DNA from: an uncultured delta proteobacterium
GTDB taxonomy: Bacteria; Desulfobacterota; Binatia; UBA9968
Direction of reading: 5' to 3'
Assembly (NCBI GenBank): GCA_963745035.1
Contig: CAVUVW010000014.1
Span: 994,754-1,058,753, forward strand
DNA: 64,000 nt
The translations under genes and the position numbers were made by a program. The notes under the pieces are model-generated. The model saw only the letters and a list, made by a program, of their open reading frames with translations, made no database searches and was not told where the DNA came from. Shown in pieces: positions 1 through 64,000 of this stretch; the stretch's first letter is position 1; every line of letters begins with the position of its first letter.

Positions 1-561
1 GTCGTCGAGCAGATAGTGGCCGTACTTGAGCGAGTCGGACCAGGGAAGAGGGTCGGTGTGGGCCTTTGGGTCGGCGTTCTTGTCCCAAGCGCTCGGCTTG
101 CCGCCGACGATGGAGAGTGTGTTGGCCGAAGTATTGTTGGGCATCCACAGGCCGACGACGCCGGCCTTGAGCTGCTTTTCCGACCAGGCCGGTTCGATCT
201 TCGAGAGAAAACCCTGGGTGACCGAGCTGCCGGGCCACAGGTGCGCCGGCGTCAAGCCCTGCTCCGCGCACCAGGATTCCAGCGCGGTGCGCACGCCGGC
301 CACTGTCCCGGCCGGATCTTTTCGTCCGACGATCGTCTTGTAAAGAATGCCTTTCATGCCGCTCTTGGAGGCGAGCTTGGCGACGCCGAGAGCATCCTGT
401 TGGCCCTCGTGAGCATGGCAATGGATGTCGATCGCATCGTCGACGCCGACGACGTGATCCACCGAAGGGTCGACGGCCTGTTTGTAGCCGCGCCGGGCCG
501 GATACGATGTCACCGAGCGGACGCTGCTCGGGGTGGCGTAGTTTGGATTGCTATCGGCCAT
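1..561 (-). CDS. Amidohydrolase-superfamily protein (DUF6282-like), runs off the left edge
   Basis: Not in the ORF track. Minus-strand ATG at 561 after a GGAGGA RBS reads MADSNPNY...AIDIHCHAHEG...GMKGILYK...GLWMPN, open to position 1; DxHxH metal motif. Confidence 0.75.
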   Translation of the reverse strand, partial: MADSNPNYATPSSVRSVTSYPARRGYKQAVDPSVDHVVGVDDAIDIHCHAHEGQQDALGVAKLASKSGMKGILYKTIVGRKDPAGTVAGVRTALESWCAEQGLTPAHLWPGSSVTQGFLSKIEPAWSEKQLKAGVVGLWMPNNTSANTLSIVGGKPSAWDKNADPKAHTDPLPWSDSLKYGHYLLDD

Positions 562-646
562 AATCAGTCCTCCCGATCATCGATTTGATCGGACCATAAC
601 GCGTCCGCGCGCGGCGGGCAACCGGTTTGCGTTTTGCGGAGAAAGC

Positions 647-682
647 GTTCCAGTGGTTTCAATCGTTTCAGTCGTTTGATCG
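647..682. repeat. Nonamer-type short tandem repeat (GTTCAA/GTTTCA units)
   Basis: Degenerate ~9-bp units; related tracts at 4927-4975, 6590-6652, 36401-36441, 48843-48988. Confidence 0.5.
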
Positions 683-706
683 CTGCGAGCCGCAACGTTC
701 CGTGCG

Positions 707-1612
707 CTACGCTTCTTTGAAGCCGTGCAGCCGCGCGGGATTGTCGACTAGAATTTTGCGCAGCAGCGCCTGATCGCCGTCGACGTAACGGTAAAGCAGC
801 TCGACTTCCTCGGCATCGTTCATCATGCGCTTGGTCCATTGCGGGTGCGGCCAGTCAGTGCCCCAGATGATGCGGTCGGGCGCCGCTTCGATGAACGCTC
901 TGCCGTAAGGAATGGCGTCGTCCCAGCCCGCGTCCATTTTCGAATCGCGGTTGCCGTTGGACACCATCATCCACCAGTTCTCCTGCTTGAGCATATCGAG
1001 CACCCAGCGGATCACCGGCCGGTCCATGCCGCCTTCAAAGCCGACGTGGCCGAAGTGATCGATCACCATCGCCACGTCCGTGAGCGAGCGCAATAGATCC
1101 GAGTTCTCCAGAAGGTCGTCGCCGTTGACGTGCAGGCGCGCGTGCCAACCGAGCTCGCGCAGCCGCGCCATCGAGCGCCTGACTTCGGACTCGCGCTGGT
1201 CGAGAGTCAGGAAGCGCACGAAGTTGAAGCGCGCGCCGCGCACGCCCGCCGCGTGCATGCGGTCGAGCTCCTGGTCCGACACGCGATCATCGACGATGCC
1301 GATGCCGCGGTAGCGGTCGCGATCGTTGAGGCTTTCAAGCGCATGCAGCAGCAGGCGATGATCGCTGCCGTAAATGGCGCTGTGGACGATCACGCCGCGC
1401 TCGAAGCCGATGGCCGCGTGCATTCTTCGTGCTTCGGCAAACGTCGCGCTGGCGATGGGCGGGTAGGGCGGATTGGCTCGCGGCGCAAACCGCGCCGGAT
1501 CTTCGTAAATGTGAAACTGGCAGTCGCAGCTTCCTCGCGGCGGCGCGGGTACCGGCATGCGCGGATTTTTGTCCCATTCGTAATACTTCGTTCCGGCGCT
1601 CGCCATTCTCAT
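707..1612 (-). CDS. Amidohydrolase_2 family, 2-pyrone-4,6-dicarboxylate lactonase (LigI)-like
   Basis: CDCQFHIY, GVRGARFNF, IDHFG and WGTDWPH motifs. Confidence 0.85.
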   Translation of the reverse strand: MRMASAGTKYYEWDKNPRMPVPAPPRGSCDCQFHIYEDPARFAPRANPPYPPIASATFAEARRMHAAIGFERGVIVHSAIYGSDHRLLLHALESLNDRDRYRGIGIVDDRVSDQELDRMHAAGVRGARFNFVRFLTLDQRESEVRRSMARLRELGWHARLHVNGDDLLENSDLLRSLTDVAMVIDHFGHVGFEGGMDRPVIRWVLDMLKQENWWMMVSNGNRDSKMDAGWDDAIPYGRAFIEAAPDRIIWGTDWPHPQWTKRMMNDAEEVELLYRYVDGDQALLRKILVDNPARLHGFKEA

Positions 1613-1695
1613 TCTCCCTCGATTGTTGAGCGATTCTCTCGAATTCAGGTAGTGGTGCAGTTTGGCCCCCGACGGGCATTAAATCACTGGAGAAG

Positions 1696-1770
1696 GATTC
1701 CTCGCATTCGATCGGAATGACAACAAAATAAGAGACGTGTCATCTCGAACGAAGTGAGAGATCTTTCCGA
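1696..1770. repeat. REP-like palindromic element (GAATGACA/TGTCATCTCGAACG type)
   Basis: Related to the GATTTCTCT..TCGTTCGAAATGACAAC copies at 4322-4400 and 33810-33854. Confidence 0.55.
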
Positions 1771-1788
1771 ACTGCACCCCAGATTGCC

Positions 1789-3867
1789 TCATGGTTCCCC
1801 TTTCAGCGGGCCGAAGCCTTTTGGCGGACGACGGTGTTTGGTGCCGGCTTCGTACGCGGACGCGATCTCGAAGAGATTCGTCTCGTCAAAGGGACGGGCG
1901 AGAAACTCCATGCTGACCGGAATCTGATCGGGCTTGGGACCTTCCAGGCGGCTGCCGTTGGGATCGGTGGCGTCGGGCACGCGGTCGTAGACTTCGCGCG
2001 TAAAGCCCGCCGGCACGACGATGGCGGGGAAGCCGCTTACCGGGCTCAAGTTCACGCTCCAACTGCTGCCGGCGCCGCGCCAAAGATCCAAATCGGTTTT
2101 CAGCACGGCTTCGCCCGGCAACAAATTCGCATCGGACAGTTGCGTGCCGGCCTTCAAAATGCGCGGCTCGGTGCGCGCGTTGTACACTTCCGGCGTGCGG
2201 TTGGCCAACACCATGTGCGGTGGAATCGTGCTGTACGGATAGACCAGCGCATCGAGATTATTGTCCGCCATGACTTTGTACAAAATGCGCTGCAGATTCT
2301 GCATGCGGAGAATGTGGCTGGAGTGCGCCGGAGTATCCAGGGTTTTCGCCTTGGCGCCGAATGCGTTCTGCAACACCGGCAGGTCGCCCGCAAAGGTTTT
2401 TGTCGCGAACATGTCTTCGACGCCGCGGAAGTTGGCGTCGCCGCGCTCGCGCAAATAGACGTTCATCGCATACTTGCCTTCTTCGCCGCGGCGCTGGCCG
2501 GCGATCATGCGCAGATTGACGCCGCGGACTCCGGTCGGAAGGGTTTTCGGATCGATCGTGAACGCCACCATGCGATCGATCGGGTCGGTGCCCGCGGCAA
2601 CGCCTTCTTTGTACGTTTGAGTGAAGAAGCTCGGTTCGTAGGACGAGATGATCTCGGCGATGGCGCCGTCGAAGCTCACCGGGTCGACGATCGTGGCGCC
2701 GAGGCGCTTCAAGTCGGCGATCGCCTGGTTGGCGATACGAATGCTGTCGCGATCGGCGAGGGTCGCTTCGATCATGAATTCGCGCACCACGCCCAGGCGC
2801 TTGCCGGCCAGAGATTTTTTATTCGCATGAGTCCGGTACGCGACTGGTTTCCGGCCGTGCGCCACCGCGGTCACATGATCGCGCGGGTCGGCGCCCGTAA
2901 CGACTTCGAGCACCGCCGCGGTGTCTTGCACGGTGCGGCACATCGGCCCGCCGCGGTCGCGGGAAAACGATAAAGGAATGATTCCCGCCCGGCTCACCAA
3001 GCCTTGAGTTGCGATCATGCCGACGAGCGCGTTGGCGCTCGACGGAAAGCGCACCGAGCCGGAAGTATCGGTGCCGAGCGCGCACATCGCCAGATTGGCA
3101 GCGACCGCCGCGCCGGAGCCGGCGCTGGAGCCGCCGGGAACGCGCTTGGTATCGTACGGATTGCAAGTCTGCCCGCCAAGCGCGCTGCGCGCGATGCTTG
3201 CCGGAGCGTACTCATCCATGTTGGTCTTGCCGAGAAAGATCGCCCCCGCCGCGCGCAGCTTCGCGATCATGGTGGCATCGCGAGGCGGCTTGTCGTTGGC
3301 GTAGGCCGCGGCGGCGCCGGCGGTCGTGAGCATATCGACGGTATCGTAGTTGTCCTTGATCGCGAAAGGAATGCCGTGCAGCGGTCCGACGAACCGTCCG
3401 GTGCGCGCAAAGTGCGCGTCCTGCGCGCGGGCGACTTCCAACGCATCCGGCATTTTCGGATCGTTGTCGGCCGTATCGGTCTTCGATCGTTTGCCGCGAA
3501 TGTTGAGCGTCATGTAGGCATTGAGCTGCCCGGCATTCTCGATCGGCGTCAAATCGCCGAGCATCAAGCCGGTAGCCGGATCGGCGTCGCCTTTGACGCA
3601 GACGCCGTTGTAGGCTTCGATGCGCTTGAAGTAGAGCTGCACGAGCTGCGTTGCGGTGATCTGCTTGGCGCGGATGGCGCGGTGGACGTCGGCGATGGTC
3701 GCTTCTTCGAGATGAAATCGAGCCGACTGAGCGCCTGCATCACGGATCAACGCGAGCAAAGCGAGGCCCAGAGTCGCGATGGTTCGAAAAGAGCTTGAAA
3801 AATCCACGATACAACCTCCCGCGCTCGTTCTGCGCCGACAATAATCGCGAGGAGGATCGTGGGTCAA
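1789..3867 (-). CDS. Amidase signature family protein, probably secreted (true start likely ~3807)
   Basis: GPLHGIPFAIKD, GKTNMDE, PGGSSAGS and GTDTSGSVR Ser-cisSer-Lys motifs; signal-like N-terminus. Confidence 0.9.
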   Translation of the reverse strand: MTHDPPRDYCRRRTSAGGCIVDFSSSFRTIATLGLALLALIRDAGAQSARFHLEEATIADVHRAIRAKQITATQLVQLYFKRIEAYNGVCVKGDADPATGLMLGDLTPIENAGQLNAYMTLNIRGKRSKTDTADNDPKMPDALEVARAQDAHFARTGRFVGPLHGIPFAIKDNYDTVDMLTTAGAAAAYANDKPPRDATMIAKLRAAGAIFLGKTNMDEYAPASIARSALGGQTCNPYDTKRVPGGSSAGSGAAVAANLAMCALGTDTSGSVRFPSSANALVGMIATQGLVSRAGIIPLSFSRDRGGPMCRTVQDTAAVLEVVTGADPRDHVTAVAHGRKPVAYRTHANKKSLAGKRLGVVREFMIEATLADRDSIRIANQAIADLKRLGATIVDPVSFDGAIAEIISSYEPSFFTQTYKEGVAAGTDPIDRMVAFTIDPKTLPTGVRGVNLRMIAGQRRGEEGKYAMNVYLRERGDANFRGVEDMFATKTFAGDLPVLQNAFGAKAKTLDTPAHSSHILRMQNLQRILYKVMADNNLDALVYPYSTIPPHMVLANRTPEVYNARTEPRILKAGTQLSDANLLPGEAVLKTDLDLWRGAGSSWSVNLSPVSGFPAIVVPAGFTREVYDRVPDATDPNGSRLEGPKPDQIPVSMEFLARPFDETNLFEIASAYEAGTKHRRPPKGFGPLKGEP

Positions 3868-3903
3868 CAGAAAATCAGCGCCGGAGACAAATTTGGACTC
3901 GAA

Positions 3904-4185
3904 TCATGCGCGCGAGTCACTGGGAAATCTTCGAGCCGCGCGGGCGTGCGCCTTGGCGGTCTCTTCCGCGCGGTTTTTCGGCGGTGCGTTGGTTTCGAGG
4001 GAGGCGAGAAGCTTGGCGGATGCCGCCGCGATCTCGTCGATTGCGGCAAGAAAGGCGGCTTCGTTGGTTTTCGACGGTCTGTTGAAGCCGCTCAGCTTTC
4101 TCACGAACTGTAGCGACGCCGCGCGGATCTCGTCCGGGCTCACGGGCGGCTCGAAGTTGAAAAGGGTTTTGATGCTTCTACACAT
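3904..4185 (-). CDS. DUF2277 family protein
   Basis: MCRSIKTLFNFEPP...AASLQFVRKLSGF signature; GGAG RBS before ATG 4185. Confidence 0.85.
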   Translation of the reverse strand: MCRSIKTLFNFEPPVSPDEIRAASLQFVRKLSGFNRPSKTNEAAFLAAIDEIAAASAKLLASLETNAPPKNRAEETAKAHARAARRFPSDSRA

Positions 4186-4321
4186 AGGTTGCTCCTCCCG
4201 CTCTGTCGCGAATATCGTAATACTATAGTTTACGATTTGCGCGGTCTGGGCAAATGATTCGGACGCTGATGGCACTCGGTTTCAGAAAATTCCTCCGCCA
4301 AGGCTCGATCCGGAGCACATG

Positions 4322-4400
4322 CGAGGGAGCTAAGAAAGATTTCTCTTTCGTTCGAAATGACAACTTTCCGGCCTGGGTCCCTTCGACTTCGCTCAGGACA
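4322..4400. repeat. REP-like elements
   Basis: GATTTCTCTTTCGTTCGAAATGACAAC is nearly identical to the copy at 33827-33854; also CCCTTCGACTTCGCTCAGGACA. Confidence 0.6.
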
Positions 4401-4436
4401 TGCTCTGCGGGAGATATATCGAGATAGCGAAACGGC

Positions 4437-4916
4437 CTAGAACAATCCCGGCAGCCAACGTTTAACGGCTTTCGTGTAGGCAACGTAGGGTGGACCCAAC
4501 GTGACGGACAAATTTCGCTCATCGGCAAGGACACGAAAGTGAAACCAGATCGCGACCGCGACCGTGATCAGCGCGGCTAACCAGGATCGAAGGGTCAAGG
4601 TCAAGCCGGTCAGAAAAATGATGTGGCCGAGATACATCGGGTTGCGGGTGTAAGCGTATAGTCCAGTGGAGACCAATCTCTCGCCCGGGACGTCCGGGCC
4701 GGGACCGCCGCCGCCGCGCGCCATGCGATACTTGCCGCACAGGCGATATTGTAAGTAGCCCCAGACCATGAGCGGTAAGAACCAAAAATTCGCCTCGATC
4801 CTGCCGCCGTGGATGATCCATTCCCAGCACAGCGTAGCCATGGGATAGACGAGAAAAGTCCTGACCGGAGTGCGGCTTAAAAATCTCACAAGATTTTGCG
4901 CCGTCGTTGTGCTCAT
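4437..4916 (-). CDS. Isoprenylcysteine carboxyl methyltransferase (ICMT/PEMT) family membrane protein
   Basis: LVSTGLYAYTRNPMYLG motif, DE..L and Y...V.RW C-terminus. Confidence 0.85.
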   Translation of the reverse strand: MSTTTAQNLVRFLSRTPVRTFLVYPMATLCWEWIIHGGRIEANFWFLPLMVWGYLQYRLCGKYRMARGGGGPGPDVPGERLVSTGLYAYTRNPMYLGHIIFLTGLTLTLRSWLAALITVAVAIWFHFRVLADERNLSVTLGPPYVAYTKAVKRWLPGLF

Positions 4917-5097
4917 CAGGGCTTTAAGTTCAAAGTTTAACCGCCTTTGCTCCGTTCCAGTCGTTTGACGGATTTAGCGCGTGGAGAAAAACACTAATTT
5001 TCAGAAAAATTCCCAGATGCTAAGCGATGCACGCCCGCGGTTTCAAACTAGCTTCGAGTCGTGACTACGCCCGATCATTTGGTCTATACTCGCTTCC

Positions 5098-6574
5098 ATG
5101 AAACCCATAATCGATCCCGAAGGCCTCCGTCTACCGATCAAATTGGATACCGCCTCCAATGGCGAATTCGAGCCGGTGCCGCTCTCGCCGGCGAACCACG
5201 CCGGCAACCGCCGAGCGCGCGCCGCGGCGACGGAAAACGCGCGGCGCTTGGGCATGAGCCGCCGCGGTTTTCTGGTTTCCGCGTGCGGCGCCGCGAGCAC
5301 GCTGCTGGCGTTCAATGCTGCCAACGCGGCGGTTGGCAAGCTCGGCGGCTTTTTCGAGCTGGAACCCGAAGCGGCGCTGGAGCCGCGGCTTGCGCAGGCA
5401 AGGGTCGGCGGCAAGGGCGAGTTCATCTTCGACGTGCAGGGACACTTCGTCGATCCGACCGGCGCGTGGGTGAAGGCGGCGCCGCCGGATGCTTTCAAGT
5501 GGTCGCCTAAGGCCGGGTGCGCGCTCGCGGGCAAACCCGGGCGCGCGCAGCCATCTCAATTGTCTCGGGCCCGAGGAGTTCGTCAAAGACGTGTTTATGG
5601 ACAGCGATACCGACATGATGGTGCTGTCGTTCGTGCCGTCCCGGCGCGATGCCGAGCCGCTCACAATTCAGGCGGCGGATGCGGTGCGGCGGATCGTCGA
5701 TCGCATGGAGGGCTCGCACCGGCTGTTGATCCACGGCCGGGTCAATCCGAATCAGCCGGGCGATCTCGAGTCGATGGACGAGCTCAAGGAGCGCTGGAAA
5801 GTATCCGCGTGGAAGACGTACACGCAGTGGGGCGTGGACGGCAAAGGATTCTTTCTGTCGGACGACATCGGCACGCGCTTCATCGAGAAGGCGCGCGCGC
5901 TCGGCGTGAAAGTGATCTGCGTGCACAAAGGATTGCCTTTCGGCAAACAGTCCTACGAGCACAGCCAGTGCAGCGACATCGGCGTGGTGGCGAAGCGCTT
6001 TCCCGACGTGAGCTTTCTCATCTACCACTCGGGTTTCGTCACCGGCGTCCCGGAGCGAGCGTACAGCGGGCGCGGCGCGAGCGACGGCATCGACACTTTG
6101 ATTCGCTCTCTCGTGGAGAACGACGTCAAACCGAACAGCAACGTGTACGCCGAGCTCGGCAGCACCTGGCGTTTTCTCATGCGCGAGCCGAACAGCGCGG
6201 CCCACGCGCTCGGCAAGCTCGTCAAGTATTGCGGCGAAAACAACGTGCTCTGGGGCACGGACTCCATCTGGTACGGCTCGCCGCAAGACCAGATCCAGGC
6301 GTTTCGCACCTTCCAGATCGCGCCCGAGCTGCGCTCGATGTACGGCTACGCCGAGATCACCCCGGCGCTGCGCGCCAAAATCTTCGGGTTGAATGCCGCC
6401 AAGGTCTACGGGATCAGCGCGGACGAGGTGAAAAAGCACATGCGCGCCGACTCGATCGCCAAGGAGCGTTATGCGTATTCGGAAAATCCGCAGCCGCACT
6501 ATCTCACTTACGGACCTAAAACCCGCCGGCAATTCTTGAATTTGCTGGGCTGGAACGGCGGATCGCGGGCGTAA
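5098..6574 (+). CDS. Amidohydrolase with twin-arginine-like motif (frameshift ~5545)
   Basis: N-part SRRGFL and FIFDVQGHFV (ORF 5098) joins C-part CVHKG, IYHSG, WGTDSIWYG (ORF 5489). Confidence 0.85.
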
Positions 6575-6726
6575 CAATTGTTTCTGACATTCAAAACGTT
6601 CAAGCCGTTCAGATCGTTTGAAACGTTTAGATCCGCGGGTCCAAAGTTCAAAACTCAAGCTGACTCGGTTGACTGCTCGCGCAGGCTCCGCGATAACAAC
6701 TCAATCGGAAAGGAGACAACTGAGCG

Positions 6727-7827
6727 ATGATCATTTTGAGCAACGAAGAGGTCAGCGAGTTGCTGTCGATGGAAAGCTGCCTGCGGCATCTGGAGTCGGC
6801 CTATGTCGAATTGTCCGAAGGCGCGGCGGTGAATCGGCCGCGCAGCGATCTGTATCTACCGGCGACGACCAGCAACGGCGTCTATTGCTTCAAGACCATG
6901 GAAGGCGGTCTGGCGCGGGAAAAGATCGTCGCGCTGCGGCTCAACTCGGACGTCATCAAGTGGGAAGATAAGGGCGGCCGCATCATCAAGGACAAAGTGC
7001 CGGCGGCGCCGGGCAACAAGTGGGTCGGGCTCGTGATGCTGTTTTCGGCCGAGAGCGGCGAGCCGCTGGCGATTTTTCCCGACGGTATTATTCAAGGCAT
7101 CCGCGTCGCGGCCAGCAGCGCGCTCGCCGCGCGGTTTCTCGCGCGAGAGGATGCAGCGGTCCTTGGCGTGCTGGGATCGGGTTGGCAGGCGCGCGCGCAC
7201 GCGAAGGCGATGTGCGCGGTGCGTCCGATCAAAAAAATACTGGCGCATAGTCCCACGAAAGCCAACCGGGAAAACTTCGCCGGCGAAATAGAAAAGGAAC
7301 TTGGCGTTCCGGTGGACGCCGTCGCATCCGGAGAGTCGGTGGCCGGGCACGCGGATATCCTCGTCGCCGCGACCAATTCGGTATCGCGGGTGGTGCCGCC
7401 CGAGTGGCTGAGGCCCGGCATGCACGTCACTTGCGTGAAAATCACCGAGCTGGGCGAAGAGACTCTCCGGAAATTTGATCGCCTGGTCATCCATACGCGG
7501 AAGTGGGCGCCGGACAATTATATCACCGGGTTCAACGATGAAAGAGTCGAAGCGCATGATCCGATCGATCTCCTGACCGAAGGCGGCAAGGGATCGCCCA
7601 CCGCGCCGAAACCGCCGTTCTGGCTCGGCGCGCCGGAGTTGAAGGACGTGGTGGCGGGGAAACTTCCCGGGCGCCAATCCGCGCGGGAGATCACCTGCTT
7701 CAATAACAATATCGGTCTCGGCATTCAGTTCGCCGCGCTCGGCAAAGCGATCTTCGACGCCGCGAAGGCGAAGGGACTGGGCCGCGAGATTCCGACGGAC
7801 TGGTTCTTGGAGACGGTGCATCCGTAA
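6727..7827 (+). CDS. Ornithine cyclodeaminase / mu-crystallin family
   Basis: IRVAASSALA, LGSGWQA Rossmann motif, GLGIQFAA C-terminus. Confidence 0.9.
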   Translation: MIILSNEEVSELLSMESCLRHLESAYVELSEGAAVNRPRSDLYLPATTSNGVYCFKTMEGGLAREKIVALRLNSDVIKWEDKGGRIIKDKVPAAPGNKWVGLVMLFSAESGEPLAIFPDGIIQGIRVAASSALAARFLAREDAAVLGVLGSGWQARAHAKAMCAVRPIKKILAHSPTKANRENFAGEIEKELGVPVDAVASGESVAGHADILVAATNSVSRVVPPEWLRPGMHVTCVKITELGEETLRKFDRLVIHTRKWAPDNYITGFNDERVEAHDPIDLLTEGGKGSPTAPKPPFWLGAPELKDVVAGKLPGRQSAREITCFNNNIGLGIQFAALGKAIFDAAKAKGLGREIPTDWFLETVHP

Positions 7828-7833
7828 AACAGC

Positions 7834-7966
7834 TTCGCGTCTCGGGTTTCGCGTCTAGAGTTACGGATAGAAGCAAATCCAGCGAAGTGTTGAAGCGAAC
7901 TGCCTGAGGATTCTCGTGGGGTCGGATTCTTTACAACCCGAGGCGCGGAACCCGAGACCCGAGACT
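7834..7966. repeat. Inverted heptamer-repeat hairpin between convergent genes
   Basis: TTCGCGTCTCGGGTTTCGCG arm versus CCCGAGGCGCGGAACCCGAGACCCGAGAC arm. Confidence 0.6.
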
Positions 7967-7968
7967 CT

Positions 7969-8961
7969 CTACTTCTGCATACCGATCTGGCGCAGGAAGC
8001 CTTGATCCTCGAGGGTCTTGACGATGCTGCCGTCGAGGAATTGATCGGGGTTGGCTTTTTTCGCTTCCGGATTCGGGCTTAGTTTGAGCGTCTCGACGAT
8101 CCCCTCGCGATTGGGATAGGGCGGGCGGACCACGTAATCGACGGCGTACTGATAAGTCGCTTCGATAATGTCGTCGGCGGTGTCGCGAGTGTACTTCTGA
8201 ATGACTTTCTTCGCCGTCGCTTTGTCTTGCACGAATCGCTGCAGGCCTTCGGAATAGCCGCGAAAGAAATTCAGCGCCGTTTCGCGGTTGGTTTTCAAGT
8301 AAGCGCGCCGGGTGATGACGGCGGTGTGGGGAAAATAGACGCCGGCCTTGGCCATATCGAGCAGCGGCTGGGCGCCGGCGGCGCGGGCGCGGATGTGAGT
8401 TGGCGCCGACAAGGGCGCAGCGACGATCAGCCGCTTGGAAAGCGCCGCGGCCAACTCGGGCATGCCGCCGAGCTGGAGGATGTTGAGATCCTTGTCGGGG
8501 TTGAAGCCGTTTTTCTGCACTAGATAGCGCAACGCGAAATCGGTGGACGAGCCGAAGCGCGTGACCCCGACAGTTTTGCCTTTTAAGTCCCCCACGCTTT
8601 TGATCTCTGGGAGAGCCATCATGTAGAACGCCGGCACGTTGGCGACGCCGCCGACAAAAACCAGGTCGGCGCCGCTCAGAACCGCGCTCACCACCGGCGC
8701 GCCGCCGGAAAAGGCGATCTGCGAGTCGCCCGTCAGGACCACGCGGGTTACTTGCAGAGCGGTGGGGATGTAGATTAACTCGACTTCGAGCCCGTATTTG
8801 TGAAATATGTTCTGCTCGGTGGTATACCAAAGCGGCGCGTTGATCCCGCTGATGGCGGGGTAGATGACGTTCAGTCGAGTACGGCTTTGCGGCCAAGCCG
8901 AGGTCGCGGTCAGGCAAAGTATCAGCAAGCCGCTTAGAAGCGATGTCTTCATGGCCGGCAC
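7969..8961 (-). CDS. ABC substrate-binding protein, NMT1/THI5/SsuA-like
   Basis: Signal peptide, KYGLEVEL, DLKGKTVGVTRFGSSTD. Confidence 0.9.
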   Translation of the reverse strand: MPAMKTSLLSGLLILCLTATSAWPQSRTRLNVIYPAISGINAPLWYTTEQNIFHKYGLEVELIYIPTALQVTRVVLTGDSQIAFSGGAPVVSAVLSGADLVFVGGVANVPAFYMMALPEIKSVGDLKGKTVGVTRFGSSTDFALRYLVQKNGFNPDKDLNILQLGGMPELAAALSKRLIVAAPLSAPTHIRARAAGAQPLLDMAKAGVYFPHTAVITRRAYLKTNRETALNFFRGYSEGLQRFVQDKATAKKVIQKYTRDTADDIIEATYQYAVDYVVRPPYPNREGIVETLKLSPNPEAKKANPDQFLDGSIVKTLEDQGFLRQIGMQK

Positions 8962-9142
8962 CTTATGGAGGCCATGCTACCGTGTCAAGAAGACTGTTTG
9001 AAGACTTGCAAGTAGTGGTGCAAGGGTATCGGGAAAGATGCATCCGTCGAATTCAGACTACGCTTTCCCTGTCATCTCAACAGACTTATCGACGGGCGGC
9101 CTTGGCCTTGGCATAAGCTCTTGAAATCGCATTGGAGGCGGC

Positions 9143-9644
9143 ATGAAGCGAGAAGTGGCGACGGAGATCGTCGATTCCCTCAAAGAGGCAGGCGTCGATT
9201 TCGTCGCGACGCTGACCGAAGCGAACCTGCATGATCTTGTGATTGCGCTCGGTGAGGACGCCGCGATTCACCACGTGCCGGTGACCAGCGAGGAAGAGGG
9301 CATCGGCATCTGCGCCGGCGCATACCTGGGCGGCAAGCGGCCGGCGATGGTAATGATGAATGCCGGCTTTTTATTGTCGACCAATGCGCTGGCGACGGTT
9401 TGCATTCATCCGGGCATTCCGGTGTTGATGCTCATCGGTCACAGCGGCGGGGTCGGCGAGGAAAACGCCGGGCACGCGACTGTCGGCGCTCTTGACCGAG
9501 CCGGTGCTGCAAGCCATGCACATCGTCTACGAGAAAGTCGGGCGCTTCGAGGAGATTCGTCCGACCATTCGCGATAGCCAGATGTTGGCGCGATCGTCGC
9601 GACGGCCGACCGCGATCGTCCTGAACAAGCAAGCGCTGAGGTAG
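9143..9644 (+). CDS. Sulfopyruvate/phosphonopyruvate decarboxylase alpha-like (ComD-like), frameshift ~9490
   Basis: VTSEEEGIGICAGAYLGGKRP; the shifted frame continues LTEPVLQAM...VLNKQALR to TAG at 9644. Confidence 0.8.
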
Positions 9645-9647
9645 GAA

Positions 9648-10265
9648 ATGAAAAGATATGATTGTCTGCGCGCGATCGCGCCGCATTTCGCCGACGAATT
9701 GGTCGTGACCAATCTCGGGGCCGTGCGCCACGAATGGCAGGCGCTGAGACCGCACCATGGCAATTACCATCTACAAAATCTCGGGCTCACGTCGTCGATG
9801 GCGCTCGGATTGGCGCTCGCTTTGCCGCACCGCAAGGTCGTCGCCTTCGACGGCGACGGCTCGCTATTGCTGAATCTCGGCAGTCTCGCGACCATCGCGA
9901 ACCAGCACCCGAAAAATCTCGTGCACGTCGTCTTCGACAACGAATGCTACGAGTCTTCGCGTGGCGCGCCGACAGCCACGGCCGGACAGGCGGACTTGGC
10001 CGCGGTCGCGCGCGGCTGCGGTATTGGCAACGTGATAACGGCGAAGACTGTTGGGGAGTTCGAGGAAGGGTTTTTGCGCGGCGTCAAAAGCAACGACCTC
10101 TGTTTCATTCTCGCCAAAGTCGAGCCCGGAGCTGGCGACGTGCCGGCGGCGCCGTTGGATTCGCAGGAAAACAAATACCTGTTCGTGCGCTACATCGAGA
10201 AAAGCGAGAACGTAAAAATCCTCACCTCGACGCTGTCGCGGGCGAGCGAGCCGCGCGGCAAGTGA
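9648..10265 (+). CDS. TPP-binding decarboxylase beta-like (ComE-like)
   Basis: DGDGSLLLN...FDNECY TPP motif, adjacent to the alpha subunit. Confidence 0.85.
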   Translation: MKRYDCLRAIAPHFADELVVTNLGAVRHEWQALRPHHGNYHLQNLGLTSSMALGLALALPHRKVVAFDGDGSLLLNLGSLATIANQHPKNLVHVVFDNECYESSRGAPTATAGQADLAAVARGCGIGNVITAKTVGEFEEGFLRGVKSNDLCFILAKVEPGAGDVPAAPLDSQENKYLFVRYIEKSENVKILTSTLSRASEPRGK

Positions 10266-10301
10266 GCGCAGTTGCCGCGATCGGCAACTGCGCTCAGGTG
10301 A

Positions 10302-10550
10302 TTACGCTTGATTGCGAGAGACCGTTGCATGCTTGCGACGGATTTCCTCCTGCTCACGTTCGGAATACCAATCGTCGGCCCATTGTTGAACTTCGTTCGT
10401 CCGATCGCCGTAGCGCTTTTGAACCATGCCTAGAAACTTTTCATAGTCGCCTTCACATTCGAGTATATCGTCGTCGGTGACTTGTCCCCATTTTCTTTTG
10501 AGCTCGCCTTTAAATTCGTGCCAGCTACCTTTGAACTTATTTTGCTCCAT
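10302..10550 (-). CDS. CsbD family stress protein
   Basis: KGSWHEFKGELKRKWGQVTDDD...VQKRYG; GGAGG RBS before ATG 10550. Confidence 0.9.
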   Translation of the reverse strand: MEQNKFKGSWHEFKGELKRKWGQVTDDDILECEGDYEKFLGMVQKRYGDRTNEVQQWADDWYSEREQEEIRRKHATVSRNQA

Positions 10551-10782
10551 TGCTTCCTCCTTGGCCGATTGCTTACGAACCAAAGTCAGTGCAGAACTAA
10601 TGCCAGAAACCAGGTTATTGTGACCAAGTGATCAGAAAAGCTCAGAAAATCGGCAAGCAAAGGGACTGAGGGGTGGCTCAGAAACCCGATGGCAAGCCGA
10701 ACCGTCTTCGTTCTGCGACAACTTTGCAGGAAGAACACCGCCAGCAGCCACAGTGATTCTCCTGACAACAGGGCTTTCGGTG

Positions 10783-11274
10783 CTAGTAGATGTTCAGCGC
10801 AAGTCCGGCCGCCAGAGTGGCGCCGATCTCCTCACAGCGCTGTAAGTCGAACGGCCCGATCTCTTTCGGCGCAAGGATGGCGTCGGGTGTTTGCGCGTGG
10901 GTGCAGACGATGATCGGTTCGGCGACCGCTTTGAGGCGCCAGCCCGTGGCGATTCGTTGAATTTGCCGCGCGGCGTTTTCGCCGTCGCTGCCGGCGCAGA
11001 TGAGAACGGCATAAGGGCGGCCGACGATGCGGTCCAAAACCGGATAGTAGGTGCGGTCGAAAAAATCTTTCATCATGCCCGACATCATCGCGAGATTTTC
11101 CGGAGTGGCGAAGACGTAGCCGTCGGCCTGAAGCAGCTCGTCCGGACCGGCTTCAGCGGCATGAATAAAGTTCAGCGACACGTCGGGCTCTGAGGCCGCG
11201 CCTTTGGCGGCCGCTTCGGCCATTTGGTAAGTGCCGCCGGTTTTGGAGTGGAAGACGATCAGCAGTTTCTTCAT
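10783..11274 (-). CDS. Flavodoxin family protein
   Basis: VFHSKTGGT, ATPENL and CAGSDG FMN motifs. Confidence 0.88.
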   Translation of the reverse strand: MKKLLIVFHSKTGGTYQMAEAAAKGAASEPDVSLNFIHAAEAGPDELLQADGYVFATPENLAMMSGMMKDFFDRTYYPVLDRIVGRPYAVLICAGSDGENAARQIQRIATGWRLKAVAEPIIVCTHAQTPDAILAPKEIGPFDLQRCEEIGATLAAGLALNIY

Positions 11275-11290
11275 GGGAAGAATACATCTT

Positions 11291-11359
11291 ACCGCAGAGA
11301 CGCGGAGAGCGTAGAGGGAAGACGCTTCTTTCTCTGCGACCTCCGCGCCTCGGCCGGTG
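11291..11359. repeat. ACCGCAGAG-type palindromic intergenic repeat
   Basis: ACCGCAGAGACGCGGAG...CTCTGCGACCTCCGCG..CGGT; related copies at 14674, 46230 and 47817. Confidence 0.7.
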
Positions 11360-11361
11360 AA

Positions 11362-12291
11362 CTATGCTTTCGTGGAAAGGCGGAGGACGAGGTCGTCGAT
11401 GAAGCCCTCGTCGTCCAACTCTTTGACCCAGTGGAGATCCCATAGCGTCATGGGGTTCTCGATGCGCGCGCCGTATTCGTGGGCGGCGATGGCGTTGGTG
11501 TTCACGATCGCTTCGGCGGTCGGGTAGGGCTTGACGCGGAGCATCTCGGCGATGGAGCCGACCTGCCGGCGCAGCTCTGCGCGATCGGAGACTTCCATGA
11601 GCCGCATGGGTTCTTGGGCGGCGATCTCCACCGCCTCGTCTGTGCTGGTAATCAACAAGGCGAGAGCGTGGATGACCGCCTTCATATAAGCTTTCATCAA
11701 CGCGGAATTTTCCGCGGCGAAGCTCGACATGCAGGCCTGGGCGAAATTGCTGACGATCTCGGCTTCCTCGACGGGAAAGGTCTTCAGTCCGGCGGCGAGC
11801 GCGGGCGGCAGATAGATCGGCGCGACGAAGCAGGCGGCGCATTCGCCGCTCGCCACTTTGCGCCACTGCTGCCAGCGGCCGATCTCCTTGTCGGTTACTA
11901 TGACCGTTTCGACGTCCCGCTCCAAGCCCACCTTGCGCAGCCACAAGGTGACGGCAAAGGGCCTGCCCAAGTCGCGCACCGCCATGCGCTTGCCGCGCAA
12001 TTGATCGATGGAAGTGAAATCGCGCGGCACGACCAGTTGAAGGCCGCGGTGGAGCTGCGGCGCGCAGAAGAACGTTACTTTTCGGCCGCGCGCCGCCTCC
12101 AGGTAGAGATACTCGATATGTTCGATGATCGTGTCACAGCGACCGTCGAGCAGGGCGTTCTCGAAGGCCTGCCGCTCGTGAATGTGAACCACTTCGACGT
12201 TCACGCCGTAGTGCTTTTCGGCCATGGCTTTGATGCAATAGATGACGGGCGTGCGATCGTGGTCGCGGTAGGCAAGACGTACGGTTGCCAT
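11362..12291 (-). CDS. ABC substrate-binding protein-like (NMT1 type, no evident signal peptide)
   Basis: MATVRLAYRDHD..., QLRGKRMAV, KPYPT, WDLHWVKELDDEGFIDDL. Confidence 0.75.
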   Translation of the reverse strand: MATVRLAYRDHDRTPVIYCIKAMAEKHYGVNVEVVHIHERQAFENALLDGRCDTIIEHIEYLYLEAARGRKVTFFCAPQLHRGLQLVVPRDFTSIDQLRGKRMAVRDLGRPFAVTLWLRKVGLERDVETVIVTDKEIGRWQQWRKVASGECAACFVAPIYLPPALAAGLKTFPVEEAEIVSNFAQACMSSFAAENSALMKAYMKAVIHALALLITSTDEAVEIAAQEPMRLMEVSDRAELRRQVGSIAEMLRVKPYPTAEAIVNTNAIAAHEYGARIENPMTLWDLHWVKELDDEGFIDDLVLRLSTKA

Positions 12292-12293
12292 TG

Positions 12294-13029
12294 CTAAAAC
12301 GGACCTTCGGGTGGGCTGGGCCACGACTTCAGCAACTTGCCGTAGCCGCTGATCTCGTATTTTGCGCCGAGCTTGGAAAGGATCAGCCACAGCATGGCCG
12401 GGTTGCTGGCGACGATCGGGTATTTTCAGTTCGGCTTCGAGGCTTTCGAGGATAGGGATCGGGTCGAGCAGGGCCCCCTGAAAGTAAATGGCGTCTACGT
12501 CGGGATACTGCGCGAGCGCGCTCCGGGTCATCGACGCCACATCGGTGCTGGAAAGTTTTTGCGCGTCGGTGTGGGCGCGCAGGGTTTGCGGCGGGTAGAA
12601 CGACTCGATGCCAAAGCCGGCGAGATAGTCGCGGTAAAGTTTCTTTAGCTGATCGTCCACCGGCGTCATCAAGAGAATGCGCTTGGCGGAAAAGGCGGTG
12701 AGCGCGGCGACGGACGACCTGAGCGCGAGGGAGACGGGCACCGGCAACGCTGCGGAAACCTTTTCCCACATGCCGGGATTGAGCGCTTCCTTGGGTGCGC
12801 CGCTGATGATCACGCCTTGCCAGCCGTGCTCGGCGATGAGCGCCCGTGTCTGATCGATCAGCGCATCCAACTTGCCGCGGGCATCGTAGAGTGAGGTTTT
12901 CTCGCCGGCTTCCTGGATAAACGTGAAATCGATGTCTTTGGGGATGAAAGCGCGAAAGCTATCGTGGTGCGGACTCGACGGCGCGCTGGAACCGATGAAA
13001 CCGATCTTTAGTTTAGGCGCGGGCGACAT
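12294..13029 (-). CDS. Asp/Glu racemase / maleate isomerase-like protein (frameshift ~12418)
   Basis: Removing one C restores LKIPIVASNPAMLWLIL...GYGKLL and a stop at 12294. Confidence 0.7.
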
Positions 13030-13085
13030 AGCTGCCTAACGTGACAAATTTTCTTGGCTCATTCATCAAGGCCAGGGCTTGCTAT

Positions 13086-13280
13086 CTATTTCGGCGGCGT
13101 TTCCGAAGCGAGCACGCCGCGTACGCCCCAGTCTTCTTTCGCGACATCGTGAAAAAGAATGTTCAGCGACTCGGGCTTGATGTTGGCGACTTCCTCGAAG
13201 TCTTTGGAGATGCGTTTGACCAATTCATTTTTTACTTGCGTGCTTCTTCCGGGGAACAAGTAGATATGGACGACTGGCAT
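13086..13280 (-). CDS. 4-oxalocrotonate tautomerase family
   Basis: Pro-1, GRS..VK, DWGVRG. Confidence 0.9.
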   Translation of the reverse strand: MPVVHIYLFPGRSTQVKNELVKRISKDFEEVANIKPESLNILFHDVAKEDWGVRGVLASETPPK

Positions 13281-13399
13281 GGTGACCTCCCGTGCAATTT
13301 CGTTGGTTCAGGCATATGCAAGTGCGGAACGAAAGGCAACTGGAAAAGGACGGCATGCTGGGAAAGATTCTTCCTTGCCGTTTGGAATTGTATGATCTG

Positions 13400-13459
13400 T
13401 CATCCCACTAAATACGCGGTCAATGCCGAGTGCTTGACTCGGGAGGCCGCTTGGGATGA
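13400..13459 (+). promoter_or_regulatory. Candidate structured leader RNA upstream of the CbtB-like gene
   Basis: Nested stems TCATCCCA/TGGGATGA, GCGGTC/GGCCGC and CCGAGT/ACTCGG. Confidence 0.35.
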
Positions 13460-13490
13460 GAATGGCCGCACATCACGCGGGAGAATGATC

Positions 13491-13679
13491 ATGGAAAGAA
13501 CAGTCACCAGCCGGTTCGGCATTTCGCTTTCGGAACGAGTTTCGTTCCTGATCAAGTCAGGTATTTTTCTCGCCGTCTGCGGCGCGACTCTGTTCGTTGC
13601 CTTGGCCGCCAGTTATCCCGCGGTTCATGACACCCTGCACAACGTGCGTCACGCGCTAGCCATCGTTCCTTGTCACTAA
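13491..13679 (+). CDS. CbtB-like cobalt transporter small subunit
   Basis: One TM segment then VHDTLHNVRHALAIVPCH (H-D-x-x-H-x-x-R-H...PCH); GGGAGA RBS. Confidence 0.8.
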   Translation: MERTVTSRFGISLSERVSFLIKSGIFLAVCGATLFVALAASYPAVHDTLHNVRHALAIVPCH

Positions 13680-14650
13680 AGAATTCCTTTCTACTGCTTC
13701 TTTTCGCTGCTGCCGCGTTCCTGCAATCCCCTGTTCGGGCAGAGGAGCTGAACGTCTATTTCAAGACCACGCCGCGTTTGGAGCTGCTCCGGCCGTTTGT
13801 GGACGCGACGGACTTGTCCTTGTTGGTTACCGGCGCGGACGGCCGCCCGCTTAACCAGGGAACGGTGGCCATCCGCCTAGAAGCTCCCCGGGCAGGGCGT
13901 TTTTTCTCCACGGATTATCCGCTTGTCGAGGGAACCGTGCTGAGCGAGCTGCAACTGCGGCTGCGACAGGGCAGGGCGAATTGGAAACAGCTTCTGCCGA
14001 TCCGCGGCGAGTACCGGCTGACGGTAAACGTTCTCGCCAGCGACGGAACCAAAGCGAGCCGGGTGTTCGCATTCGACGTGCGCGAGAACCGCATGAAATG
14101 GCTTGCACTTACGGCGTTCTCAGCGTGCCTGCTCGCTTTAGGGTTCGTTGCCGGCAGAATTTTCACCGGCAATCGCGCGGGAGGCGCGGCGAGCATCGTT
14201 GGTCTGATGCTTTTGACTGGAGCGGCCCCAGCTTTAAGTTCGCAAGCCGACCGCGATAGTTCCGCGATTCTCGAAATCGAGCCGGCCACTGTCGGAAAGC
14301 TCAGTCAAGTGCGCTGGAAAGCGCTGCCCGCCAGCGGTGGGGGAACCACTATCCTGACGTTGACGATCAGTCATTTGGAGAAGCAGAAAGTTGTTTTCGC
14401 GGTGGAGAAGATCCCGGTGGACGCTGCGTGGTCGATGAAGTTCCATTTCCCTGACGCCGGCGAATATCGTATTGCGGCAGTCGCCAACATTCCCGGCCGT
14501 CCGCCCGTGCGAAGCGAGTACGGCATCAGCGTTGCCGGCGTCGCGCCTCCCGCAAGCACGATGATCGGCGCGCTGCTGTTTTTTGTCGGTTTGATCGCGG
14601 TTGGTCTTGGGTTCGGGCGTTGGAGCAAGCGCCGCGTCCCCTCTCGATAG
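13670..14650 (+). CDS. Hypothetical membrane-anchored protein with two beta-rich (YtkA/FixH-like) domains
   Basis: Signal peptide, two GEYR-containing beta domains, each followed by a TM segment; overlaps the cbtB stop. Confidence 0.6.
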   Translation: MSLKNSFLLLLFAAAAFLQSPVRAEELNVYFKTTPRLELLRPFVDATDLSLLVTGADGRPLNQGTVAIRLEAPRAGRFFSTDYPLVEGTVLSELQLRLRQGRANWKQLLPIRGEYRLTVNVLASDGTKASRVFAFDVRENRMKWLALTAFSACLLALGFVAGRIFTGNRAGGAASIVGLMLLTGAAPALSSQADRDSSAILEIEPATVGKLSQVRWKALPASGGGTTILTLTISHLEKQKVVFAVEKIPVDAAWSMKFHFPDAGEYRIAAVANIPGRPPVRSEYGISVAGVAPPASTMIGALLFFVGLIAVGLGFGRWSKRRVPSR

Positions 14651-14673
14651 CAATACGGGTGCGGAAGGCATTT

Positions 14674-14748
14674 ACCGCGGAGGCGCTGAGCACGCAGAGA
14701 GATTCTCAAAAGAGGTCTCCGACTCGGCGATCTCCGCGGCTCGGTGGT
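14674..14748. repeat. ACCGCAGAG-type palindromic repeat
   Basis: Same family as 11291-11359. Confidence 0.6.
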
Positions 14749-14841
14749 TTTCGGTCCTAGGCGAAAACAAAAAGGGCATCCGTCTCGCAGACGAGTGCAA
14801 AATGAACTTATTTACCTTGGAGTGACAGCAACTTCGAAAAA

Positions 14842-15282
14842 ATGACCAAGCAGGATGACCGCGTAAACACCACGTCAACAAAAACTCCGAATGCCGGGGG
14901 TGCGCCGCTAGGGAATCAGAATCATCTCACGCATGGAGTTTCCAAGCTGGAAGCAGAGCGCAAGCGCGGGCGAATTGACCGGCGTACGACTCCTTACCGG
15001 GCGATGAAGAAGCTGGAGCGGTCGGTCGAGTCGAACTTCACTGAGTCTCGGAAGAAGTGGCACCGCCAAAGCATTGCTCGGGGTCAGTACTACGTGAAGC
15101 TGGTACACGAGCACGTGCTGACGCTGAAGCACGTTACCCGCAAAGGCAGAGTGCATGTATTGCAACGCATAAATTACAGAGCAGAAGAGATTGCCCGCCG
15201 TGACAATCTCGATCTTAAACAGCCCAGCGATCTCGTGAGTGCATACTCGAGAGTCTGCAATGAGGACCCTGGGATTCTATGA
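14842..15282 (+). CDS. Phage terminase small subunit-like protein
   Basis: GGAPLGNQNHLTHG matches the GAPxGNxNAxxHG motif of many TerS proteins; basic. Confidence 0.5.
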   Translation: MTKQDDRVNTTSTKTPNAGGAPLGNQNHLTHGVSKLEAERKRGRIDRRTTPYRAMKKLERSVESNFTESRKKWHRQSIARGQYYVKLVHEHVLTLKHVTRKGRVHVLQRINYRAEEIARRDNLDLKQPSDLVSAYSRVCNEDPGIL

Positions 15283-15569
15283 TTTATACCGGCGCGTTTT
15301 CAGGGTGCCTGTTCGGGCGGTTTCGCTGATGGAGTGAAACGGCTTCTCCCAGAGATGCTAGTCTTGCCTGCTGTTCGACGTATCGTTGAACTGAGGCGTC
15401 GTTCCGTTCAAAGCAACGAAACAATTTATTGCGAGGCAGCGCGCAATGTAGTGCTAGTGGGCCACTTGATTCGGAATCAAGTTCGTTTCCGCGGGTCGAC
15501 GGTGTGGGGGGCGAGGGCAGGGTGCAGCCTGTTTCTATACCTCGGATTGTTTCATTTCCTGACCAGAAA

Positions 15570-16151
15570 TCAGAAAAGGGCGTCTTTCGTCGAGGTCACC
15601 AGAAAGCAGGTACAGCCGGTTTCACTCCACACACGATGATCAACACTGCCCGCCTCACCGTGGATGAAATCGCCGGGATATAGTGTTCTGTCATCGACCT
15701 TCAATATGCCGTGGAGAAGATGCAGTTCTTCGATGCCCGCATGCGTGTGTCCGGGATAATCGGTTCCCGGATCAAGCCGGACCAACATGCTCACGCTGTC
15801 GTTTTCCGGGTTCCTCGCGAGTATTTTGACATGAATACCTGGCGCTGCTTCTTCCCACTCTGGTTTAACCGGTGCTTCCAACGGAGGTACGAACGGCCGC
15901 GTGGCCGTTTCGTTGGCGATTCGCTTCGCGAGCCGGTCCCATAGAGATTCCGCGGGGCGCAACACATCGATGGACCAGCCAACAAACGAGCGGACAATGG
16001 GCCGGAGCATCTCGATTTCCTGCCGGCAATCCTCGCATGACGAGATTTGAGCTTCAACCGAAGCAATCTCCCCCGGAGGAAGCGACTGCAATGCAAACAG
16101 GACCACGAGATCCAGATGCTCTTGACTGTGTGTGTCCGGTTTTGTGTTCAT
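15570..16151 (-). CDS. ChrR-like anti-sigma factor with C-terminal cupin
   Basis: CEDC zinc-type motif, YPGHTH..EE, DHRVWSETGC; downstream of the ECF sigma gene. Confidence 0.85.
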   Translation of the reverse strand: MNTKPDTHSQEHLDLVVLFALQSLPPGEIASVEAQISSCEDCRQEIEMLRPIVRSFVGWSIDVLRPAESLWDRLAKRIANETATRPFVPPLEAPVKPEWEEAAPGIHVKILARNPENDSVSMLVRLDPGTDYPGHTHAGIEELHLLHGILKVDDRTLYPGDFIHGEAGSVDHRVWSETGCTCFLVTSTKDALF

Positions 16152-16161
16152 CCGTTCCCTT

Positions 16162-16779
16162 CTATTTCCTTCCCAGCGCTTCTCGGAGTTTTCCCATGCC
16201 GGAGCGGATTCGTGTCTTCACGGTCCCGAGAGGTTGATTCAACTTCCTTGCCGTTTCTTCATAAGTCAATTCAGAGAAAAATGCGGTTTCGATCGCATTT
16301 CGTTCTTCTGGAGTCAGGACCTCAAGCGCATTCCGCAACAAGCGGCTCTGCTCCTCAAATAGAAAGACTTGTTGAGGATCAACAATGTCCGTTGTCGGCC
16401 GCAAGCTGTGTGGATACGTGTTCACTCGTTTTTTTCTCTGATCGAACCGCAGGCGATCAATCGCCCTGCTGCGCGCCTGATTCATGATCCAGCCGACGAC
16501 GGATCCGTTAGCAGGATCATAGGTCGAGGCTTTTCGCCACACGTCATAGAACACATCGAGCGTGACTTCTTCGGCAGTTTCTCGATTCGCGGTTATCCGC
16601 ACGATCAACGTAAAAACGATTCGATGCGTTTGCTCGTAAAGGGAATGCAGTGCACCCTGGTCACCGCCGGCGACGGCTCGGACGAGCTGTAGCCACTCAT
16701 CCTCGGAAACGCGAACCTTTGCCTTATCGGCATAGAGAATATCCCCCAGCGTTTTTCTATCCGGCGCACCCACGACCAA
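16162..16779 (-). CDS. ECF RNA polymerase sigma factor
   Basis: AEEVTLDVF..W, ARSRAIDRLR, PLGTVKTRIRSG. Confidence 0.92.
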   Translation of the reverse strand: MVVGAPDRKTLGDILYADKAKVRVSEDEWLQLVRAVAGGDQGALHSLYEQTHRIVFTLIVRITANRETAEEVTLDVFYDVWRKASTYDPANGSVVGWIMNQARSRAIDRLRFDQRKKRVNTYPHSLRPTTDIVDPQQVFLFEEQSRLLRNALEVLTPEERNAIETAFFSELTYEETARKLNQPLGTVKTRIRSGMGKLREALGRK

Positions 16780-17093
16780 AGATCATGCCGGGAGCAATTC
16801 TGCCAGTCAAGGCCGGAAACCGACCCAGGCCTATTCCTCGCAGGCAGCGTGATCTTGTAGGTTGCGCCTACACAAGAATAAACGCCAAAAGTCTGCCGCC
16901 GGATTTAAAATGGAAACAAAAAATTACGTATCCGTTGCCGAAGAAAATTTTTGCAGAGTACAAATCTAAGATCTGATCGTTGACGTTATTCAAGTGTGTG
17001 TCATTTGTGATGCAAGTGAGAAGTCCCTGGAGCAAACTGGTCGGAAAAACCGTATAAAATCGAAAAAAATCGCCACAGTCACAACAAATCCTC

Positions 17094-17423
17094 TTGGAGG
17101 CATATGAGTCGCAATACACCAGTTCCCGTCCCGATAAAGAGGAGACTCGCGCAGGCGGCGCAATTATCGGGAACGAGTTAGCCTCAGATAGATTTCTCAT
17201 TCAGGTCCCCATGAATACGTATGCGCGTTGCCTGGCCAAGTGTGATCCGAAATCACCTGAGTACAAATTGCTGAGGAACGGCATCATTCTTCATGACGAT
17301 CCTCACAAAGTCATGGTCCACATCCGCTGTGATGCCGATAAGGCTCGCGTGATCCGCCGTATTGTGGCCAAGGAATGCCCCGAGGTTTTGGATGAGCTTC
17401 ACGTTTATCCCGAGCTCGCATGA
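17094..17423 (+). CDS. Small hypothetical protein (start uncertain, possibly 17211)
   Basis: Plausible protein composition, SPEYKLLRNGII...IRCD...ECPE. Confidence 0.5.
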   Translation: MEAYESQYTSSRPDKEETRAGGAIIGNELASDRFLIQVPMNTYARCLAKCDPKSPEYKLLRNGIILHDDPHKVMVHIRCDADKARVIRRIVAKECPEVLDELHVYPELA

Positions 17424-17540
17424 TTGGGTTGCACAGGAAATAAACCGTCCTCCGGTACGCTGCCCGGGCATGATTGTAGTACGCGGCAACTGCCTACCGA
17501 GGATCGAAACCGGACAAAACCGAAGGAGAGCACATAAATC

Positions 17541-17849
17541 ATGCAACTCCGTGACCACCCGCTAGTGCTGAAACATGACAGGAGCATTTGGCCTCCGATC
17601 TGGACAAATACCCGGCTTAACAAGAAAGATAAGCCGCGCGGCGAAGTCGGAATACTGAGGCAGGTATTGATGAATGAAACTTTCGATACCCAGTGTTTTC
17701 TGATGATCGAATACAACGGCAATCAATACATGGGATGTTTAAACTTTAGCCAAGCTGGGTTTTGTAAACAAATTTGCGCCATCTTAGAGTTGATGATTGG
17801 TCGGTCACTCACGGACATAGGTGATTTGGATTTGTCCCACACCCTCTAG
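17541..17849 (+). CDS. Unknown ~100-aa family, paralog 1
   Basis: MQLRDHPLV..WPPIW..GEVGIL..CFLMIEYNG..FCKQ..DIGDLDLSHTL; AGGAG RBS. Confidence 0.85.
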   Translation: MQLRDHPLVLKHDRSIWPPIWTNTRLNKKDKPRGEVGILRQVLMNETFDTQCFLMIEYNGNQYMGCLNFSQAGFCKQICAILELMIGRSLTDIGDLDLSHTL

Positions 17850-18034
17850 CTGGTTCGCTTCCAACTACTACGGAATGGGTTCTTACCTGTGGGTCTGCGA
17901 TCTGCTCGACCTTGAGACCTCATGGATCCGCCCGGCGCATGCATTCAGCACCGCGCGGCGTGCCGCCGTGCTGGAAGGCGCCGATGAGTACGAATTAGAG
18001 CTTGCGTGTGATTTACTGAGCGCCTAGCCATGCT

Positions 18035-18337
18035 CTAAATCGCAAGGCTGCCGATTGTCGCGATAGTTCGGCCGATGTTCTTGTTTAAAAACAAGCAGAC
18101 CTGCTTACAGAACAAATCATCTTCTAACATGATCGCGCCGACAAAGGTTTCGGACTGATACTCCATCGTGACAAAGCAAGTTTTCCGACTACCTCTCGTC
18201 ATATAGGCGGTGGAAAGCGTGCCCAATTCGCCGTGGATCTGTTTCTTGTGATGTTTCCCTTCGCTAACGTTTGTCCAAACGGGAGGCCAACTTCTGGTTC
18301 TGTGGAAGCACATAGCGGGATGATTGCGCATGTCCAT
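18035..18337 (-). CDS. Unknown ~100-aa family, paralog 2
   Basis: MRNHPAM..WPPVW..GELGTL..CFVTMEY..DDLFCKQ..IGRTIATIGSL. Confidence 0.85.
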   Translation of the reverse strand: MDMRNHPAMCFHRTRSWPPVWTNVSEGKHHKKQIHGELGTLSTAYMTRGSRKTCFVTMEYQSETFVGAIMLEDDLFCKQVCLFLNKNIGRTIATIGSLAI

Positions 18338-18799
18338 GTAATGACTATCTCACGGCGGCAACGCCAAACATAGGCGTGTAAAATAAATAACGCGCGTAAG
18401 GGGCCGGACCCTTTAGAGCCCGGCTCGGCCGCTGGTCTTCAAGACCAATCGAGCCCGCGGATGCATGTTGCTGTGCGCGCTTTTCACCTTCCGGATTTCG
18501 ACTCGCCGGCTCCTCGCGACCCGTGGAAAAAAAACTTTGAACCAGTCTTCAACCGAGATAAAATTAAGAGATGATCGTAGTTTACCGCAAGCGCAAAGGC
18601 GGCTCCCGCTGGCACTTCCATACCGAATGTCCGGGTTGGCCGGAGACTAATTATATTCAGGTCCAGTTTGGACAACTCGCAGCCGGCGAACGCGTTTGTG
18701 AAGAATGCGTTAGGCTTGAATCTCAAATGTTTCCAGGAAAAAAATGAGTTCAAGGGCAAAACCCCGGCTACGATGTGCGACGGGTGCGGTGACGGTGAG

Positions 18800-19073
18800 T
18801 CAAAATTCCAGATCCTCGACACTTTGCATTGAACTTCCGGTGTAGTCGGAAAGAAAGTCTATAATCGGCAGTAAATTTGCGGGTGCATTCACATTCCCAC
18901 GAGCGATCCGGCCGCTAACATCCATGCCATTGTAATCAACCCGGATCATGAGTTCGTGTGGAAACAGCTCGCACCCTACAAAAATGCCGTCTTTTCTGAT
19001 CTTCTCGGCCGGAATAGTTTCGTATGTTGGCCTTGTCCATGTTTTCGGCCACCAAGGTCTCGCCAAGTTTCAT
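18800..19073 (-). CDS. Unknown ~100-aa family, divergent paralog 3 (start ATG 19073 with frameshift, or TTG 19066)
   Basis: WWPKTW..DGIF..LMIRVDYNG..SG..FL..TGSSMQSVEDLEF aligns with the family pattern. Confidence 0.6.
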
Positions 19074-19255
19074 CGTCTGCTGATCCTATTCCGCTTATGT
19101 TTCTCTTGCTCGATCATTGAATCCCTAATCGCTTTTGCATGGGCGACGGCACGTATTGAGTCCGATTTGGTTTCTTTCACGGCCTGACGAAGCCCACGAG
19201 ATTGCTCAATTAGTTTTCGGCTCTGTTCCAACAGTTCTAGAATGGATTGAGGCAC
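19070..19255 (-). CDS. Small helical hypothetical protein
   Basis: AGGAG RBS; the stop overlaps ATG 19073 (ATGA). Confidence 0.6.
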   Translation of the reverse strand: MPQSILELLEQSRKLIEQSRGLRQAVKETKSDSIRAVAHAKAIRDSMIEQEKHKRNRISRR

Positions 19256-19436
19256 GGCAGGACTCCTTTCCCTATTGGCTTAGGGTTCGGGCTCCCGGTC
19301 CTACGGCCCCGGTGGGATAAGCTCAAACGGTTACTGGAGTCAGACTCTAGGCTTAATCACGCCCAAGTGTCCAATGAAAAGTGAATGTCGGAAACCCGAC
19401 AAGTCGCGTCTGTGTTGTAGCGTACTGCTTGGGAGG

Positions 19437-19765
19437 TTAGAGCGTATGCGACAAATCCAAGTCGCCGATGTCTTTCATAGAGCGGCCAATGTTTGCTTGA
19501 AGGATCGTCAAAGATTTGTGAGCAGAATCGGGGATCGTCGAAGTGCATCGAACCCACATATCGAAAGCCTTGATGTTCGATAAACAGAAAAATTTTGTTA
19601 TCGAAGAGTTCGTGCATCCTCGCACGTTCAAGAAATCCGACTTCGCCGGTCGGCAGAGTCGTTAACGTCGAGGCGCGTCGTTGTCCATCTCGGCGGCCAA
19701 GTCGGGACACCGCTTTTGCGGGTCATTAGCGGGTGGTCACGGAGCTGCACAACCCGAATAGCCAT
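19437..19765 (-). CDS. Unknown ~100-aa family, paralog 4 (two frameshifts, ~19657 and ~19510)
   Basis: VQLRDHPLMTRKSGVPTWPPRW / GEVGFL..FIEHQG..YVGSMHFDDPRFCSQIF / IGRSMKDIGDLDLSHTL in three successive frame segments. Confidence 0.8.
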
Positions 19766-19792
19766 GGTTTGTAAGCGTGGCCGGAAAATCTG

Positions 19793-20110
19793 CTAGAGTG
19801 TATAGGCCATGTCCAAAGAGCCGATCTCTTTAATCGACAGGTTCACATGGTGATGCAGCACGAAGTGAAGCTGACGACAAAACGCGCCATCCTCAATGAG
19901 AAGCGTTCCTATATAGTTTCGGCCTTCGTATTCGGCATATAAGTGGCAGGCATATCCCGACATCGACGAATACGACACTCGTCTTAGTACGCCGATTTCG
20001 CCGGAGATGCATTTATTCTTAGGCTGTTCGATTGGGCTCCATCTTGGAGGCCACGTCGGCATCCCATAATATCGCATCAGCGGGTGATTGCGCAGTTCCA
20101 CTGACTCCAA
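19793..20110 (-). CDS. Unknown ~100-aa family, paralog 5
   Basis: LRNHPLM..WPPRW..GEIGVL..CHLYAEYEG..YIG..FCRQ..EIGSLDMAYTL. Confidence 0.85.
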   Translation of the reverse strand: MESVELRNHPLMRYYGMPTWPPRWSPIEQPKNKCISGEIGVLRRVSYSSMSGYACHLYAEYEGRNYIGTLLIEDGAFCRQLHFVLHHHVNLSIKEIGSLDMAYTL

Positions 20111-20295
20111 TTACATCACGAATACTCGGGTCTGGTAAGGTGGGTACAAAATAAAGCTGAAGCGGTCTCCTGTCCTTTAGTCCTCGTCCGTCGGATCATT
20201 TCATTCTGTTGCGCCGCGGTTTTCATAGCGTATAGAAATATTCCCGATGTTAAACCGGGGTTTGACAACGGAATCCGATTGTTATTTAAAGCGTT

Positions 20296-20607
20296 ATGAA
20301 GCTGCGTGACCATCCCTTGATGCGTTACCACAACATGAGAAATTGGCCGCCGGTCTGGATTGAAAAATACAACGACGATAATCGAACGCTAATGGGTGAA
20401 ATCGGAGTATTGACAAGCCTCGGTATTCTCAACATGAAACGGGGCACGCGATGTTATTTGCACATCGCCCACAATGGCAAGCCTTACGTAGGTTCGCTTC
20501 TATTTGATGACGCCGCTTTCTGTGCACACATAGCTAATTTCCTACGGACACGTATCGGCACTCCAATCGCGGACATCGGCGACTTAGATTTGTCGGATAC
20601 GCTGTAA
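20296..20607 (+). CDS. Unknown ~100-aa family, paralog 6
   Basis: MKLRDHPLM..WPPVW..GEIGVL..CYL..YVGSLLFDDAAFC..DIGDLDLSDTL. Confidence 0.85.
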   Translation: MKLRDHPLMRYHNMRNWPPVWIEKYNDDNRTLMGEIGVLTSLGILNMKRGTRCYLHIAHNGKPYVGSLLFDDAAFCAHIANFLRTRIGTPIADIGDLDLSDTL

Positions 20608-21456
20608 TAATTGCGGGCCCAATTTTTTAGGCTCCATCCCGTCCCTAAGCGGCTCATTTTTTAGTTCACGTTGTCCACGCGTCATGGCTCTTGGGGGGGA
20701 CACAGTGAGGGCGGTCCAACACCTTGGCGGGTGTACTCGAAAACAATGTCGATGTGTTTCACGACGATGCTCCCTGCGCTTTTGTGGCTTTTACGCCGCT
20801 TGAAGTTGACGTTGGCAACTTTTGCAATTCCCCCTCAGCTATGAAAGGAGCAATCGTGTACCTCGACAAAGAATGAATCTGGGTCATCCCGAACCCGCGC
20901 GGCTTTTATGCAGTTCGGGTTTTGACAGAAGATACCCGGGCCCGGGCAGTCGTCATGCTCGAAGGGTTTGTCGGGATGCTCCTGGCGAGATCACGCCGCG
21001 ATTCAGGGACACTCGGAGTCTTGCCAGTTGGTTTGGACTTCGCTTTCCGTTCGGATTTTGTTTTCAGTCTTGTGGATTTTCTTGCCATAGTAACAGTTCT
21101 CGGCCACTGATTTGAGACGCCTCGAGAAAGCCCGTGAGCTGGCGGTGACGTAGCGTGCCGCAAAGCTCATTTTCGTGGATTAACTGGAGACAGTGCGGCT
21201 TTGATCGTCGGAATAGAGTATGCAACGAGAGCTGACGAAGCTTCTCTTGGGTGAATGTTATTTTTTCAAGCATTAAGTCATTGGTAGGTAAGATCGAAAC
21301 TCTTGCGTCCTCCGGCGTCCAAGAAAGACGAAATGCACCAACTGCATTCCGGTCTAGGTGTTCGCCACGGTACGCAGTAATTGAGGAAGCTTGTTGCCTG
21401 GGTATAGGATGATGACGCGCTGTGCCTACGTTTACTGGCCTTATGGTCCAGACGAA

Positions 21457-21711
21457 TTATATCGGACCGGCTGAAACACAAAGAGCAGTTTGCCTTGTCC
21501 TGCCGAGCGCCTGCGGCACGACAATCGGTAGTGAGCGCCAGTCAGAAATCCACTTTTCTGCATTTGCCAGCGAATCGCTCCAGACGATATAGTATTGGCC
21601 GTGTTTCTCAAGTTCGAAAACACGAACATCGGCGACTTTCTGACCGATAACTCTTAGTGAGCTGGCGTGTACCATAAATGCCTTCACAATGAGGCGGACT
21701 ACTGTTAGCAA
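21457..21711 (-). CDS. Small hypothetical protein
   Basis: Plausible globular composition only; no motif recognised. Confidence 0.4.
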   Translation of the reverse strand: MLTVVRLIVKAFMVHASSLRVIGQKVADVRVFELEKHGQYYIVWSDSLANAEKWISDWRSLPIVVPQALGRTRQTALCVSAGPI

Positions 21712-21953
21712 AGCAGCATACGTGCCACTGGGAAGGCGAAGGCCAGCTAATAAAATCTCTAATTTTTTCCATGTAACCTCTGAAATTTGGGAGTGATAGC
21801 GGGGCGCTGTTTCAAAGGTGAGACAGGCTCGAATCCACTGATGGAGGCGTTAGCGGGCGCAACGCCCAAGGATGCCGCGGCTTAAGCCCGCAGGTGTGTG
21901 TTGCCGTGGTATGTCAGAACGTCAACGGCGCCGATTCCAACGCGAGTTAAACA

Positions 21954-22232
21954 TCATCTCCTTTTCAGAACCTCAATCATTTCTTCTACCGTCTCGATCT
22001 CATCCTTCTTTCTGTAGTAGCAAAGTTCGACCAGTTGCCTCATCTTATTGACAACATTTCGGGCTCCCGTCTTACTGAGAGACTTCTCTTGGTCTTCTTT
22101 CGCTTTATTTTCCTCTCTTCTCAGGCGCTCGACTTCCTCAAGCCAAGCTTGTAGCATTTCTTTGCTCACCGTGTACTCGTCGGCGGCGTCTGGTTCGAGG
22201 ATTTCCCTCATTTGATCAATTGTCTGATGCAC
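21954..22232 (-). CDS. Small charged helical hypothetical protein
   Basis: Strong AGGAGAGGG RBS before GTG; Glu/Lys-rich. Confidence 0.65.
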   Translation of the reverse strand: MHQTIDQMREILEPDAADEYTVSKEMLQAWLEEVERLRREENKAKEDQEKSLSKTGARNVVNKMRQLVELCYYRKKDEIETVEEMIEVLKRR

Positions 22233-22395
22233 GTGGTCCCTCTCCTTTCATTTGGCTGCTCCTCATGTCAGGAAGATGATACTCCAGCCGGTCTTGAATT
22301 TCCCGAGCCGGACCCTTTCGAGCCCGGCCCGCTGAGTTAAGCTCTCTGGCTGATTTACGCTGCGCCGCCCTAACAGTTAATTTTAAAGATTAAAC

Positions 22396-22567
22396 ATGAT
22401 CACGAAAGAACTCTCCCCTTCGCCCCGGGTCAAGCCCGGCCTTCATCGAGCCGATACAAGTCTTGCCCGTGCGCGAGCTGCCGGACGGTGGCCAATGGAC
22501 CTACGAGGCGAAGCTCGACGGCTATCGATGTCTCGCCGCCAAACAGGCAATTCTAACTTTTGCCTGA
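22396..22567 (+). pseudogene. ATP-dependent DNA ligase (LigC/LigD-type) N-terminal stub
   Basis: Frame from 22442: FIEPIQVLPVRELPDGGQWTYEAKLDGYRCLAAK, with the ExKxDGYR adenylation motif, then a stop. Confidence 0.8.
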
Positions 22568-22726
22568 TCGAGGTCGGCGTATCAGTTTGACAGCGTCGCG
22601 ATCTAAGAACCCGAGGAATGCAAATATGATTACGATTGTGACCACAATGACCGTCTTATTGTCGAACCACCCTGTAAACTCACCTACCGCGAGGGCGCCA
22701 AGAAACAACCACACAACGTGGACCAT
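22553..22726 (-). CDS. 57-aa two-TM membrane protein
   Basis: Below the ORF-track cutoff: MVHVVWLFLGALAV...VIVVTIVIIFAFLGFL...RRPRSGKS; AGGGGA RBS. Confidence 0.5.
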   Translation of the reverse strand: MVHVVWLFLGALAVGEFTGWFDNKTVIVVTIVIIFAFLGFLDRDAVKLIRRPRSGKS

Positions 22727-22745
22727 TCAGTCAATCCCCTGTGCT

Positions 22746-23000
22746 TCAAGCTTTGTCGGTCGGCGAGGGGCTCGCCGTGTTAGCGACAAAGATGGCGACG
22801 TTCAATGCCTCCACAACTTCTTCCTCTGAGTTCTGCAAGAGTACCTCTTCGCCCGTTATTAGTTTTACCAAGGTCCCTTGAACTCCGGTTATTCTGCCTT
22901 TCATAACGTGTTCGATGCTTGATGGCTCGATCATTTTACTGTCGAATGTCTTGAACTGCATTGCGCCTCCGGGGAATTTTTGAACATTGTACTTTGTCAC
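22746..23000 (-). CDS. Small hypothetical protein (FlbD-like pattern; start probably ATG ~22961)
   Basis: IEPSSIEHV..TLVKLITGE...SEEEV pattern; GGAGG before the internal ATG. Confidence 0.5.
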   Translation of the reverse strand: MTKYNVQKFPGGAMQFKTFDSKMIEPSSIEHVMKGRITGVQGTLVKLITGEEVLLQNSEEEVVEALNVAIFVANTASPSPTDKA

Positions 23001-23510
23001 AGATGAAGCGTGAAATAATTTTTTTCTTTGCCGATGAAGCCAACTCGTTGGTAGCAGCGCTTATTTAATCTATCAGCCAATTTTCCAAATCTGTGGGTGG
23101 CTGTTACAGAACTCGCGCTGATGGACCTACGCTCACGCAATGCTACGTTGAGAGATAACGCGCTGTGCTGGTTCCGCTAACGTCAAACACACATTGGCTC
23201 TTTTCGGTGGTGCTGCGATGCGCTCGACCTCGACTCTTCCGCCGTGCGTCGGGCAATCAGCCAGAGGCCATCAGGGAAGCCGAGACCGAAATGGGGTAAT
23301 AGCAGGAGGCCCAACTCCTTCCGTCCGATGCGCCTACGGGCTTTTAAATGCGAAATTTATGAGCCCGAGCGAGGTGAAACCATTTAAACCGGCTTAACTG
23401 TCCGGGTGAGGCTCTCCCCTTAGCTGCGCCGATAATCCCGTTAAAACCGTATTGCAAGACGCCCGACGGGCATTCTCAAAAATAGCCGCCACTATTAGCT
23501 GTGGCGAAAG

Positions 23511-24275
23511 TTATTTACCGCGAAGAATGTCGATTTTCATCTGAATGTACTGATCTCCAGCATCACTGATGCAGGCATCACAGTAGTTATCACCTGGAAA
23601 CTGCTGGTAAGATGTGACTGTTCTCCGGCCGCAGGAATCACATTGATCGCACAAGTATAATGCAGCCTTGCAAGGATGGCAGTGAACCGCAGCATCTGCT
23701 CTAAGGCACAAGACCCGTGAAGCTCCACATCTGGGACAGGCGTCGGAAAGTACGTTCCCTTCTTCCGTAGCACTAAATTGAGCCAACCCTACGGCGTTTT
23801 GCCAATCACTAAGTAGCCGGTTTGCCTGTATGTACAAATCTGGGGATAAGAAGCTCTCCAGCGGCGTATCAAGTTCGATTCGAAGAAAGCATGCGAGGAA
23901 ATTCAGTAGCAAAGGCAGTTGTTTTTTTGCAACTGACTCGTCAAACCTGGGCATGTGATGAACTATTTCGTGACGCCATTGCGTAATGTCTCTAATCAAC
24001 TGAGCCTCTGTAGGCTGGAGCGCCATGCCGAGATTGGCGAGCCGCCTGGGCAACGCTCCAAGCGACACAGTCTGTTCTGTTTGCGGGCTCTTTGTGTCGA
24101 TATTTTTGAGTACTAAAGCTGGATTTGTTCGAGCGAGCCGTTCCTTGAGAACTAACTCGGTTGCCGTCACCGCGTGCACTATGGCGAAACGAAGCTTACC
24201 TTGCGCAAAGTTTCTGAGCGACTCCTCTAGAAATTCGTGGGCGGATTCTAAAAGCGGACTAATGTTATCGCTCAT
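23511..24275 (-). CDS. HEPN-like protein with C-terminal zinc ribbons
   Basis: ELVLKERL and RHEIVH (RxxxxH); CPRC, CHPC, CDSC, CDAC. Confidence 0.6.
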   Translation of the reverse strand: MSDNISPLLESAHEFLEESLRNFAQGKLRFAIVHAVTATELVLKERLARTNPALVLKNIDTKSPQTEQTVSLGALPRRLANLGMALQPTEAQLIRDITQWRHEIVHHMPRFDESVAKKQLPLLLNFLACFLRIELDTPLESFLSPDLYIQANRLLSDWQNAVGLAQFSATEEGNVLSDACPRCGASRVLCLRADAAVHCHPCKAALYLCDQCDSCGRRTVTSYQQFPGDNYCDACISDAGDQYIQMKIDILRGK

Positions 24276-24291
24276 CGACAACTTTCAGGCT

Positions 24292-24826
24292 TCAAGCACA
24301 AACCCAGCGCTGCACAGATTCCGAATAGGCGGAGATGAATTCCAAAGTTGGAAGCGGCTCTCGCGTTTCGATTAGCATCAAAAGGCAAATCGCTAAATCC
24401 GCTATTGCCAGCCGATGAACTCTCAAGGCTAAGTCCGACTTGAGAAGCTTCGAGTTCCTCATCAGATTCGAGTAGATGTTCGATCCCGAACGTAAGTTCG
24501 TGAGCCACGAAATTTCTGTCAGCACGAGCTGCGTGGAAAAGCTTCTTTGCGTCTTCCGGAAAATTTAGGCATTCGACTACAGACTTAATTTCCTGAAAAA
24601 GTCGCCGCTCTGAGATTTTTGAAACCAAAGACTCCAAATCCTCAACCCGGCTCAGTGAGAAACTGCCGTCCGAGCTGCGCCGACGAATGCCCATAAGAAG
24701 CGCGAGCGCCTTACAACTCGCCTCGAAGCGGCTAGCGAGGGTGAGAGCCCGGCCGATCATCGAATAAACTTCATCAGAGAAGTCCGACCGCTCGGGAGGA
24801 CGGCGGATGATTTCGTAAGCTGACAT
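24292..24826 (-). CDS. HEPN-like helical protein (frameshift ~24450)
   Basis: IGRAL...FE, RNFVAH; C-terminus continues in ORF 24292-24525. Confidence 0.55.
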
Positions 24827-24958
24827 TGGAATCAATCTCCAGGATTTGAACAGTGAGTACTGCCCGTGTAAACACGGCGTAAACAAAATTCGCCGGAAAT
24901 CAGCGCCAACACGGTCACTCTGAGCAATGTGAGCAATGTGAGCGGGAACGAGAAAGCG

Positions 24959-24994
24959 AAAAAAAACGGGGAGTTGTGTTAACTCCCCGCCTTT
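24959..24994. terminator. Rho-independent terminator-like hairpin
   Basis: A-tract then CGGGGAGTT-gtgtt-AACTCCCCG. Confidence 0.6.
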
Positions 24995-25066
24995 GTTGAA
25001 CATTCACTTAGCGGCTGGCTCTCGTCCTCATGACGAATGCCCTTTGCTTCGGTTCAAATCTTCCGT

Positions 25067-25867
25067 CTAGTTTTCCGATACGTCGATCAGCACGCCGTCG
25101 GGATCCGAGAGCTGCATCTGGCCGAAGCAGCAGCTCGCCAGCAGTTTTTGCCGGACTTCACGCTCCGGGTTTTTCTCCGGGCGCTCATCGGTGCATGGGT
25201 TGGCGCTGGAGAATTTTTCCATGTCGGCTTTGAATGCGCTCAAGCTTTCCACCTTGAAGCCGATGTGGTCCAACGCCGGACGCTCGATGCCGGAGCCGTA
25301 GAAATCGGCGATCTTCCAGGGCATCACCGCCAGGGTGATTTTTCCGTCGGACAAATAGTGATTGGGGTCGCCGGCCGGCTTTTCGAGCTCGGTCAACTCG
25401 AACACGTCGCGGTAGAACTCGGCGCATAGCTCAGGCTCGACACAGCGCAGACCGAAATGGCCGACGCGGCGCTTGCGGTCTTCGACTTTGTCCGTGTAGA
25501 GGTCGCGGCGGTTTTCCATATTCAACTGTGAGAGATCGAAAACATTGCCCATCGGGTCGTGCATGCTGATGCCGGCGAAGGGGCGGTTGCTCGGGCGCTT
25601 GAGCACTTCGATCTTCGGATATTTTTCCTTGAGCCGGGCGTAGACCACCTCGACGTCCTGCACCTCGAAACCGAAATGGTCGAAGCCCGCCTGCCGGCCG
25701 GGCGCCCGCGGGTTCAGATTCAAGCCGACATAGCCGTCGCTGACGACAACGGCGCCGCCGGCGCGCTTCAAGTCGGAACGTTTCATGCCCAAGACGTCGT
25801 GGTAGAAGTCGCCTTCTTGCTGGGCGTTGCTGGTCACGATCGCCATGTGCCGCATTTGTGCAAACAT
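25067..25867 (-). CDS. Two-domain VOC/glyoxalase family protein
   Basis: RHMAI, FDHFGF, DPMGN; second domain GHFGL, DHIGF, DPDG. Confidence 0.88.
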   Translation of the reverse strand: MFAQMRHMAIVTSNAQQEGDFYHDVLGMKRSDLKRAGGAVVVSDGYVGLNLNPRAPGRQAGFDHFGFEVQDVEVVYARLKEKYPKIEVLKRPSNRPFAGISMHDPMGNVFDLSQLNMENRRDLYTDKVEDRKRRVGHFGLRCVEPELCAEFYRDVFELTELEKPAGDPNHYLSDGKITLAVMPWKIADFYGSGIERPALDHIGFKVESLSAFKADMEKFSSANPCTDERPEKNPEREVRQKLLASCCFGQMQLSDPDGVLIDVSEN

Positions 25868-26061
25868 AGTCGCCTCCGTTGTATGGGCTAGATAAGGTAA
25901 GCTAGTCGAAGACCCGCCGGCTTGTCAATGACTTCCGCGACTGCTCCAGCGGCGATAGAATCAGCGGTCCAAGACGGGCGACGGAAGAAACACCAAAAAA
26001 TTTCTTTGGCTGCCGGGGACGGGAGGCTATAATGCGGTCTTGCGCCGGTAAGGTGAAGCTC

Positions 26062-26667
26062 ATGCCATCCATGGAAAACGCGCCGATCGCGGCGGAAAAA
26101 CCTACAGCACCTCAAGCTGCCCATCACAAGGTAGATTACAGTCGGGTTTTGCGCGCGATCGGACAGGACTTGACCGAGCTGTTTCCCAAAACTCTGGTCA
26201 TCGAAACGGACGGAACGAATTTCACCGCGTGCGGGAAAAGCCATCCGAATCCGTTTCACAGGGTCAGAAAATCCGCTTTCAAGAACATTTGGGAAAAACT
26301 GACCGGTGATGCTCCAGAACCCGATCCGATTGCCTACGACTGCAGCGCCGATGATTTTCAGAGAACCTATACGCCGGCGGATATCGACCGGCTGGATCAG
26401 CTTTTCAGCGCCAACCGAACCGGGCAGGTAGCACGGCCGGATAGCTACAGCCTCGCGGAGCGATTACGGATGATGGGCAGTATCGTCAACTCGCGCAACG
26501 GGCGGCTTCAACGGCTGCGAAAAGACGCCGATAATTTCTTCGCGGATTACTTGGATCAACTCGGCGAGCTGCGGACGGCGAAGCTCACGACGGTGATCTT
26601 GTACCGCAATCAACAAGACTCCGCTGGAGCGGCGCCGAAGGAACTCTGGGAAGGATACGATTTTTGA
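26062..26667 (+). CDS. Hypothetical protein
   Basis: Long ORF with internal repeat (YSRVLRAIG / LAERLRMMG); no family recognised. Confidence 0.7.
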   Translation: MPSMENAPIAAEKPTAPQAAHHKVDYSRVLRAIGQDLTELFPKTLVIETDGTNFTACGKSHPNPFHRVRKSAFKNIWEKLTGDAPEPDPIAYDCSADDFQRTYTPADIDRLDQLFSANRTGQVARPDSYSLAERLRMMGSIVNSRNGRLQRLRKDADNFFADYLDQLGELRTAKLTTVILYRNQQDSAGAAPKELWEGYDF

Positions 26668-26721
26668 CCGGCGATCAATCCGCCTCACCCGTCACGTCCA
26701 ACTGCTCCAGCGACCGCTGAA

Positions 26722-26764
26722 CAAAAAAAGGGAGGCTCGAAGGAAAACTTCGACCCTCCCTTTG
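26722..26764. terminator. Bidirectional terminator
   Basis: AAAAAAAGGGAGG..TCGAAG/CTTCGA..CCTCCCTTT between convergent genes. Confidence 0.75.
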
Positions 26765-26782
26765 TAATTCGGGGAAATCAAC

Positions 26783-28247
26783 TCAGACGTTGACGACGAC
26801 GACCCCTTTGGGCTCGAGGTAGTAGTCCAAGGCTTCGGGGCCGTGCTCGCGGCCGACGCCGCTCGATTTCACGCCGCCGAAAGGGAGCTCGTCGTAGCCG
26901 TAGTGGAGCGAGTTGACCCACACGTTTCCGGCTTGGAGCTTGTCGATGGCCTTATTGGCGTTGAGCAAATTGCGCGTCCAGATCGACGAGCCCAAACCGA
27001 ACTCCGACGCGTTCGCCTTTTCCAGCGCCTCATCGAGCGTTTTGAAAGTATAGACCGGCAGCGCTGGACCGAAGACCTCTTCCTTGGTCATGCGCGCGTC
27101 GTCCGGCACGTTGGTCATCAAGGTCGGCAGGTAGAAGAAACCCTTGTCGAAATCGCCGCCCTTGGGCCGCTCGCCGCCGAACAGCACTTTGGCGCCCCGC
27201 GACTTGGCGTCTTCCACTTGCTCTTCGACTTCCTGGCGCTGGGAACCGATGTGGATCGGGCCCATGCGGGTCTCTTTGTTGATGCCGTTGCCGACGGTTT
27301 TCTTTTTGAGGATCTCCACCAGGCCGCCGACGAAATTATCGGCGATGGATTCCTGCAGGAACAAACGCTTCACGCCGAGGCACATCTGGCCGCAATTGAA
27401 ATATCGCCCCACGTCGGCCATTTTCACGGCCAGATCAAGATTGGCGTCTTCCATGACGATCATGGGATCGCTGCCGCCGAGTTCCAAAGTGACGCGCTTG
27501 ATCTCGCGGCCGGCGACTTCCATGACATGGCGGCCGACCGGCGTCGAGCCGGTGAATGCGATGCGGCGGATGCGCGGGTTGCGCAGCAGCTCTTCGCCGA
27601 CGCTGCCGCCCGGACCGGTGACGATGTTCACCGTGCCTTTGGGAAGGGTCTTCTGCGCCTTGCCTTCGCCGAAGGTCGCCTGGGCGATCAATTCGATGAC
27701 TTTGATGGTGGCAAGGGGAGTGGTGCTGGCCGGTTTGATGATGATCGTGTTGCCGGCGGCGAGCGCCGGGCCGAGCTTGGTGCCCATCAATGTCAGCGGA
27801 AAATTCCACGGCACGATGCCGCCGCACACGCCGATGGGCTGGCGCACGACCATGCCGTAGGCGCCTTTTTGCGGCAGCGGCACATGAGAACCGCGGACTT
27901 TGGAAGCGAGACCCGCATAGAACTCCAGGCCGTGGACGAGATGATGAATCTCCAAGCCGGCTTCGAAAACGCGTCTTGCCTTGCTCCTGGGTGAGTAGCT
28001 GGGCGATCTCGCCGGTATTCTTCTTGATCAGCTCACCGGCATTCATCAAGGCGTTGCCGCGATCCTCCGGCGAAACGTCGGACCAAACTTTGAACGCATC
28101 CTCTGCCGCTTGAATCGCCTGTTGCACGTCTTTGTCGTTGCCTTGCGGCACGGTATCGACCGTGGCGCCCGTGGCGGGATTACGCACTTCAGTGGTGTTT
28201 TTGGTTACGGAATCGACGGACTCGCCGCCGATAAACATCTTGGCCAT
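26783..28247 (-). CDS. Aldehyde dehydrogenase (frameshift ~27975)
   Basis: PWNFP, FTGS, LELGG, GQMC, EEVFGP, PFGG. Confidence 0.92.
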
Positions 28248-28260
28248 TAGTTAAACCTCC

Positions 28261-28371
28261 AGTGATTAGTGATTAGTGAACTAGGGTTAGTGAATTAGTG
28301 AGTTCAGTGAGTTAGTGATCGAAGTTGCGCGCCAGCGACTAACTCACTAGCTCACTAATCACTAACTCACT
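28261..28371. repeat. Inverted heptamer/octamer repeat (TAGTGA / TCACTA)
   Basis: Tandem (T)TAGTGA units followed by their reverse-complement tract. Confidence 0.85.
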
Positions 28372-28373
28372 TC

Positions 28374-29165
28374 TTACCTTCCTTTGAATTGCGCGGTGCG
28401 TTTTTCGAGATAGGCTTTGACGCCTTCCTGGCCGTCTTCGCTCCCGAACGTCTGAGCGAGAAGCTCGCGCTCGAAGGCCAGGCCGTCCGGCAAGGAAAGT
28501 TCGAGGCCGGTTTGAATCGCGCGCTTCACCTTGCCGACCGCCATGCTGCTCTTGTTCGGCACGATAAATTGGCGCGCGTAGTCCATGACCTGATCCATGA
28601 AATTTTCTTTTTCGTAGATGTAGTGAACGAGTCCCATTTCGAGAGCTTCTTCGAAGGCGATCGTCTTGCCGGTGGCGCAAAGCTCCAGGGCGCGCGCCTT
28701 GCCGACCAGGCGCGGCAAGCGCTGGGTGCCGCCCATGCCGGGCATGACGCCCAGATTGATTTCCGCAAGGCCGACGCGGCCGCCTTCCTTCTTGGCGATG
28801 CGGATGTCGCAGGCCATGGCGATCTCCAAGCCGCCGCCGACGGCGTGACCGTTGATCGCGGCGATGATGATCTTCGGCGTGTTTTCCAGGCGCATCAGGA
28901 CTTCGTGCCCGTGCAGCGCGAAGTTGTTTTTGAAACTTAAAGGCTTGCTCGAAAGCATGTTGATGTCGGCGCCGGCGGAGAAAAACTTCTCGACCTTGCC
29001 CGTGAGCACGATGGCATGGACGTTTTCATCGAAGCGCGCTTCCAAAATCGCCGCGTCCAGCTCTTTCAATAGCTCGGTGGTGTAGCTGTTTACCGGCGGG
29101 CGATTGATTTCCAAGACCGCGACGCCGTTATCGACGCGAGATTCAATCATTTTCCCGTCTGCCAT
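28374..29165 (-). CDS. Enoyl-CoA hydratase/isomerase
   Basis: FSAGADI, GGGLE, AEINLG..PGMGGTQRL. Confidence 0.92.
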   Translation of the reverse strand: MADGKMIESRVDNGVAVLEINRPPVNSYTTELLKELDAAILEARFDENVHAIVLTGKVEKFFSAGADINMLSSKPLSFKNNFALHGHEVLMRLENTPKIIIAAINGHAVGGGLEIAMACDIRIAKKEGGRVGLAEINLGVMPGMGGTQRLPRLVGKARALELCATGKTIAFEEALEMGLVHYIYEKENFMDQVMDYARQFIVPNKSSMAVGKVKRAIQTGLELSLPDGLAFERELLAQTFGSEDGQEGVKAYLEKRTAQFKGR

Positions 29166-29338
29166 GATCGTTCCTCCTGCCTGATGAATCAGATCATTTC
29201 AATTAACCGGCATCCCGCGCAAGTCAAGGCCGTGTCGGGAGAAGAATTACTTGCGTAAACGTCGGCCAATCGTTTGGAAACATTGTGGAACTATGGCATG
29301 AGTAAACAAAAAATTTCACTGCGTTTTAAGGAGGCAGC

Positions 29339-30281
29339 ATGAAAGTCAGACCGAAGCGAAAACCGATCAAATGGCCGGACGGCGCGCGCATCGCGATCAC
29401 GCCGTGCGTGGCCTTTGAGACTTGGCCCGAAGATCTCGGCGGGCCGAACACGTTGCAACAGGAGAATCGGCGCAGCTTCCCGCGAAACGCAGTCACGAAA
29501 CGAAACCTGGCGATCATTACCGATCGTGAGTTCGGCGAACGGGTCGGCATCTATCGCATGCTGGAAATCTTCGAGCAGGAAAAAATTCAAACAAGCTTTT
29601 TTCCCACGGGGATCACCGTGCAGAACTATCCGGAGATTTTTCAAAGAGATCGCCGAGCAGGGACATGAAGTCGGCACGGAAACATGGATCCACGACTACA
29701 GCTACATGAAGAAACGCGAGAAGGAGAAGAAGGACCTGCAGAAAACCGTCGATGCGGTGAAAAAAGTCGTCGGCAAAGCGCCGGTCGGCTATCTTTCCAC
29801 CGGTGTGGCGCCGAGTGCCTCGACCCCGGAAGTCATTACGGAGCTAGGTTACACGTACTGGATGGATCCGCAGCATCAGGAAACGCCGTACACGCTGAAG
29901 GTCAAGAACAAGGAACTGACCGTGCTCTCGTATTTTCAAGACTTGAACGACTATTCCAGCTATCAACGCGCCGGGCGGACGCCGCGCGACATGCTGCAGA
30001 TGTGGAAGGATTGCTTCGATTGTCTGTACGAAGAAGGCGATAGGGATCCGAAGTTCATGATGTGGGGCAATCATCCCTTCGTGGGCGGACGGCCGTTCCG
30101 CGCGCTCTTGCTGCGCGAATTCATCCGCTACGCCAAGAGCCACGGTAAGGTCTGGTTCGCGACGGCGGGCGACATCGCCAAGTGGTTCCGGGAGAATTAT
30201 CGCGACGCGCAGGTGGAAGAGTGGCCGAATTTCGCCCACGCCGGGCGCCAGGGGAAAGTCAGCGATTTGGCGAAGCTGTAA
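29339..30281 (+). CDS. Polysaccharide deacetylase / PuuE-like protein (frameshift in T-run ~29640)
   Basis: WPDGARIA, FGERVG..R, GHEVG, HPFVGGRP.R. Confidence 0.8.
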
Positions 30282-30329
30282 AAAGAGTCTAGGGAGTTCG
30301 CTGCGCCTCAGAACAGAACGAAGACTGCA

Positions 30330-31499
30330 TTGGCAAAGAATAAATCGCACGAGGACGAGATCCGCGCGGGTCTGGCGACGCTTCGCGAATCGGGAGTAGC
30401 GCTCGATGGGCCGGCGACGGAGCTCGTGCCTCGTCTCATGGCCGAGGTCGGAAAGAGCCGAGCCACCGATCTGGCGGTGATCTTCACGCTAGGAAAAACC
30501 TTCGATCCGGCGGCGCTCGAGGCGCTCGTCGAGATCGAGAGGCAAACAAGCGACAAGGCAATCAAGAAGGAAATCAAGCGCGCGCTGTTCAAGCTTTCGC
30601 AAAAGGGCTTCGCCACGCCCGAGCCAAAGCCCGAGGAGACCGAACCGGCGGTGTCGTTATTCGGCGCAGAGCCGGATATCGAAGCCTTTATGTCTGCCGT
30701 CGATGGCGGCGGCGGACGCTTGATCTGGATCACCAAGGCGCAACCGAGCCACGGCCTGCAAGTGATGCAAGCGATGCTGCACGATCGGGAAGGGCTCCTT
30801 CGTTTCGGCGGCATGCACATGCGCCGCAAAGAACTGCGCAAGATGGCCGATGAGATCAAGCAACAACACGGCGTCACCATGATCGCCGTTCCCTGGGCGT
30901 ACGCGGATCAAGTGATTTACGAAGGCTACGAGAAAGCCAAGGCGCGCGGACAGAGCGGCCTGGAGAATTTTCACGAAATTCGCTCGATCCTCGGCGCCGG
31001 CAAGCCGAAAGAGACGGCGCACCCGATCTATGCCAAGCTGAACGCCGAGCAGGTAAGAGACGGCGCCTGGCGCGAGCAATCGCGGCGGCTGCTCGACGAG
31101 CCCGAATTGCGCTATTGGATTCTGACCGATGACTGGGTGCAGGCCTTTCTGCCACAACTCCAGGAAGCGCAGACGAGCCGGCTCGTGCTCAATCCGCTGC
31201 AAAAAGAGGAGCGCTTCAACGCCATCGTGCGCGAGGCGGTGAAAACGCTGTGCTCAGACGAAAGCGGCCAGGCGTTCAAACGGCGCATGGAAGATATGGC
31301 GCTCTATTTCTTCGATACGAATCGAGCGGACCTGGCGAAGCTCTCGCTGGCCGTCGCTCTGCAAGTCGGCGAGGGCGACCCTGGTCCGCTGGACGTTTCC
31401 TTTCTCACCGGGCTCATGCAGAAAAGCTTCGCGTTTTTCATGTCGCAGGAAAAAGCCAAGAAGGAAGAAGAGCGGGAATCGCTGATCATCAAGCCGTAA
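30330..31499 (+). CDS. Hypothetical helical protein (HEAT-like N-terminus)
   Basis: KKEIKRALFKLSQKG segment, SLIIKP C-terminus; 389-aa ORF. Confidence 0.75.
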   Translation: MAKNKSHEDEIRAGLATLRESGVALDGPATELVPRLMAEVGKSRATDLAVIFTLGKTFDPAALEALVEIERQTSDKAIKKEIKRALFKLSQKGFATPEPKPEETEPAVSLFGAEPDIEAFMSAVDGGGGRLIWITKAQPSHGLQVMQAMLHDREGLLRFGGMHMRRKELRKMADEIKQQHGVTMIAVPWAYADQVIYEGYEKAKARGQSGLENFHEIRSILGAGKPKETAHPIYAKLNAEQVRDGAWREQSRRLLDEPELRYWILTDDWVQAFLPQLQEAQTSRLVLNPLQKEERFNAIVREAVKTLCSDESGQAFKRRMEDMALYFFDTNRADLAKLSLAVALQVGEGDPGPLDVSFLTGLMQKSFAFFMSQEKAKKEEERESLIIKP

Positions 31500-31975
31500 C
31501 TCGGACAGGCGCCTGCGCGCCCGTTGAAAAGCGGCTCTTCTCCCACGGCCGTGGATGATGTGGGCGTGGATGTCCATGATTGGCATGGTTTGATCGTTCC
31601 TCGTTCCTGGCTCTGCAGCGAAGAGCGATGCTCAAGCAAAGAAGAACGGCCGCGACCAGATAGCTGTCCGCGAAAAGTAAATTCATTTCCTAAGTAATAA
31701 CCCTTCCAGCGCGCCAAAAATTAAAGTCTCAGCATGGCGTAGCCCTACCCTGCGCCTAACCGAATTCGAGGTGGTTCTTTCCTCGGGCAGATATAAAAAG
31801 CCGCATTTGATTTTTATTACAGAAGAACGGTGTTTCTGAATCAATTGAGCGCGCCGACCGGCGCTAACTTGAAAATCGCTGCTTCGCTCTCTAGAGTCGA
31901 CTTTCATTCATTTTCTCCGTATTCACCATCATGCCCCGACTAAGCGAGAAATATCGGCTCGTGCTCAGGAGATCT

Positions 31976-32476
31976 ATGGACACCTCGACCATCGTCATGA
32001 TGGCGGCGGCGGCAGTCATGCTCGCTGCTGTCTATTATCAATCGCCGGCCGCCGCCTCCGCGGGCGTCAATGCGACAGTATCGCTGATTCTCGAAATCAC
32101 CCCACGCATGATCGCCGCATTTACCTTGGCAGGGTTATTTCAGGCCGTCGTGCCGCAAGAAGTGATCGTGCGTTGGATGGGCCATGGCTCGGGCGCGAAG
32201 GGCCTTTTGATCGGCATGACTCTGGGCGGCATCACACCGGGCGGGCCGATGACCCACTTTCCCGTGATTGCCTCGCTTTTCAAGATGGGCGTCGGCGTCG
32301 GCCCGCTGGTGGCCTATTTAAGCGCCTGGTCGCTGTTTGGTCTGCAAAGGGTCATCATGTGGGAGATTCCCTTTTTGGGGCCGAAGGTCGTAGCCCTTCG
32401 AATTGCCGTGAGTTTTTTCTTCCCCCTGCTCGCGGGCTGGCTTTGTGAGTGGCTCTGGGATAAAGTCGGCGTCTAA
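31976..32476 (+). CDS. Permease half (ArsP/DUF318-like)
   Basis: Multi-TM, GGITPGGP, WEIPFLG. Confidence 0.75.
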   Translation: MDTSTIVMMAAAAVMLAAVYYQSPAAASAGVNATVSLILEITPRMIAAFTLAGLFQAVVPQEVIVRWMGHGSGAKGLLIGMTLGGITPGGPMTHFPVIASLFKMGVGVGPLVAYLSAWSLFGLQRVIMWEIPFLGPKVVALRIAVSFFFPLLAGWLCEWLWDKVGV

Positions 32477-32481
32477 CGAGT

Positions 32482-33753
32482 ATGAAGCGGCGAGAGTTTT
32501 TGAAAGTGCTCGGTCTAACCGGGCTCGGTGGACTAGGGCAGTTCGGCTGCGCTTCGACGATCCTTCAATCCCACAAGGACACGGGATTGACCCATTGTTA
32601 CGTCTGCGGCGAGGTCACCGACGACAGTGCTCTGGTTTGGTTGCGCGGGGAACCGGGGAGCCGAGCGGCGTTGCACTACGGCAGGGACCCCAAGTTCGCG
32701 GAATTCGCCTCCACAGAGGCGGTCACCGTTGATCCTCAAGCCGACTCGACCGCGATCATTCCTCTCGATGACCTGGAACCGGCAACACGCTACTATTACC
32801 GCGCGCTGGTAGCGGGCAAGAAGCCCGGGCCGGTCGCAACCTTCGTGACCGCCCCCAGGCCCGATGAGAACGCGAAAGTGAGCTTTTGCTTCAGCGGCGA
32901 CATGCGCGACAGCTACAAGCCGTTTACGGTGATGAACGCCGTCCATTTTCAGCGTCCCGATTTCTTCATGCATTTAGGCGATACGATATACGCCGACATC
33001 AACGGCGTGGCGCGCCAGCTTCCTGAATTTTGGGCCAAGTACCGGCGTAACCGCGAGGACTTGTCGAGTGAGGGATGTTATTGCGCGACCAGTATCTACG
33101 CGACCTGGGACGATCATGAGGTGGTCAACGACTTCGGGCCGGGCCATCATCTAGCGCCGATCGGGCGCAAGGCATTTCTCGACTACTGGCCGATACGCCA
33201 CCGCGAAGGCGAAGGGGACCGCATCTATCGCTCGTTCCGCTGGGGGCAAGCCGCGGAGATCTTCATCCTGGACGTGCGCCAGTATCGTAACGCCGCCAAG
33301 AACACCATGCTGGGCGCAATGCAAAAGCGTTGGCTTTTTGATTCTCTCGCACGCTCATCGGCTACGTTTAAATTCATCGCCACTCCCGTGCCGATGGTCG
33401 GCGGCGGATTGGACCGCTGGGACGGTTATCCGAAAGAACGGCAAGAACTTTTTAGCTTTATCAAAGAGAAAAAAATCGGCGGCGTAGTTTTTCTAAGCGC
33501 CGACCTGCACTACGCTGCGATCAGTAAAATCCCGAACTCGGGCGGCCTCAAGGATATTACCGCGGGACCGATCGGCGCTCCGGTCAATCGGATCACCAAC
33601 GGCACGGCGTCGCGCTTCGAATATTTCCTCGCCGAGAATTTCAACTTCGCAAAGATCACCATCGACCCCAAGAACGACCCGCGTAAAGCAATGGTCGAAT
33701 TTATCGACCAGGATAACCAGGTTTTTCATAGTTCCACGCTGCGCGCCGGTTGA
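32482..33753 (+). CDS. PhoD-like alkaline phosphatase (Tat/lipoprotein)
   Basis: KRREFLK, HLGDTIYAD, WDDHEV, LSADLH. Confidence 0.9.
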   Translation: MKRREFLKVLGLTGLGGLGQFGCASTILQSHKDTGLTHCYVCGEVTDDSALVWLRGEPGSRAALHYGRDPKFAEFASTEAVTVDPQADSTAIIPLDDLEPATRYYYRALVAGKKPGPVATFVTAPRPDENAKVSFCFSGDMRDSYKPFTVMNAVHFQRPDFFMHLGDTIYADINGVARQLPEFWAKYRRNREDLSSEGCYCATSIYATWDDHEVVNDFGPGHHLAPIGRKAFLDYWPIRHREGEGDRIYRSFRWGQAAEIFILDVRQYRNAAKNTMLGAMQKRWLFDSLARSSATFKFIATPVPMVGGGLDRWDGYPKERQELFSFIKEKKIGGVVFLSADLHYAAISKIPNSGGLKDITAGPIGAPVNRITNGTASRFEYFLAENFNFAKITIDPKNDPRKAMVEFIDQDNQVFHSSTLRAG

Positions 33754-33809
33754 TTTCAATGTGTGTTCGCGTTTTTGCGGACGCCAAACCCTACCCAAAA
33801 TGCACAATT

Positions 33810-33854
33810 GAGAGGGATCTAAAAGAGATTTCTCTCTTCGTTCGAAATGACAAC
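33810..33854. repeat. REP-like element
   Basis: Near copy of 4322-4364. Confidence 0.6.
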
Positions 33855-33903
33855 CCGTCCTTGTGCGAGGTAGTCGGGGCTTGCGGATCTTATTGCGGAC
33901 TTA

Positions 33904-34878
33904 CTACGCCTTGCGGCGGTGCTGTAGGGCTTCGGGATTCAGCGCGCGGGTGAGCTTGCCGTCCATGTAGTCGAGGATGTTGGTCACGGCATTTTCGGCA
34001 AAATGTCCGAAACTCAGATCCGTCGGCCAGCCAAGATGCGGCGCCAGCACGACGTTGTCGAGCTCGATCAAAGGATGATTCTTGGGCAACGGTTCTTCGA
34101 CAAAGACATCCAACGCCGCGCCGGCGATGGCATTTTCCTTCAACAGTTTGACCAGCGCGATTTCGTCGACGATGGCGCCGCGCGCGGTGTTGACCAGGTA
34201 AGCCGACTTCTTCATCAGCCGCAGGCGTGTCTCGTCAAGTAAGTTTCTGCTCTGATCGGAGAGCGCCAAGTGCACGGAGACCACATCGGCGGTGCGAAGA
34301 ACGTCTTCTAGCGGCATGAACGTCACGTCTGATTTCGCCGCGCGTTCGGTAGTCAAGGTCGGCCCCCAAGCGATGACCTTCATGCCGAAGGCTCGCGCGA
34401 TGGCCGCGACTTCGGTGCCGATTCTTCCGAGGCCCAAGATGCCCAAGGTCTTGTCCTTCAGCACGTAGCCGAGCACGAGCGGCCATTCGTTGCGCCGCAT
34501 CGCCCGGTCGCTCTGCGGGATGCGGCGCATGATCGCGAGCATCAGACCGATGGTGAGCTCCGTTGTGCTGTTGCCGCCGGGTGCCAGGCTCACGACGATT
34601 CCCCGTTTGGTCGCCGCATCCATGTCGATGTGGTAGGCGTGGTTGCCGGTCTGAGAGATAAATTCAAGAGCCGGCAGGGCGCGCAGCAGCGACGCGGTAA
34701 ACTTGGTGCGTTCGCGCACGGGAATGATGGCCGGGGAATCTTTGAGCGCTTCGATTACCGCTGCTTCCGACGGGAGCTTTTCGGTAAGGATACGAACGTC
34801 CGCCTTCCGGCGCAGGCGCTGGATCGCTTCGGTAGCCTGAAAAGCGCGTTGGTAGTCGTCGAGAACAACAACTTTCAT
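33904..34878 (-). CDS. D-2-hydroxyacid dehydrogenase family
   Basis: GLGRIG, NTARG, DVF..EP, PHLG. Confidence 0.92.
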   Translation of the reverse strand: MKVVVLDDYQRAFQATEAIQRLRRKADVRILTEKLPSEAAVIEALKDSPAIIPVRERTKFTASLLRALPALEFISQTGNHAYHIDMDAATKRGIVVSLAPGGNSTTELTIGLMLAIMRRIPQSDRAMRRNEWPLVLGYVLKDKTLGILGLGRIGTEVAAIARAFGMKVIAWGPTLTTERAAKSDVTFMPLEDVLRTADVVSVHLALSDQSRNLLDETRLRLMKKSAYLVNTARGAIVDEIALVKLLKENAIAGAALDVFVEEPLPKNHPLIELDNVVLAPHLGWPTDLSFGHFAENAVTNILDYMDGKLTRALNPEALQHRRKA

Positions 34879-35267
34879 TTGATGACGGCGATGCCGGCGA
34901 TCTCGATCAGATAGTCGGGATGGGCCAGCCCTTTGACGATCACCAGAGTGCTTGTCGGCGGATCTTTCTTGTAGAGGCCCCGGCGCACTTCGTTGTAGCC
35001 CTCGCGATACTCCCGGTCGAGAATGTAGGTCGTCGTCATCACCAAATCGTCGATGGTGCCGCCGGCTGCCTTGAGCACGGCCTTGAGATTGGCAAAAACC
35101 TGCTCGGTTTGCGCTTTGATATCGCCTTTGCCGACGACGTTGCCGTCCTTATCGGACGCAGTTTGGCCGGCGATAAAAAGCAGCTTGCCGCCCTGATTGA
35201 GAATGCCGTGGGTGTAGCGCGGCCGCGGGTCGTTCAGGGTTTTCGGTTGTATGGTTTTGCGCGGCAT
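34875..35267 (-). CDS. RidA/YjgF family
   Basis: LFIAGQ, PTSTLV, LIEI. Confidence 0.9.
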   Translation of the reverse strand: MPRKTIQPKTLNDPRPRYTHGILNQGGKLLFIAGQTASDKDGNVVGKGDIKAQTEQVFANLKAVLKAAGGTIDDLVMTTTYILDREYREGYNEVRRGLYKKDPPTSTLVIVKGLAHPDYLIEIAGIAVIK

Positions 35268-35293
35268 GGTTCCTCCTGTGGGTTAAGTCAAAT

Positions 35294-35375
35294 TGGAGTA
35301 CTGGAGTAATGGAGTATAGGAGTGTTGGGTCCGGAAAACCCAGCACTCCATTGCTCCAACACTCCATCACTCCAA
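35294..35375. repeat. Inverted octamer repeat (TGGAGTA / ACTCCA)
   Basis: Tandem TGGAGTAN arm and inverse arm; second copy at 45712-45797. Confidence 0.85.
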
Positions 35376-35381
35376 CTCGAG

Positions 35382-36380
35382 TCATTTTACCGGGTACCTC
35401 TTCGCCATTTCGTTGAAGAAACCTTCTTTCTCAAGTTCCTGCAAAAAACTCAAGTCCACGAATTGCTCGGGTTTGAAGTTCTTGGCTTGGGGCAGGGCCG
35501 GTGTCAGCACGTCGAGCATGAACTGGATGCCTTTGAGCGTGGGATAGGGCTTTTTGGGAATCGATTTGACGTAGCCGTTGTAGGAATCTTCGAGCACGTC
35601 GGGATTGTTCGTGCGCATGTATTTGGCGAAGACCTTCTGGGTCTCCTTCTTGTTGGCGTAGACGAAATAGATCGCTTCGACGAAACCTTTGAGGGCATTC
35701 TTCACCGTGTCGCGGTTGCTCGCGATATAGGCGCGCGAGGTAGCGAAGCCGTTGCCTTGCACTTCGACGCCGAGATCGCCGACCGAGACAATTTCCGTCA
35801 GGCCCGCTTTGCGCGCCAGCGGCGCGGCCGAAGTCGCGACGTAGGTGGCGTCGAGCACGCCGGTGGTGACGCTGGCGATGCGCTCGGTGTCGAGGCCGGC
35901 TGGGATGAGCGTCAATTCCTTTATATCGGCGTTAATGTGCCGGGCGACGATGATCGAGGCGTAGTGGGTCGCCGAATTGAAGCCGGTGATGCCAATGCGC
36001 TTGCCCTTGAGCTGTTCCAATTGGGTGATGCCGGACCGGGTGAAAACGATTAGATCATACTTATTTTCCACCGCGGCGACGAGGACGACGTTGTGGCCCT
36101 GAATCGTCGCCTGGACCACGGTGCCGATATTGACGATGGGCGGATCGCCGCTGACGAGCGCCTGGGTCGCCACCTGTCCGCCACGAAACAAGATGGGCTC
36201 GACTTCGAGGCCATATTTGTTGAACAGCCCCATCTCGCGGGCGACCCACACGTTACTTTGCCGGAAACTTAGCGAGGGATAACCGATCTTGATCTTCTTT
36301 AAGGTCTGGGCGGCGGCGATCTCGACTGCGATGCCCTGCCAAAGAAGCAGTAGGAGGAAAGGGAACGATAGCTTCATCAT
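35382..36380 (-). CDS. ABC substrate-binding protein (NMT1-like), paralog A
   Basis: Signal peptide, GYPSLSFRQS, KPYPT. Confidence 0.9.
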   Translation of the reverse strand: MMKLSFPFLLLLLWQGIAVEIAAAQTLKKIKIGYPSLSFRQSNVWVAREMGLFNKYGLEVEPILFRGGQVATQALVSGDPPIVNIGTVVQATIQGHNVVLVAAVENKYDLIVFTRSGITQLEQLKGKRIGITGFNSATHYASIIVARHINADIKELTLIPAGLDTERIASVTTGVLDATYVATSAAPLARKAGLTEIVSVGDLGVEVQGNGFATSRAYIASNRDTVKNALKGFVEAIYFVYANKKETQKVFAKYMRTNNPDVLEDSYNGYVKSIPKKPYPTLKGIQFMLDVLTPALPQAKNFKPEQFVDLSFLQELEKEGFFNEMAKRYPVK

Positions 36381-36447
36381 GTGCGCTCCGAAATTTTCCT
36401 CAAACGATTTGAACGTTTTGAACGGCTTGAACTGTTTGAACAAATCT

Positions 36448-37449
36448 CTATTTGCTCGGATACCTCTTTGCCATCTCGTTGAAGAACCCTTCCTTCTCCA
36501 GTTCCTGTAGAAAGCTCAAATCGACGAACTGCTCGGGCTTGGCGTTTTTTGCCTGCGGTAACTGCGGCGCGACCATATCCAACATGAACTGAATGCCCTT
36601 GAGCGTGGGGTAGGGCTTCTTGGGGATCCACTTGATGTAGCCATTGTAAGAGTCTTCAAGGATCTCGGGGTCGTTGGTGCGCATATATTTGGCGAAGACT
36701 TTTTGCGCTTCCTTCTTGTTCGCGTAGACGAAATAGATCGCTTCGACGAAGCCTTTGAGCGCGTTTTTCACGGTGTCGCGGTTACCGGCGATGTAGGAGC
36801 GCGATGTCGCAAAGCCGTTGCCTTGGACCTCGACACCCAAATCCGCGAGGTGGAGCAGCTCGGTAAAACCAGCCTTTCGCGCCGGCGCAGAAGCGGAAGA
36901 AGTGAAAAACGTCGCGTCGATCCGGTTTGCGATCATGGCGCCGAAACGCTCCGCGTCAGGTCCCGCCGGTACGAGTGCGACGTCCTTGTTGATTTCTATG
37001 TTGAGGTGCTTGAACAGAATAGTCGCCGCATTGTGGGTCGCCGAGCCAAAGCCGCTGATGCCAAACTTCTTGCCTTTGAGCTCTTCGAGCTTGTTGATGC
37101 CCTTGCGAGCGAAGACGATCTGATCGTAGGTCGTTTCCACGGCGGCCACCAACACCAGGTTATAACCTTGCAAGCTTGCCTGCACCACGGTGCCGATGTT
37201 GACGATCGGAGGATCGCCGGCCACCAGCGCTTGGGTGGCCATTTGTCCACCGCGCAAAAAGATCGGCTCGACTTCCAGGCCGTACTTGTCGAACAATTTC
37301 ATTTCCCTTGCGACCCAGACATTGGATTGGCGAAAACTCAGGGACGGATAGCCGATGCGAATTTTCTTGAGTGTTTGGGCGTTACCGGGGTTTGGTCCCA
37401 AGCCGAAAAAGATCATGCTTGCGCATAGAATCGTGAGAATACCTGTCAT
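36448..37449 (-). CDS. ABC substrate-binding protein (NMT1-like), paralog B
   Basis: Long identical stretches with paralog A. Confidence 0.9.
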   Translation of the reverse strand: MTGILTILCASMIFFGLGPNPGNAQTLKKIRIGYPSLSFRQSNVWVAREMKLFDKYGLEVEPIFLRGGQMATQALVAGDPPIVNIGTVVQASLQGYNLVLVAAVETTYDQIVFARKGINKLEELKGKKFGISGFGSATHNAATILFKHLNIEINKDVALVPAGPDAERFGAMIANRIDATFFTSSASAPARKAGFTELLHLADLGVEVQGNGFATSRSYIAGNRDTVKNALKGFVEAIYFVYANKKEAQKVFAKYMRTNDPEILEDSYNGYIKWIPKKPYPTLKGIQFMLDMVAPQLPQAKNAKPEQFVDLSFLQELEKEGFFNEMAKRYPSK

Positions 37450-37664
37450 CGAGAATACCTTCCTGTCTTGACAATTGCCGGAGTCCAATTTGCTGAGGCT
37501 GTCACGCTTCTTGATAAAGCCGCCGCACATGGTCGTCGCCGGCGCAACATTCCTTCCTGGTAGATTTAAGAAAATGAGGAAAGGAGTCTTAGATCAGCCG
37601 GACGGCGAAAACGGATAGAAGCCTCGCAAGAGTTCTTTCCGGAGCAAACGATGTGCTCCTTTGA

Positions 37665-40171
37665 TCAGCGATAGAGTTCGGGATCGGCGCCGCTCGCGGC
37701 GCCGGTGTGGATTCTCGGATAGAGCGAGATCCCGCCGGGACGACCTTGTATCATAAAATCGACGGGAATAAAGCCCTCCAAGAGCGGCATCGGCAGTTGC
37801 ACGCCGCCGTAAGGGCTGCGGCTGTCGCCGCCGATGGCGAGCGCGCTGCCCCATAGCCCGGTGGGAAGCGCGCCGGTCATGCTGAAGCGGCTGGCGGAAA
37901 TACTGCCCTGGATCGGCGGCAATTTATACTTGCTGCCGGGGTCGCGCTCGTTTTCGGTGAGCAGCTCGACATCCAAGACGCGGCGATAACTGCCGCCCGC
38001 TTCGCGGATCAAGGTGAACGTCGCATCTTCGCCGCGTTCCTCGGCGTTTGCCGCGCGCCGCTCGCGGTCGCCTTCGACGATCGCGGTCGGGCAGATTCTT
38101 GATGCCGCCGATGCTGTCCTTGGCGCGCTGGTTGACGTCGGACATGGCGACTTGCAGGTTCTTCTCCCGCACCGTGACGAAAAATCGATCCGCGGTCGGC
38201 TTGGCGACGCGATAGCTTTGGCTGCGCACGCCCCAGGGCGTTTGATAGTAGACCAAGAGCTCGTTGTCGCCGAGCAGGTTGACGCCCCGGTCGGCGATTT
38301 CCATGTTTCGCGGGTTGCCGTCGAAGAGCGACGCCTTGAGGCCGAGGCCGCGCGGGCCGAACAACTCCGGATGCTCGAGCAAAAACTTTTTGCTCATGCG
38401 CATGCCCTGGTTTTCGTCCTTGGCGAGCTCGGCGAGTTTTCGTATCGCTTCGGCGGCGGTCGCACTGTCGGGATTCTGATCCACAGCCTGGGTCAGATAA
38501 TATTCGCGCGTGCCGCGATTCGGAGCTCTTGCTCGCCGAATGGAGGTATGCCCTGGCCGATTTCTCCTTGAGCGCGTCGATTTTTTCCTTGGGCGAACCG
38601 GCCAGTTGGTGGTAGTCGATCGCTTTGGGAAACATGCCGCGCTCTTCGAAGGCTTGGGCGAGGACCTTGTAAACGTCCGCGGCGTTCTCCGCATTGGGGT
38701 GGCTGCGCACGTACGCGACGCCCGCGTCGATCACCGGTTGGGCTGAGACCGGGTTGCTCGTCACGACCTGATAAAAATTATTGGTCACCATCATGGCGTT
38801 GACCATGCCGAGCGCCGTGGCCGCCGCCGGTCCGCCCGCCGCCATCGCGCCCGCGGCAAAGAGCAGGTTCTTTCGAAGAAAGTCTTCGCCGAGTAAAACG
38901 TATTTTACGGATTGCAGCTGGCGATCGGAGCGCGCGGCGTGAAACGGCGCGAGCAAATTATATTCGGGGCTTTGCAGCAGCGCGTGGGCGCGCTTCCTGG
39001 TTTCGGCATCGGTTGACGACTGCGCTATCTGCTCGATGACTTTCTTTGCCGCCTCGCGCCATCCCTTCATTTCCAAAGCAACCGCTTCCGCGTCGCGCGC
39101 GTCGTCGGCCAGCGGTTTTCCCTGATATTTTTTCTCCATGTCGATGGCGACCCGCTGCAGGTGGTTGCTATCGCGCAGGCTCAGCGCTTCGAGTAATCGC
39201 TCGACGTCGGCCTGCTGCTCGGCGCCGGCGTTGGGTTCCGCACCCGCGGCGAGCGCGTTTTTTCGCGCATCTTCAAGGTCCCGCAGCGCTTTGACCGCCT
39301 GCCGGCGGGTCTCCTCGAACTGCTTTGATTTGGGCTCGATGAACGAGGCCATCTCGACGTAAAACAGCGCCTTTTCCGCCTCGCCCTTGGCGAGCGCTTC
39401 GTCCGCTTTCGCCATTTGCTTGCGCGTCAACGCCGCGCGTTTCTTTTTGTCGAGAGACTCGACCTGTTTGCGGATCGCGGCGTTGCGCGGATCGTCGGGA
39501 AAGCGCTTCAGGTGGTCGAGATCGCGCGCCAGCGCGCGCCGCTCTTCGATCGGCATGTCGCGATCGAGGAGCGCGTAGAGCTGGGCGATGGTGGTCTCGG
39601 CGGCGGCGCCGATATAGTTGCCCGAGGCGACGCCGACGAGGTCGACCGAGCCGAGCACTCGGTTGAACATGCCGCCCCAAAAATTTGTCGAGCTTTGGCG
39701 CATCAAGCGTTCCGACTGGACGGCGTCGTCGTGGTTGACGATCGCCTCGAGATATTTCTTGCGTTCCGGCGTAGATGCTTTCTTGATCGCTTCTTTTTGC
39801 GCCGCGATGTAGCGTTCGCGGTCATTCAGCGTGTTGTTCGATAGATCCTGGGCGTGCTCGGCCAAGCCCGTGCTCGCGCCGCGCTGTTTGTTGAGCTCGG
39901 CGTCCTGGCTTTTGAAAAACTGGACGTGGTCGGCGAGGCCGTCGTTGCGCTGGGTCAAAGCGTCGATCAGCAGGGCCCGCGCGCGTCGATCGACTTCATC
40001 GGGGAAAAATTTTGGCGGCGTCGCGCCGGCGGCCTCGAACGGATCGTAGTCGGCCACCGGGTTGAGAATCTTTTCCAGCGGGAGTTCTTGGGCGTGGGAT
40101 GCGAATACAACCAGGAGCAGCACAGCCGGCGTCAAAAGGCCGGCAGCAATCGAGAAAGATTTTCGTCTCAT
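37665..40171 (-). CDS. Large exported helical/TPR-like protein (frameshifts ~38540 and ~38085)
   Basis: Three overlapping ORF segments (38009, 37924, 37665) read as one protein with a signal peptide. Confidence 0.7.
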
Positions 40172-41085
40172 CGATTGAGCCTCGTCATTTTTTCGAGAAA
40201 GCCGCGCGTCGCTTCGATCTTTCCCTGGGCCTCGACCTTTTCCACGATTCCGTCCACCTGGGCAACTTCGGAATAGAGCTTGAGCGCCGATTTCACAAAC
40301 TGGTCCAAAAGCTTGGAATCATAAACTAATCCTTCCGGATCGTACTGGGAGGCATACTCTTTTGCAAGGACCATGTAGAAGTCGCCGAAGTCGATCAAGT
40401 AGCGGTGGATATTCTTGCTTTGCTCATGTTTGGTGACCAGTTGGCCGTAGCCGACGATGGTCAATTGGTTGCCGTCTTTGAGCCGGTAGCGGTTGGCCTC
40501 GACGAAGGCGACTTTGGCGCGGTCGATGCGCTCCTCTTCGACGCGCGCGAGAAATTCATATTGCGTGCCTTTATGTTTCTCGATGAGCTGATTCCATGCG
40601 GCGACTTTCTGATCGAGTCCGGCGATGTACTTGAACGGATCGTCGGCCGGCACGGCGCGGTCGAAGATGCGCAAGAAGTCGTCGAGAATCTGCGCGTTCT
40701 TGGCTGCTTCGGCGCCGAGCCGGCCGTCGGTCTCGCCGACTTTACGGTACAGCGCCGCGGCTTGATCGTACTCCCGCAAACGCTCCAATGCCGAGGCCTT
40801 ATTGAACTGGACGATGTCGCTGTACTGGCCGCGGTTCTTGGTCTCGTAGTCGTTCAGACGAACCAGCGTGGCCTTCATGATGTTGACGCCCGTCACGTCT
40901 TTGGGAATCGTAAACCGATAGGTGTCTTCTTTGGCGAGCCGCTGAAAATCTTTGACGATGTCGAGCAGATCGCCCGCCGCGGCGTAGCGCGCATCGGGAG
41001 TGCCCACTGACGAAGAGCAGCCGGCGCAGAGCGAAAAGGCCAGCGCCATGATCGCAACAATTTTGAACCTTGCCTTGGAATGCAA
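40168..41085 (-). CDS. TPR-like lipoprotein
   Basis: Lipobox CAGC; overlaps the next gene (ATGA). Confidence 0.75.
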   Translation of the reverse strand: MHSKARFKIVAIMALAFSLCAGCSSSVGTPDARYAAAGDLLDIVKDFQRLAKEDTYRFTIPKDVTGVNIMKATLVRLNDYETKNRGQYSDIVQFNKASALERLREYDQAAALYRKVGETDGRLGAEAAKNAQILDDFLRIFDRAVPADDPFKYIAGLDQKVAAWNQLIEKHKGTQYEFLARVEEERIDRAKVAFVEANRYRLKDGNQLTIVGYGQLVTKHEQSKNIHRYLIDFGDFYMVLAKEYASQYDPEGLVYDSKLLDQFVKSALKLYSEVAQVDGIVEKVEAQGKIEATRGFLEKMTRLNR

Positions 41086-41299
41086 AATCGCTTTCAGCGC
41101 CGTCGCCGCACGAGCTGGTTGCTCGTTATCGAGTCAAATCTGAATCATTTTCCGAGAATTTCCCGGCAAGTCAAGTCAACCGGAGGCAAAAACGGGGTTG
41201 ATCGCCGGAAACGAAAGCCAGATAATGAGCCGAACCGCCGGTCGATCGGACCGAGCCGGGGAACGCGACATCCAAGCCTCGTAGCGCAGAGAGAATCGA

Positions 41300-41707
41300 A
41301 TGCTCAAAATATTTATCAGCTACCGGCAGAAAGATAGCCGAGGCGACAGCCGGCAGCTCTACGGTCGCTTGGCGGAAAGCTTTGGAGCGGAGAACGTTTT
41401 CTTCGACGTGAGCAAGATCGGGCTCGGCGACGACTGGCCGGAAGTCGTGCGCAGCAAAGTGAGCTCGTGCCAAGTGCTGATCGCGGTGATCGGCGAAAGT
41501 TGGCTCGCTATGGACGACGGCCACGGCAAACGCAGGCTGGACGACGCGGAGGATCCGGTGCACATAGAAATCGCCGCCGCGCTCGGAAAAAACATCCGCG
41601 TGATTCCGGTTCTTCTGGACCGGGCCGAGATGCCGAAGGCGGCGCAGCTTCCCGCCGACATCAGAAAACTATCGCGCTGCACGGCCCACGAAGAACTGTT
41701 CCGCTAG
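41300..41707 (+). CDS. Stand-alone TIR domain protein (TIR_2)
   Basis: IFISYR..DS, VFFDV..I..G.DW, VIGESW, DPVHIEIAAAL, VIPVL. Confidence 0.88.
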   Translation: MLKIFISYRQKDSRGDSRQLYGRLAESFGAENVFFDVSKIGLGDDWPEVVRSKVSSCQVLIAVIGESWLAMDDGHGKRRLDDAEDPVHIEIAAALGKNIRVIPVLLDRAEMPKAAQLPADIRKLSRCTAHEELFR

Positions 41708-41797
41708 CCGACGCCGCGCATTCGCTTCATAAACCGCCCGGTATTCCTTATGATTTCCGCTCCGTTGAATTGATCGACAAAGCGAGAAAATGACATC

Positions 41798-42970
41798 ATG
41801 CGCAATCGTTCTTTTGGCCATTCTCTGCTCATCATGGTTCTGACTCTGGCGGCGTGCACCGCTCCCGGTGTGTTCGAGCCGTCCGATCCCACGCCTGTGC
41901 CGTCTCCAACAGGAGAGCCGCCCGCTCCGCTGCCCGAGTATCGCGGTCCGGCGACGCGGCCGTTTCTGATGGGCTTTACTCTGTGGCCCGCGGATCTCAA
42001 CGAGGAAGGCGTGGCCGTGGCGCGCGAATATGCGCACGCCCACGGCGATGTCGTCTCGGTCATGTTTATCGGCGGCATTCCCTGGCCCGAAGCGCTCGAC
42101 GGCAAACCCTTTTCCAAAGACGTTCAAGACAGCATGAGCTACCGCCCGCCGAATGGAAAAAAACTGTTCTTGTCGATCTCGCCCTTGAACCGGGATAAAC
42201 GCGGCCTGGCGCCCTATTGGGGCGAAACCGACAATCAGCCGCTGCCCCCGGCATGGAGCAAGGAAGCGCTCAACAGCCCGCGCGTGAAGCGTGCGTACCT
42301 GAATTTCATTCTGCGTGCTGTGGAGGCGATGCGGCCGGATTACCTCGCCATCGGGGTCGAATCCAACGTCATGTTGTCGCGCGATCAATCGAAATGGCAG
42401 CAGCTCAAGGAGCTCCACCGCGACACCTACACCGCGATCAAGAAAACGCACCGTTCGCTGCCGGTGTTCTTCACTACGGAAGTGCTGCACTACAAGCGGC
42501 TCACGCGCGACGCCAAGGGAACCAACCAAGAGAAAGAGGTCGCGGACCTGATGCGCTACAGCGATCTGTTCGCGATGAGCCTCTATCCGCACATGAGCGC
42601 GGAAGCGCTCCGGCCGGTGCCGGCGAGCTTTCTCGACTTCGCGACCCGCTTCAAAAAAGGTGTCGCCGTGTCGGAAAGCGGTATGACCTCGCGTCCGGTC
42701 GATTTGAGCTCCTACAACACGACTTTATACGGTTCCGACGCCGATCAGACTCAGTTCACCGAATACTTGCTCAAGACCGCGGCGCGCGACAACTACGAGT
42801 TCGTCATCAACTTCGCCACCACCGACTCCGATCGATTGGTTTCACGCCTCCGTCCGCAGGCAGCGGACCTGGCGCGAATATGGGCCTACATCGGCATGCA
42901 GACCGGAGACAAACGACCGAAGCCCGCGTCAGCGGTGTGGGACGGCTTTTTTACGGCGAAGCATGAATAG
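41798..42970 (+). CDS. Glycoside hydrolase-like TIM-barrel lipoprotein (clan A-like)
   Basis: LAAC lipobox, PDYLAIGVESN, SLYP, VSESG. Confidence 0.7.
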   Translation: MRNRSFGHSLLIMVLTLAACTAPGVFEPSDPTPVPSPTGEPPAPLPEYRGPATRPFLMGFTLWPADLNEEGVAVAREYAHAHGDVVSVMFIGGIPWPEALDGKPFSKDVQDSMSYRPPNGKKLFLSISPLNRDKRGLAPYWGETDNQPLPPAWSKEALNSPRVKRAYLNFILRAVEAMRPDYLAIGVESNVMLSRDQSKWQQLKELHRDTYTAIKKTHRSLPVFFTTEVLHYKRLTRDAKGTNQEKEVADLMRYSDLFAMSLYPHMSAEALRPVPASFLDFATRFKKGVAVSESGMTSRPVDLSSYNTTLYGSDADQTQFTEYLLKTAARDNYEFVINFATTDSDRLVSRLRPQAADLARIWAYIGMQTGDKRPKPASAVWDGFFTAKHE

Positions 42971-43148
42971 GCAAAGTGGTGGTGAGCTGGCGCCTGGCGA
43001 TCCGAAGTCCGTCATTCCCATGTATTAAGCGGAATCCAGGCGTTATTCGGCACTGGACCCGACTAAAACATTCGGGTTGACCCTACGGTGAATTTATCGC
43101 GGCAGAGCGAAGCCGTCAGTTTCGCTTGAAGACCTGGAAACAGTGACG

Positions 43149-43481
43149 CTAACCAGTCTTGATCAGCGAATAGAACAGTACCAACTCGCTGCGTGTTCCC
43201 GCCGCAAAGTCGTGCGGCGTGCCCTTCGGAATATGACAGACCATCCCCGGTTTTAGCGGAGTGCGTTTCCCGCGGATCCGCAAGCGGCCGCTGCCTTTGA
43301 CCACGTGGCAGAGCACATCTTTGTCGGCATGGTTGATTTGTTTCGGATTGGCTTTCTTGCTCGGCCGAAAAGCGATCAAGCCGGCGGTGAATTGCTTGTC
43401 TGAGAAACAATCGGCGTAGCGAATTTCCTCGTTGAGTTTCTTCAAACTCTTGAGCGCGGTGTTGATCTTGATGAGTTTCAT
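43149..43481 (-). CDS. Cupin domain protein
   Basis: INH...VVKGSG, IPKGTPH. Confidence 0.85.
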   Translation of the reverse strand: MKLIKINTALKSLKKLNEEIRYADCFSDKQFTAGLIAFRPSKKANPKQINHADKDVLCHVVKGSGRLRIRGKRTPLKPGMVCHIPKGTPHDFAAGTRSELVLFYSLIKTG

Positions 43482-43495
43482 TGCCGGCGAGGCAC

Positions 43496-43582
43496 TAGGC
43501 AACAGGCATCAGGCAATAGTCGGAAACCGGCAAGGGTTTGGCTCTATTCCGAAACTGTTGCCTGTTGCCTAATGCCTGTTGC
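43496..43582. repeat. Inverted heptamer repeat (GGCAACA / TGTTGCC)
   Basis: Same unit at 44215-44245 and 45680-45708. Confidence 0.75.
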
Positions 43583-44542
43583 CTTCTTCCTTCTCCGTCA
43601 CTGCGTCCAATATTTCTCTAATCGACTGCTCGGCCTTTTCATTGGGCACACGGCTCGAGCCGACGACTTTGTGGCCGCCGCCGCCGTAGTTTTTCAGCAG
43701 CTCGCCGACGTTGACGTTGGAGGTCGGGTTGAAGATGTTGTAGCCGACGGAGATCGCCGTGGTGTTTTCCCGCTGGGTATCGTGAGTGACTTTGACCTGA
43801 ATATTGCCTTTGGGAAATAGCGTGAAGATCAAGAAGCGGTTGCCGTCGGGAATGTTCTTCGACTCCGCGCAGATCGACGTAAATGACGTTGCCGCGCAGT
43901 TGGGCTCGTTCGAGCAGCAGCTTGCGCAGCTTTTCCTGCTCGTCGCGGATCTGCTGGCAGCGCCTTTTCACGTCGGGGTCGGCGAAGGTCTCTTCCAGAG
44001 TTTTGTCACGCAGCAGATTGATGATTTTCAACCAGTATGGCTCGTCGCCGGCATTGCGCCCGTCGGTAGTCATGGAGATCAAAACGTAGCCCTGCGGATC
44101 GAGCACGTCGTTCTTTTTCCAGTTTGCCTGCGTCGATCCGATCCGCTTCGTGCAGCAGATACTTCATCCGCTCCGTGTTCAGAAACGAAAGTATTTCTTC
44201 CGGTCGAATCTTACTGTTGCCTGTTGCCTGCTGCCTGTTGCCTACCTCCGTATAGTATTCGCAAACCACGCGCGCCGCGCTCGGCGCGAGGCGAAAACCG
44301 CCCTTGCCGAGCACGATCGGCTGAGGAAAGTTCGGCGTCGTGTTGGTGATGTGGTGATCGAACCACAACGTACAATTCGGATGATAGGGCAGGTTCGTGA
44401 TGATGTCGCCTGCGCGAATGTCGACCAGCCCGTCCTGCATGAACTTGGGCTCGACGTAGAGATAATCATCGATGGGTTCGAATTTCGTCACCAAGGCGCC
44501 GCACACAAGGCCGTCAAAATCGGCGCGCGTTACAAGTCTCAT
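43569..44542 (-). CDS. DHH-family exopolyphosphatase-like protein (frameshifts ~44115 and ~43855)
   Basis: RADFDGL, FDHH, APSAARV, GNRF, YGGGGH. Confidence 0.85.
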
Positions 44543-45657
44543 GGGCGAATCGCCTCCTCGACTGGAGTCCACGGAAGATGGAACGCGTTGGCCACGCCTT
44601 CGTGGGTCACTTTGCCGGCGTAAGTATTGACACCGCGGGCGAGCGCCTTGTTGCGCGTGAGGGCCGCGGGAATGCCGCGGTTGGCCAACTCGAGTCCGTA
44701 CGAAAGCGTGGAGTTGGTGAGGGCGTAGGTCGATGTGTTGGGCACGATGGCGGGCATGTTGGTCACGCAATAGTGCACGACATCTTCCTCCACGTAAATA
44801 GGATCGCGGTGATTGGTCGGGCGCGAAGTTTCGGCACAACCGCCTTGATCGATGGAGATGTCGACGAACGCGGCGCCGGGTTTCATTCTCTTGACCAACG
44901 CGCGCGGAATGAGCTTCGGCGCCTGGGCGCCGGGAATCAACACGGAGCCGACGACCAGATCGGCATCCACGACTTCTTCCTCCACGTTGGCGCGATTGGA
45001 CATAAGCGTGGTCACGTGGCTGCCGAGTATGTCGTGGACGTAGCGCAGCTTGGTCGGATTGATATCGAGAATGCTCACATAGGCGCCCATGCCGGCTGCG
45101 ATCTGACATGCCGCGGTCCCGGACATGCCGGCGCCGAGAATGACGACCTTGGCCGGGCGGACGCCCGAAGCGCCGCCGAGGAGAATGCCGCGCCCGCCGT
45201 TTTCCGCCTGAAGACACCACGCGCCGACCTGAATCGAGAGGCGCCCGGCGATCTCGCTCATCGGCGCCAGCAAGGGCAGTGAGCCGTCGTCGAGCTGGAT
45301 CGTCTCATAGCCGATCGCGGTGACTTTGCGTTCGAGCAGCGCGCGAGTGACCGTCTCATTGGCGGCAAGATGCAGATAGGTGAACAGGACGAGGCCTTCG
45401 CGCATGAGCGCGAACTCCGACTCCTGCGGCTCTTTGACCTTCATGATCATATCGGCCCCGCGCCACACATCTTCGGCCGAGTCGACGATGGTCGCGCCGG
45501 CGCCCTGGTAGGCACGATCTGAAAGGCCGCTACCGAGACCCGCGCCTTTCTGCATGAGCACTTTATGATTGCGCGCGATGAAGCCGGCGACGCCGGTGGG
45601 AGTGACCGCGACCCGATTCTCCTCGGTTTTGATCTCCTTGGGAACGCCGATGATCAT
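44539..45657 (-). CDS. ald: Alanine dehydrogenase
   Basis: [44 protein letters not shown]. Confidence 0.95.
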
Positions 45658-45711
45658 CGTAGAAGGCTAAAGGATGGGGAGGCAACAGGCAACAGGGGAA
45701 GGCAACAGTGA

Positions 45712-45797
45712 GTGATGGAGTATTGGAGTATTGGAGTGATGGGTTCCGGAGATTCCGGAAACGCAGTACTCCATTGCTCCACCACTCCATTACTCCA
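45712..45797. repeat. Inverted octamer repeat
   Basis: Same family as 35294-35375. Confidence 0.85.
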
Positions 45798-45804
45798 CGT
45801 CTTA

Positions 45805-46170
45805 CTATCGCGCGATCGACCAGACCAGGATCGCCCAGCCGATCAGGAAGGCGAGGCCGCCGACCGGAGTGATGGCGCCGAGCCAGCGTGCGTCGGTGAG
45901 AGTCAAAAGATAAAGACTGCCGGAGAAAACGATGATGCCGACGATGAAAGCCCAGCCGGCGGCGTTGAGGTTGGCTTCGGGCCAGCGGGTTATCGCCCAG
46001 GCGACGGCGATCAAGCCGAACGCATGGTACATCTGATAACGCACGCCGACTTCGAAGATGTTGAGCATGTCCGGGGAAAGCTTGGTGCGCAGCGAGTGCG
46101 CGCCAAAGGCGCCGAGCGCGACGGCGACAAAAGCCGCGATCGCGCCGGAAATGAAAAAGAAGCGTTCCAT
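45805..46170 (-). CDS. DUF423 membrane protein
   Basis: GAFGAH, YQMYH, FSGSLY, GAITPVGG. Confidence 0.92.
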   Translation of the reverse strand: MERFFFISGAIAAFVAVALGAFGAHSLRTKLSPDMLNIFEVGVRYQMYHAFGLIAVAWAITRWPEANLNAAGWAFIVGIIVFSGSLYLLTLTDARWLGAITPVGGLAFLIGWAILVWSIAR

Positions 46171-46229
46171 TCGATGGTGTTTTTGATGTATTCCTGCAGT
46201 TTAGGATTTCCCTCGGCCTACGATAGAAC

Positions 46230-46313
46230 TCACCGCAGAGGCGCAGAGCACGCTGAGATGAGAGTTTGTTGTTACAAATTCCGAACTCTGCGAGCTCTGC
46301 GTCTCAGCGGTGA
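46230..46313. repeat. ACCGCAGAG-type palindromic repeat
   Basis: TCACCGCAGAGGCGCAGAG ... CTCTGCGTCTCAGCGGTGA. Confidence 0.75.
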
Positions 46314-46327
46314 AAATTTCTTCCTAT

Positions 46328-47785
46328 CTATCGCTGCAGAGAAATGGCCATGTCGCCCTTTTGGATAACGATCTGCCGAAAGTCCTTGCGCTTGCTTAAC
46401 GCCTCGAGCAGATTCACCAGCGGCTGGCGGGAGGTGAGATACTCCTTGGGTGCGCCGGCGGCGCGCATGGTTTCGATCTCCTCGACGTTCAAGTTCCAGC
46501 GCAGCAAGAACTCCTCGTCGGAGACGTGCTCGGCGTTCATTTTTTTGCGCAGCTCGGCGACCGTCGAATCCGGTGGCTGCCAGGCAGCCCATTCCTTGGC
46601 GCGCGGGCGGTCGAGGATTTTCGCTTTGACTTCGGGCGCCATGAGCTCGGCGCCTTCCTTGCCCCAGTAGCCGAGAGCGTACTGAATGATCTGATCGGTG
46701 ACTTCCTTGTAGCGCTCACCGACAATCACATTGATCGCCGCCTGGCTGCCGACAAACTGCGAGAGCGGCGTGACCATGATCGGATAGCCGAGCTCGGCGC
46801 GCACGCGTTGAGTTTCTTCGAGCGCCTGGTCGATCTTGCTTTCCATGCCGACTTTGCGGAGTTGGAAGCGCAGATTTGAAATCATGCCGCCGGGCACCTG
46901 ATGCTGATACTGGGAATAGTCGTATTCCACCGGCTCGCCGATGGGGAAGCCTTCGCGTTTGGCGATGTAAGTGAAATGGTCCGACACCGGTCTCAGAATC
47001 TCTTCGTCGATCAGCGTTTTGTAGCCGAGCGCGCGGAGATTCTTCGCGACATTGAACAGTGAAGGATTGGACGAGCCGTCGGCGAGCGGCGGCAGCGCGG
47101 TGTTGACGATCTTGATGCCGAGCTTGACGGCTTCGAGGCAGCACAGCGGGCCGAGACCGGTGGTGCAGTGGGTGTGCAGCTCGATCGGAATGCCGTTGGC
47201 GTTGGCGAACATGATCGGCACCAACGTCTGCACGCGCTCGGGGGTAAGCAATCCGCCGGGATCTTTCAAGCACAGGCGATTGACGCCGAGCGATGCCGCC
47301 TGTCGCGTGCGCTCGGCGAAATATTCGTCGGTGTGCTTGGGCGAAACCGAGTAGATGATATTCGGTACCGGATTGATGCCGACGTCGTTGGCGACCTTAC
47401 ATTTCCAGGTCCAGCCTTCGAGCTCGTTCCATTCTTCCGAGATGCGCGCCTCGCGGATGCCGTTGGCGGCCATGCGCTCCATGAACAGCCGGTACATCGA
47501 GCGCGGCGTAATATCGAAGGCGCTGAAGCGCCCGGCGTTCAAGCGCAGCGGCGTGCGGGTGATGCGCTCGCTCACGAGCTTCACGCGTGCCCAGGGATCT
47601 TCCTTCAGCTCGCGCACGCACTTTTTCAAATGCGAACTGGAGATCAGCTCGATGGCGTCGAAGCCGGCGCGATCCATGGCTTCGGCGACAGGCAGCATCA
47701 TGCCCGTGGTCATGTTCTCGGCCCACAGGCTCTGATGGCCGTCGCGGATGGTGGTGTCTACGAATTTAATCCCGTCGATCGTCAT
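46328..47785 (-). CDS. Pyruvate/oxaloacetate carboxyltransferase (OadA/PycB/5S-like, no biotinyl domain), copy 1
   Basis: RDGHQSL, LKD, HTH, PGGM, MVTP.SQ. Confidence 0.88.
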   Translation of the reverse strand: MTIDGIKFVDTTIRDGHQSLWAENMTTGMMLPVAEAMDRAGFDAIELISSSHLKKCVRELKEDPWARVKLVSERITRTPLRLNAGRFSAFDITPRSMYRLFMERMAANGIREARISEEWNELEGWTWKCKVANDVGINPVPNIIYSVSPKHTDEYFAERTRQAASLGVNRLCLKDPGGLLTPERVQTLVPIMFANANGIPIELHTHCTTGLGPLCCLEAVKLGIKIVNTALPPLADGSSNPSLFNVAKNLRALGYKTLIDEEILRPVSDHFTYIAKREGFPIGEPVEYDYSQYQHQVPGGMISNLRFQLRKVGMESKIDQALEETQRVRAELGYPIMVTPLSQFVGSQAAINVIVGERYKEVTDQIIQYALGYWGKEGAELMAPEVKAKILDRPRAKEWAAWQPPDSTVAELRKKMNAEHVSDEEFLLRWNLNVEEIETMRAAGAPKEYLTSRQPLVNLLEALSKRKDFRQIVIQKGDMAISLQR

Positions 47786-47816
47786 TATTATTCAGTCTCT
47801 CCGAAACACCGATCTT

Positions 47817-47890
47817 ACCGCAGAGGCACAGAGAACGCAGAGTATAGCTATTTTACTCTTTCTCTCCGCGTCCTCTGCGTCTCCGCGGTG
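47817..47890. repeat. ACCGCAGAG-type palindromic repeat
   Basis: Same family as 46230-46313. Confidence 0.75.
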
Positions 47891-47903
47891 AATGCCTTCC
47901 GTT

Positions 47904-48761
47904 CTACAGCGTTAAGCCGAAGAATTTCACGGCGTTATCCAGCATGATCTTCTTCCGCACTTCGGGTTTCATGTTGACCTGCTGGAACTCCTCCAGCCAG
48001 CGCTCGACGCCGATGGCGGGCCAATCGGAGCCGAACATCGCCTTGTCTTGCAATAAGGTATTGATGTTGTGCACCAGCTCCGCCGGGAAGTACTTTGGCG
48101 CCCAGCCGGAAAGATCGATGAAATAATTTGCCTTGTGCCGCGCGATCGCGAGGCTTTCCGCGGTCCACGGCCAGGTAGGATGGGCGCTGATGATCTTCAG
48201 CTCGGGAAAATCGGCGGCGACTTCGTCGAGATGAATCGGCTGGCTGTATTTTAGCTTGATGCCCATGCCGCCGGGAGTGCCAGCGCCGGCGGCCGCCATG
48301 CCGCCGTGAAAGAGGATCGGCATGTTGAGCTTGGCGCATTGTTCCCAGAGCGGATAGAAGCGAATGTCGTTGGCGAAAAAATGCTGGCGCGCGGGATTCA
48401 ATTCGCCCATGCCGTGGAGGCCCAAGTCTTTGCAGCGCTTGATCTCGTCGAGCGCGAGCTTGCCGGTCCAAGGATCGATGGCGCCGAAGGCAAGAAAGAC
48501 GTCGGGATGCTTCTTCACCGCGCTGGCGACGTGGTCGTTCGGCACCGGAGTCAAGCCGGTGACGGTCTCATCGCGCGTGTTCATGATCACCGCCATCATC
48601 TTGCGCGCGCGGTACTGGTCCGCCATCTCGTCGATGGAAACCGGCGGCCGCTCGCGGCCGAAGTAGCGCGCCATCTGCGCGGTGCGATCGCCTTTCGCCT
48701 TCTGGGTAAATTCATCCGATAGATGAACATGCACGTCGATCCCGACGATATCTTTTGCCAT
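47904..48761 (-). CDS. Amidohydrolase_2 family (CouO-like beta-ketoacyl-CoA hydrolase type)
   Basis: IDVHVH, AHPTWPW, DLSGWAPKY, FGSDWP. Confidence 0.85.
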   Translation of the reverse strand: MAKDIVGIDVHVHLSDEFTQKAKGDRTAQMARYFGRERPPVSIDEMADQYRARKMMAVIMNTRDETVTGLTPVPNDHVASAVKKHPDVFLAFGAIDPWTGKLALDEIKRCKDLGLHGMGELNPARQHFFANDIRFYPLWEQCAKLNMPILFHGGMAAAGAGTPGGMGIKLKYSQPIHLDEVAADFPELKIISAHPTWPWTAESLAIARHKANYFIDLSGWAPKYFPAELVHNINTLLQDKAMFGSDWPAIGVERWLEEFQQVNMKPEVRKKIMLDNAVKFFGLTL

Positions 48762-48842
48762 GGTCCTGCCTCCTAGTGAATTTCCTTGTTTATTGCACTG
48801 CAATGAATTTAGTTCAAGGTGGCGGCGCCTCCGAACCGATCG

Positions 48843-48988
48843 GGTTCAAGCCGTTCAAAACGTTCAACCGCTGCGCTCCGTTCAAATCGTTTCGGAGGTT
48901 TCAAGCCGAACCATCCTCCCCCGCGGACGCGGGGGGAGGACCGAGGTGGGCTCCGCGAAACGATTGAACGGCTTAAACGAATTGAACT
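48843..48988. repeat. Inverted nonamer repeat with nested REP-like palindrome
   Basis: GTTCAA arms flank CCTCCCCCGCGGACGCGGGGGGAGG. Confidence 0.7.
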
Positions 48989-49003
48989 ACCTGGAGCGGC
49001 GCG

Positions 49004-50462
49004 CTACGCGCGTCGCTCCAAGGTCACGGAGAATCCCGGCGTCTGGACGTGGATCTGGCGGTTCTTGGTGCGCTTGGAGAGTTCCTGCAGCAAGATTCAC
49101 CAGCGGCTGCTCGGAATTCAGATACTCGAGCGGGCGCGGATCGGCGCGCATGGCGTCGATGTCTTCCTTGCCGACGATCCAGCGGAGCAGCAGCTCTTCG
49201 TCCGACGTGCCTTCGGCGCCGAGACGCTTGCGCATCTCGTCCGGCGTCGGTTCGTCGGGCGTCCACTTAGCCCATTCCTTGGCGCGCGGGCGATCGAGAA
49301 TCTTGTCTTTGACATCGGGCGCCATGTCGCGCGCGCCTTCGGCGCCGGCGTGGCCTAGCGCGAACTTGATCACCTGATCGGTCACTTCCTTATAGCGTTC
49401 GCCGACGATGACGTTGATCGCCGCCTGGCTGCCGACGAACTGCGACAATGGCGTGACCATGATCGGATAGCCGAATTCCTCGCGCACGCGGATCGATTCC
49501 TGGAGCGCTTCGGGGAATTTGTGCTCGAGTCCGACTTTGCGGAGCTGATGGCGCAGGTTGGAAAGCATGCCGCCGGGGACTTGATGCTGGTATTGCGAGT
49601 AGTCGTATTCCACCGGCGCGCCGATGGTGAAGCCTTCGCGCTTGGCGATGGCGGTGAAATGTCTGGACACCGGCTTCAAAACCTCTTCATCAATGTCGGT
49701 CTTGTAGCCCAAGGCGCGCGCGTTCTTCGCGACATTGAAAAGCGAGGGATTCGAAGTATCGTCCGCGAGCGGTGGCAACGCTGTGTTGATCGAGCGAATG
49801 CCCAATTCCATGCCCTTGATGCAGCAGAGCGGCCCGAGGCCGGTCGTGCAGTGGGTGTGCAATTCGACGGGAATGCCGTTGGCGTTTTTGAAAATGATCG
49901 GCACCAACGTTTCCATTCGCTCCGGAGTGAGCAGCCCGCCGGGATCTTTGAGGCACAGGCGGTAAGGCTTGAGTGACGCGGCTTGGCGCGTGCGCTCGGC
50001 GAAATATTCGTCGCTGTGCTTGGGCGAGACGGAGTAGATCAAGTTCAAGATCGACGCCAAGCCGGCGCGATGGCATTCGCCGACGCGAAATTTCCAGCCT
50101 TCGTAGTCGTTCCATTCGTCCGAAATCCGCGCCTCGCGGATGCCGTTGGCGGCCATGCGCTCGACGAAGAGGCGGTACATGGACGGCGGGTTGTATTCGA
50201 AGGTGTTCACCCGGCCGGCGATAAGTCGCAGCGGCGTCTTCGTGATGGCTTTCGATATCAGGCGAACGCGCTCCCAAGGATCTTCCTTCAGCTCGCGCAC
50301 GCATTTCTTGAGATGAGAGCCGGAAATCAGCTCGATCCCTTCGAATCCCGCGTCATCCAAGTTCTTCGCAATCGGCAGCATCATGCCCGTAGTCATATTC
50401 TCCGCCCACAAACTCTGATGTCCATCGCGGATCGTGGTGTCGACAAAACGAATGGTGTCCAT
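49004..50462 (-). CDS. Carboxyltransferase copy 2 (frameshift ~49092)
   Basis: Close paralog of 46328-47785; corrected C-terminus LQELSKR...FSVTLERRA. Confidence 0.88.
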
Positions 50463-50606
50463 CAAGTTTTCTCCAATCGAGAGAATCATATGAGGTGACG
50501 ACGGCAAATTCAAATCTATTGGCCGCGGTCATGAAGATTGTTGCGGGAAGGCCGAGCGCGCGCGACGAGACTATGGGTTTGAATGGTATGTAAAGATGAA
50601 AAGTGG

Positions 50607-50698
50607 TTGTAACGCCAGGTTCACCGCGCCGGCGCGGCATACAGGCCAGCGGCTGAAGAACTCGTGTGCGCCGGCTCCGGTGCAACCGCTAGTTCGGC
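50607..50698 (-). other. Integron attC site (92 bp)
   Basis: R'' GCCGAAC, L'' GGTTGCACC versus L' GGTGAACC (one extra base), R' GTTACAA; imperfect palindrome. Confidence 0.8.
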
Positions 50699-50818
50699 GG
50701 CCTGGGTCCGCTTCGTCCCGTCAATCTCGCCTCCGCCATACCCTACCTACCCCGCCACGCCAAGATGATTAGACATCCCGCTTTCGTTGCTGGTCCGCGG
50801 TTACGCAGCGGTGACCTG

Positions 50819-51283
50819 TCAACGCTCCTCATCGCCCTGTTCGGGCCCTGGCCCGACGATTTCCAAGTTATACTTCGGCGCGAGCGCCATAATCTTGTCC
50901 AGGTCAGTCGGCCCTGCGATTTCCTCAAAGAACTTCTCGAAGCCCGCTGGAGAAATGATGACCAATACCTTGGCCGACGCCGTCCCCGCTTTCGAGAACG
51001 TGTGGACGGTGCCACGGGGGACGAGCACAAACGCCCCGGCCGTCACTGTGGCGGTCCGTTCTCCGACCAGAACGTTGAGTTCCCCGTCGAGCACGTAGAA
51101 GGCTTCTTCCTCCGTGGTATGAATGTGCGGGGAAGGCCCATCGCCTACTACCGTGTGCTCGATGAGCGCATACGCGCCGCGGGTATCTTCTTTGGCAGCC
51201 TTATAGGTGTACGGGGCGCCTAACACCGAGATGGTTTTGCCCTCACCAGCACCGAGTACAATTCCGCCATCACGAAATGACAT
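50819..51283 (-). CDS. Cupin domain protein (cassette-borne)
   Basis: PHIH..EEAFYVLDG, VPRGTVH, SPAGFE; AGGAGG RBS; extended -10 TGGTATAGT at 51332-51340. Confidence 0.9.
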   Translation of the reverse strand: MSFRDGGIVLGAGEGKTISVLGAPYTYKAAKEDTRGAYALIEHTVVGDGPSPHIHTTEEEAFYVLDGELNVLVGERTATVTAGAFVLVPRGTVHTFSKAGTASAKVLVIISPAGFEKFFEEIAGPTDLDKIMALAPKYNLEIVGPGPEQGDEER

Positions 51284-51429
51284 GTTTGCCTCCTTGAGGT
51301 CAGCGAACTTCGATACGATCGCCGCAGCGAGACTATACCACAGGCCCTTGCAGTATCGATGATCGCGTTCGCGATCGGCCGCCGAACGTCCGATATGAGG
51401 GATTAGTGCCACTCTTGGACGCCATGCTC

Positions 51430-53019
51430 TTAGCGCGAAGATATAGACGGCCCAGAGCTGAGAGCTACAGCTATACAGCCAATACCAGAAAGGCTATGAA
51501 GGATCTCGCCAGAGCCGCGAATGGGCAACCAAACCTCCATACCCTCGAATACACATGTGAGCCGGTAAGTTCTCTTCAGGGCTCCCCACATCCTGTCGTC
51601 CCACTTCCGAAGACCACGGTAGCGGTCACTCTCGTGGTCCTCGGCCTCTCCTTTCCGAATGACAATGAGATCGTACATGCCCGCGTTTATTTGAGTTACA
51701 ACAGGCCCGGAGTTCCATCGGCCTCGGAGTTCGAGAACCGAATTCAAATATGGGTCGGGAATCTCCGGGGTCATGCTGTGAACTGTCACGTCTGGAAGGG
51801 TCGACAGCAACCTTCGCCCGGACACCGTGGACACGAAAGACTCCCACTTCGTCTTGCGAACTTGATAGTCGCTAACATTCGCATAACTACTTCTCAGATA
51901 CTCAAGTTCTTGCCGCAACATCGGCACAAACGCCTGCAGGAGCAATACAAAGAGCATCGCTATGACCAGTATCGGAGTGCGATTTGCCTTCCGTTGAAGT
52001 TCGCACAGTCCCGGCCCAGCCAGGACTGCCGAGGCCACTAATGGTTCCCAGAAGTAGTTTATGTTGCCTCCCACTTGCGGAATAGTGAGACTCGCCACGA
52101 GCCACGCGACAATACAGTAAATGACAAAGAGGAGCCGTTCAGGAGCACGTTTCCATAGAGCTAAGAAACCACCTATAATAGCGAGAGGCACCACTGGTTG
52201 AGACGCGGCGTTCCAAAGTATGGATAACGCCCCTGGGAATTCAAGAACCGGGTGCCGAAGAGCCGCGATGTGTTTCAGCATCAGAGGCTCACGCCACCAC
52301 ACAATTGCATATCCACCGACAACGGTCAGCGCAACGCCTGTAGCCCAGAGGACAGCCTCCTTGTATCGCCGCTGGTAGAGAAGCCAGCTAACAATAGCGA
52401 TCGGCACGGAGAAGAATGTCGGCTTAACGAGAAGTGCAATCCCGGCGCAGAATGCGGCACCGATCGCCTGCGGGCGCGCATTCGTGAGGAGGAACCAGTA
52501 AACACTCAAAAGCGACAATGCAAGTGCTAGGAAATCGCCTCGAATCTGAGTTGTCCAGAAAGCTAGCGGATGCGCAGACACGGCGAATAGGGCGCAAAGC
52601 CACGCGATCGGGCGCGAGCCGTACAGTCGTCTGCTGATCAGGAATATGAGTAAAACGCACAGGCACAGCGCGCACACTATAACGAGTCGCACCAGCACCT
52701 GAGGAGTGATGCCAACGGCTTGCGCCAACCTATAAGGAACTGTAAGCAGGACATAAGTCAATGGCCCGTAAATAGTAACTAGATATGGAGGGCGATCGCT
52801 GTCAGGATAGATATGACCAGAACGGATGACTTGCTCAATTCTAAGCAGAGTGGCGCTGTCCGGATAATCCACGTCCCTAAAGTTCGCCAGCCCGAGAGCC
52901 GTGCCAACTGCTGTACACAAGGCACCTGCCAGCAAGAGGGCAACCACCGATCCACCCAATAGCGACTTTCGCCGCAGTGCTTTAACCACGCGCCCAACAG
53001 TCCACGCTTCATGCCGCAT
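51430..53019 (-). CDS. Polytopic membrane glycosyltransferase (GT-C, ArnT/PMT-like)
   Basis: YGPL, R.D, LVKP motifs, many TMs; atypical codon usage. Confidence 0.65.
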   Translation of the reverse strand: MRHEAWTVGRVVKALRRKSLLGGSVVALLLAGALCTAVGTALGLANFRDVDYPDSATLLRIEQVIRSGHIYPDSDRPPYLVTIYGPLTYVLLTVPYRLAQAVGITPQVLVRLVIVCALCLCVLLIFLISRRLYGSRPIAWLCALFAVSAHPLAFWTTQIRGDFLALALSLLSVYWFLLTNARPQAIGAAFCAGIALLVKPTFFSVPIAIVSWLLYQRRYKEAVLWATGVALTVVGGYAIVWWREPLMLKHIAALRHPVLEFPGALSILWNAASQPVVPLAIIGGFLALWKRAPERLLFVIYCIVAWLVASLTIPQVGGNINYFWEPLVASAVLAGPGLCELQRKANRTPILVIAMLFVLLLQAFVPMLRQELEYLRSSYANVSDYQVRKTKWESFVSTVSGRRLLSTLPDVTVHSMTPEIPDPYLNSVLELRGRWNSGPVVTQINAGMYDLIVIRKGEAEDHESDRYRGLRKWDDRMWGALKRTYRLTCVFEGMEVWLPIRGSGEILHSLSGIGCIAVALSSGPSISSR

Positions 53020-53156
53020 GTCGCCACACTGCTAACAATTGACTCCTCCCGATTGATACCCGAGGACCGAAGTGAGTTGTCGTGAAATCGGAAGGTTTTC
53101 TCATCGCCACTTAAACCTAAACGCGCGTAAATCGGAACATGTACTTTGCATGGCCA

Positions 53157-53465
53157 CTATAACCTGGTAGCTGCCGATTCTGGGCCTTTTGGAATCGTCT
53201 CTTCAACCTCGGCTGCAGAGTCGACGCGAAAACAGAAGTCATGGAGGCCCGGAGAATATGGCTCATGTTTGGACACGACGCGGGCGGGACGTAGGACAAA
53301 GCCAAAGTGCCGGCAGGCATATTGGATATGCGGCTCGTCACTTAGCGCAAATGCGTTCTTACGAAAGCCGAGCGCGTGGACCAGAACGAGATCGGAGAAC
53401 CGCTCGGACACTGCAAGATCGGATACCGCTATGTAGATGTGATCGATCCCAGTGACTTCAATCAT
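53157..53465 (-). CDS. VOC family protein, probably decayed/truncated (first cassette position)
   Basis: GIDHIYIAVSDL..SERF, PGLHDFCFRV; no DPDG end; AGGAG RBS just after GTTAGCC. Confidence 0.65.
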   Translation of the reverse strand: MIEVTGIDHIYIAVSDLAVSERFSDLVLVHALGFRKNAFALSDEPHIQYACRHFGFVLRPARVVSKHEPYSPGLHDFCFRVDSAAEVEETIPKGPESAATRL

Positions 53466-53491
53466 GCGCTTCTCCTGTGCGTTGCTCAGCG

Positions 53492-53640
53492 GGCTAACTA
53501 TTAAATGAGCCGCCATAGGCGCAGACAATCACGAATTTGCTTATTCCAACGACGGCTTGGACAATAGAAGTTCAAATCGTGCAATATTCATCAGCTAACC
53601 CGGGTGTTGTCAACGTCGCGATTTTCCTGGATAGCCCGTA
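53492..53640 (-). promoter_or_regulatory. attI-like leader A with TTGACA promoter candidate
   Basis: Homologous to 63111-63260; similarity stops at core GTTAGCC (53498); TTGACA at 53608-53613. Confidence 0.55.
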
Positions 53641-53828
53641 AAAATTTTGACGGCAGATTTTGGCTGTTGACCATGGTCAGTTGTTACTCTTCAATTTTGC
53701 TGAACGATGCCCCCAATCAATCACAGCTGAGGTTCGTTCCGGTTTTGATCCGCTGGGTGACGGTTGACTTATGATTTAATCTGCGGCTACTTGATGGGCC
53801 GATAGCGGGTTATTTTCGGAGGAGTCGA

Positions 53829-54584
53829 ATGGCAGGAGCTTCGCAGTTGAGGTCGGAGTGGGTGGAGTATTCGAGCGGGGGCGCAGCGATACGCGCCTAT
53901 TTCAGTGTGCCGCAGGGAAGAGGACCGTGGCCGGGCGTCGTCATGATCCACGAGAATCCGGGCGTTACCGAGCATCGCATGGACGTGACGCGCAGGTTGG
54001 CGGCGGCCGGGTACGCGACGATTACTCCGGACTTATTTTCCCGCGTCGGCGGCAAACCGCCCAGCGGCGCGTCGGACGTCGAACGGCGGCAGAAGATCGA
54101 TATCGCACTGCCCGACGATCAGGTCTTCAACGATTTGATGAACGGTTACGGGTACCTCAAGAGTCGCCCCGAGACGATCGCCGACCGCATCGCGCTTTAC
54201 GGTATCTGCATGGGTGGGGGTAAAGGTTTCAACACGGTTTGCCGCACCGACGTGTTTCGCTGCTTCGTCGATTTCTACGGGCCGATCATCGTCAAGGCGG
54301 AAGTTACACCGGACGGCAAGGAGCGTTCCTATTTGCCTATGGCGCCGGCGCTCTCTTGTCCAATGCAGTACCACGTCGGCGATCAAGACGTTGTGTGCCC
54401 GCCGGGCCATGTCGCGCAATTGCGAACTTTACTTCAACGCCATAATAAGCAAGCCGAGTTCTTCGTCTATCCGGCCGCCGAGCATGCCTTCCACGACGAT
54501 TCGGCACGGCGTTATGCGCCGGAGAGCGCGGAGCTTGCCTGGAGCCGGGCGCTCAAATTTTTTGACGCGCACCTTAAGGCTTGA
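53829..54584 (+). CDS. Dienelactone hydrolase family
   Basis: IHE..G, GICMGG nucleophile, D and HAF triad. Confidence 0.9.
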   Translation: MAGASQLRSEWVEYSSGGAAIRAYFSVPQGRGPWPGVVMIHENPGVTEHRMDVTRRLAAAGYATITPDLFSRVGGKPPSGASDVERRQKIDIALPDDQVFNDLMNGYGYLKSRPETIADRIALYGICMGGGKGFNTVCRTDVFRCFVDFYGPIIVKAEVTPDGKERSYLPMAPALSCPMQYHVGDQDVVCPPGHVAQLRTLLQRHNKQAEFFVYPAAEHAFHDDSARRYAPESAELAWSRALKFFDAHLKA

Positions 54585-54608
54585 ACCGGTTTTTCCCTAA
54601 CAGGAGGA

Positions 54609-55604
54609 ATGATGAGGATGGTATCCATACGCGCTTTGCTGGCGCTCACTGTGCTTAGCTTCCTTTTTCCGAACGCTTCGGCGCTCGCCGCTGCTGCCGG
54701 CCAGCCGCCCATGCGCATCGCCTTGACGGCCTACTCGTCGTCCAACTGGCAGATCTTCGCGGCGGTAAAGCGCGGCTTTTTCAAGCGTGAGAACCTCAAC
54801 GTCGAAGTGATCATGCTGCGCTCGAGCGTGCTCCAGACCCAGGCGCTGCTTGCCAACGATATACACATGAACACCTACTCGATCGACTCGGCGGCAAAGC
54901 CGGTACTGCAAGGCGCGCCGATCAAATTGATTGGCACGGGGCAGGAAAAGCCTAGTTTTCGCGCGATTGTTTCAAAAGATATTCGTAACTGGAACGATCT
55001 CAAGGGCAAAACGCTGGCAGCGGGCAGTCCGGGCGGCGCCTTCTACACCATGTTCGCCAGCATGATGGCGGTCAACGGCATCAAAAAGTCGGATTACACT
55101 TACCTGAGCATCGGACGCTCCACCGACCGCATCGGCGCCATGCGGGCTGGGCAGATTCAGGGCTGCCTGATCGGCCAGCCGGACGATTTCGTGCTGCTGG
55201 ATGACGGCTTCAAGAGCCTCGGCTTTACCCAAGACTATCTCAAAGACGTGCAGTACGCCGGCTTCGCGGTGAATGGCAAGTGGGCGGAGAAAAACGAAGA
55301 GACGCTGGTGGCGACCATGCGCGCGTTGGTGCGGGCGACGCGCTGGCTGCACGACCCGGCCAATAAGAAAGAAGCCTTGGCGGTTCTGCTCGATTACTTT
55401 CCCAACTGGAAGCCGAGCTGGCAGGAGCAGACCTACGATATGCTCATACGCCAGAAAATGATGTCGACCGACGCGCGGCCGAACATGAAAGGCATCGAGA
55501 ACTTTCTCAAGCTCGCCGTGGACCACGGCGGCCTATCCGCAGTGCCGCCGCTGGAAACCTGGGTCGATCGCAGCTACGTCGAGAAAGCGAGCCGATCGTT
55601 ATGA
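54609..55604 (+). CDS. ABC substrate-binding protein (NMT1-like)
   Basis: Signal peptide, GFFKRENL, DLKGKTLA. Confidence 0.88.
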   Translation: MMRMVSIRALLALTVLSFLFPNASALAAAAGQPPMRIALTAYSSSNWQIFAAVKRGFFKRENLNVEVIMLRSSVLQTQALLANDIHMNTYSIDSAAKPVLQGAPIKLIGTGQEKPSFRAIVSKDIRNWNDLKGKTLAAGSPGGAFYTMFASMMAVNGIKKSDYTYLSIGRSTDRIGAMRAGQIQGCLIGQPDDFVLLDDGFKSLGFTQDYLKDVQYAGFAVNGKWAEKNEETLVATMRALVRATRWLHDPANKKEALAVLLDYFPNWKPSWQEQTYDMLIRQKMMSTDARPNMKGIENFLKLAVDHGGLSAVPPLETWVDRSYVEKASRSL

Positions 55605-55781
55605 TCCACGAAGTTAGCTTGCTACTCTCAAATTTGTGAGACGGCAAATCCCGAGTTCCTTCCCCCTTCACGGGGGAAGGTTAGAATAGGGGTGATTCAC
55701 TGCCTTGCAAGAAACCTTTCATCGAGGGAAAAAATTCACACCAAAGTTCTACGATGAAGCACATGCTCTTATTGATAGCGC

Positions 55782-56561
55782 TTATGATCCCAACGGAAGT
55801 TTTCCTGCCCGAATATCCGCAGCATAGTTTGTAATAGCTTCGAGGACGACCTTCGCCACGTTGGCGTAGCGCGGAATGGAGTCGCTGAGCGCGCCGGCGC
55901 CCAGTCCGACGGTGCGAAATAGCGTTCTGATCTGCCCGTCCGAGCTGCCGTCATTGCCGAGGCCGCACATGACGGGAATTTTTACCGCCTGCGTCACCGG
56001 TCCGGTCGCTGCGCCGCCCCAGGTCAAGTCCAGGATCGAAGCGCCGGCCTGCTCCAGCGCTTTCGCGGTTTCGACGAGTTTGTCCGTGCTGATCGTCGCT
56101 CCCGACTCCCACCCGCCCAGGTGCGCCGAGGTCTGCGGTGTGAGACCAAACTGCGCGAATACTGGAATGCCGGCGCGGGCGATGGCCGCGACGATGTCCG
56201 TTTGCGCCGCGGTGACTTCAAGCTTTACGCAGTCGGCGCCGGCTTCCTTGACCAGCCGCACCGCGTTGCGCACGGCGTCTTCGGCGCTCACCTGGTACGA
56301 GCCGAACGGCAAGTCGCAGGAGAAAAGAGCGTTCTTGACGCCGCGGCGCACCCCTTTGGCGAGCATTAAGATTTCATCCAGCGTCACGGCTTCCTGGTTT
56401 TCCTGGCCAAGCAGGTTGTGGCCGCAGGAATCGCCGAGCGAAACGATGTCTGCGCCGGCGCGGTCGGCGATCAGCGCGGATTGGTGTTCGTAGACGACAA
56501 CGCCGACGATTTTTTTGCCTTCGCGCTTCATCTGCGCCAGTTTCGGAATGGTGACAGCCAT
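55782..56561 (-). CDS. PanB-like (ketopantoate hydroxymethyltransferase family) protein 1
   Basis: GDS, DLPFGSY, VKLE, GLTPQ; divergent active site. Confidence 0.75.
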   Translation of the reverse strand: MAVTIPKLAQMKREGKKIVGVVVYEHQSALIADRAGADIVSLGDSCGHNLLGQENQEAVTLDEILMLAKGVRRGVKNALFSCDLPFGSYQVSAEDAVRNAVRLVKEAGADCVKLEVTAAQTDIVAAIARAGIPVFAQFGLTPQTSAHLGGWESGATISTDKLVETAKALEQAGASILDLTWGGAATGPVTQAVKIPVMCGLGNDGSSDGQIRTLFRTVGLGAGALSDSIPRYANVAKVVLEAITNYAADIRAGKLPLGS

Positions 56562-56604
56562 GACGTGTGCCTTTCTCTTATGTATTGAGGGCGGGAAATC
56601 GCCT

Positions 56605-57393
56605 CTAACGGTCTCGTCCTTTGCCTAGGTTGCCTGCCTTGACGTCCGCGGCGTACGCGTTGACCGCATCGAGCAGCGCCCGCGCGAGATTGGCGTAGCG
56701 CGGGGTGTCGTCGTCGAGCGCGGAAACGGTCCAGCCCGCGAGCCGATTGACCTGGAGAAATTGTCCGTCGCCGTCGGCGCTCGTACCGCGGCCGCCCAGA
56801 ACCGGGATCTTGACGGCATCGACCACGCGCCGGGTGGCTGCGCCGCCCATGGTCAGATCCAAAGCGAAGGCGCCGGCTTGCTCCAGCGAGCGCGCGAGAT
56901 CGATCAGCTCATCATCCGAGATCTTGCGGCGCGCTTCTTCGAAACCGCCAAGCCGCGCCTGGAGCTGGGGCGTTGCGCCGATATGCGCCATCACCGGGAC
57001 GCCGGCGCGCGAGATCGCCGCGACGGCGGCGATGCTCCCGCGATCGCTTTCGATCTTGACGCCGTCGGCGCCGCCTTCCTTCACCAGGCGAATGGAATTG
57101 CTCACGCTGTCTTCGACGCTGGCGGAACAGGCGCCGAAAGGCAGGTCGACCAGAAGAAAAGGCCGCTTAATAGCGCGGCGCGCGCCGCGGCAGAGCAGCA
57201 ACAGCTCTTCCGTCGTGGTTTCCCTGGGCGAGCGGTGGCCGAAGATGTTGACGCCGGCCGAATCGGCGATCAGAACGATGTCGACCGCCGAACGGTCGAT
57301 AATTTCAAGCGAACGAAAGTCTGCCGCGAGCACGGCGGCGATCTTGCGGCCGTCCCGCTTCATTTGCTGGAGAACCGGCACGGTGACTCTCAT
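56605..57393 (-). CDS. PanB-like protein 2
   Basis: ADS, DLPFG, VKIE, HIGATPQ. Confidence 0.75.
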   Translation of the reverse strand: MRVTVPVLQQMKRDGRKIAAVLAADFRSLEIIDRSAVDIVLIADSAGVNIFGHRSPRETTTEELLLLCRGARRAIKRPFLLVDLPFGACSASVEDSVSNSIRLVKEGGADGVKIESDRGSIAAVAAISRAGVPVMAHIGATPQLQARLGGFEEARRKISDDELIDLARSLEQAGAFALDLTMGGAATRRVVDAVKIPVLGGRGTSADGDGQFLQVNRLAGWTVSALDDDTPRYANLARALLDAVNAYAADVKAGNLGKGRDR

Positions 57394-57434
57394 CGGGTTT
57401 ACCGGGTAGGATGACTGCGAGGCGCGATTGCCTC

Positions 57435-57704
57435 TCAGGGATTCACTTTCGCTGGAAAATGCGGACTGTGGGTGAAGATTTTCTCATGCTCGATGCCGAA
57501 GACTCGGGTGTATTGCCGGATCAAGATCGGATGAACTTCCATCTTGCGCAGCGCCCACGCGTCGACTTCTTTGAGAATGCGTTTTTCGTCATCGGTCAGC
57601 GGATAGCGATTCAGTACGCTGTCTTGATCGGCTTTGAAGTGTTTTTTTAGCGGCGGGTTGCGATCGAGCTCCCAAATGAATTTCTGAATTTGATACGCGC
57701 TCAT
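57435..57704 (-). CDS. LigA-like small subunit of extradiol dioxygenase
   Basis: YQIQKFIWEL, F..D..VL.RY.LTDDE, VHP. Confidence 0.7.
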   Translation of the reverse strand: MSAYQIQKFIWELDRNPPLKKHFKADQDSVLNRYPLTDDEKRILKEVDAWALRKMEVHPILIRQYTRVFGIEHEKIFTHSPHFPAKVNP

Positions 57705-57718
57705 ATTGATCTCGCGGG

Positions 57719-58567
57719 TCAGATCTTCGCTGTCTCGGTGTTCATCCGCAGCAGGCCGGCGCCCGTGCCCCAGCCTTTCATCGCTTCGTAGAGCATCACC
57801 TCGCCGGTGGCCCCCGCGACCGTGCCGGCCATGGCGAGCCACATGCGGATTTCATTCATGCCGTTGCCGCCCTGGGTATCGATGAACTCCTGAGTCCAAT
57901 GATCAATGATTTCATCGACGCGGTTGCTCGCCAGCAGATCGAGAAATTGGCGATCGAGTTCGGGATTGATGAAACCGTACTCCGGCACGCCGACGGTGTG
58001 CGACATGCCGCCGGTGCCAAGCACGGCGATGCGCTCATTTTCAGCGCGGCCCTTGAGGATCTCACCGACGGCCCGGCCGAGTTCGTAGCAACGTCGCAGC
58101 GACGGGCGCGGCGGAATGGCCACGTTGAGAACGATCGGCACGATGGGCACATCGTGCTCCGGCGTGAGCCGCTCGATGGGCGAGTAAAACGAATGATCCA
58201 GGCGCAGCTCTTCGGCGGAGTTGAGATCGAAGCCCCGTTCGACGGCCTTGGCAAGGATATCGCGGGCGAGCGCTTGGTGCACTGGGACACGGAAGGTTGC
58301 GGCCACGTCGCCGGACAGCACGCCTTCGTCCCAGGCATCGCAGTCGGCGCCGACACCGATGCAGAAGCGCGGCACGAGATTGTAAAAGAACGATTTGAAA
58401 TGGTCAGAGCCGAAGATGATCAGCGCATCCGGCTTGGCCGCGCGCAGCTCGTCGCGCAGCCGGTCGAAGGCTTGTTTGACGCGCTCACCCTGTTCGCCGG
58501 CGCGCTTGATGCCGATAAGTATCGCGCCCACGTGCGGCACGCCGGCGGCGAAAACGATACGACCCAT
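57719..58567 (-). CDS. LigB-family extradiol ring-cleavage dioxygenase
   Basis: PH, SDHF, LDHS, GTGGMSH, GNG.NEIR.W. Confidence 0.9.
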   Translation of the reverse strand: MGRIVFAAGVPHVGAILIGIKRAGEQGERVKQAFDRLRDELRAAKPDALIIFGSDHFKSFFYNLVPRFCIGVGADCDAWDEGVLSGDVAATFRVPVHQALARDILAKAVERGFDLNSAEELRLDHSFYSPIERLTPEHDVPIVPIVLNVAIPPRPSLRRCYELGRAVGEILKGRAENERIAVLGTGGMSHTVGVPEYGFINPELDRQFLDLLASNRVDEIIDHWTQEFIDTQGGNGMNEIRMWLAMAGTVAGATGEVMLYEAMKGWGTGAGLLRMNTETAKI

Positions 58568-58584
58568 GATCTTCTTACCTGCTT

Positions 58585-59643
58585 CTAACCGGCGATGATC
58601 GCCCGACCTGAGGGAATTTCTTCGTTGACTGAGCGCCACGATCGGCCGCCGTCCGTGCTCTGGTAGACTGCGCCGTGATCGATTGACCCATAGATTTTGT
58701 CCGACATTTTCCCCGGTGCTTCGAATACTCGGGAGACTTCGTCGCCGGCGACGAGCCAGAGATTGTCCGGATTCTCGGGATCGATGGCGAACTCGTAGAG
58801 CATGAGCTTGGTGCCTTTGGCATCGCCCACGTCCATGGTGCTCCAGCTGTCGCCATCATTTTCGGAGAGATAAACCTGCGCGCGCGCTCCTTCCGGATGA
58901 TTGGCCCAGTGAGGCGGCTCGCCGATGCCGGCGGCGAATAAAATGCGCTCCGGCTTCTCGGGATGAAAGCTAAAGTCGTAGCCGAAGCGGCCAAGCCCCG
59001 CGCTCAAATGTTTCCAGGTCTCGCCGCCATCCGCGCTGCGAAAGAAACCTTCGTGGCCGCCGGCGGCATAAACACGCTTTTGATCGCGGGGGTGGAGGCG
59101 CACGGTATGGATGTCGAGATCGAGATTTCTGAAGTCCGTCCAGCTCTTGCCGCCGTCGCTGCTGCGCACCACGCCGCCGACCTGGACCGCGCCGAAGATC
59201 ACATTGCGGTCATACGCGCTCGGCGCCACCGAACGGATATGAGTGCCGACCACCGGCAGGGGATAAAACCATTTCGATGCGCCGGCGCAGCTATTCAAGT
59301 CGCCCAATCTCGTCCAACTTTTTCCACCGTCGGCGGATTTGTAAATCTGCGCCGGTTCACCCCCTGCATACAGTTCGTCGGGGCTGCCGGGGTGATCCTG
59401 AAGGGCGTGCAGTTTGGCCATCTCGGGCGTTCCCGCGCCTTGCCAGGATTGACCCGCGTCGTCGCTGTAAAACGCGCCTTTGCCGTGGGTGGCGGCCCAT
59501 AGGCGATTTCGTTCCCGCTGAAAGATCAGGTCAGAAACTTCCACGCCCTCGAGCGCACGGTGGGCCACGCGCCAGCTATCGTTGCTCGCGCGGCTGAGCG
59601 CGAAGAAGCCCTTTTTTGTGCCAACAAAAAGTGTTTTGGCCAT
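58585..59643 (-). CDS. BNR/Asp-box beta-propeller protein
   Basis: Repeated SxDGGxSW boxes; no signal peptide. Confidence 0.85.
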   Translation of the reverse strand: MAKTLFVGTKKGFFALSRASNDSWRVAHRALEGVEVSDLIFQRERNRLWAATHGKGAFYSDDAGQSWQGAGTPEMAKLHALQDHPGSPDELYAGGEPAQIYKSADGGKSWTRLGDLNSCAGASKWFYPLPVVGTHIRSVAPSAYDRNVIFGAVQVGGVVRSSDGGKSWTDFRNLDLDIHTVRLHPRDQKRVYAAGGHEGFFRSADGGETWKHLSAGLGRFGYDFSFHPEKPERILFAAGIGEPPHWANHPEGARAQVYLSENDGDSWSTMDVGDAKGTKLMLYEFAIDPENPDNLWLVAGDEVSRVFEAPGKMSDKIYGSIDHGAVYQSTDGGRSWRSVNEEIPSGRAIIAG

Positions 59644-59833
59644 GAGTTTGGAAACGGATCTCGTGAAGTTTTTTCCAAGTAGGAAGAGTCGATTGCATTT
59701 AGTATACGAGCCCTATGAGGGAGTCAAGGCGATCATTGCGGCCATCAAGGAATGTTTCACTCGCATTGGCGCTAGTGGTGAAATTTGCTATAGATTGCCA
59801 CCATTCGTCGGAAGAACGAAGCGAGGAAACGTC

Positions 59834-60894
59834 GTGAGAGCAGTGCGATTCTACGAATACGGCGGTCCGGAAGTGTTGAAACTGGAGGAGGTGCCGGCGC
59901 CGTCCCCGGCCGCGGGCGAAGTGTTGCTAAAAGTCTGCGCGACCAGTATTCGGCGCAACGACGCCAACATGCGCGCAGGGCAGGACGGTTATTTTCGTGC
60001 GCAATTGCCGTTTCAATTGGGCCGCGAGTCGAGCGGCCTGGTGACTGCTGTCGGCGCCGGCGTCACGGGTTGGAAAGAGGGCGACGAAGCGATCACGCGC
60101 AACATCACGCCCTGCGGAGTTTGTGACACTTGCCGAGGCGATATGCCGGAGATGTGCCGCAAGCCGCGCTATCAAGGCGTTTCTTCGTGGGGCGGCTACG
60201 CGGACTTCATTACGGTGCCGGCAGCCAGTCTCATTCGCAAACCGGCCGGGCTTCGCCACGATCAAGCCGCCAGTTTTCAGGGCAGCACGCTGACGGCCTG
60301 GCACAATATCATTGCGTTGGGCCGGTTGAAAGCCGGCGAGGTTCTGCTTGTTCCCGGCCGCCAATGGATCCCTCGGCAGCGGTGCCATCGGCATTGCGCG
60401 ACACGCTCGGCGCGCGCAGCATCGCCCTAGTGCGCGGGGCCGAAAAGGCTCGCAGGCTAAAATCTTTCGGCGCGGCGGAAGTGATCGACACGAGCGCCGA
60501 AAACGTGGTCGAGCGAGTCAAAGAACTGACCGGCGGGCGGGGTGTAGATTTGATTTTCGATACAGTGGGAGGGGAGAGCTTCGAGAAGCTTGCGACCACG
60601 ATCAAACCGAACGGCCGGATCGTTGTCCCCGGCAGCGCCGCCGGCGAGGCGCTCACGTTCCGAGTCTCGCCATTGATCTTCAACCAGGCGACCGTTTTGT
60701 TTTCCAAGGGCAGCCGGCCCGATGAATGCGAACAGGTCCTAGCGCTTCACGCCGAGGGAAAATTGCAGGTCGCCATCGGCCATGTTTTCCCGCTGGAACA
60801 GGCTGCGGATGCTCACCGGGTCTTCGAGTCGCGCCAGCAGTTCGGCCGCGTGCTGCTCGACGTAGCGAACATCGGACTCCGCGCCAACGCTTGA
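59834..60894 (+). CDS. Zinc-binding alcohol dehydrogenase/MDR family (frameshift ~60360)
   Basis: GGPEVL, CGVCDTC...C, GVDLIFDTVG, FGRVLL. Confidence 0.88.
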
Positions 60895-61053
60895 GAGCTT
60901 CGGACACAGCTTCGTATTGCCGTTCGAAATTTTTCGCTACCTTGCAGCAATGATCGGCAAGCTTCAAAGACACCCGATCATCTCTGATCTTTGCGTCTTG
61001 GCAGGAAATTCTTCCGAGATTGCTTCCAGCGCGGCGCGCTGGGCGCCCGCGAT

Positions 61054-61809
61054 TTATCTTTTCTTCGTTGGCTTAGAAGATTTTCGCTCGCTTGCTGACG
61101 GTTTGGCTGCGGCTCGCGCTTCCTCGTCGTAGTGCTTCTTGGTGAACCAAAGCGCCAAGCCGCCGTCGCCGGGCGGCAGGTTCTTGTGGAAGTCGATCAG
61201 ATGCTGATCGAGCACCTGCGGCGTGCCTAGAGTAGCCGCCCAGATCTGCTGCTGGGCGGCTTGCTCGAGGTAAAGCGTGCTTTGCACGGCGTGGGCGATG
61301 CTCGAACCGACAACCACCGCGCCGTGACCTTTGAGTAACGCCGCCGGCCGATTGCCGAGGGTTTCGGCCAAGCCCTCGCCGAGCTCTTGAGTATTGACCA
61401 TGTCGCCGCCGTAGATCGGAATGCCGTGCTCGAAGGGTGCGGACTGGTGCGTGATCGCGAAAACCGATTTGCCCGCCATGCTGAGCGCCGTGGCGATCAG
61501 CGGATGAGTATGGATGACACTCTGCACGTCGGGCCGCGCTTTGAAGATCGCCGTGTAAAGCGGCAGTTCCCACGGCACGCGGCGCTCGCCTTCGATCACT
61601 TTACCATCGTAATCGAACGTCATGATCGTATTGGGATTGTCCGGCGGCGGCGCGACCCGCACGTGCTTGAGCATAAAGCCGTCGCGCCCGCTTTCCTTCG
61701 GCAAGCGGACCGCGATATGGCCCCACGGGTCGCCCAGTTCTTGAAACAGCAGACGCGTGCCGAAACGAAGATCGGTGACGAGGCCGTCCAGATTTTTCTT
61801 CGTTTTCAT
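61054..61809 (-). CDS. Class II aldolase/adducin family
   Basis: WGH, ELPLY, VIHTH, LKGHG. Confidence 0.88.
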   Translation of the reverse strand: MKTKKNLDGLVTDLRFGTRLLFQELGDPWGHIAVRLPKESGRDGFMLKHVRVAPPPDNPNTIMTFDYDGKVIEGERRVPWELPLYTAIFKARPDVQSVIHTHPLIATALSMAGKSVFAITHQSAPFEHGIPIYGGDMVNTQELGEGLAETLGNRPAALLKGHGAVVVGSSIAHAVQSTLYLEQAAQQQIWAATLGTPQVLDQHLIDFHKNLPPGDGGLALWFTKKHYDEEARAAAKPSASERKSSKPTKKR

Positions 61810-61829
61810 TCTGTCCTTAAGCGTCCCAC

Positions 61830-61976
61830 GAGCCCGAAATCAGCCTCGATACCTTCGAATCCCGCATCGTCCAAATTCTCCGCGATCGGAAGCATCATGC
61901 CCGTAGTCATATTCTCCGCCCACAAACTCTGATGCCCGTCGCGGATCGTGGTGTCGACAAAGCGAATGGTGTCCAT
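61830..61976 (-). pseudogene. Truncated 5' copy of the carboxyltransferase gene
   Basis: MDTIRFVDTTIRDGHQSLWAENMTTGMMLPIAENLDDAGFEGIE, near-identical to 50317-50462, then breaks off. Confidence 0.9.
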
Positions 61977-62032
61977 GAAGTTTTTCTCCAGTCGAAGGGA
62001 TCATATGGGCTGCAGGCGGCAAATTCAAATCT

Positions 62033-62302
62033 CTTCGCGCGCCGCGAGGAACTTCTATGTCGCGAAGATGTCGGCGACCAGGAGCGAGACGCCAACAAAC
62101 CGCCCGACCAGCTCCCCGGCTCTCTGGAGTCGGAAGGGTCCACACTCTCCAGGGCGAGCTGGCCCTCGCCGGTAGCCATTGCGCCCCAACCCATTTCGTC
62201 GCTTCGGTATGCTGTGGCCATCCCGAGAGTTTCAGTGTAGAAGCGAATGGCCCGCTGCCAGTCCGTGACAAAGACCCTCACGTTGGAGAGTTTATAATTC
62301 AC
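62033..62302 (-). pseudogene. Truncated VOC family cassette gene
   Basis: VRVFVTDWQRAIRFYTETLG; frameshift to LVGRFVGVSL, then a stop and truncation at 62033. Confidence 0.75.
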
Positions 62303-62326
62303 GCGACCTCCTGTCTCCGTCATGTT

Positions 62327-62386
62327 GCCTAACGTTTTGGGTGAAAGGCGCGGTCCGCCGCATCGTTCTCAACCCAATCGTTCGAC
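62327..62386 (-). other. Integron attC site (60 bp)
   Basis: R'' GTCGAAC ... TTGGGTTGAG / TTCACCCAA ... R' GTTAGGC. Confidence 0.8.
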
Positions 62387-62509
62387 GCCTCATCGAATCC
62401 GACCATCGCCCACGGGGCCGCAAGCCGCCACGAGACACAGCTTGCCCCTGCGATCCCCCTGCGTGGCCCAGGGATCAGTCGATGGCACAGCTGGTCACCA
62501 AAGCCGCAC

Positions 62510-63027
62510 CTACTTGGCTCGCTTCCAGACAATTTCAAGTGTCTCGCCGGACGACGTCCTTGGATTGGTGAACTTCAGTTCGTCCGCCGTGAGCGAGGTA
62601 ATAATTCGTTTCTGATCGGTCCCGATCATGTTCGCGAACGTACTTCCCTCAACTTGGGCGGTGATGACCTTATCCGCCTCGTTAATCGAGTATGTGCCAT
62701 AGTAGGCGATCGATCCTTCCACCACGGCTTGGGATTCTTCCGCGGTCCCCCGCTCTCGGTCAGGGTTCGCCAACTTGGGAAGGTCAGCGCGCACACTCAC
62801 AAAAGCAAAGTGGCCGTCGCTTGTATAGATCAGGATGCCTTTCAGATTGGGGCGGTCGGTTTTGCTGCCATCGGCTCGGATAGTGGTCCTCGAGACGAAC
62901 ATCCACGTTCCGACGAGCTGATCTTTGAGTGACTTTTGCTGGGCGACGGCATCGCTCTCGGGCAACGCAACTCCCAGAACCAGTAGTGAGACCATGGTCG
63001 CAGTGAGGGCTTTTCAATTGGTCTCAT
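62510..63027 (-). CDS. Lipocalin-like domain secreted protein (cassette-borne; frameshift ~63000)
   Basis: LKDQLVGTW, GILIYTSDG, AYYGTY, WKRAK; GGAGG RBS before ATG 63027. Confidence 0.8.
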
Positions 63028-63110
63028 GATCCTCCCCCCTTGAAAGGTTTTCTTTGCCGCGCGTGCGCGGTGTTCATGATCAGCTAGTGCTAGTGGAACC
63101 GGCCGCGAGC

Positions 63111-63260
63111 GTCGAACGTATTAAGTGAGCCGCCGTAGGTATCAACAATTACCGGTCGGCCTATCCCCGCGACGAGCGCGAAGAACAAAAATTGAAATCG
63201 CTTGCAATATTCGTTTGCAAACGGAGCTTTGTCAATATTTTGATTTCCGGGATAAGCCGA
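63111..63260 (-). promoter_or_regulatory. attI-like leader B with TTGACA promoter candidate
   Basis: Homologous to leader A; core GTTCGAC at 63117; TTGACA at 63230-63235. Confidence 0.55.
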
Positions 63261-63447
63261 CCTGGCGTGGCGGGTTATCTCCCTAACGATCGGCGGGCTA
63301 TTTCGGTGACGGACTCTAGTTTAAAGTAAAAACCTATTTCAGTATCTCCGCCATTTTCGCGACCAAGGCGGGCTCGAGTTGAATAAACTGCCGACGATCT
63401 TTTCGACTTCTTCGCCAGTCCGCGATGCGTATGCTCCCCGCCGGGCA

Positions 63448-63969
63448 CTAGGAATCGCGGAAATCGGTAACACGGGAGGGGCGCAGGCTGGCCGTGATGC
63501 GCCGGCCCGCGCTTAGATGAGGGTCGGCGGGCGCGCGCGTCTGTACGGCGTACTCGAGCAGCAGGCCGTTGGGATCCTTGAAGTAGATCGACAGCACCCA
63601 CTCGTGATCGACGATCGGCGTGACCTTGACACCTTTGGCAATCAGCTCGGCGCGCTTCGCGTGCAACTCTTCGACCGAGCCAGCGTTGAAGGCGAAGTGG
63701 TAAATCCATTCGGGCAGGCCGAGGACTTGATTGATGCTGGTGTCATATTCGGCTGGTAGTCCTTTGATACCGTGAGGTTCCATGAATCCCAGGAGTTGGC
63801 CATCGCCGCAGTCGAAAAACGCGTGGCGGATACATCCCCCTTCTTTGAAATCGATCTGCTCAATGGTCACGAGGCGGAAGCCGAGCACATCCTCGTAGAA
63901 GCTGCGTGTCGCAGCAAGGTCGAGCGTCGAAAGGCCGATGTGTGAAACGCCATGTAGCGGGATGTGCAC
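63448..63969 (-). CDS. VOC/glyoxalase family protein
   Basis: GVSHIGL, YHFAF, SIYFKDPNG.LLE. Confidence 0.9.
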   Translation of the reverse strand: MHIPLHGVSHIGLSTLDLAATRSFYEDVLGFRLVTIEQIDFKEGGCIRHAFFDCGDGQLLGFMEPHGIKGLPAEYDTSINQVLGLPEWIYHFAFNAGSVEELHAKRAELIAKGVKVTPIVDHEWVLSIYFKDPNGLLLEYAVQTRAPADPHLSAGRRITASLRPSRVTDFRDS

Positions 63970-64000
63970 CTCCGTTCACTAGGATTGCTTGAATAGGTGT

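Follow-up and report, generated by a model that had tools for sequence, protein, structure and literature searches.

Two cassette arrays with a common layout

The 64-kb stretch of DNA analysed here (the window) raises the question of how gene cassettes came to lie behind two related leaders with no integron integrase gene (intI) beside them. An earlier note on this DNA had described the minus-strand order leader, cassettes and carboxyltransferase 5' end as occurring twice, and had proposed that the leader is a duplicated or dispersed solo attI with a promoter, supplied with cassettes by an integrase acting in trans. All parts of this layout were found to be present (Table 1). No intI, the gene for a tyrosine recombinase with an IntI-specific insertion, was detected inside the window, so that neither array has the adjacent integrase gene of a complete integron.

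Table 1. Features of the two arrays and their surroundings; motif positions within leaders A and B were counted by hand
Feature	Position	Strand	Details
Native carboxyltransferase promoter and full gene	48987..50517	-	TTGAAT-17-TATGAT 50513-50485 (predicted); ATG at 50462
attC-like hairpin of array A	50698->50607	-	92 nt; degenerate right core GTTACAA; 18.8 bits, E 0.028
Array A ORF 3, cupin	50819..51283	-	PF07883, E 7.3e-16
Array A ORF 2, membrane glycosyltransferase-like (GT-C)	51430..53019	-	529 aa; PF13231 (PMT_2), 26.1 bits, equal to the cut-off
Array A ORF 1, weakly VOC-like	53160..53465	-	102 aa; starts 33 nt past core
Leader A, degenerate attI+Pc (putative)	about 53640->53492	-	Alignments, family profile
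Leader A -35 TTGACA	53613-53608	-	Spacer 19 nt
Leader A -10 AATATT	53588-53583	-	
Leader A DR3-like box	53545-53534	-	Degenerate
Leader A simple site	53511-53492	-	GTT at 53498; terminates GTTAGCC
Catabolic cluster between arrays	53829..61809		Pfam
Second carboxyltransferase promoter copy and ~first 50 codons	61829..62032	-	TTGAAT-17-TATGAT 62028-62000 (predicted); ATG 61976
Array B cassette 2 remnant, truncated VOC'	62033..62326	-	PF00903, E 1e-6, residues 13-70 only
attC of lipocalin cassette (array B)	62386->62327	-	60-nt hairpin, bulged base, GTTAGGC end; 42.7 bits (inflated, see text), E 2.8e-8
Array B cassette 1, lipocalin-like ORF	62510..62995	-	PF13924, E 1.2e-19
Leader B, full attI+Pc module (putative)	63111..63304	-	Alignments, conservation profile, promoter-like site search
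Leader B distal repeat DR1	63304-63281	-	Contains upstream GTT at 63287-63285
Leader B DR2	63280-63266	-	
Leader B -35 TTGACA	63235-63230	-	
Leader B -10 AATATT	63211-63206	-	
Leader B proximal repeat DR3	63165-63154	-	
Leader B simple site	63131-63111	-	Crossover GTT at 63117; terminates GTTCGAC
Solute-binding-protein gene, 3' end fragment, fused to leader B	63334..63419	-	
VOC/glyoxalase gene, full length, upstream of leader B	63448..63969	-	PF00903, E 2.1e-17

The cassette contents claimed earlier were confirmed by Pfam for the lipocalin, the cupin and the truncated VOC', whereas GT-C sits exactly at the cut-off and VOC for the first ORF of array A was left unconfirmed (E 0.039, below cut-off). 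The GTTCGGC at 51387-51381, after the second ORF of array A, behaves as a cassette boundary, as judged by the breakpoint of a metagenome contig. An 88% identical copy of the array A cupin is present in genome G013, and the ORF at 50353-50685, previously called a remnant, gave no Pfam match. Neither folding nor the covariance model described below found an attC after the first two ORFs of array A or after VOC' of array B. The catabolic cluster between the arrays encodes DLH, an NMT1-like binding protein, two PanB-like proteins, LigB, a BNR protein, a split ADH and a class II aldolase, and 53853-58662 is syntenic with G018. Beyond leader B, its junction with the solute-binding-protein fragment recurs on contig C22 and in G006 and G013; the window ends at 64000 with the contig, just upstream of array B.

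The carboxyltransferase promoter and the twin layout

The shared terminus AGATTTGAATTTGCCG, which had been taken as an element of the layout, belongs to the carboxyltransferase instead: it is predicted to be the -35 region of that gene's own promoter and is not an integron feature. Homology to carboxyltransferase orthologues (G013, G015, G006, G045, G043 and G046) begins 50-70 nt before the ATG, and in G013, G015 and G006 arrays with attC abut the same promoter. The second copy of the gene is truncated before the aldolase gene. The resulting direct repeat consists of ~55 nt of upstream sequence plus ~50 codons; its copies (50331-50523 and 61845-62038) are 92% identical over 140 nt and 81% over 57 nt, and all-against-all BLAST of the leader contexts gave 88% over 209 nt.

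As judged by these sequences, the twin is one conserved array locus that was copied or recombined, not two independent captures. Its conserved order is binding-protein gene, attI, cassettes and carboxyltransferase promoter, and two diverged copies with different cassettes flank the catabolic cluster. Array A amounts to a 3.39-kb insertion relative to G018 and G020, as DLH and carboxyltransferase lie only ~145 nt apart there. The sequence of rearrangements behind the twin we infer from these comparisons.

The leader as a putative attI with its own promoter

The leader family forms a module of ~190 nt that consists of repeated ATA(A/G)GCCG.C-type boxes, a predicted TTGACA / (G/A)ATATT promoter and a simple site. 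As attI simple site we accepted two inversely oriented integrase-binding sequences with crossover between the G and the TT (G/TT) of the right one. The family displays this pattern at the level of motif and boundary, with two inverted 7-mers around a 6-nt spacer that terminate in GTTAGGC (GGCTCAC / TTAATA / GTTAGGC). Among 19 aligned copies without intI, column identity was 0.92-0.95 over DR3 and the simple site and 0.83-0.89 over the promoter hexamers, dropping to 0.49 and then 0.37 past the core.

Leaders A and B align with each other and with the family profile (nhmmer E 1.4e-48 and 4.8e-54, respectively). The TTGACA-18-AATATT of leader B has 10 of 12 consensus matches and is, at the sequence level, the best promoter-like site in 50300-64000; its simple site, with a spacer of 7 nt, is unusual in the right core. 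In leader A the distal third was lost or has degenerated, and the distal repeats are unrecognisable.

What identifies the family as attI homologues is its position relative to intI. The integrons of this Binatia genus are of the 'inverted' type, with attI 3' of intI, and the leader family, though not the two window copies, is found between intI and the first cassette. In G021 the leader begins ~25 nt past the intI stop and closes with GTTAGGC ahead of the first ORF, in G007 it lies 50 nt beyond an intI fragment, and ~35-45 nt of the intI 3' end are retained beside the copies in G003 and on contig C6. The attI that adjoins intI in this genome (on C6) is a variant colinear with the leader, and four further intI lineages of the genus follow an equal plan 3' of intI (repeats, TTGACA, core) with a different sequence. 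intI, attI and cassettes are co-directional on C6 and in G021, G006, G012, G014 and G015. We also considered the leader as a long attC, a reading that was rejected because no inverse core lies upstream, and an Rfam search of 50000-64000 at E<=1 returned no match. The leader family is thus likely to be the attI-plus-Pc module of the integrons of this genus.

attC sites and the integrase gene

attC sites, which are imperfect hairpins with an inverse core, bulged bases and a GTTRRRY core, were sought with a covariance model of eight attC sites of this genome, all outside the window, which make a narrow training set. Its structure was entered by hand from single folds: a MAFFT alignment of attC of mixed length (A1) was not structural and was discarded, and RNAalifold on a second alignment (A2) found only three pairs and was not used for this reason. 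Searching the whole 64-kb window on both strands with filters off gave 17 matches at E<=10. The top two were the hairpins at 62386->62327 and 50698->50609, so that the attC sites named in the earlier note withstood the model, and the remaining 15 had E>0.25. The score of the best match (42.7 bits) is inflated by its belonging to the same attC subfamily as two of the training sequences. Each window array therefore has one attC that passes the model, the two being 11.7 kb apart. Two other scanners performed less well. An arm-alignment heuristic was dropped, as it gave 218 matches in the genome and 248 in a reversed-genome control. A constrained-folding scanner was ~2.5-fold enriched downstream of leaders, giving 20 candidates in the 8 kb that follow 14 sites, where ~8 were expected and an upstream control had 14; it echoed on the opposite strand and missed about three of seven hand-identified C6 sites, and was demoted to a pointer.

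The claim that no intI lies beside either leader proved correct. Of 12 TIGR02249 matches in the genome only one, on C6, was above the cut-off, and C6 carries the genome's one true integron. Its intI is frameshifted in the last ~14 codons, with the canonical C-terminal 13 residues in another frame and the family match ending at 301 of 315; since it is the only intI above the cut-off, this weakens the case for a working integrase in this genome. No intI remnants were detected around the 13 leaders, from 3 kb upstream to 5 kb downstream of each (best tblastn E 0.19), and the intI beside this leader type in relatives is broken or partial (G021, G007).

Dispersed leaders and probable cassette turnover

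At least 13 leader copies in the genome have no neighbouring intI (E<=3.4e-14, among 20 nhmmer matches), and the leader is present in 17 of the 24 other genomes of the genus that were searched. All-against-all BLAST of the 13 contexts revealed similarity limited to ~190-240 nt, which stops at the GTT core in every copy; the sole exception beyond the core is the carboxyltransferase repeat. The genes that follow differ copy by copy and are of different families. attC hairpins lie downstream of 11 of the 13 copies, on the leader strand, and the first ORF starts 11-53 nt past the core in 10 of the 12 sites listed. The leader thus behaves as the dispersed solo attI with promoter that had been suspected: it has intI-adjacent homologues (G021, G007), and each copy precedes different genes.

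The clearest case for turnover is an orthologous orphan site (G018:C15 and G000 C14:613k) with 14 kb of shared upstream synteny, in a flank that contains genes for cytochrome and succinate dehydrogenase and lacks intI. The 1.66 kb adjoining the core are 97.7% identical, and homology stops immediately past GTTAGGC, with unrelated attC-bearing arrays beyond, which argues for turnover without a neighbouring integrase. Downstream synteny did not resume within the 6-17 kb looked at, so the site could also be the breakpoint of a larger rearrangement and not a simple cassette swap. In the window, an X8 metagenome contig departs at the GTT core at 51385 into different sequence, X6 contigs depart after GTTAG at 62329, and one X1 contig connects 62032 to 63285, spanning array B. 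A reading of this last joint as the right half of an empty core was set aside, as no array copy has GTT before AGATTTG. Recent turnover at leader A was likewise dismissed, since no close orthologue has a leader at that place. Elsewhere, a cassette of the intact integron in G012 has counterparts at C23 and in the C26 leader array with 93-94% identity, compared with only 82-87% for carboxyltransferase orthologues.

Interpretation and alternative explanations

Taken together, we consider it probable that both window leaders are copies of a lineage-specific attI with a built-in Pc, and that the orphan modules represent extra platforms. Cassettes would enter at G/TT when the integron integrase acts on the attC that a cassette circle presents in folded form, and would then be transcribed from Pc. 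An integrase encoded at another place would most likely serve the 13 modules without intI in trans, or have done so until recently, making them additional platforms for cassette landing and expression. That these modules are bound by the integrase, capture cassettes in trans and have an active promoter is what we infer; as regards the capture by a distant integrase postulated earlier, the unrelated array at the orthologous G018 copy would agree with it, whereas the frameshifted C6 intI speaks against it.

It is also conceivable, but in our judgement unlikely, that the leader-headed arrays are once-complete integrons from which intI was deleted, with loads that predate this loss and nothing inserted since. 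The intI 3' remnants at the C6 leader and at the G003 copy, the decay of intI in G021, G007 and this genome, and the degenerate state of leader A would all fit such fossils, and intI loss is among the CALIN origins given by Cury et al. in the portion of their text available (PMC4889954). However, a half hairpin repeat forms a non-intI left junction common to six G000 copies and to copies in G018 and G017, suggesting that an intI-less unit multiplied after intI was lost, and yet the first cassettes differ. The orthologous G000/G018 site likewise combines this junction with unrelated arrays, and the functional boxes have been kept in the intI-less copies. A still less probable explanation is that the leader is a small mobile promoter element (an ORF-less cassette or MITE-like) that lands at GTT before genes and adjoins intI only by association. 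The leader is a discrete unit of 190-240 nt with unrelated DNA on either side in nearly all copies, it carries a strong promoter consensus, and ORF-less cassettes are known, according to the available text of PMC4889954. On the other hand, the leader copies showed neither terminal inverted repeats nor target duplications, and the left inverse core that an attC fold needs is missing. In G021 and G007, moreover, the leader fills exactly the interval from intI stop to first cassette, a position at which other intI lineages carry analogous modules.

That the twin layout or the leader junctions arose by chimeric assembly or binning of this metagenome-assembled genome seems highly improbable. The assembly comprises 28 contigs with 5.8% estimated contamination, a contig ends just upstream of array B, and contig C22 resembles a variant of the same locus. 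Against this, public metagenome contigs join leader A to DLH (X8, 53467-54465; X3, 53565-54154), and a contig of run X1 (60921-61934) bridges the aldolase gene and the carboxyltransferase fragment. These contigs are >=99% alike and come from runs of other studies, so the suspicion of a misassembly raised earlier was allayed for both junctions. Collapse or mis-joining would not be expected between repeat copies that are 88% identical, and the leader family and its layouts recur in many other genomes. It should be added that joints with short sides were given no weight (X8 62382-63120, with a side of 20; X8 51102-58448; X6 54192-60629), nor was the X8 joint 50276-61941, as a paralogue would account for it. 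As every share was <=0.18 in the 20 metagenome runs holding window sequence, we make no habitat claim.

Comparison with known systems and significance

The attI1 of class 1 integrons combines accessory direct repeats, a simple site and a nearby Pc, an architecture reportedly worked out by Partridge and colleagues in 2000. The putative attI described here is likened to it by architecture alone: repeated boxes lie upstream of an inverted-repeat simple site, crossover would occur at G/TT of a GTTRRRY-type core, and a predicted promoter reads into the first cassette. It differs in being ~190 nt long with the promoter between the repeats, and in lying 3' of intI, whereas attI1 is upstream and divergent. 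In 'inverted' integrons, for example those of the Treponema type, intI is oriented as the cassettes. The present integrons resemble this group by orientation alone, with intI, attI and cassettes in one direction; to our knowledge, descriptions of that group do not include orphan attI copies.

According to the available text of Cury et al. (PMC4889954), arrays 'most frequently' run in the direction opposite to intI. The same text, from 2016, describes CALINs as attC cassette arrays with no nearby intI that occur beside a complete integron in one genome, and proposes intI loss, rearrangement or insertion in trans as their origins. The arrays studied here likewise contain attC, lack intI and co-exist with a complete integron, but each begins with a recognisable attI that has a predicted promoter of its own, and this leader module is multi-copy and conserved. 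As far as the available part of PMC4889954 goes, a CALIN is defined by at least two clustered attC (originally within 4 kb) without intI nearby; the window arrays differ in having one model attC each, which leaves a strict two-attC call unestablished. The same part states that attI is unknown outside classes 1-3, and CALIN definitions are in consequence blind to attI heads.

Two further systems place att sites or cassettes away from intI. In Delta-attI-type cassettes, an attI or partial attI takes part in integrase-mediated recombination away from intI, and the accessible text (Sci Rep 2026, PMC12901181) describes such remnants on clinical plasmids, where within one array they form the site downstream of a resistance cassette; the modules studied here are entire attI+Pc units, each at the head of its own chromosomal array. 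At attG, cassettes are inserted by integrase in trans at non-att genomic sites (bioRxiv 10.1101/2022.09.11.507474, accessible part). The likeness is that an integrase in trans would here too place cassettes away from its own attI, and the difference lies in the site itself, which in that accessible part is a minimal motif in ordinary DNA and here a homologue of attI, ~190 nt long and conserved, that includes a predicted promoter. Literature searches by phrase found no paper on solo, orphan, isolated, multiple or duplicated attI, nor one on integrons in Binatia. The arrangement is therefore 'undescribed', as the earlier note had it, only in part, as integrase-less arrays and their possible origins are published.

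Cassette clusters that lack an integrase are common among bacteria, and the accessible text of PMC4889954 raises the questions of where they come from and whether they are active. With the attI of a whole genus readable from sequence, the landing site and the promoter in such clusters become askable. It is now visible that most copies stand without an integrase, that they are conserved where integrase and RNA polymerase would bind, and that arrays differ at orthologous sites. A more far-reaching reading, which we put forward tentatively and regard as somewhat doubtful, is that twelve or more attI-plus-promoter platforms, dispersed along the chromosome and maintained by selection, are all served by a single integrase whose gene is nested in the lexA-imuA-imuB-dnaE2 SOS mutagenesis operon. 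Several cassettes could then occupy the expressed first position at once, and the platforms would multiply by themselves without intI, giving a distributed, many-headed integron. If the orphan platforms are active, the integron would not be one locus but a network spread over the genome, which cassettes could enter at many expressed points, and this would change how cassette expression and integron 'loss' are counted.

Layout of the two arrays

The window makes up the final 64 kb of contig C14, and every part of the two-array layout that the earlier note had described on the minus strand (a leader with a GTT core, cassettes and the 5' end of a carboxyltransferase (CT) gene) was found in it. 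Past leader A come an ORF of 102 aa, a glycosyltransferase-like ORF of 529 aa, a cupin gene, an attC-like hairpin, a spacer of ~90 nt and the CT gene. Leader B stands ahead of a lipocalin ORF, an attC of 60 nt, a truncated VOC gene (VOC') and a copy of the CT upstream region with ~50 CT codons, which breaks off before the aldolase gene. The CT-proximal copies of the two arrays are direct repeats, 11.5 kb apart and 88% identical over 209 nt. An Rfam search of the array region matched nothing.

Coordinates of the arrays and of other features (positions refer to the window unless a contig or locus is named; L017 is C6:26000-45500)
Feature	Position	Strand	Description
Leader A	~53640->53492	minus	terminal core GTTAGCC
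Leader B	63304->63111	minus	terminal core GTTCGAC
Array A	50462-53853	minus	3.39 kb
Best attC model match	62386->62327		42.7 bits, E 2.8e-8; same subfamily as two training sites, which inflates the score
Second attC model match	50698->50609		18.8 bits, E 0.028
Zinc alcohol dehydrogenase gene	59582-60894		two overlapping frames: ADH_N in 59582-60430, ADH_zinc_N in 60130-60894
CT / amidohydrolase_2 / CT	46328-50513		paralogous CT genes, 73-80% identity, 2683 nt apart
Palindrome	43497-43584		88 nt, GGCAACAGGCA-type units; flagged by the first hairpin heuristic
C6 integron region	L017 ~2262-17975		from lexA to the dnaE2-like polymerase gene
GTTCAA/TTGAAC clusters, C6	L017 ~17270-17350, 10600-10680, 10090-10150		short repeats flanking intI and the imu genes
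GTTCAA/TTGAAC clusters, other	C11:3248, C13:1729285, C24:32253, C27:328408, C9:51049		intergenic
Abundant hairpin repeat	C11:128500-149500, C13:1118800-1125800, C14:129600-135800		example regions
Second attI type	C21:139600-139724		fragments at C21:132531-132607 and 136222-136251

The split of the alcohol dehydrogenase gene between the arrays may reflect either polymorphism or a mistake in the assembly; one base within it, at 60356, is absent from a near-identical contig of metagenome run X8. The CT / amidohydrolase_2 / CT trio is kept across the genus.

The leader as a predicted attI site with a promoter

We made a leader profile from the first BLAST matches and searched it against the genome, which gave 13 copies (E≤3.4e-14; 20 rows returned) on 11 contigs. 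Every one of them terminates in ...CTCACTTAATA GTTAG, immediately past which the aligned sequence is unrelated. The 19 aligned copies that lack an intI end gave a column identity of 0.92-0.95 for the proximal repeat and simple site, 0.89 for the -10 hexamer, 0.83 for the -35 hexamer and 0.75-0.81 for the distal repeats, as against 0.49 in the ten columns directly past the core and 0.37 farther downstream. The predicted TTGACA-18-AATATT of leader B (10/12 matches) was the top promoter-like site in 50300-64000, a region with nine such sites where 4.4 were expected. At 10 of 12 sites the first ORF starts 11-53 nt past the core, and its family varies (luciferase-like monooxygenase, methyltransferase, Na/Ca-exchanger-like protein, PsiE, SBP_bac_3, bicupin, small kinase, NACHT ATPase, lipocalin). 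Three first ORFs fell in no clear Pfam family: two gave no match, and ORF 1 of array A, previously called a VOC gene, is weakly VOC-like.

With regard to integrase genes, the complete leader in the related genome G021 begins ~25 nt past the intI stop and extends to GTTAGGC and the first ORF, and that in G007 begins 50 nt past an intI fragment; ~35-45 nt of the intI 3' end are still present upstream of the copy in G003 and of the second copy on contig C6. The C6 attI, downstream of the intI stop, terminates in ...CACTTAATA GTTAG as the leader does and is colinear with it (three ATA(A/G)GC.G-type boxes, TTGAC -35, core). Four other intI lineages of the genus have the same plan in the same place with a different sequence (direct repeats, TTGACA, proximal repeat, core). 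Because of the intI-adjacent copies in relatives, the C6 colinearity and this common plan, the leader is a predicted attI with built-in cassette promoter (Pc), from one integron lineage with intI and cassettes co-oriented.

The integrase and the distribution of the leader

A single true integron integrase is encoded in the genome (TIGR02249, 445 bits; one of 12 matches above the cut-off), on C6. It retains its catalytic region and shares 79% identity with the broken G021 gene over that gene's C-terminal half. Past ...YTHVL the frame changes, leaving the canonical final 13 residues out of frame and adding a 31-residue tail; this change could be genuine or stem from the assembly. The gene order at the locus runs from lexA through intI-attI and its four cassettes to genes resembling imuA and imuB, then to a second leader, an orphan with cassettes of its own, and a dnaE2-like polymerase gene.

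The genome's one complete integron is placed inside an SOS mutagenesis operon, in which the imuA-like product has a RecA fold, the imuB-like product is IMS and the dnaE2-like product is DNA polymerase III alpha. Its four cassettes encode PsiE, an NT5C-like protein, a catechol dioxygenase and GFA, and those of the orphan leader SBP_bac_3, 3-HAO and an amidohydrolase; a 23S-rRNA-IVP protein gene and a small ORF lie between the imu genes and the orphan leader.

A search of the flanks of all 13 copies, covering 3 kb on the upstream and 5 kb on the downstream side, gave no intI remnant (best E 0.19), which bears out the earlier claim that neither leader of the window has an intI beside it. Among the metagenome-assembled genomes compared, in which relatives are not independent of each other, the leader was present in 17 of 24 others of the genus (at most six matches each), three of five of a second family and none of 11 of a third, and intI (E≤1e-40) in 13 of the 24. 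The intI search gave no match in G003, G004 and G018, which have 5, 3 and 6 leader matches (completeness 88, 92 and 80%). The comparison proposed in the earlier note found the copies in front of different cassettes, and of the leader matches listed for relatives, the G021 and G007 ones alone have an intI match next to them. Among 12 public stretches that contain the exact core, one has an adjoining intI, one a 56-residue remnant and two insufficient flank to judge; record titles for this 21-nt core name Candidatus Binatia or uncultured delta proteobacterium, with one labelled Nitrospira and one Syntrophobacter.

Three types of left junction recur among the leader copies. In six copies of this genome, and in G018 and G017, the junction consists of an abundant hairpin repeat's right half; for leader B, contig C22, G013 and G006 it is a binding-protein gene's 3' end; the third type is an intI 3' end. 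The hairpin repeat (~75-80 nt, 14-nt perfect arms) occurs genome-wide, with 95 pattern matches at ≤2 mismatches (both strands counted, some by chance), often directly after genes ending ...ARADKVIK and often a few bases past an attC core; at the six leaders its right half stands alone. This repeat may constitute a second type of recombination site. A second attI type has copies without intI in this genome and adjoins an intact intI in G006 (84% identity over 125 nt). On the small contig C22 (7547 nt), the binding-protein gene is present in full, its 3' end occurs in two copies, and a leader precedes the NACHT ATPase gene. With 80-89% identity to the locus upstream of array B, this contig may represent either a variant from another strain or a paralogue of that locus.

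attC sites and probable cassette turnover

An attC covariance model trained on eight sites of the same genome, outside the window, gave 17 matches in the window, 15 of them with E>0.25. No attC was found after the first two ORFs of array A or after VOC'. Applied to other loci totalling 200 kb, the model gave 20 matches at E≤0.1, namely the eight training sites, four opposite-strand echoes of these and eight new ones (C3, C17, C10, C6, two in G013, two in G018). Each new match lies either downstream of a leader, on that leader's strand, or upstream of the CT promoter.

The leader copy at C14:613k is orthologous to one in G018, with 14 kb of upstream synteny (82-97% identity) that includes genes for a NapC/NirT cytochrome and a succinate dehydrogenase subunit. 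The proximal 1.66 kb, half-hairpin junction and leader included, is 97.7% identical, and the alignment stops directly past GTTAGGC. Attachment-site-like (attC-like) hairpins follow at +1.8, +3.8 and +4.8 kb in G018 and at +1.2 kb in our genome, and no DNA downstream of the core is common to the two. Since synteny is not regained within the DNA examined, a larger rearrangement at the core could also explain this divergence.

Public metagenome contigs (four runs, four studies; the evidence consists of contigs only) span much of 50000-64000 at ≥99% likeness and bridge its unusual junctions, from leader A to DLH and from the aldolase gene to the CT fragment. They also break off at cores: a contig of run X8 departs at 51385, past the GTT after the glycosyltransferase-like ORF, into hairpin-repeat-like sequence, and contigs of run X6 depart past the GTTAG of the lipocalin attC. 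A contig of run X1 connects 62032, where the CT promoter block begins, with 63285, a GTT within the leader B distal repeat; this run has zero depth across the lipocalin region. The first cassette of the intact integron in G012 is 93-94% identical to DNA at C23:83577-83709 and C26:81636-81744; in the leader array of C26 this DNA forms cassette two. Orthologues of CT, a core gene, reach 82-87% identity, far less than the cassette, which suggests recent cassette exchange within the genus.

Origin of the paired arrays

Homology of the CT region with its orthologues in G013, G015, G006, G045, G043 and G046 starts 50-70 nt upstream of the ATG, at AGATTTGAATTT, and this block is promoter-like in both copies (predicted TTGAAT-17-TATGAT). 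From these two observations, the shared terminus of the arrays, which had been assigned to the integron-like platform, is CT's own predicted promoter. Cassettes with attC sites lie directly upstream of this block in G013, G015 and G006, and G006 has the full binding-protein gene and the leader 5' part ~1.05 kb upstream of CT, the layout of array B. Array A is an insertion relative to G018 and G020, because DLH and CT lie ~145 nt apart in these genomes.

For the CT fragment of array B, identity is 88% with the A copy, 88.8% with G013 and 88.0% with G015, which indicates that the CT duplication is old or one copy foreign. We read the pair as a single conserved array locus that would have been duplicated or recombined around the catabolic cluster.

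Relation to known integrase-less arrays

Arrays without an integrase are known as CALIN, with proposed origins including intI loss, rearrangement and insertion in trans, and attI is described in the same paper as searchable in classes 1-3 only (PMC4889954). Clinical arrays contain recombination-proficient partial attI copies (PMC12901181). Phrase searches of open-access papers found none on solo, orphan or multiple attI sites, or on integrons in Binatia. The arrangement had been called a strong candidate for an undescribed one, and within the open-access papers searched this would hold for a predicted attI with Pc heading orphan arrays, but not for integrase-less arrays as such. The arrays of the window likewise stand without intI; unlike CALIN as described, they retain a conserved, multi-copy attI and promoter module. 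At the level of sequence, the novelty lies in this module of predicted attI and promoter, which would multiply and swap its cargo without a neighbouring integrase.
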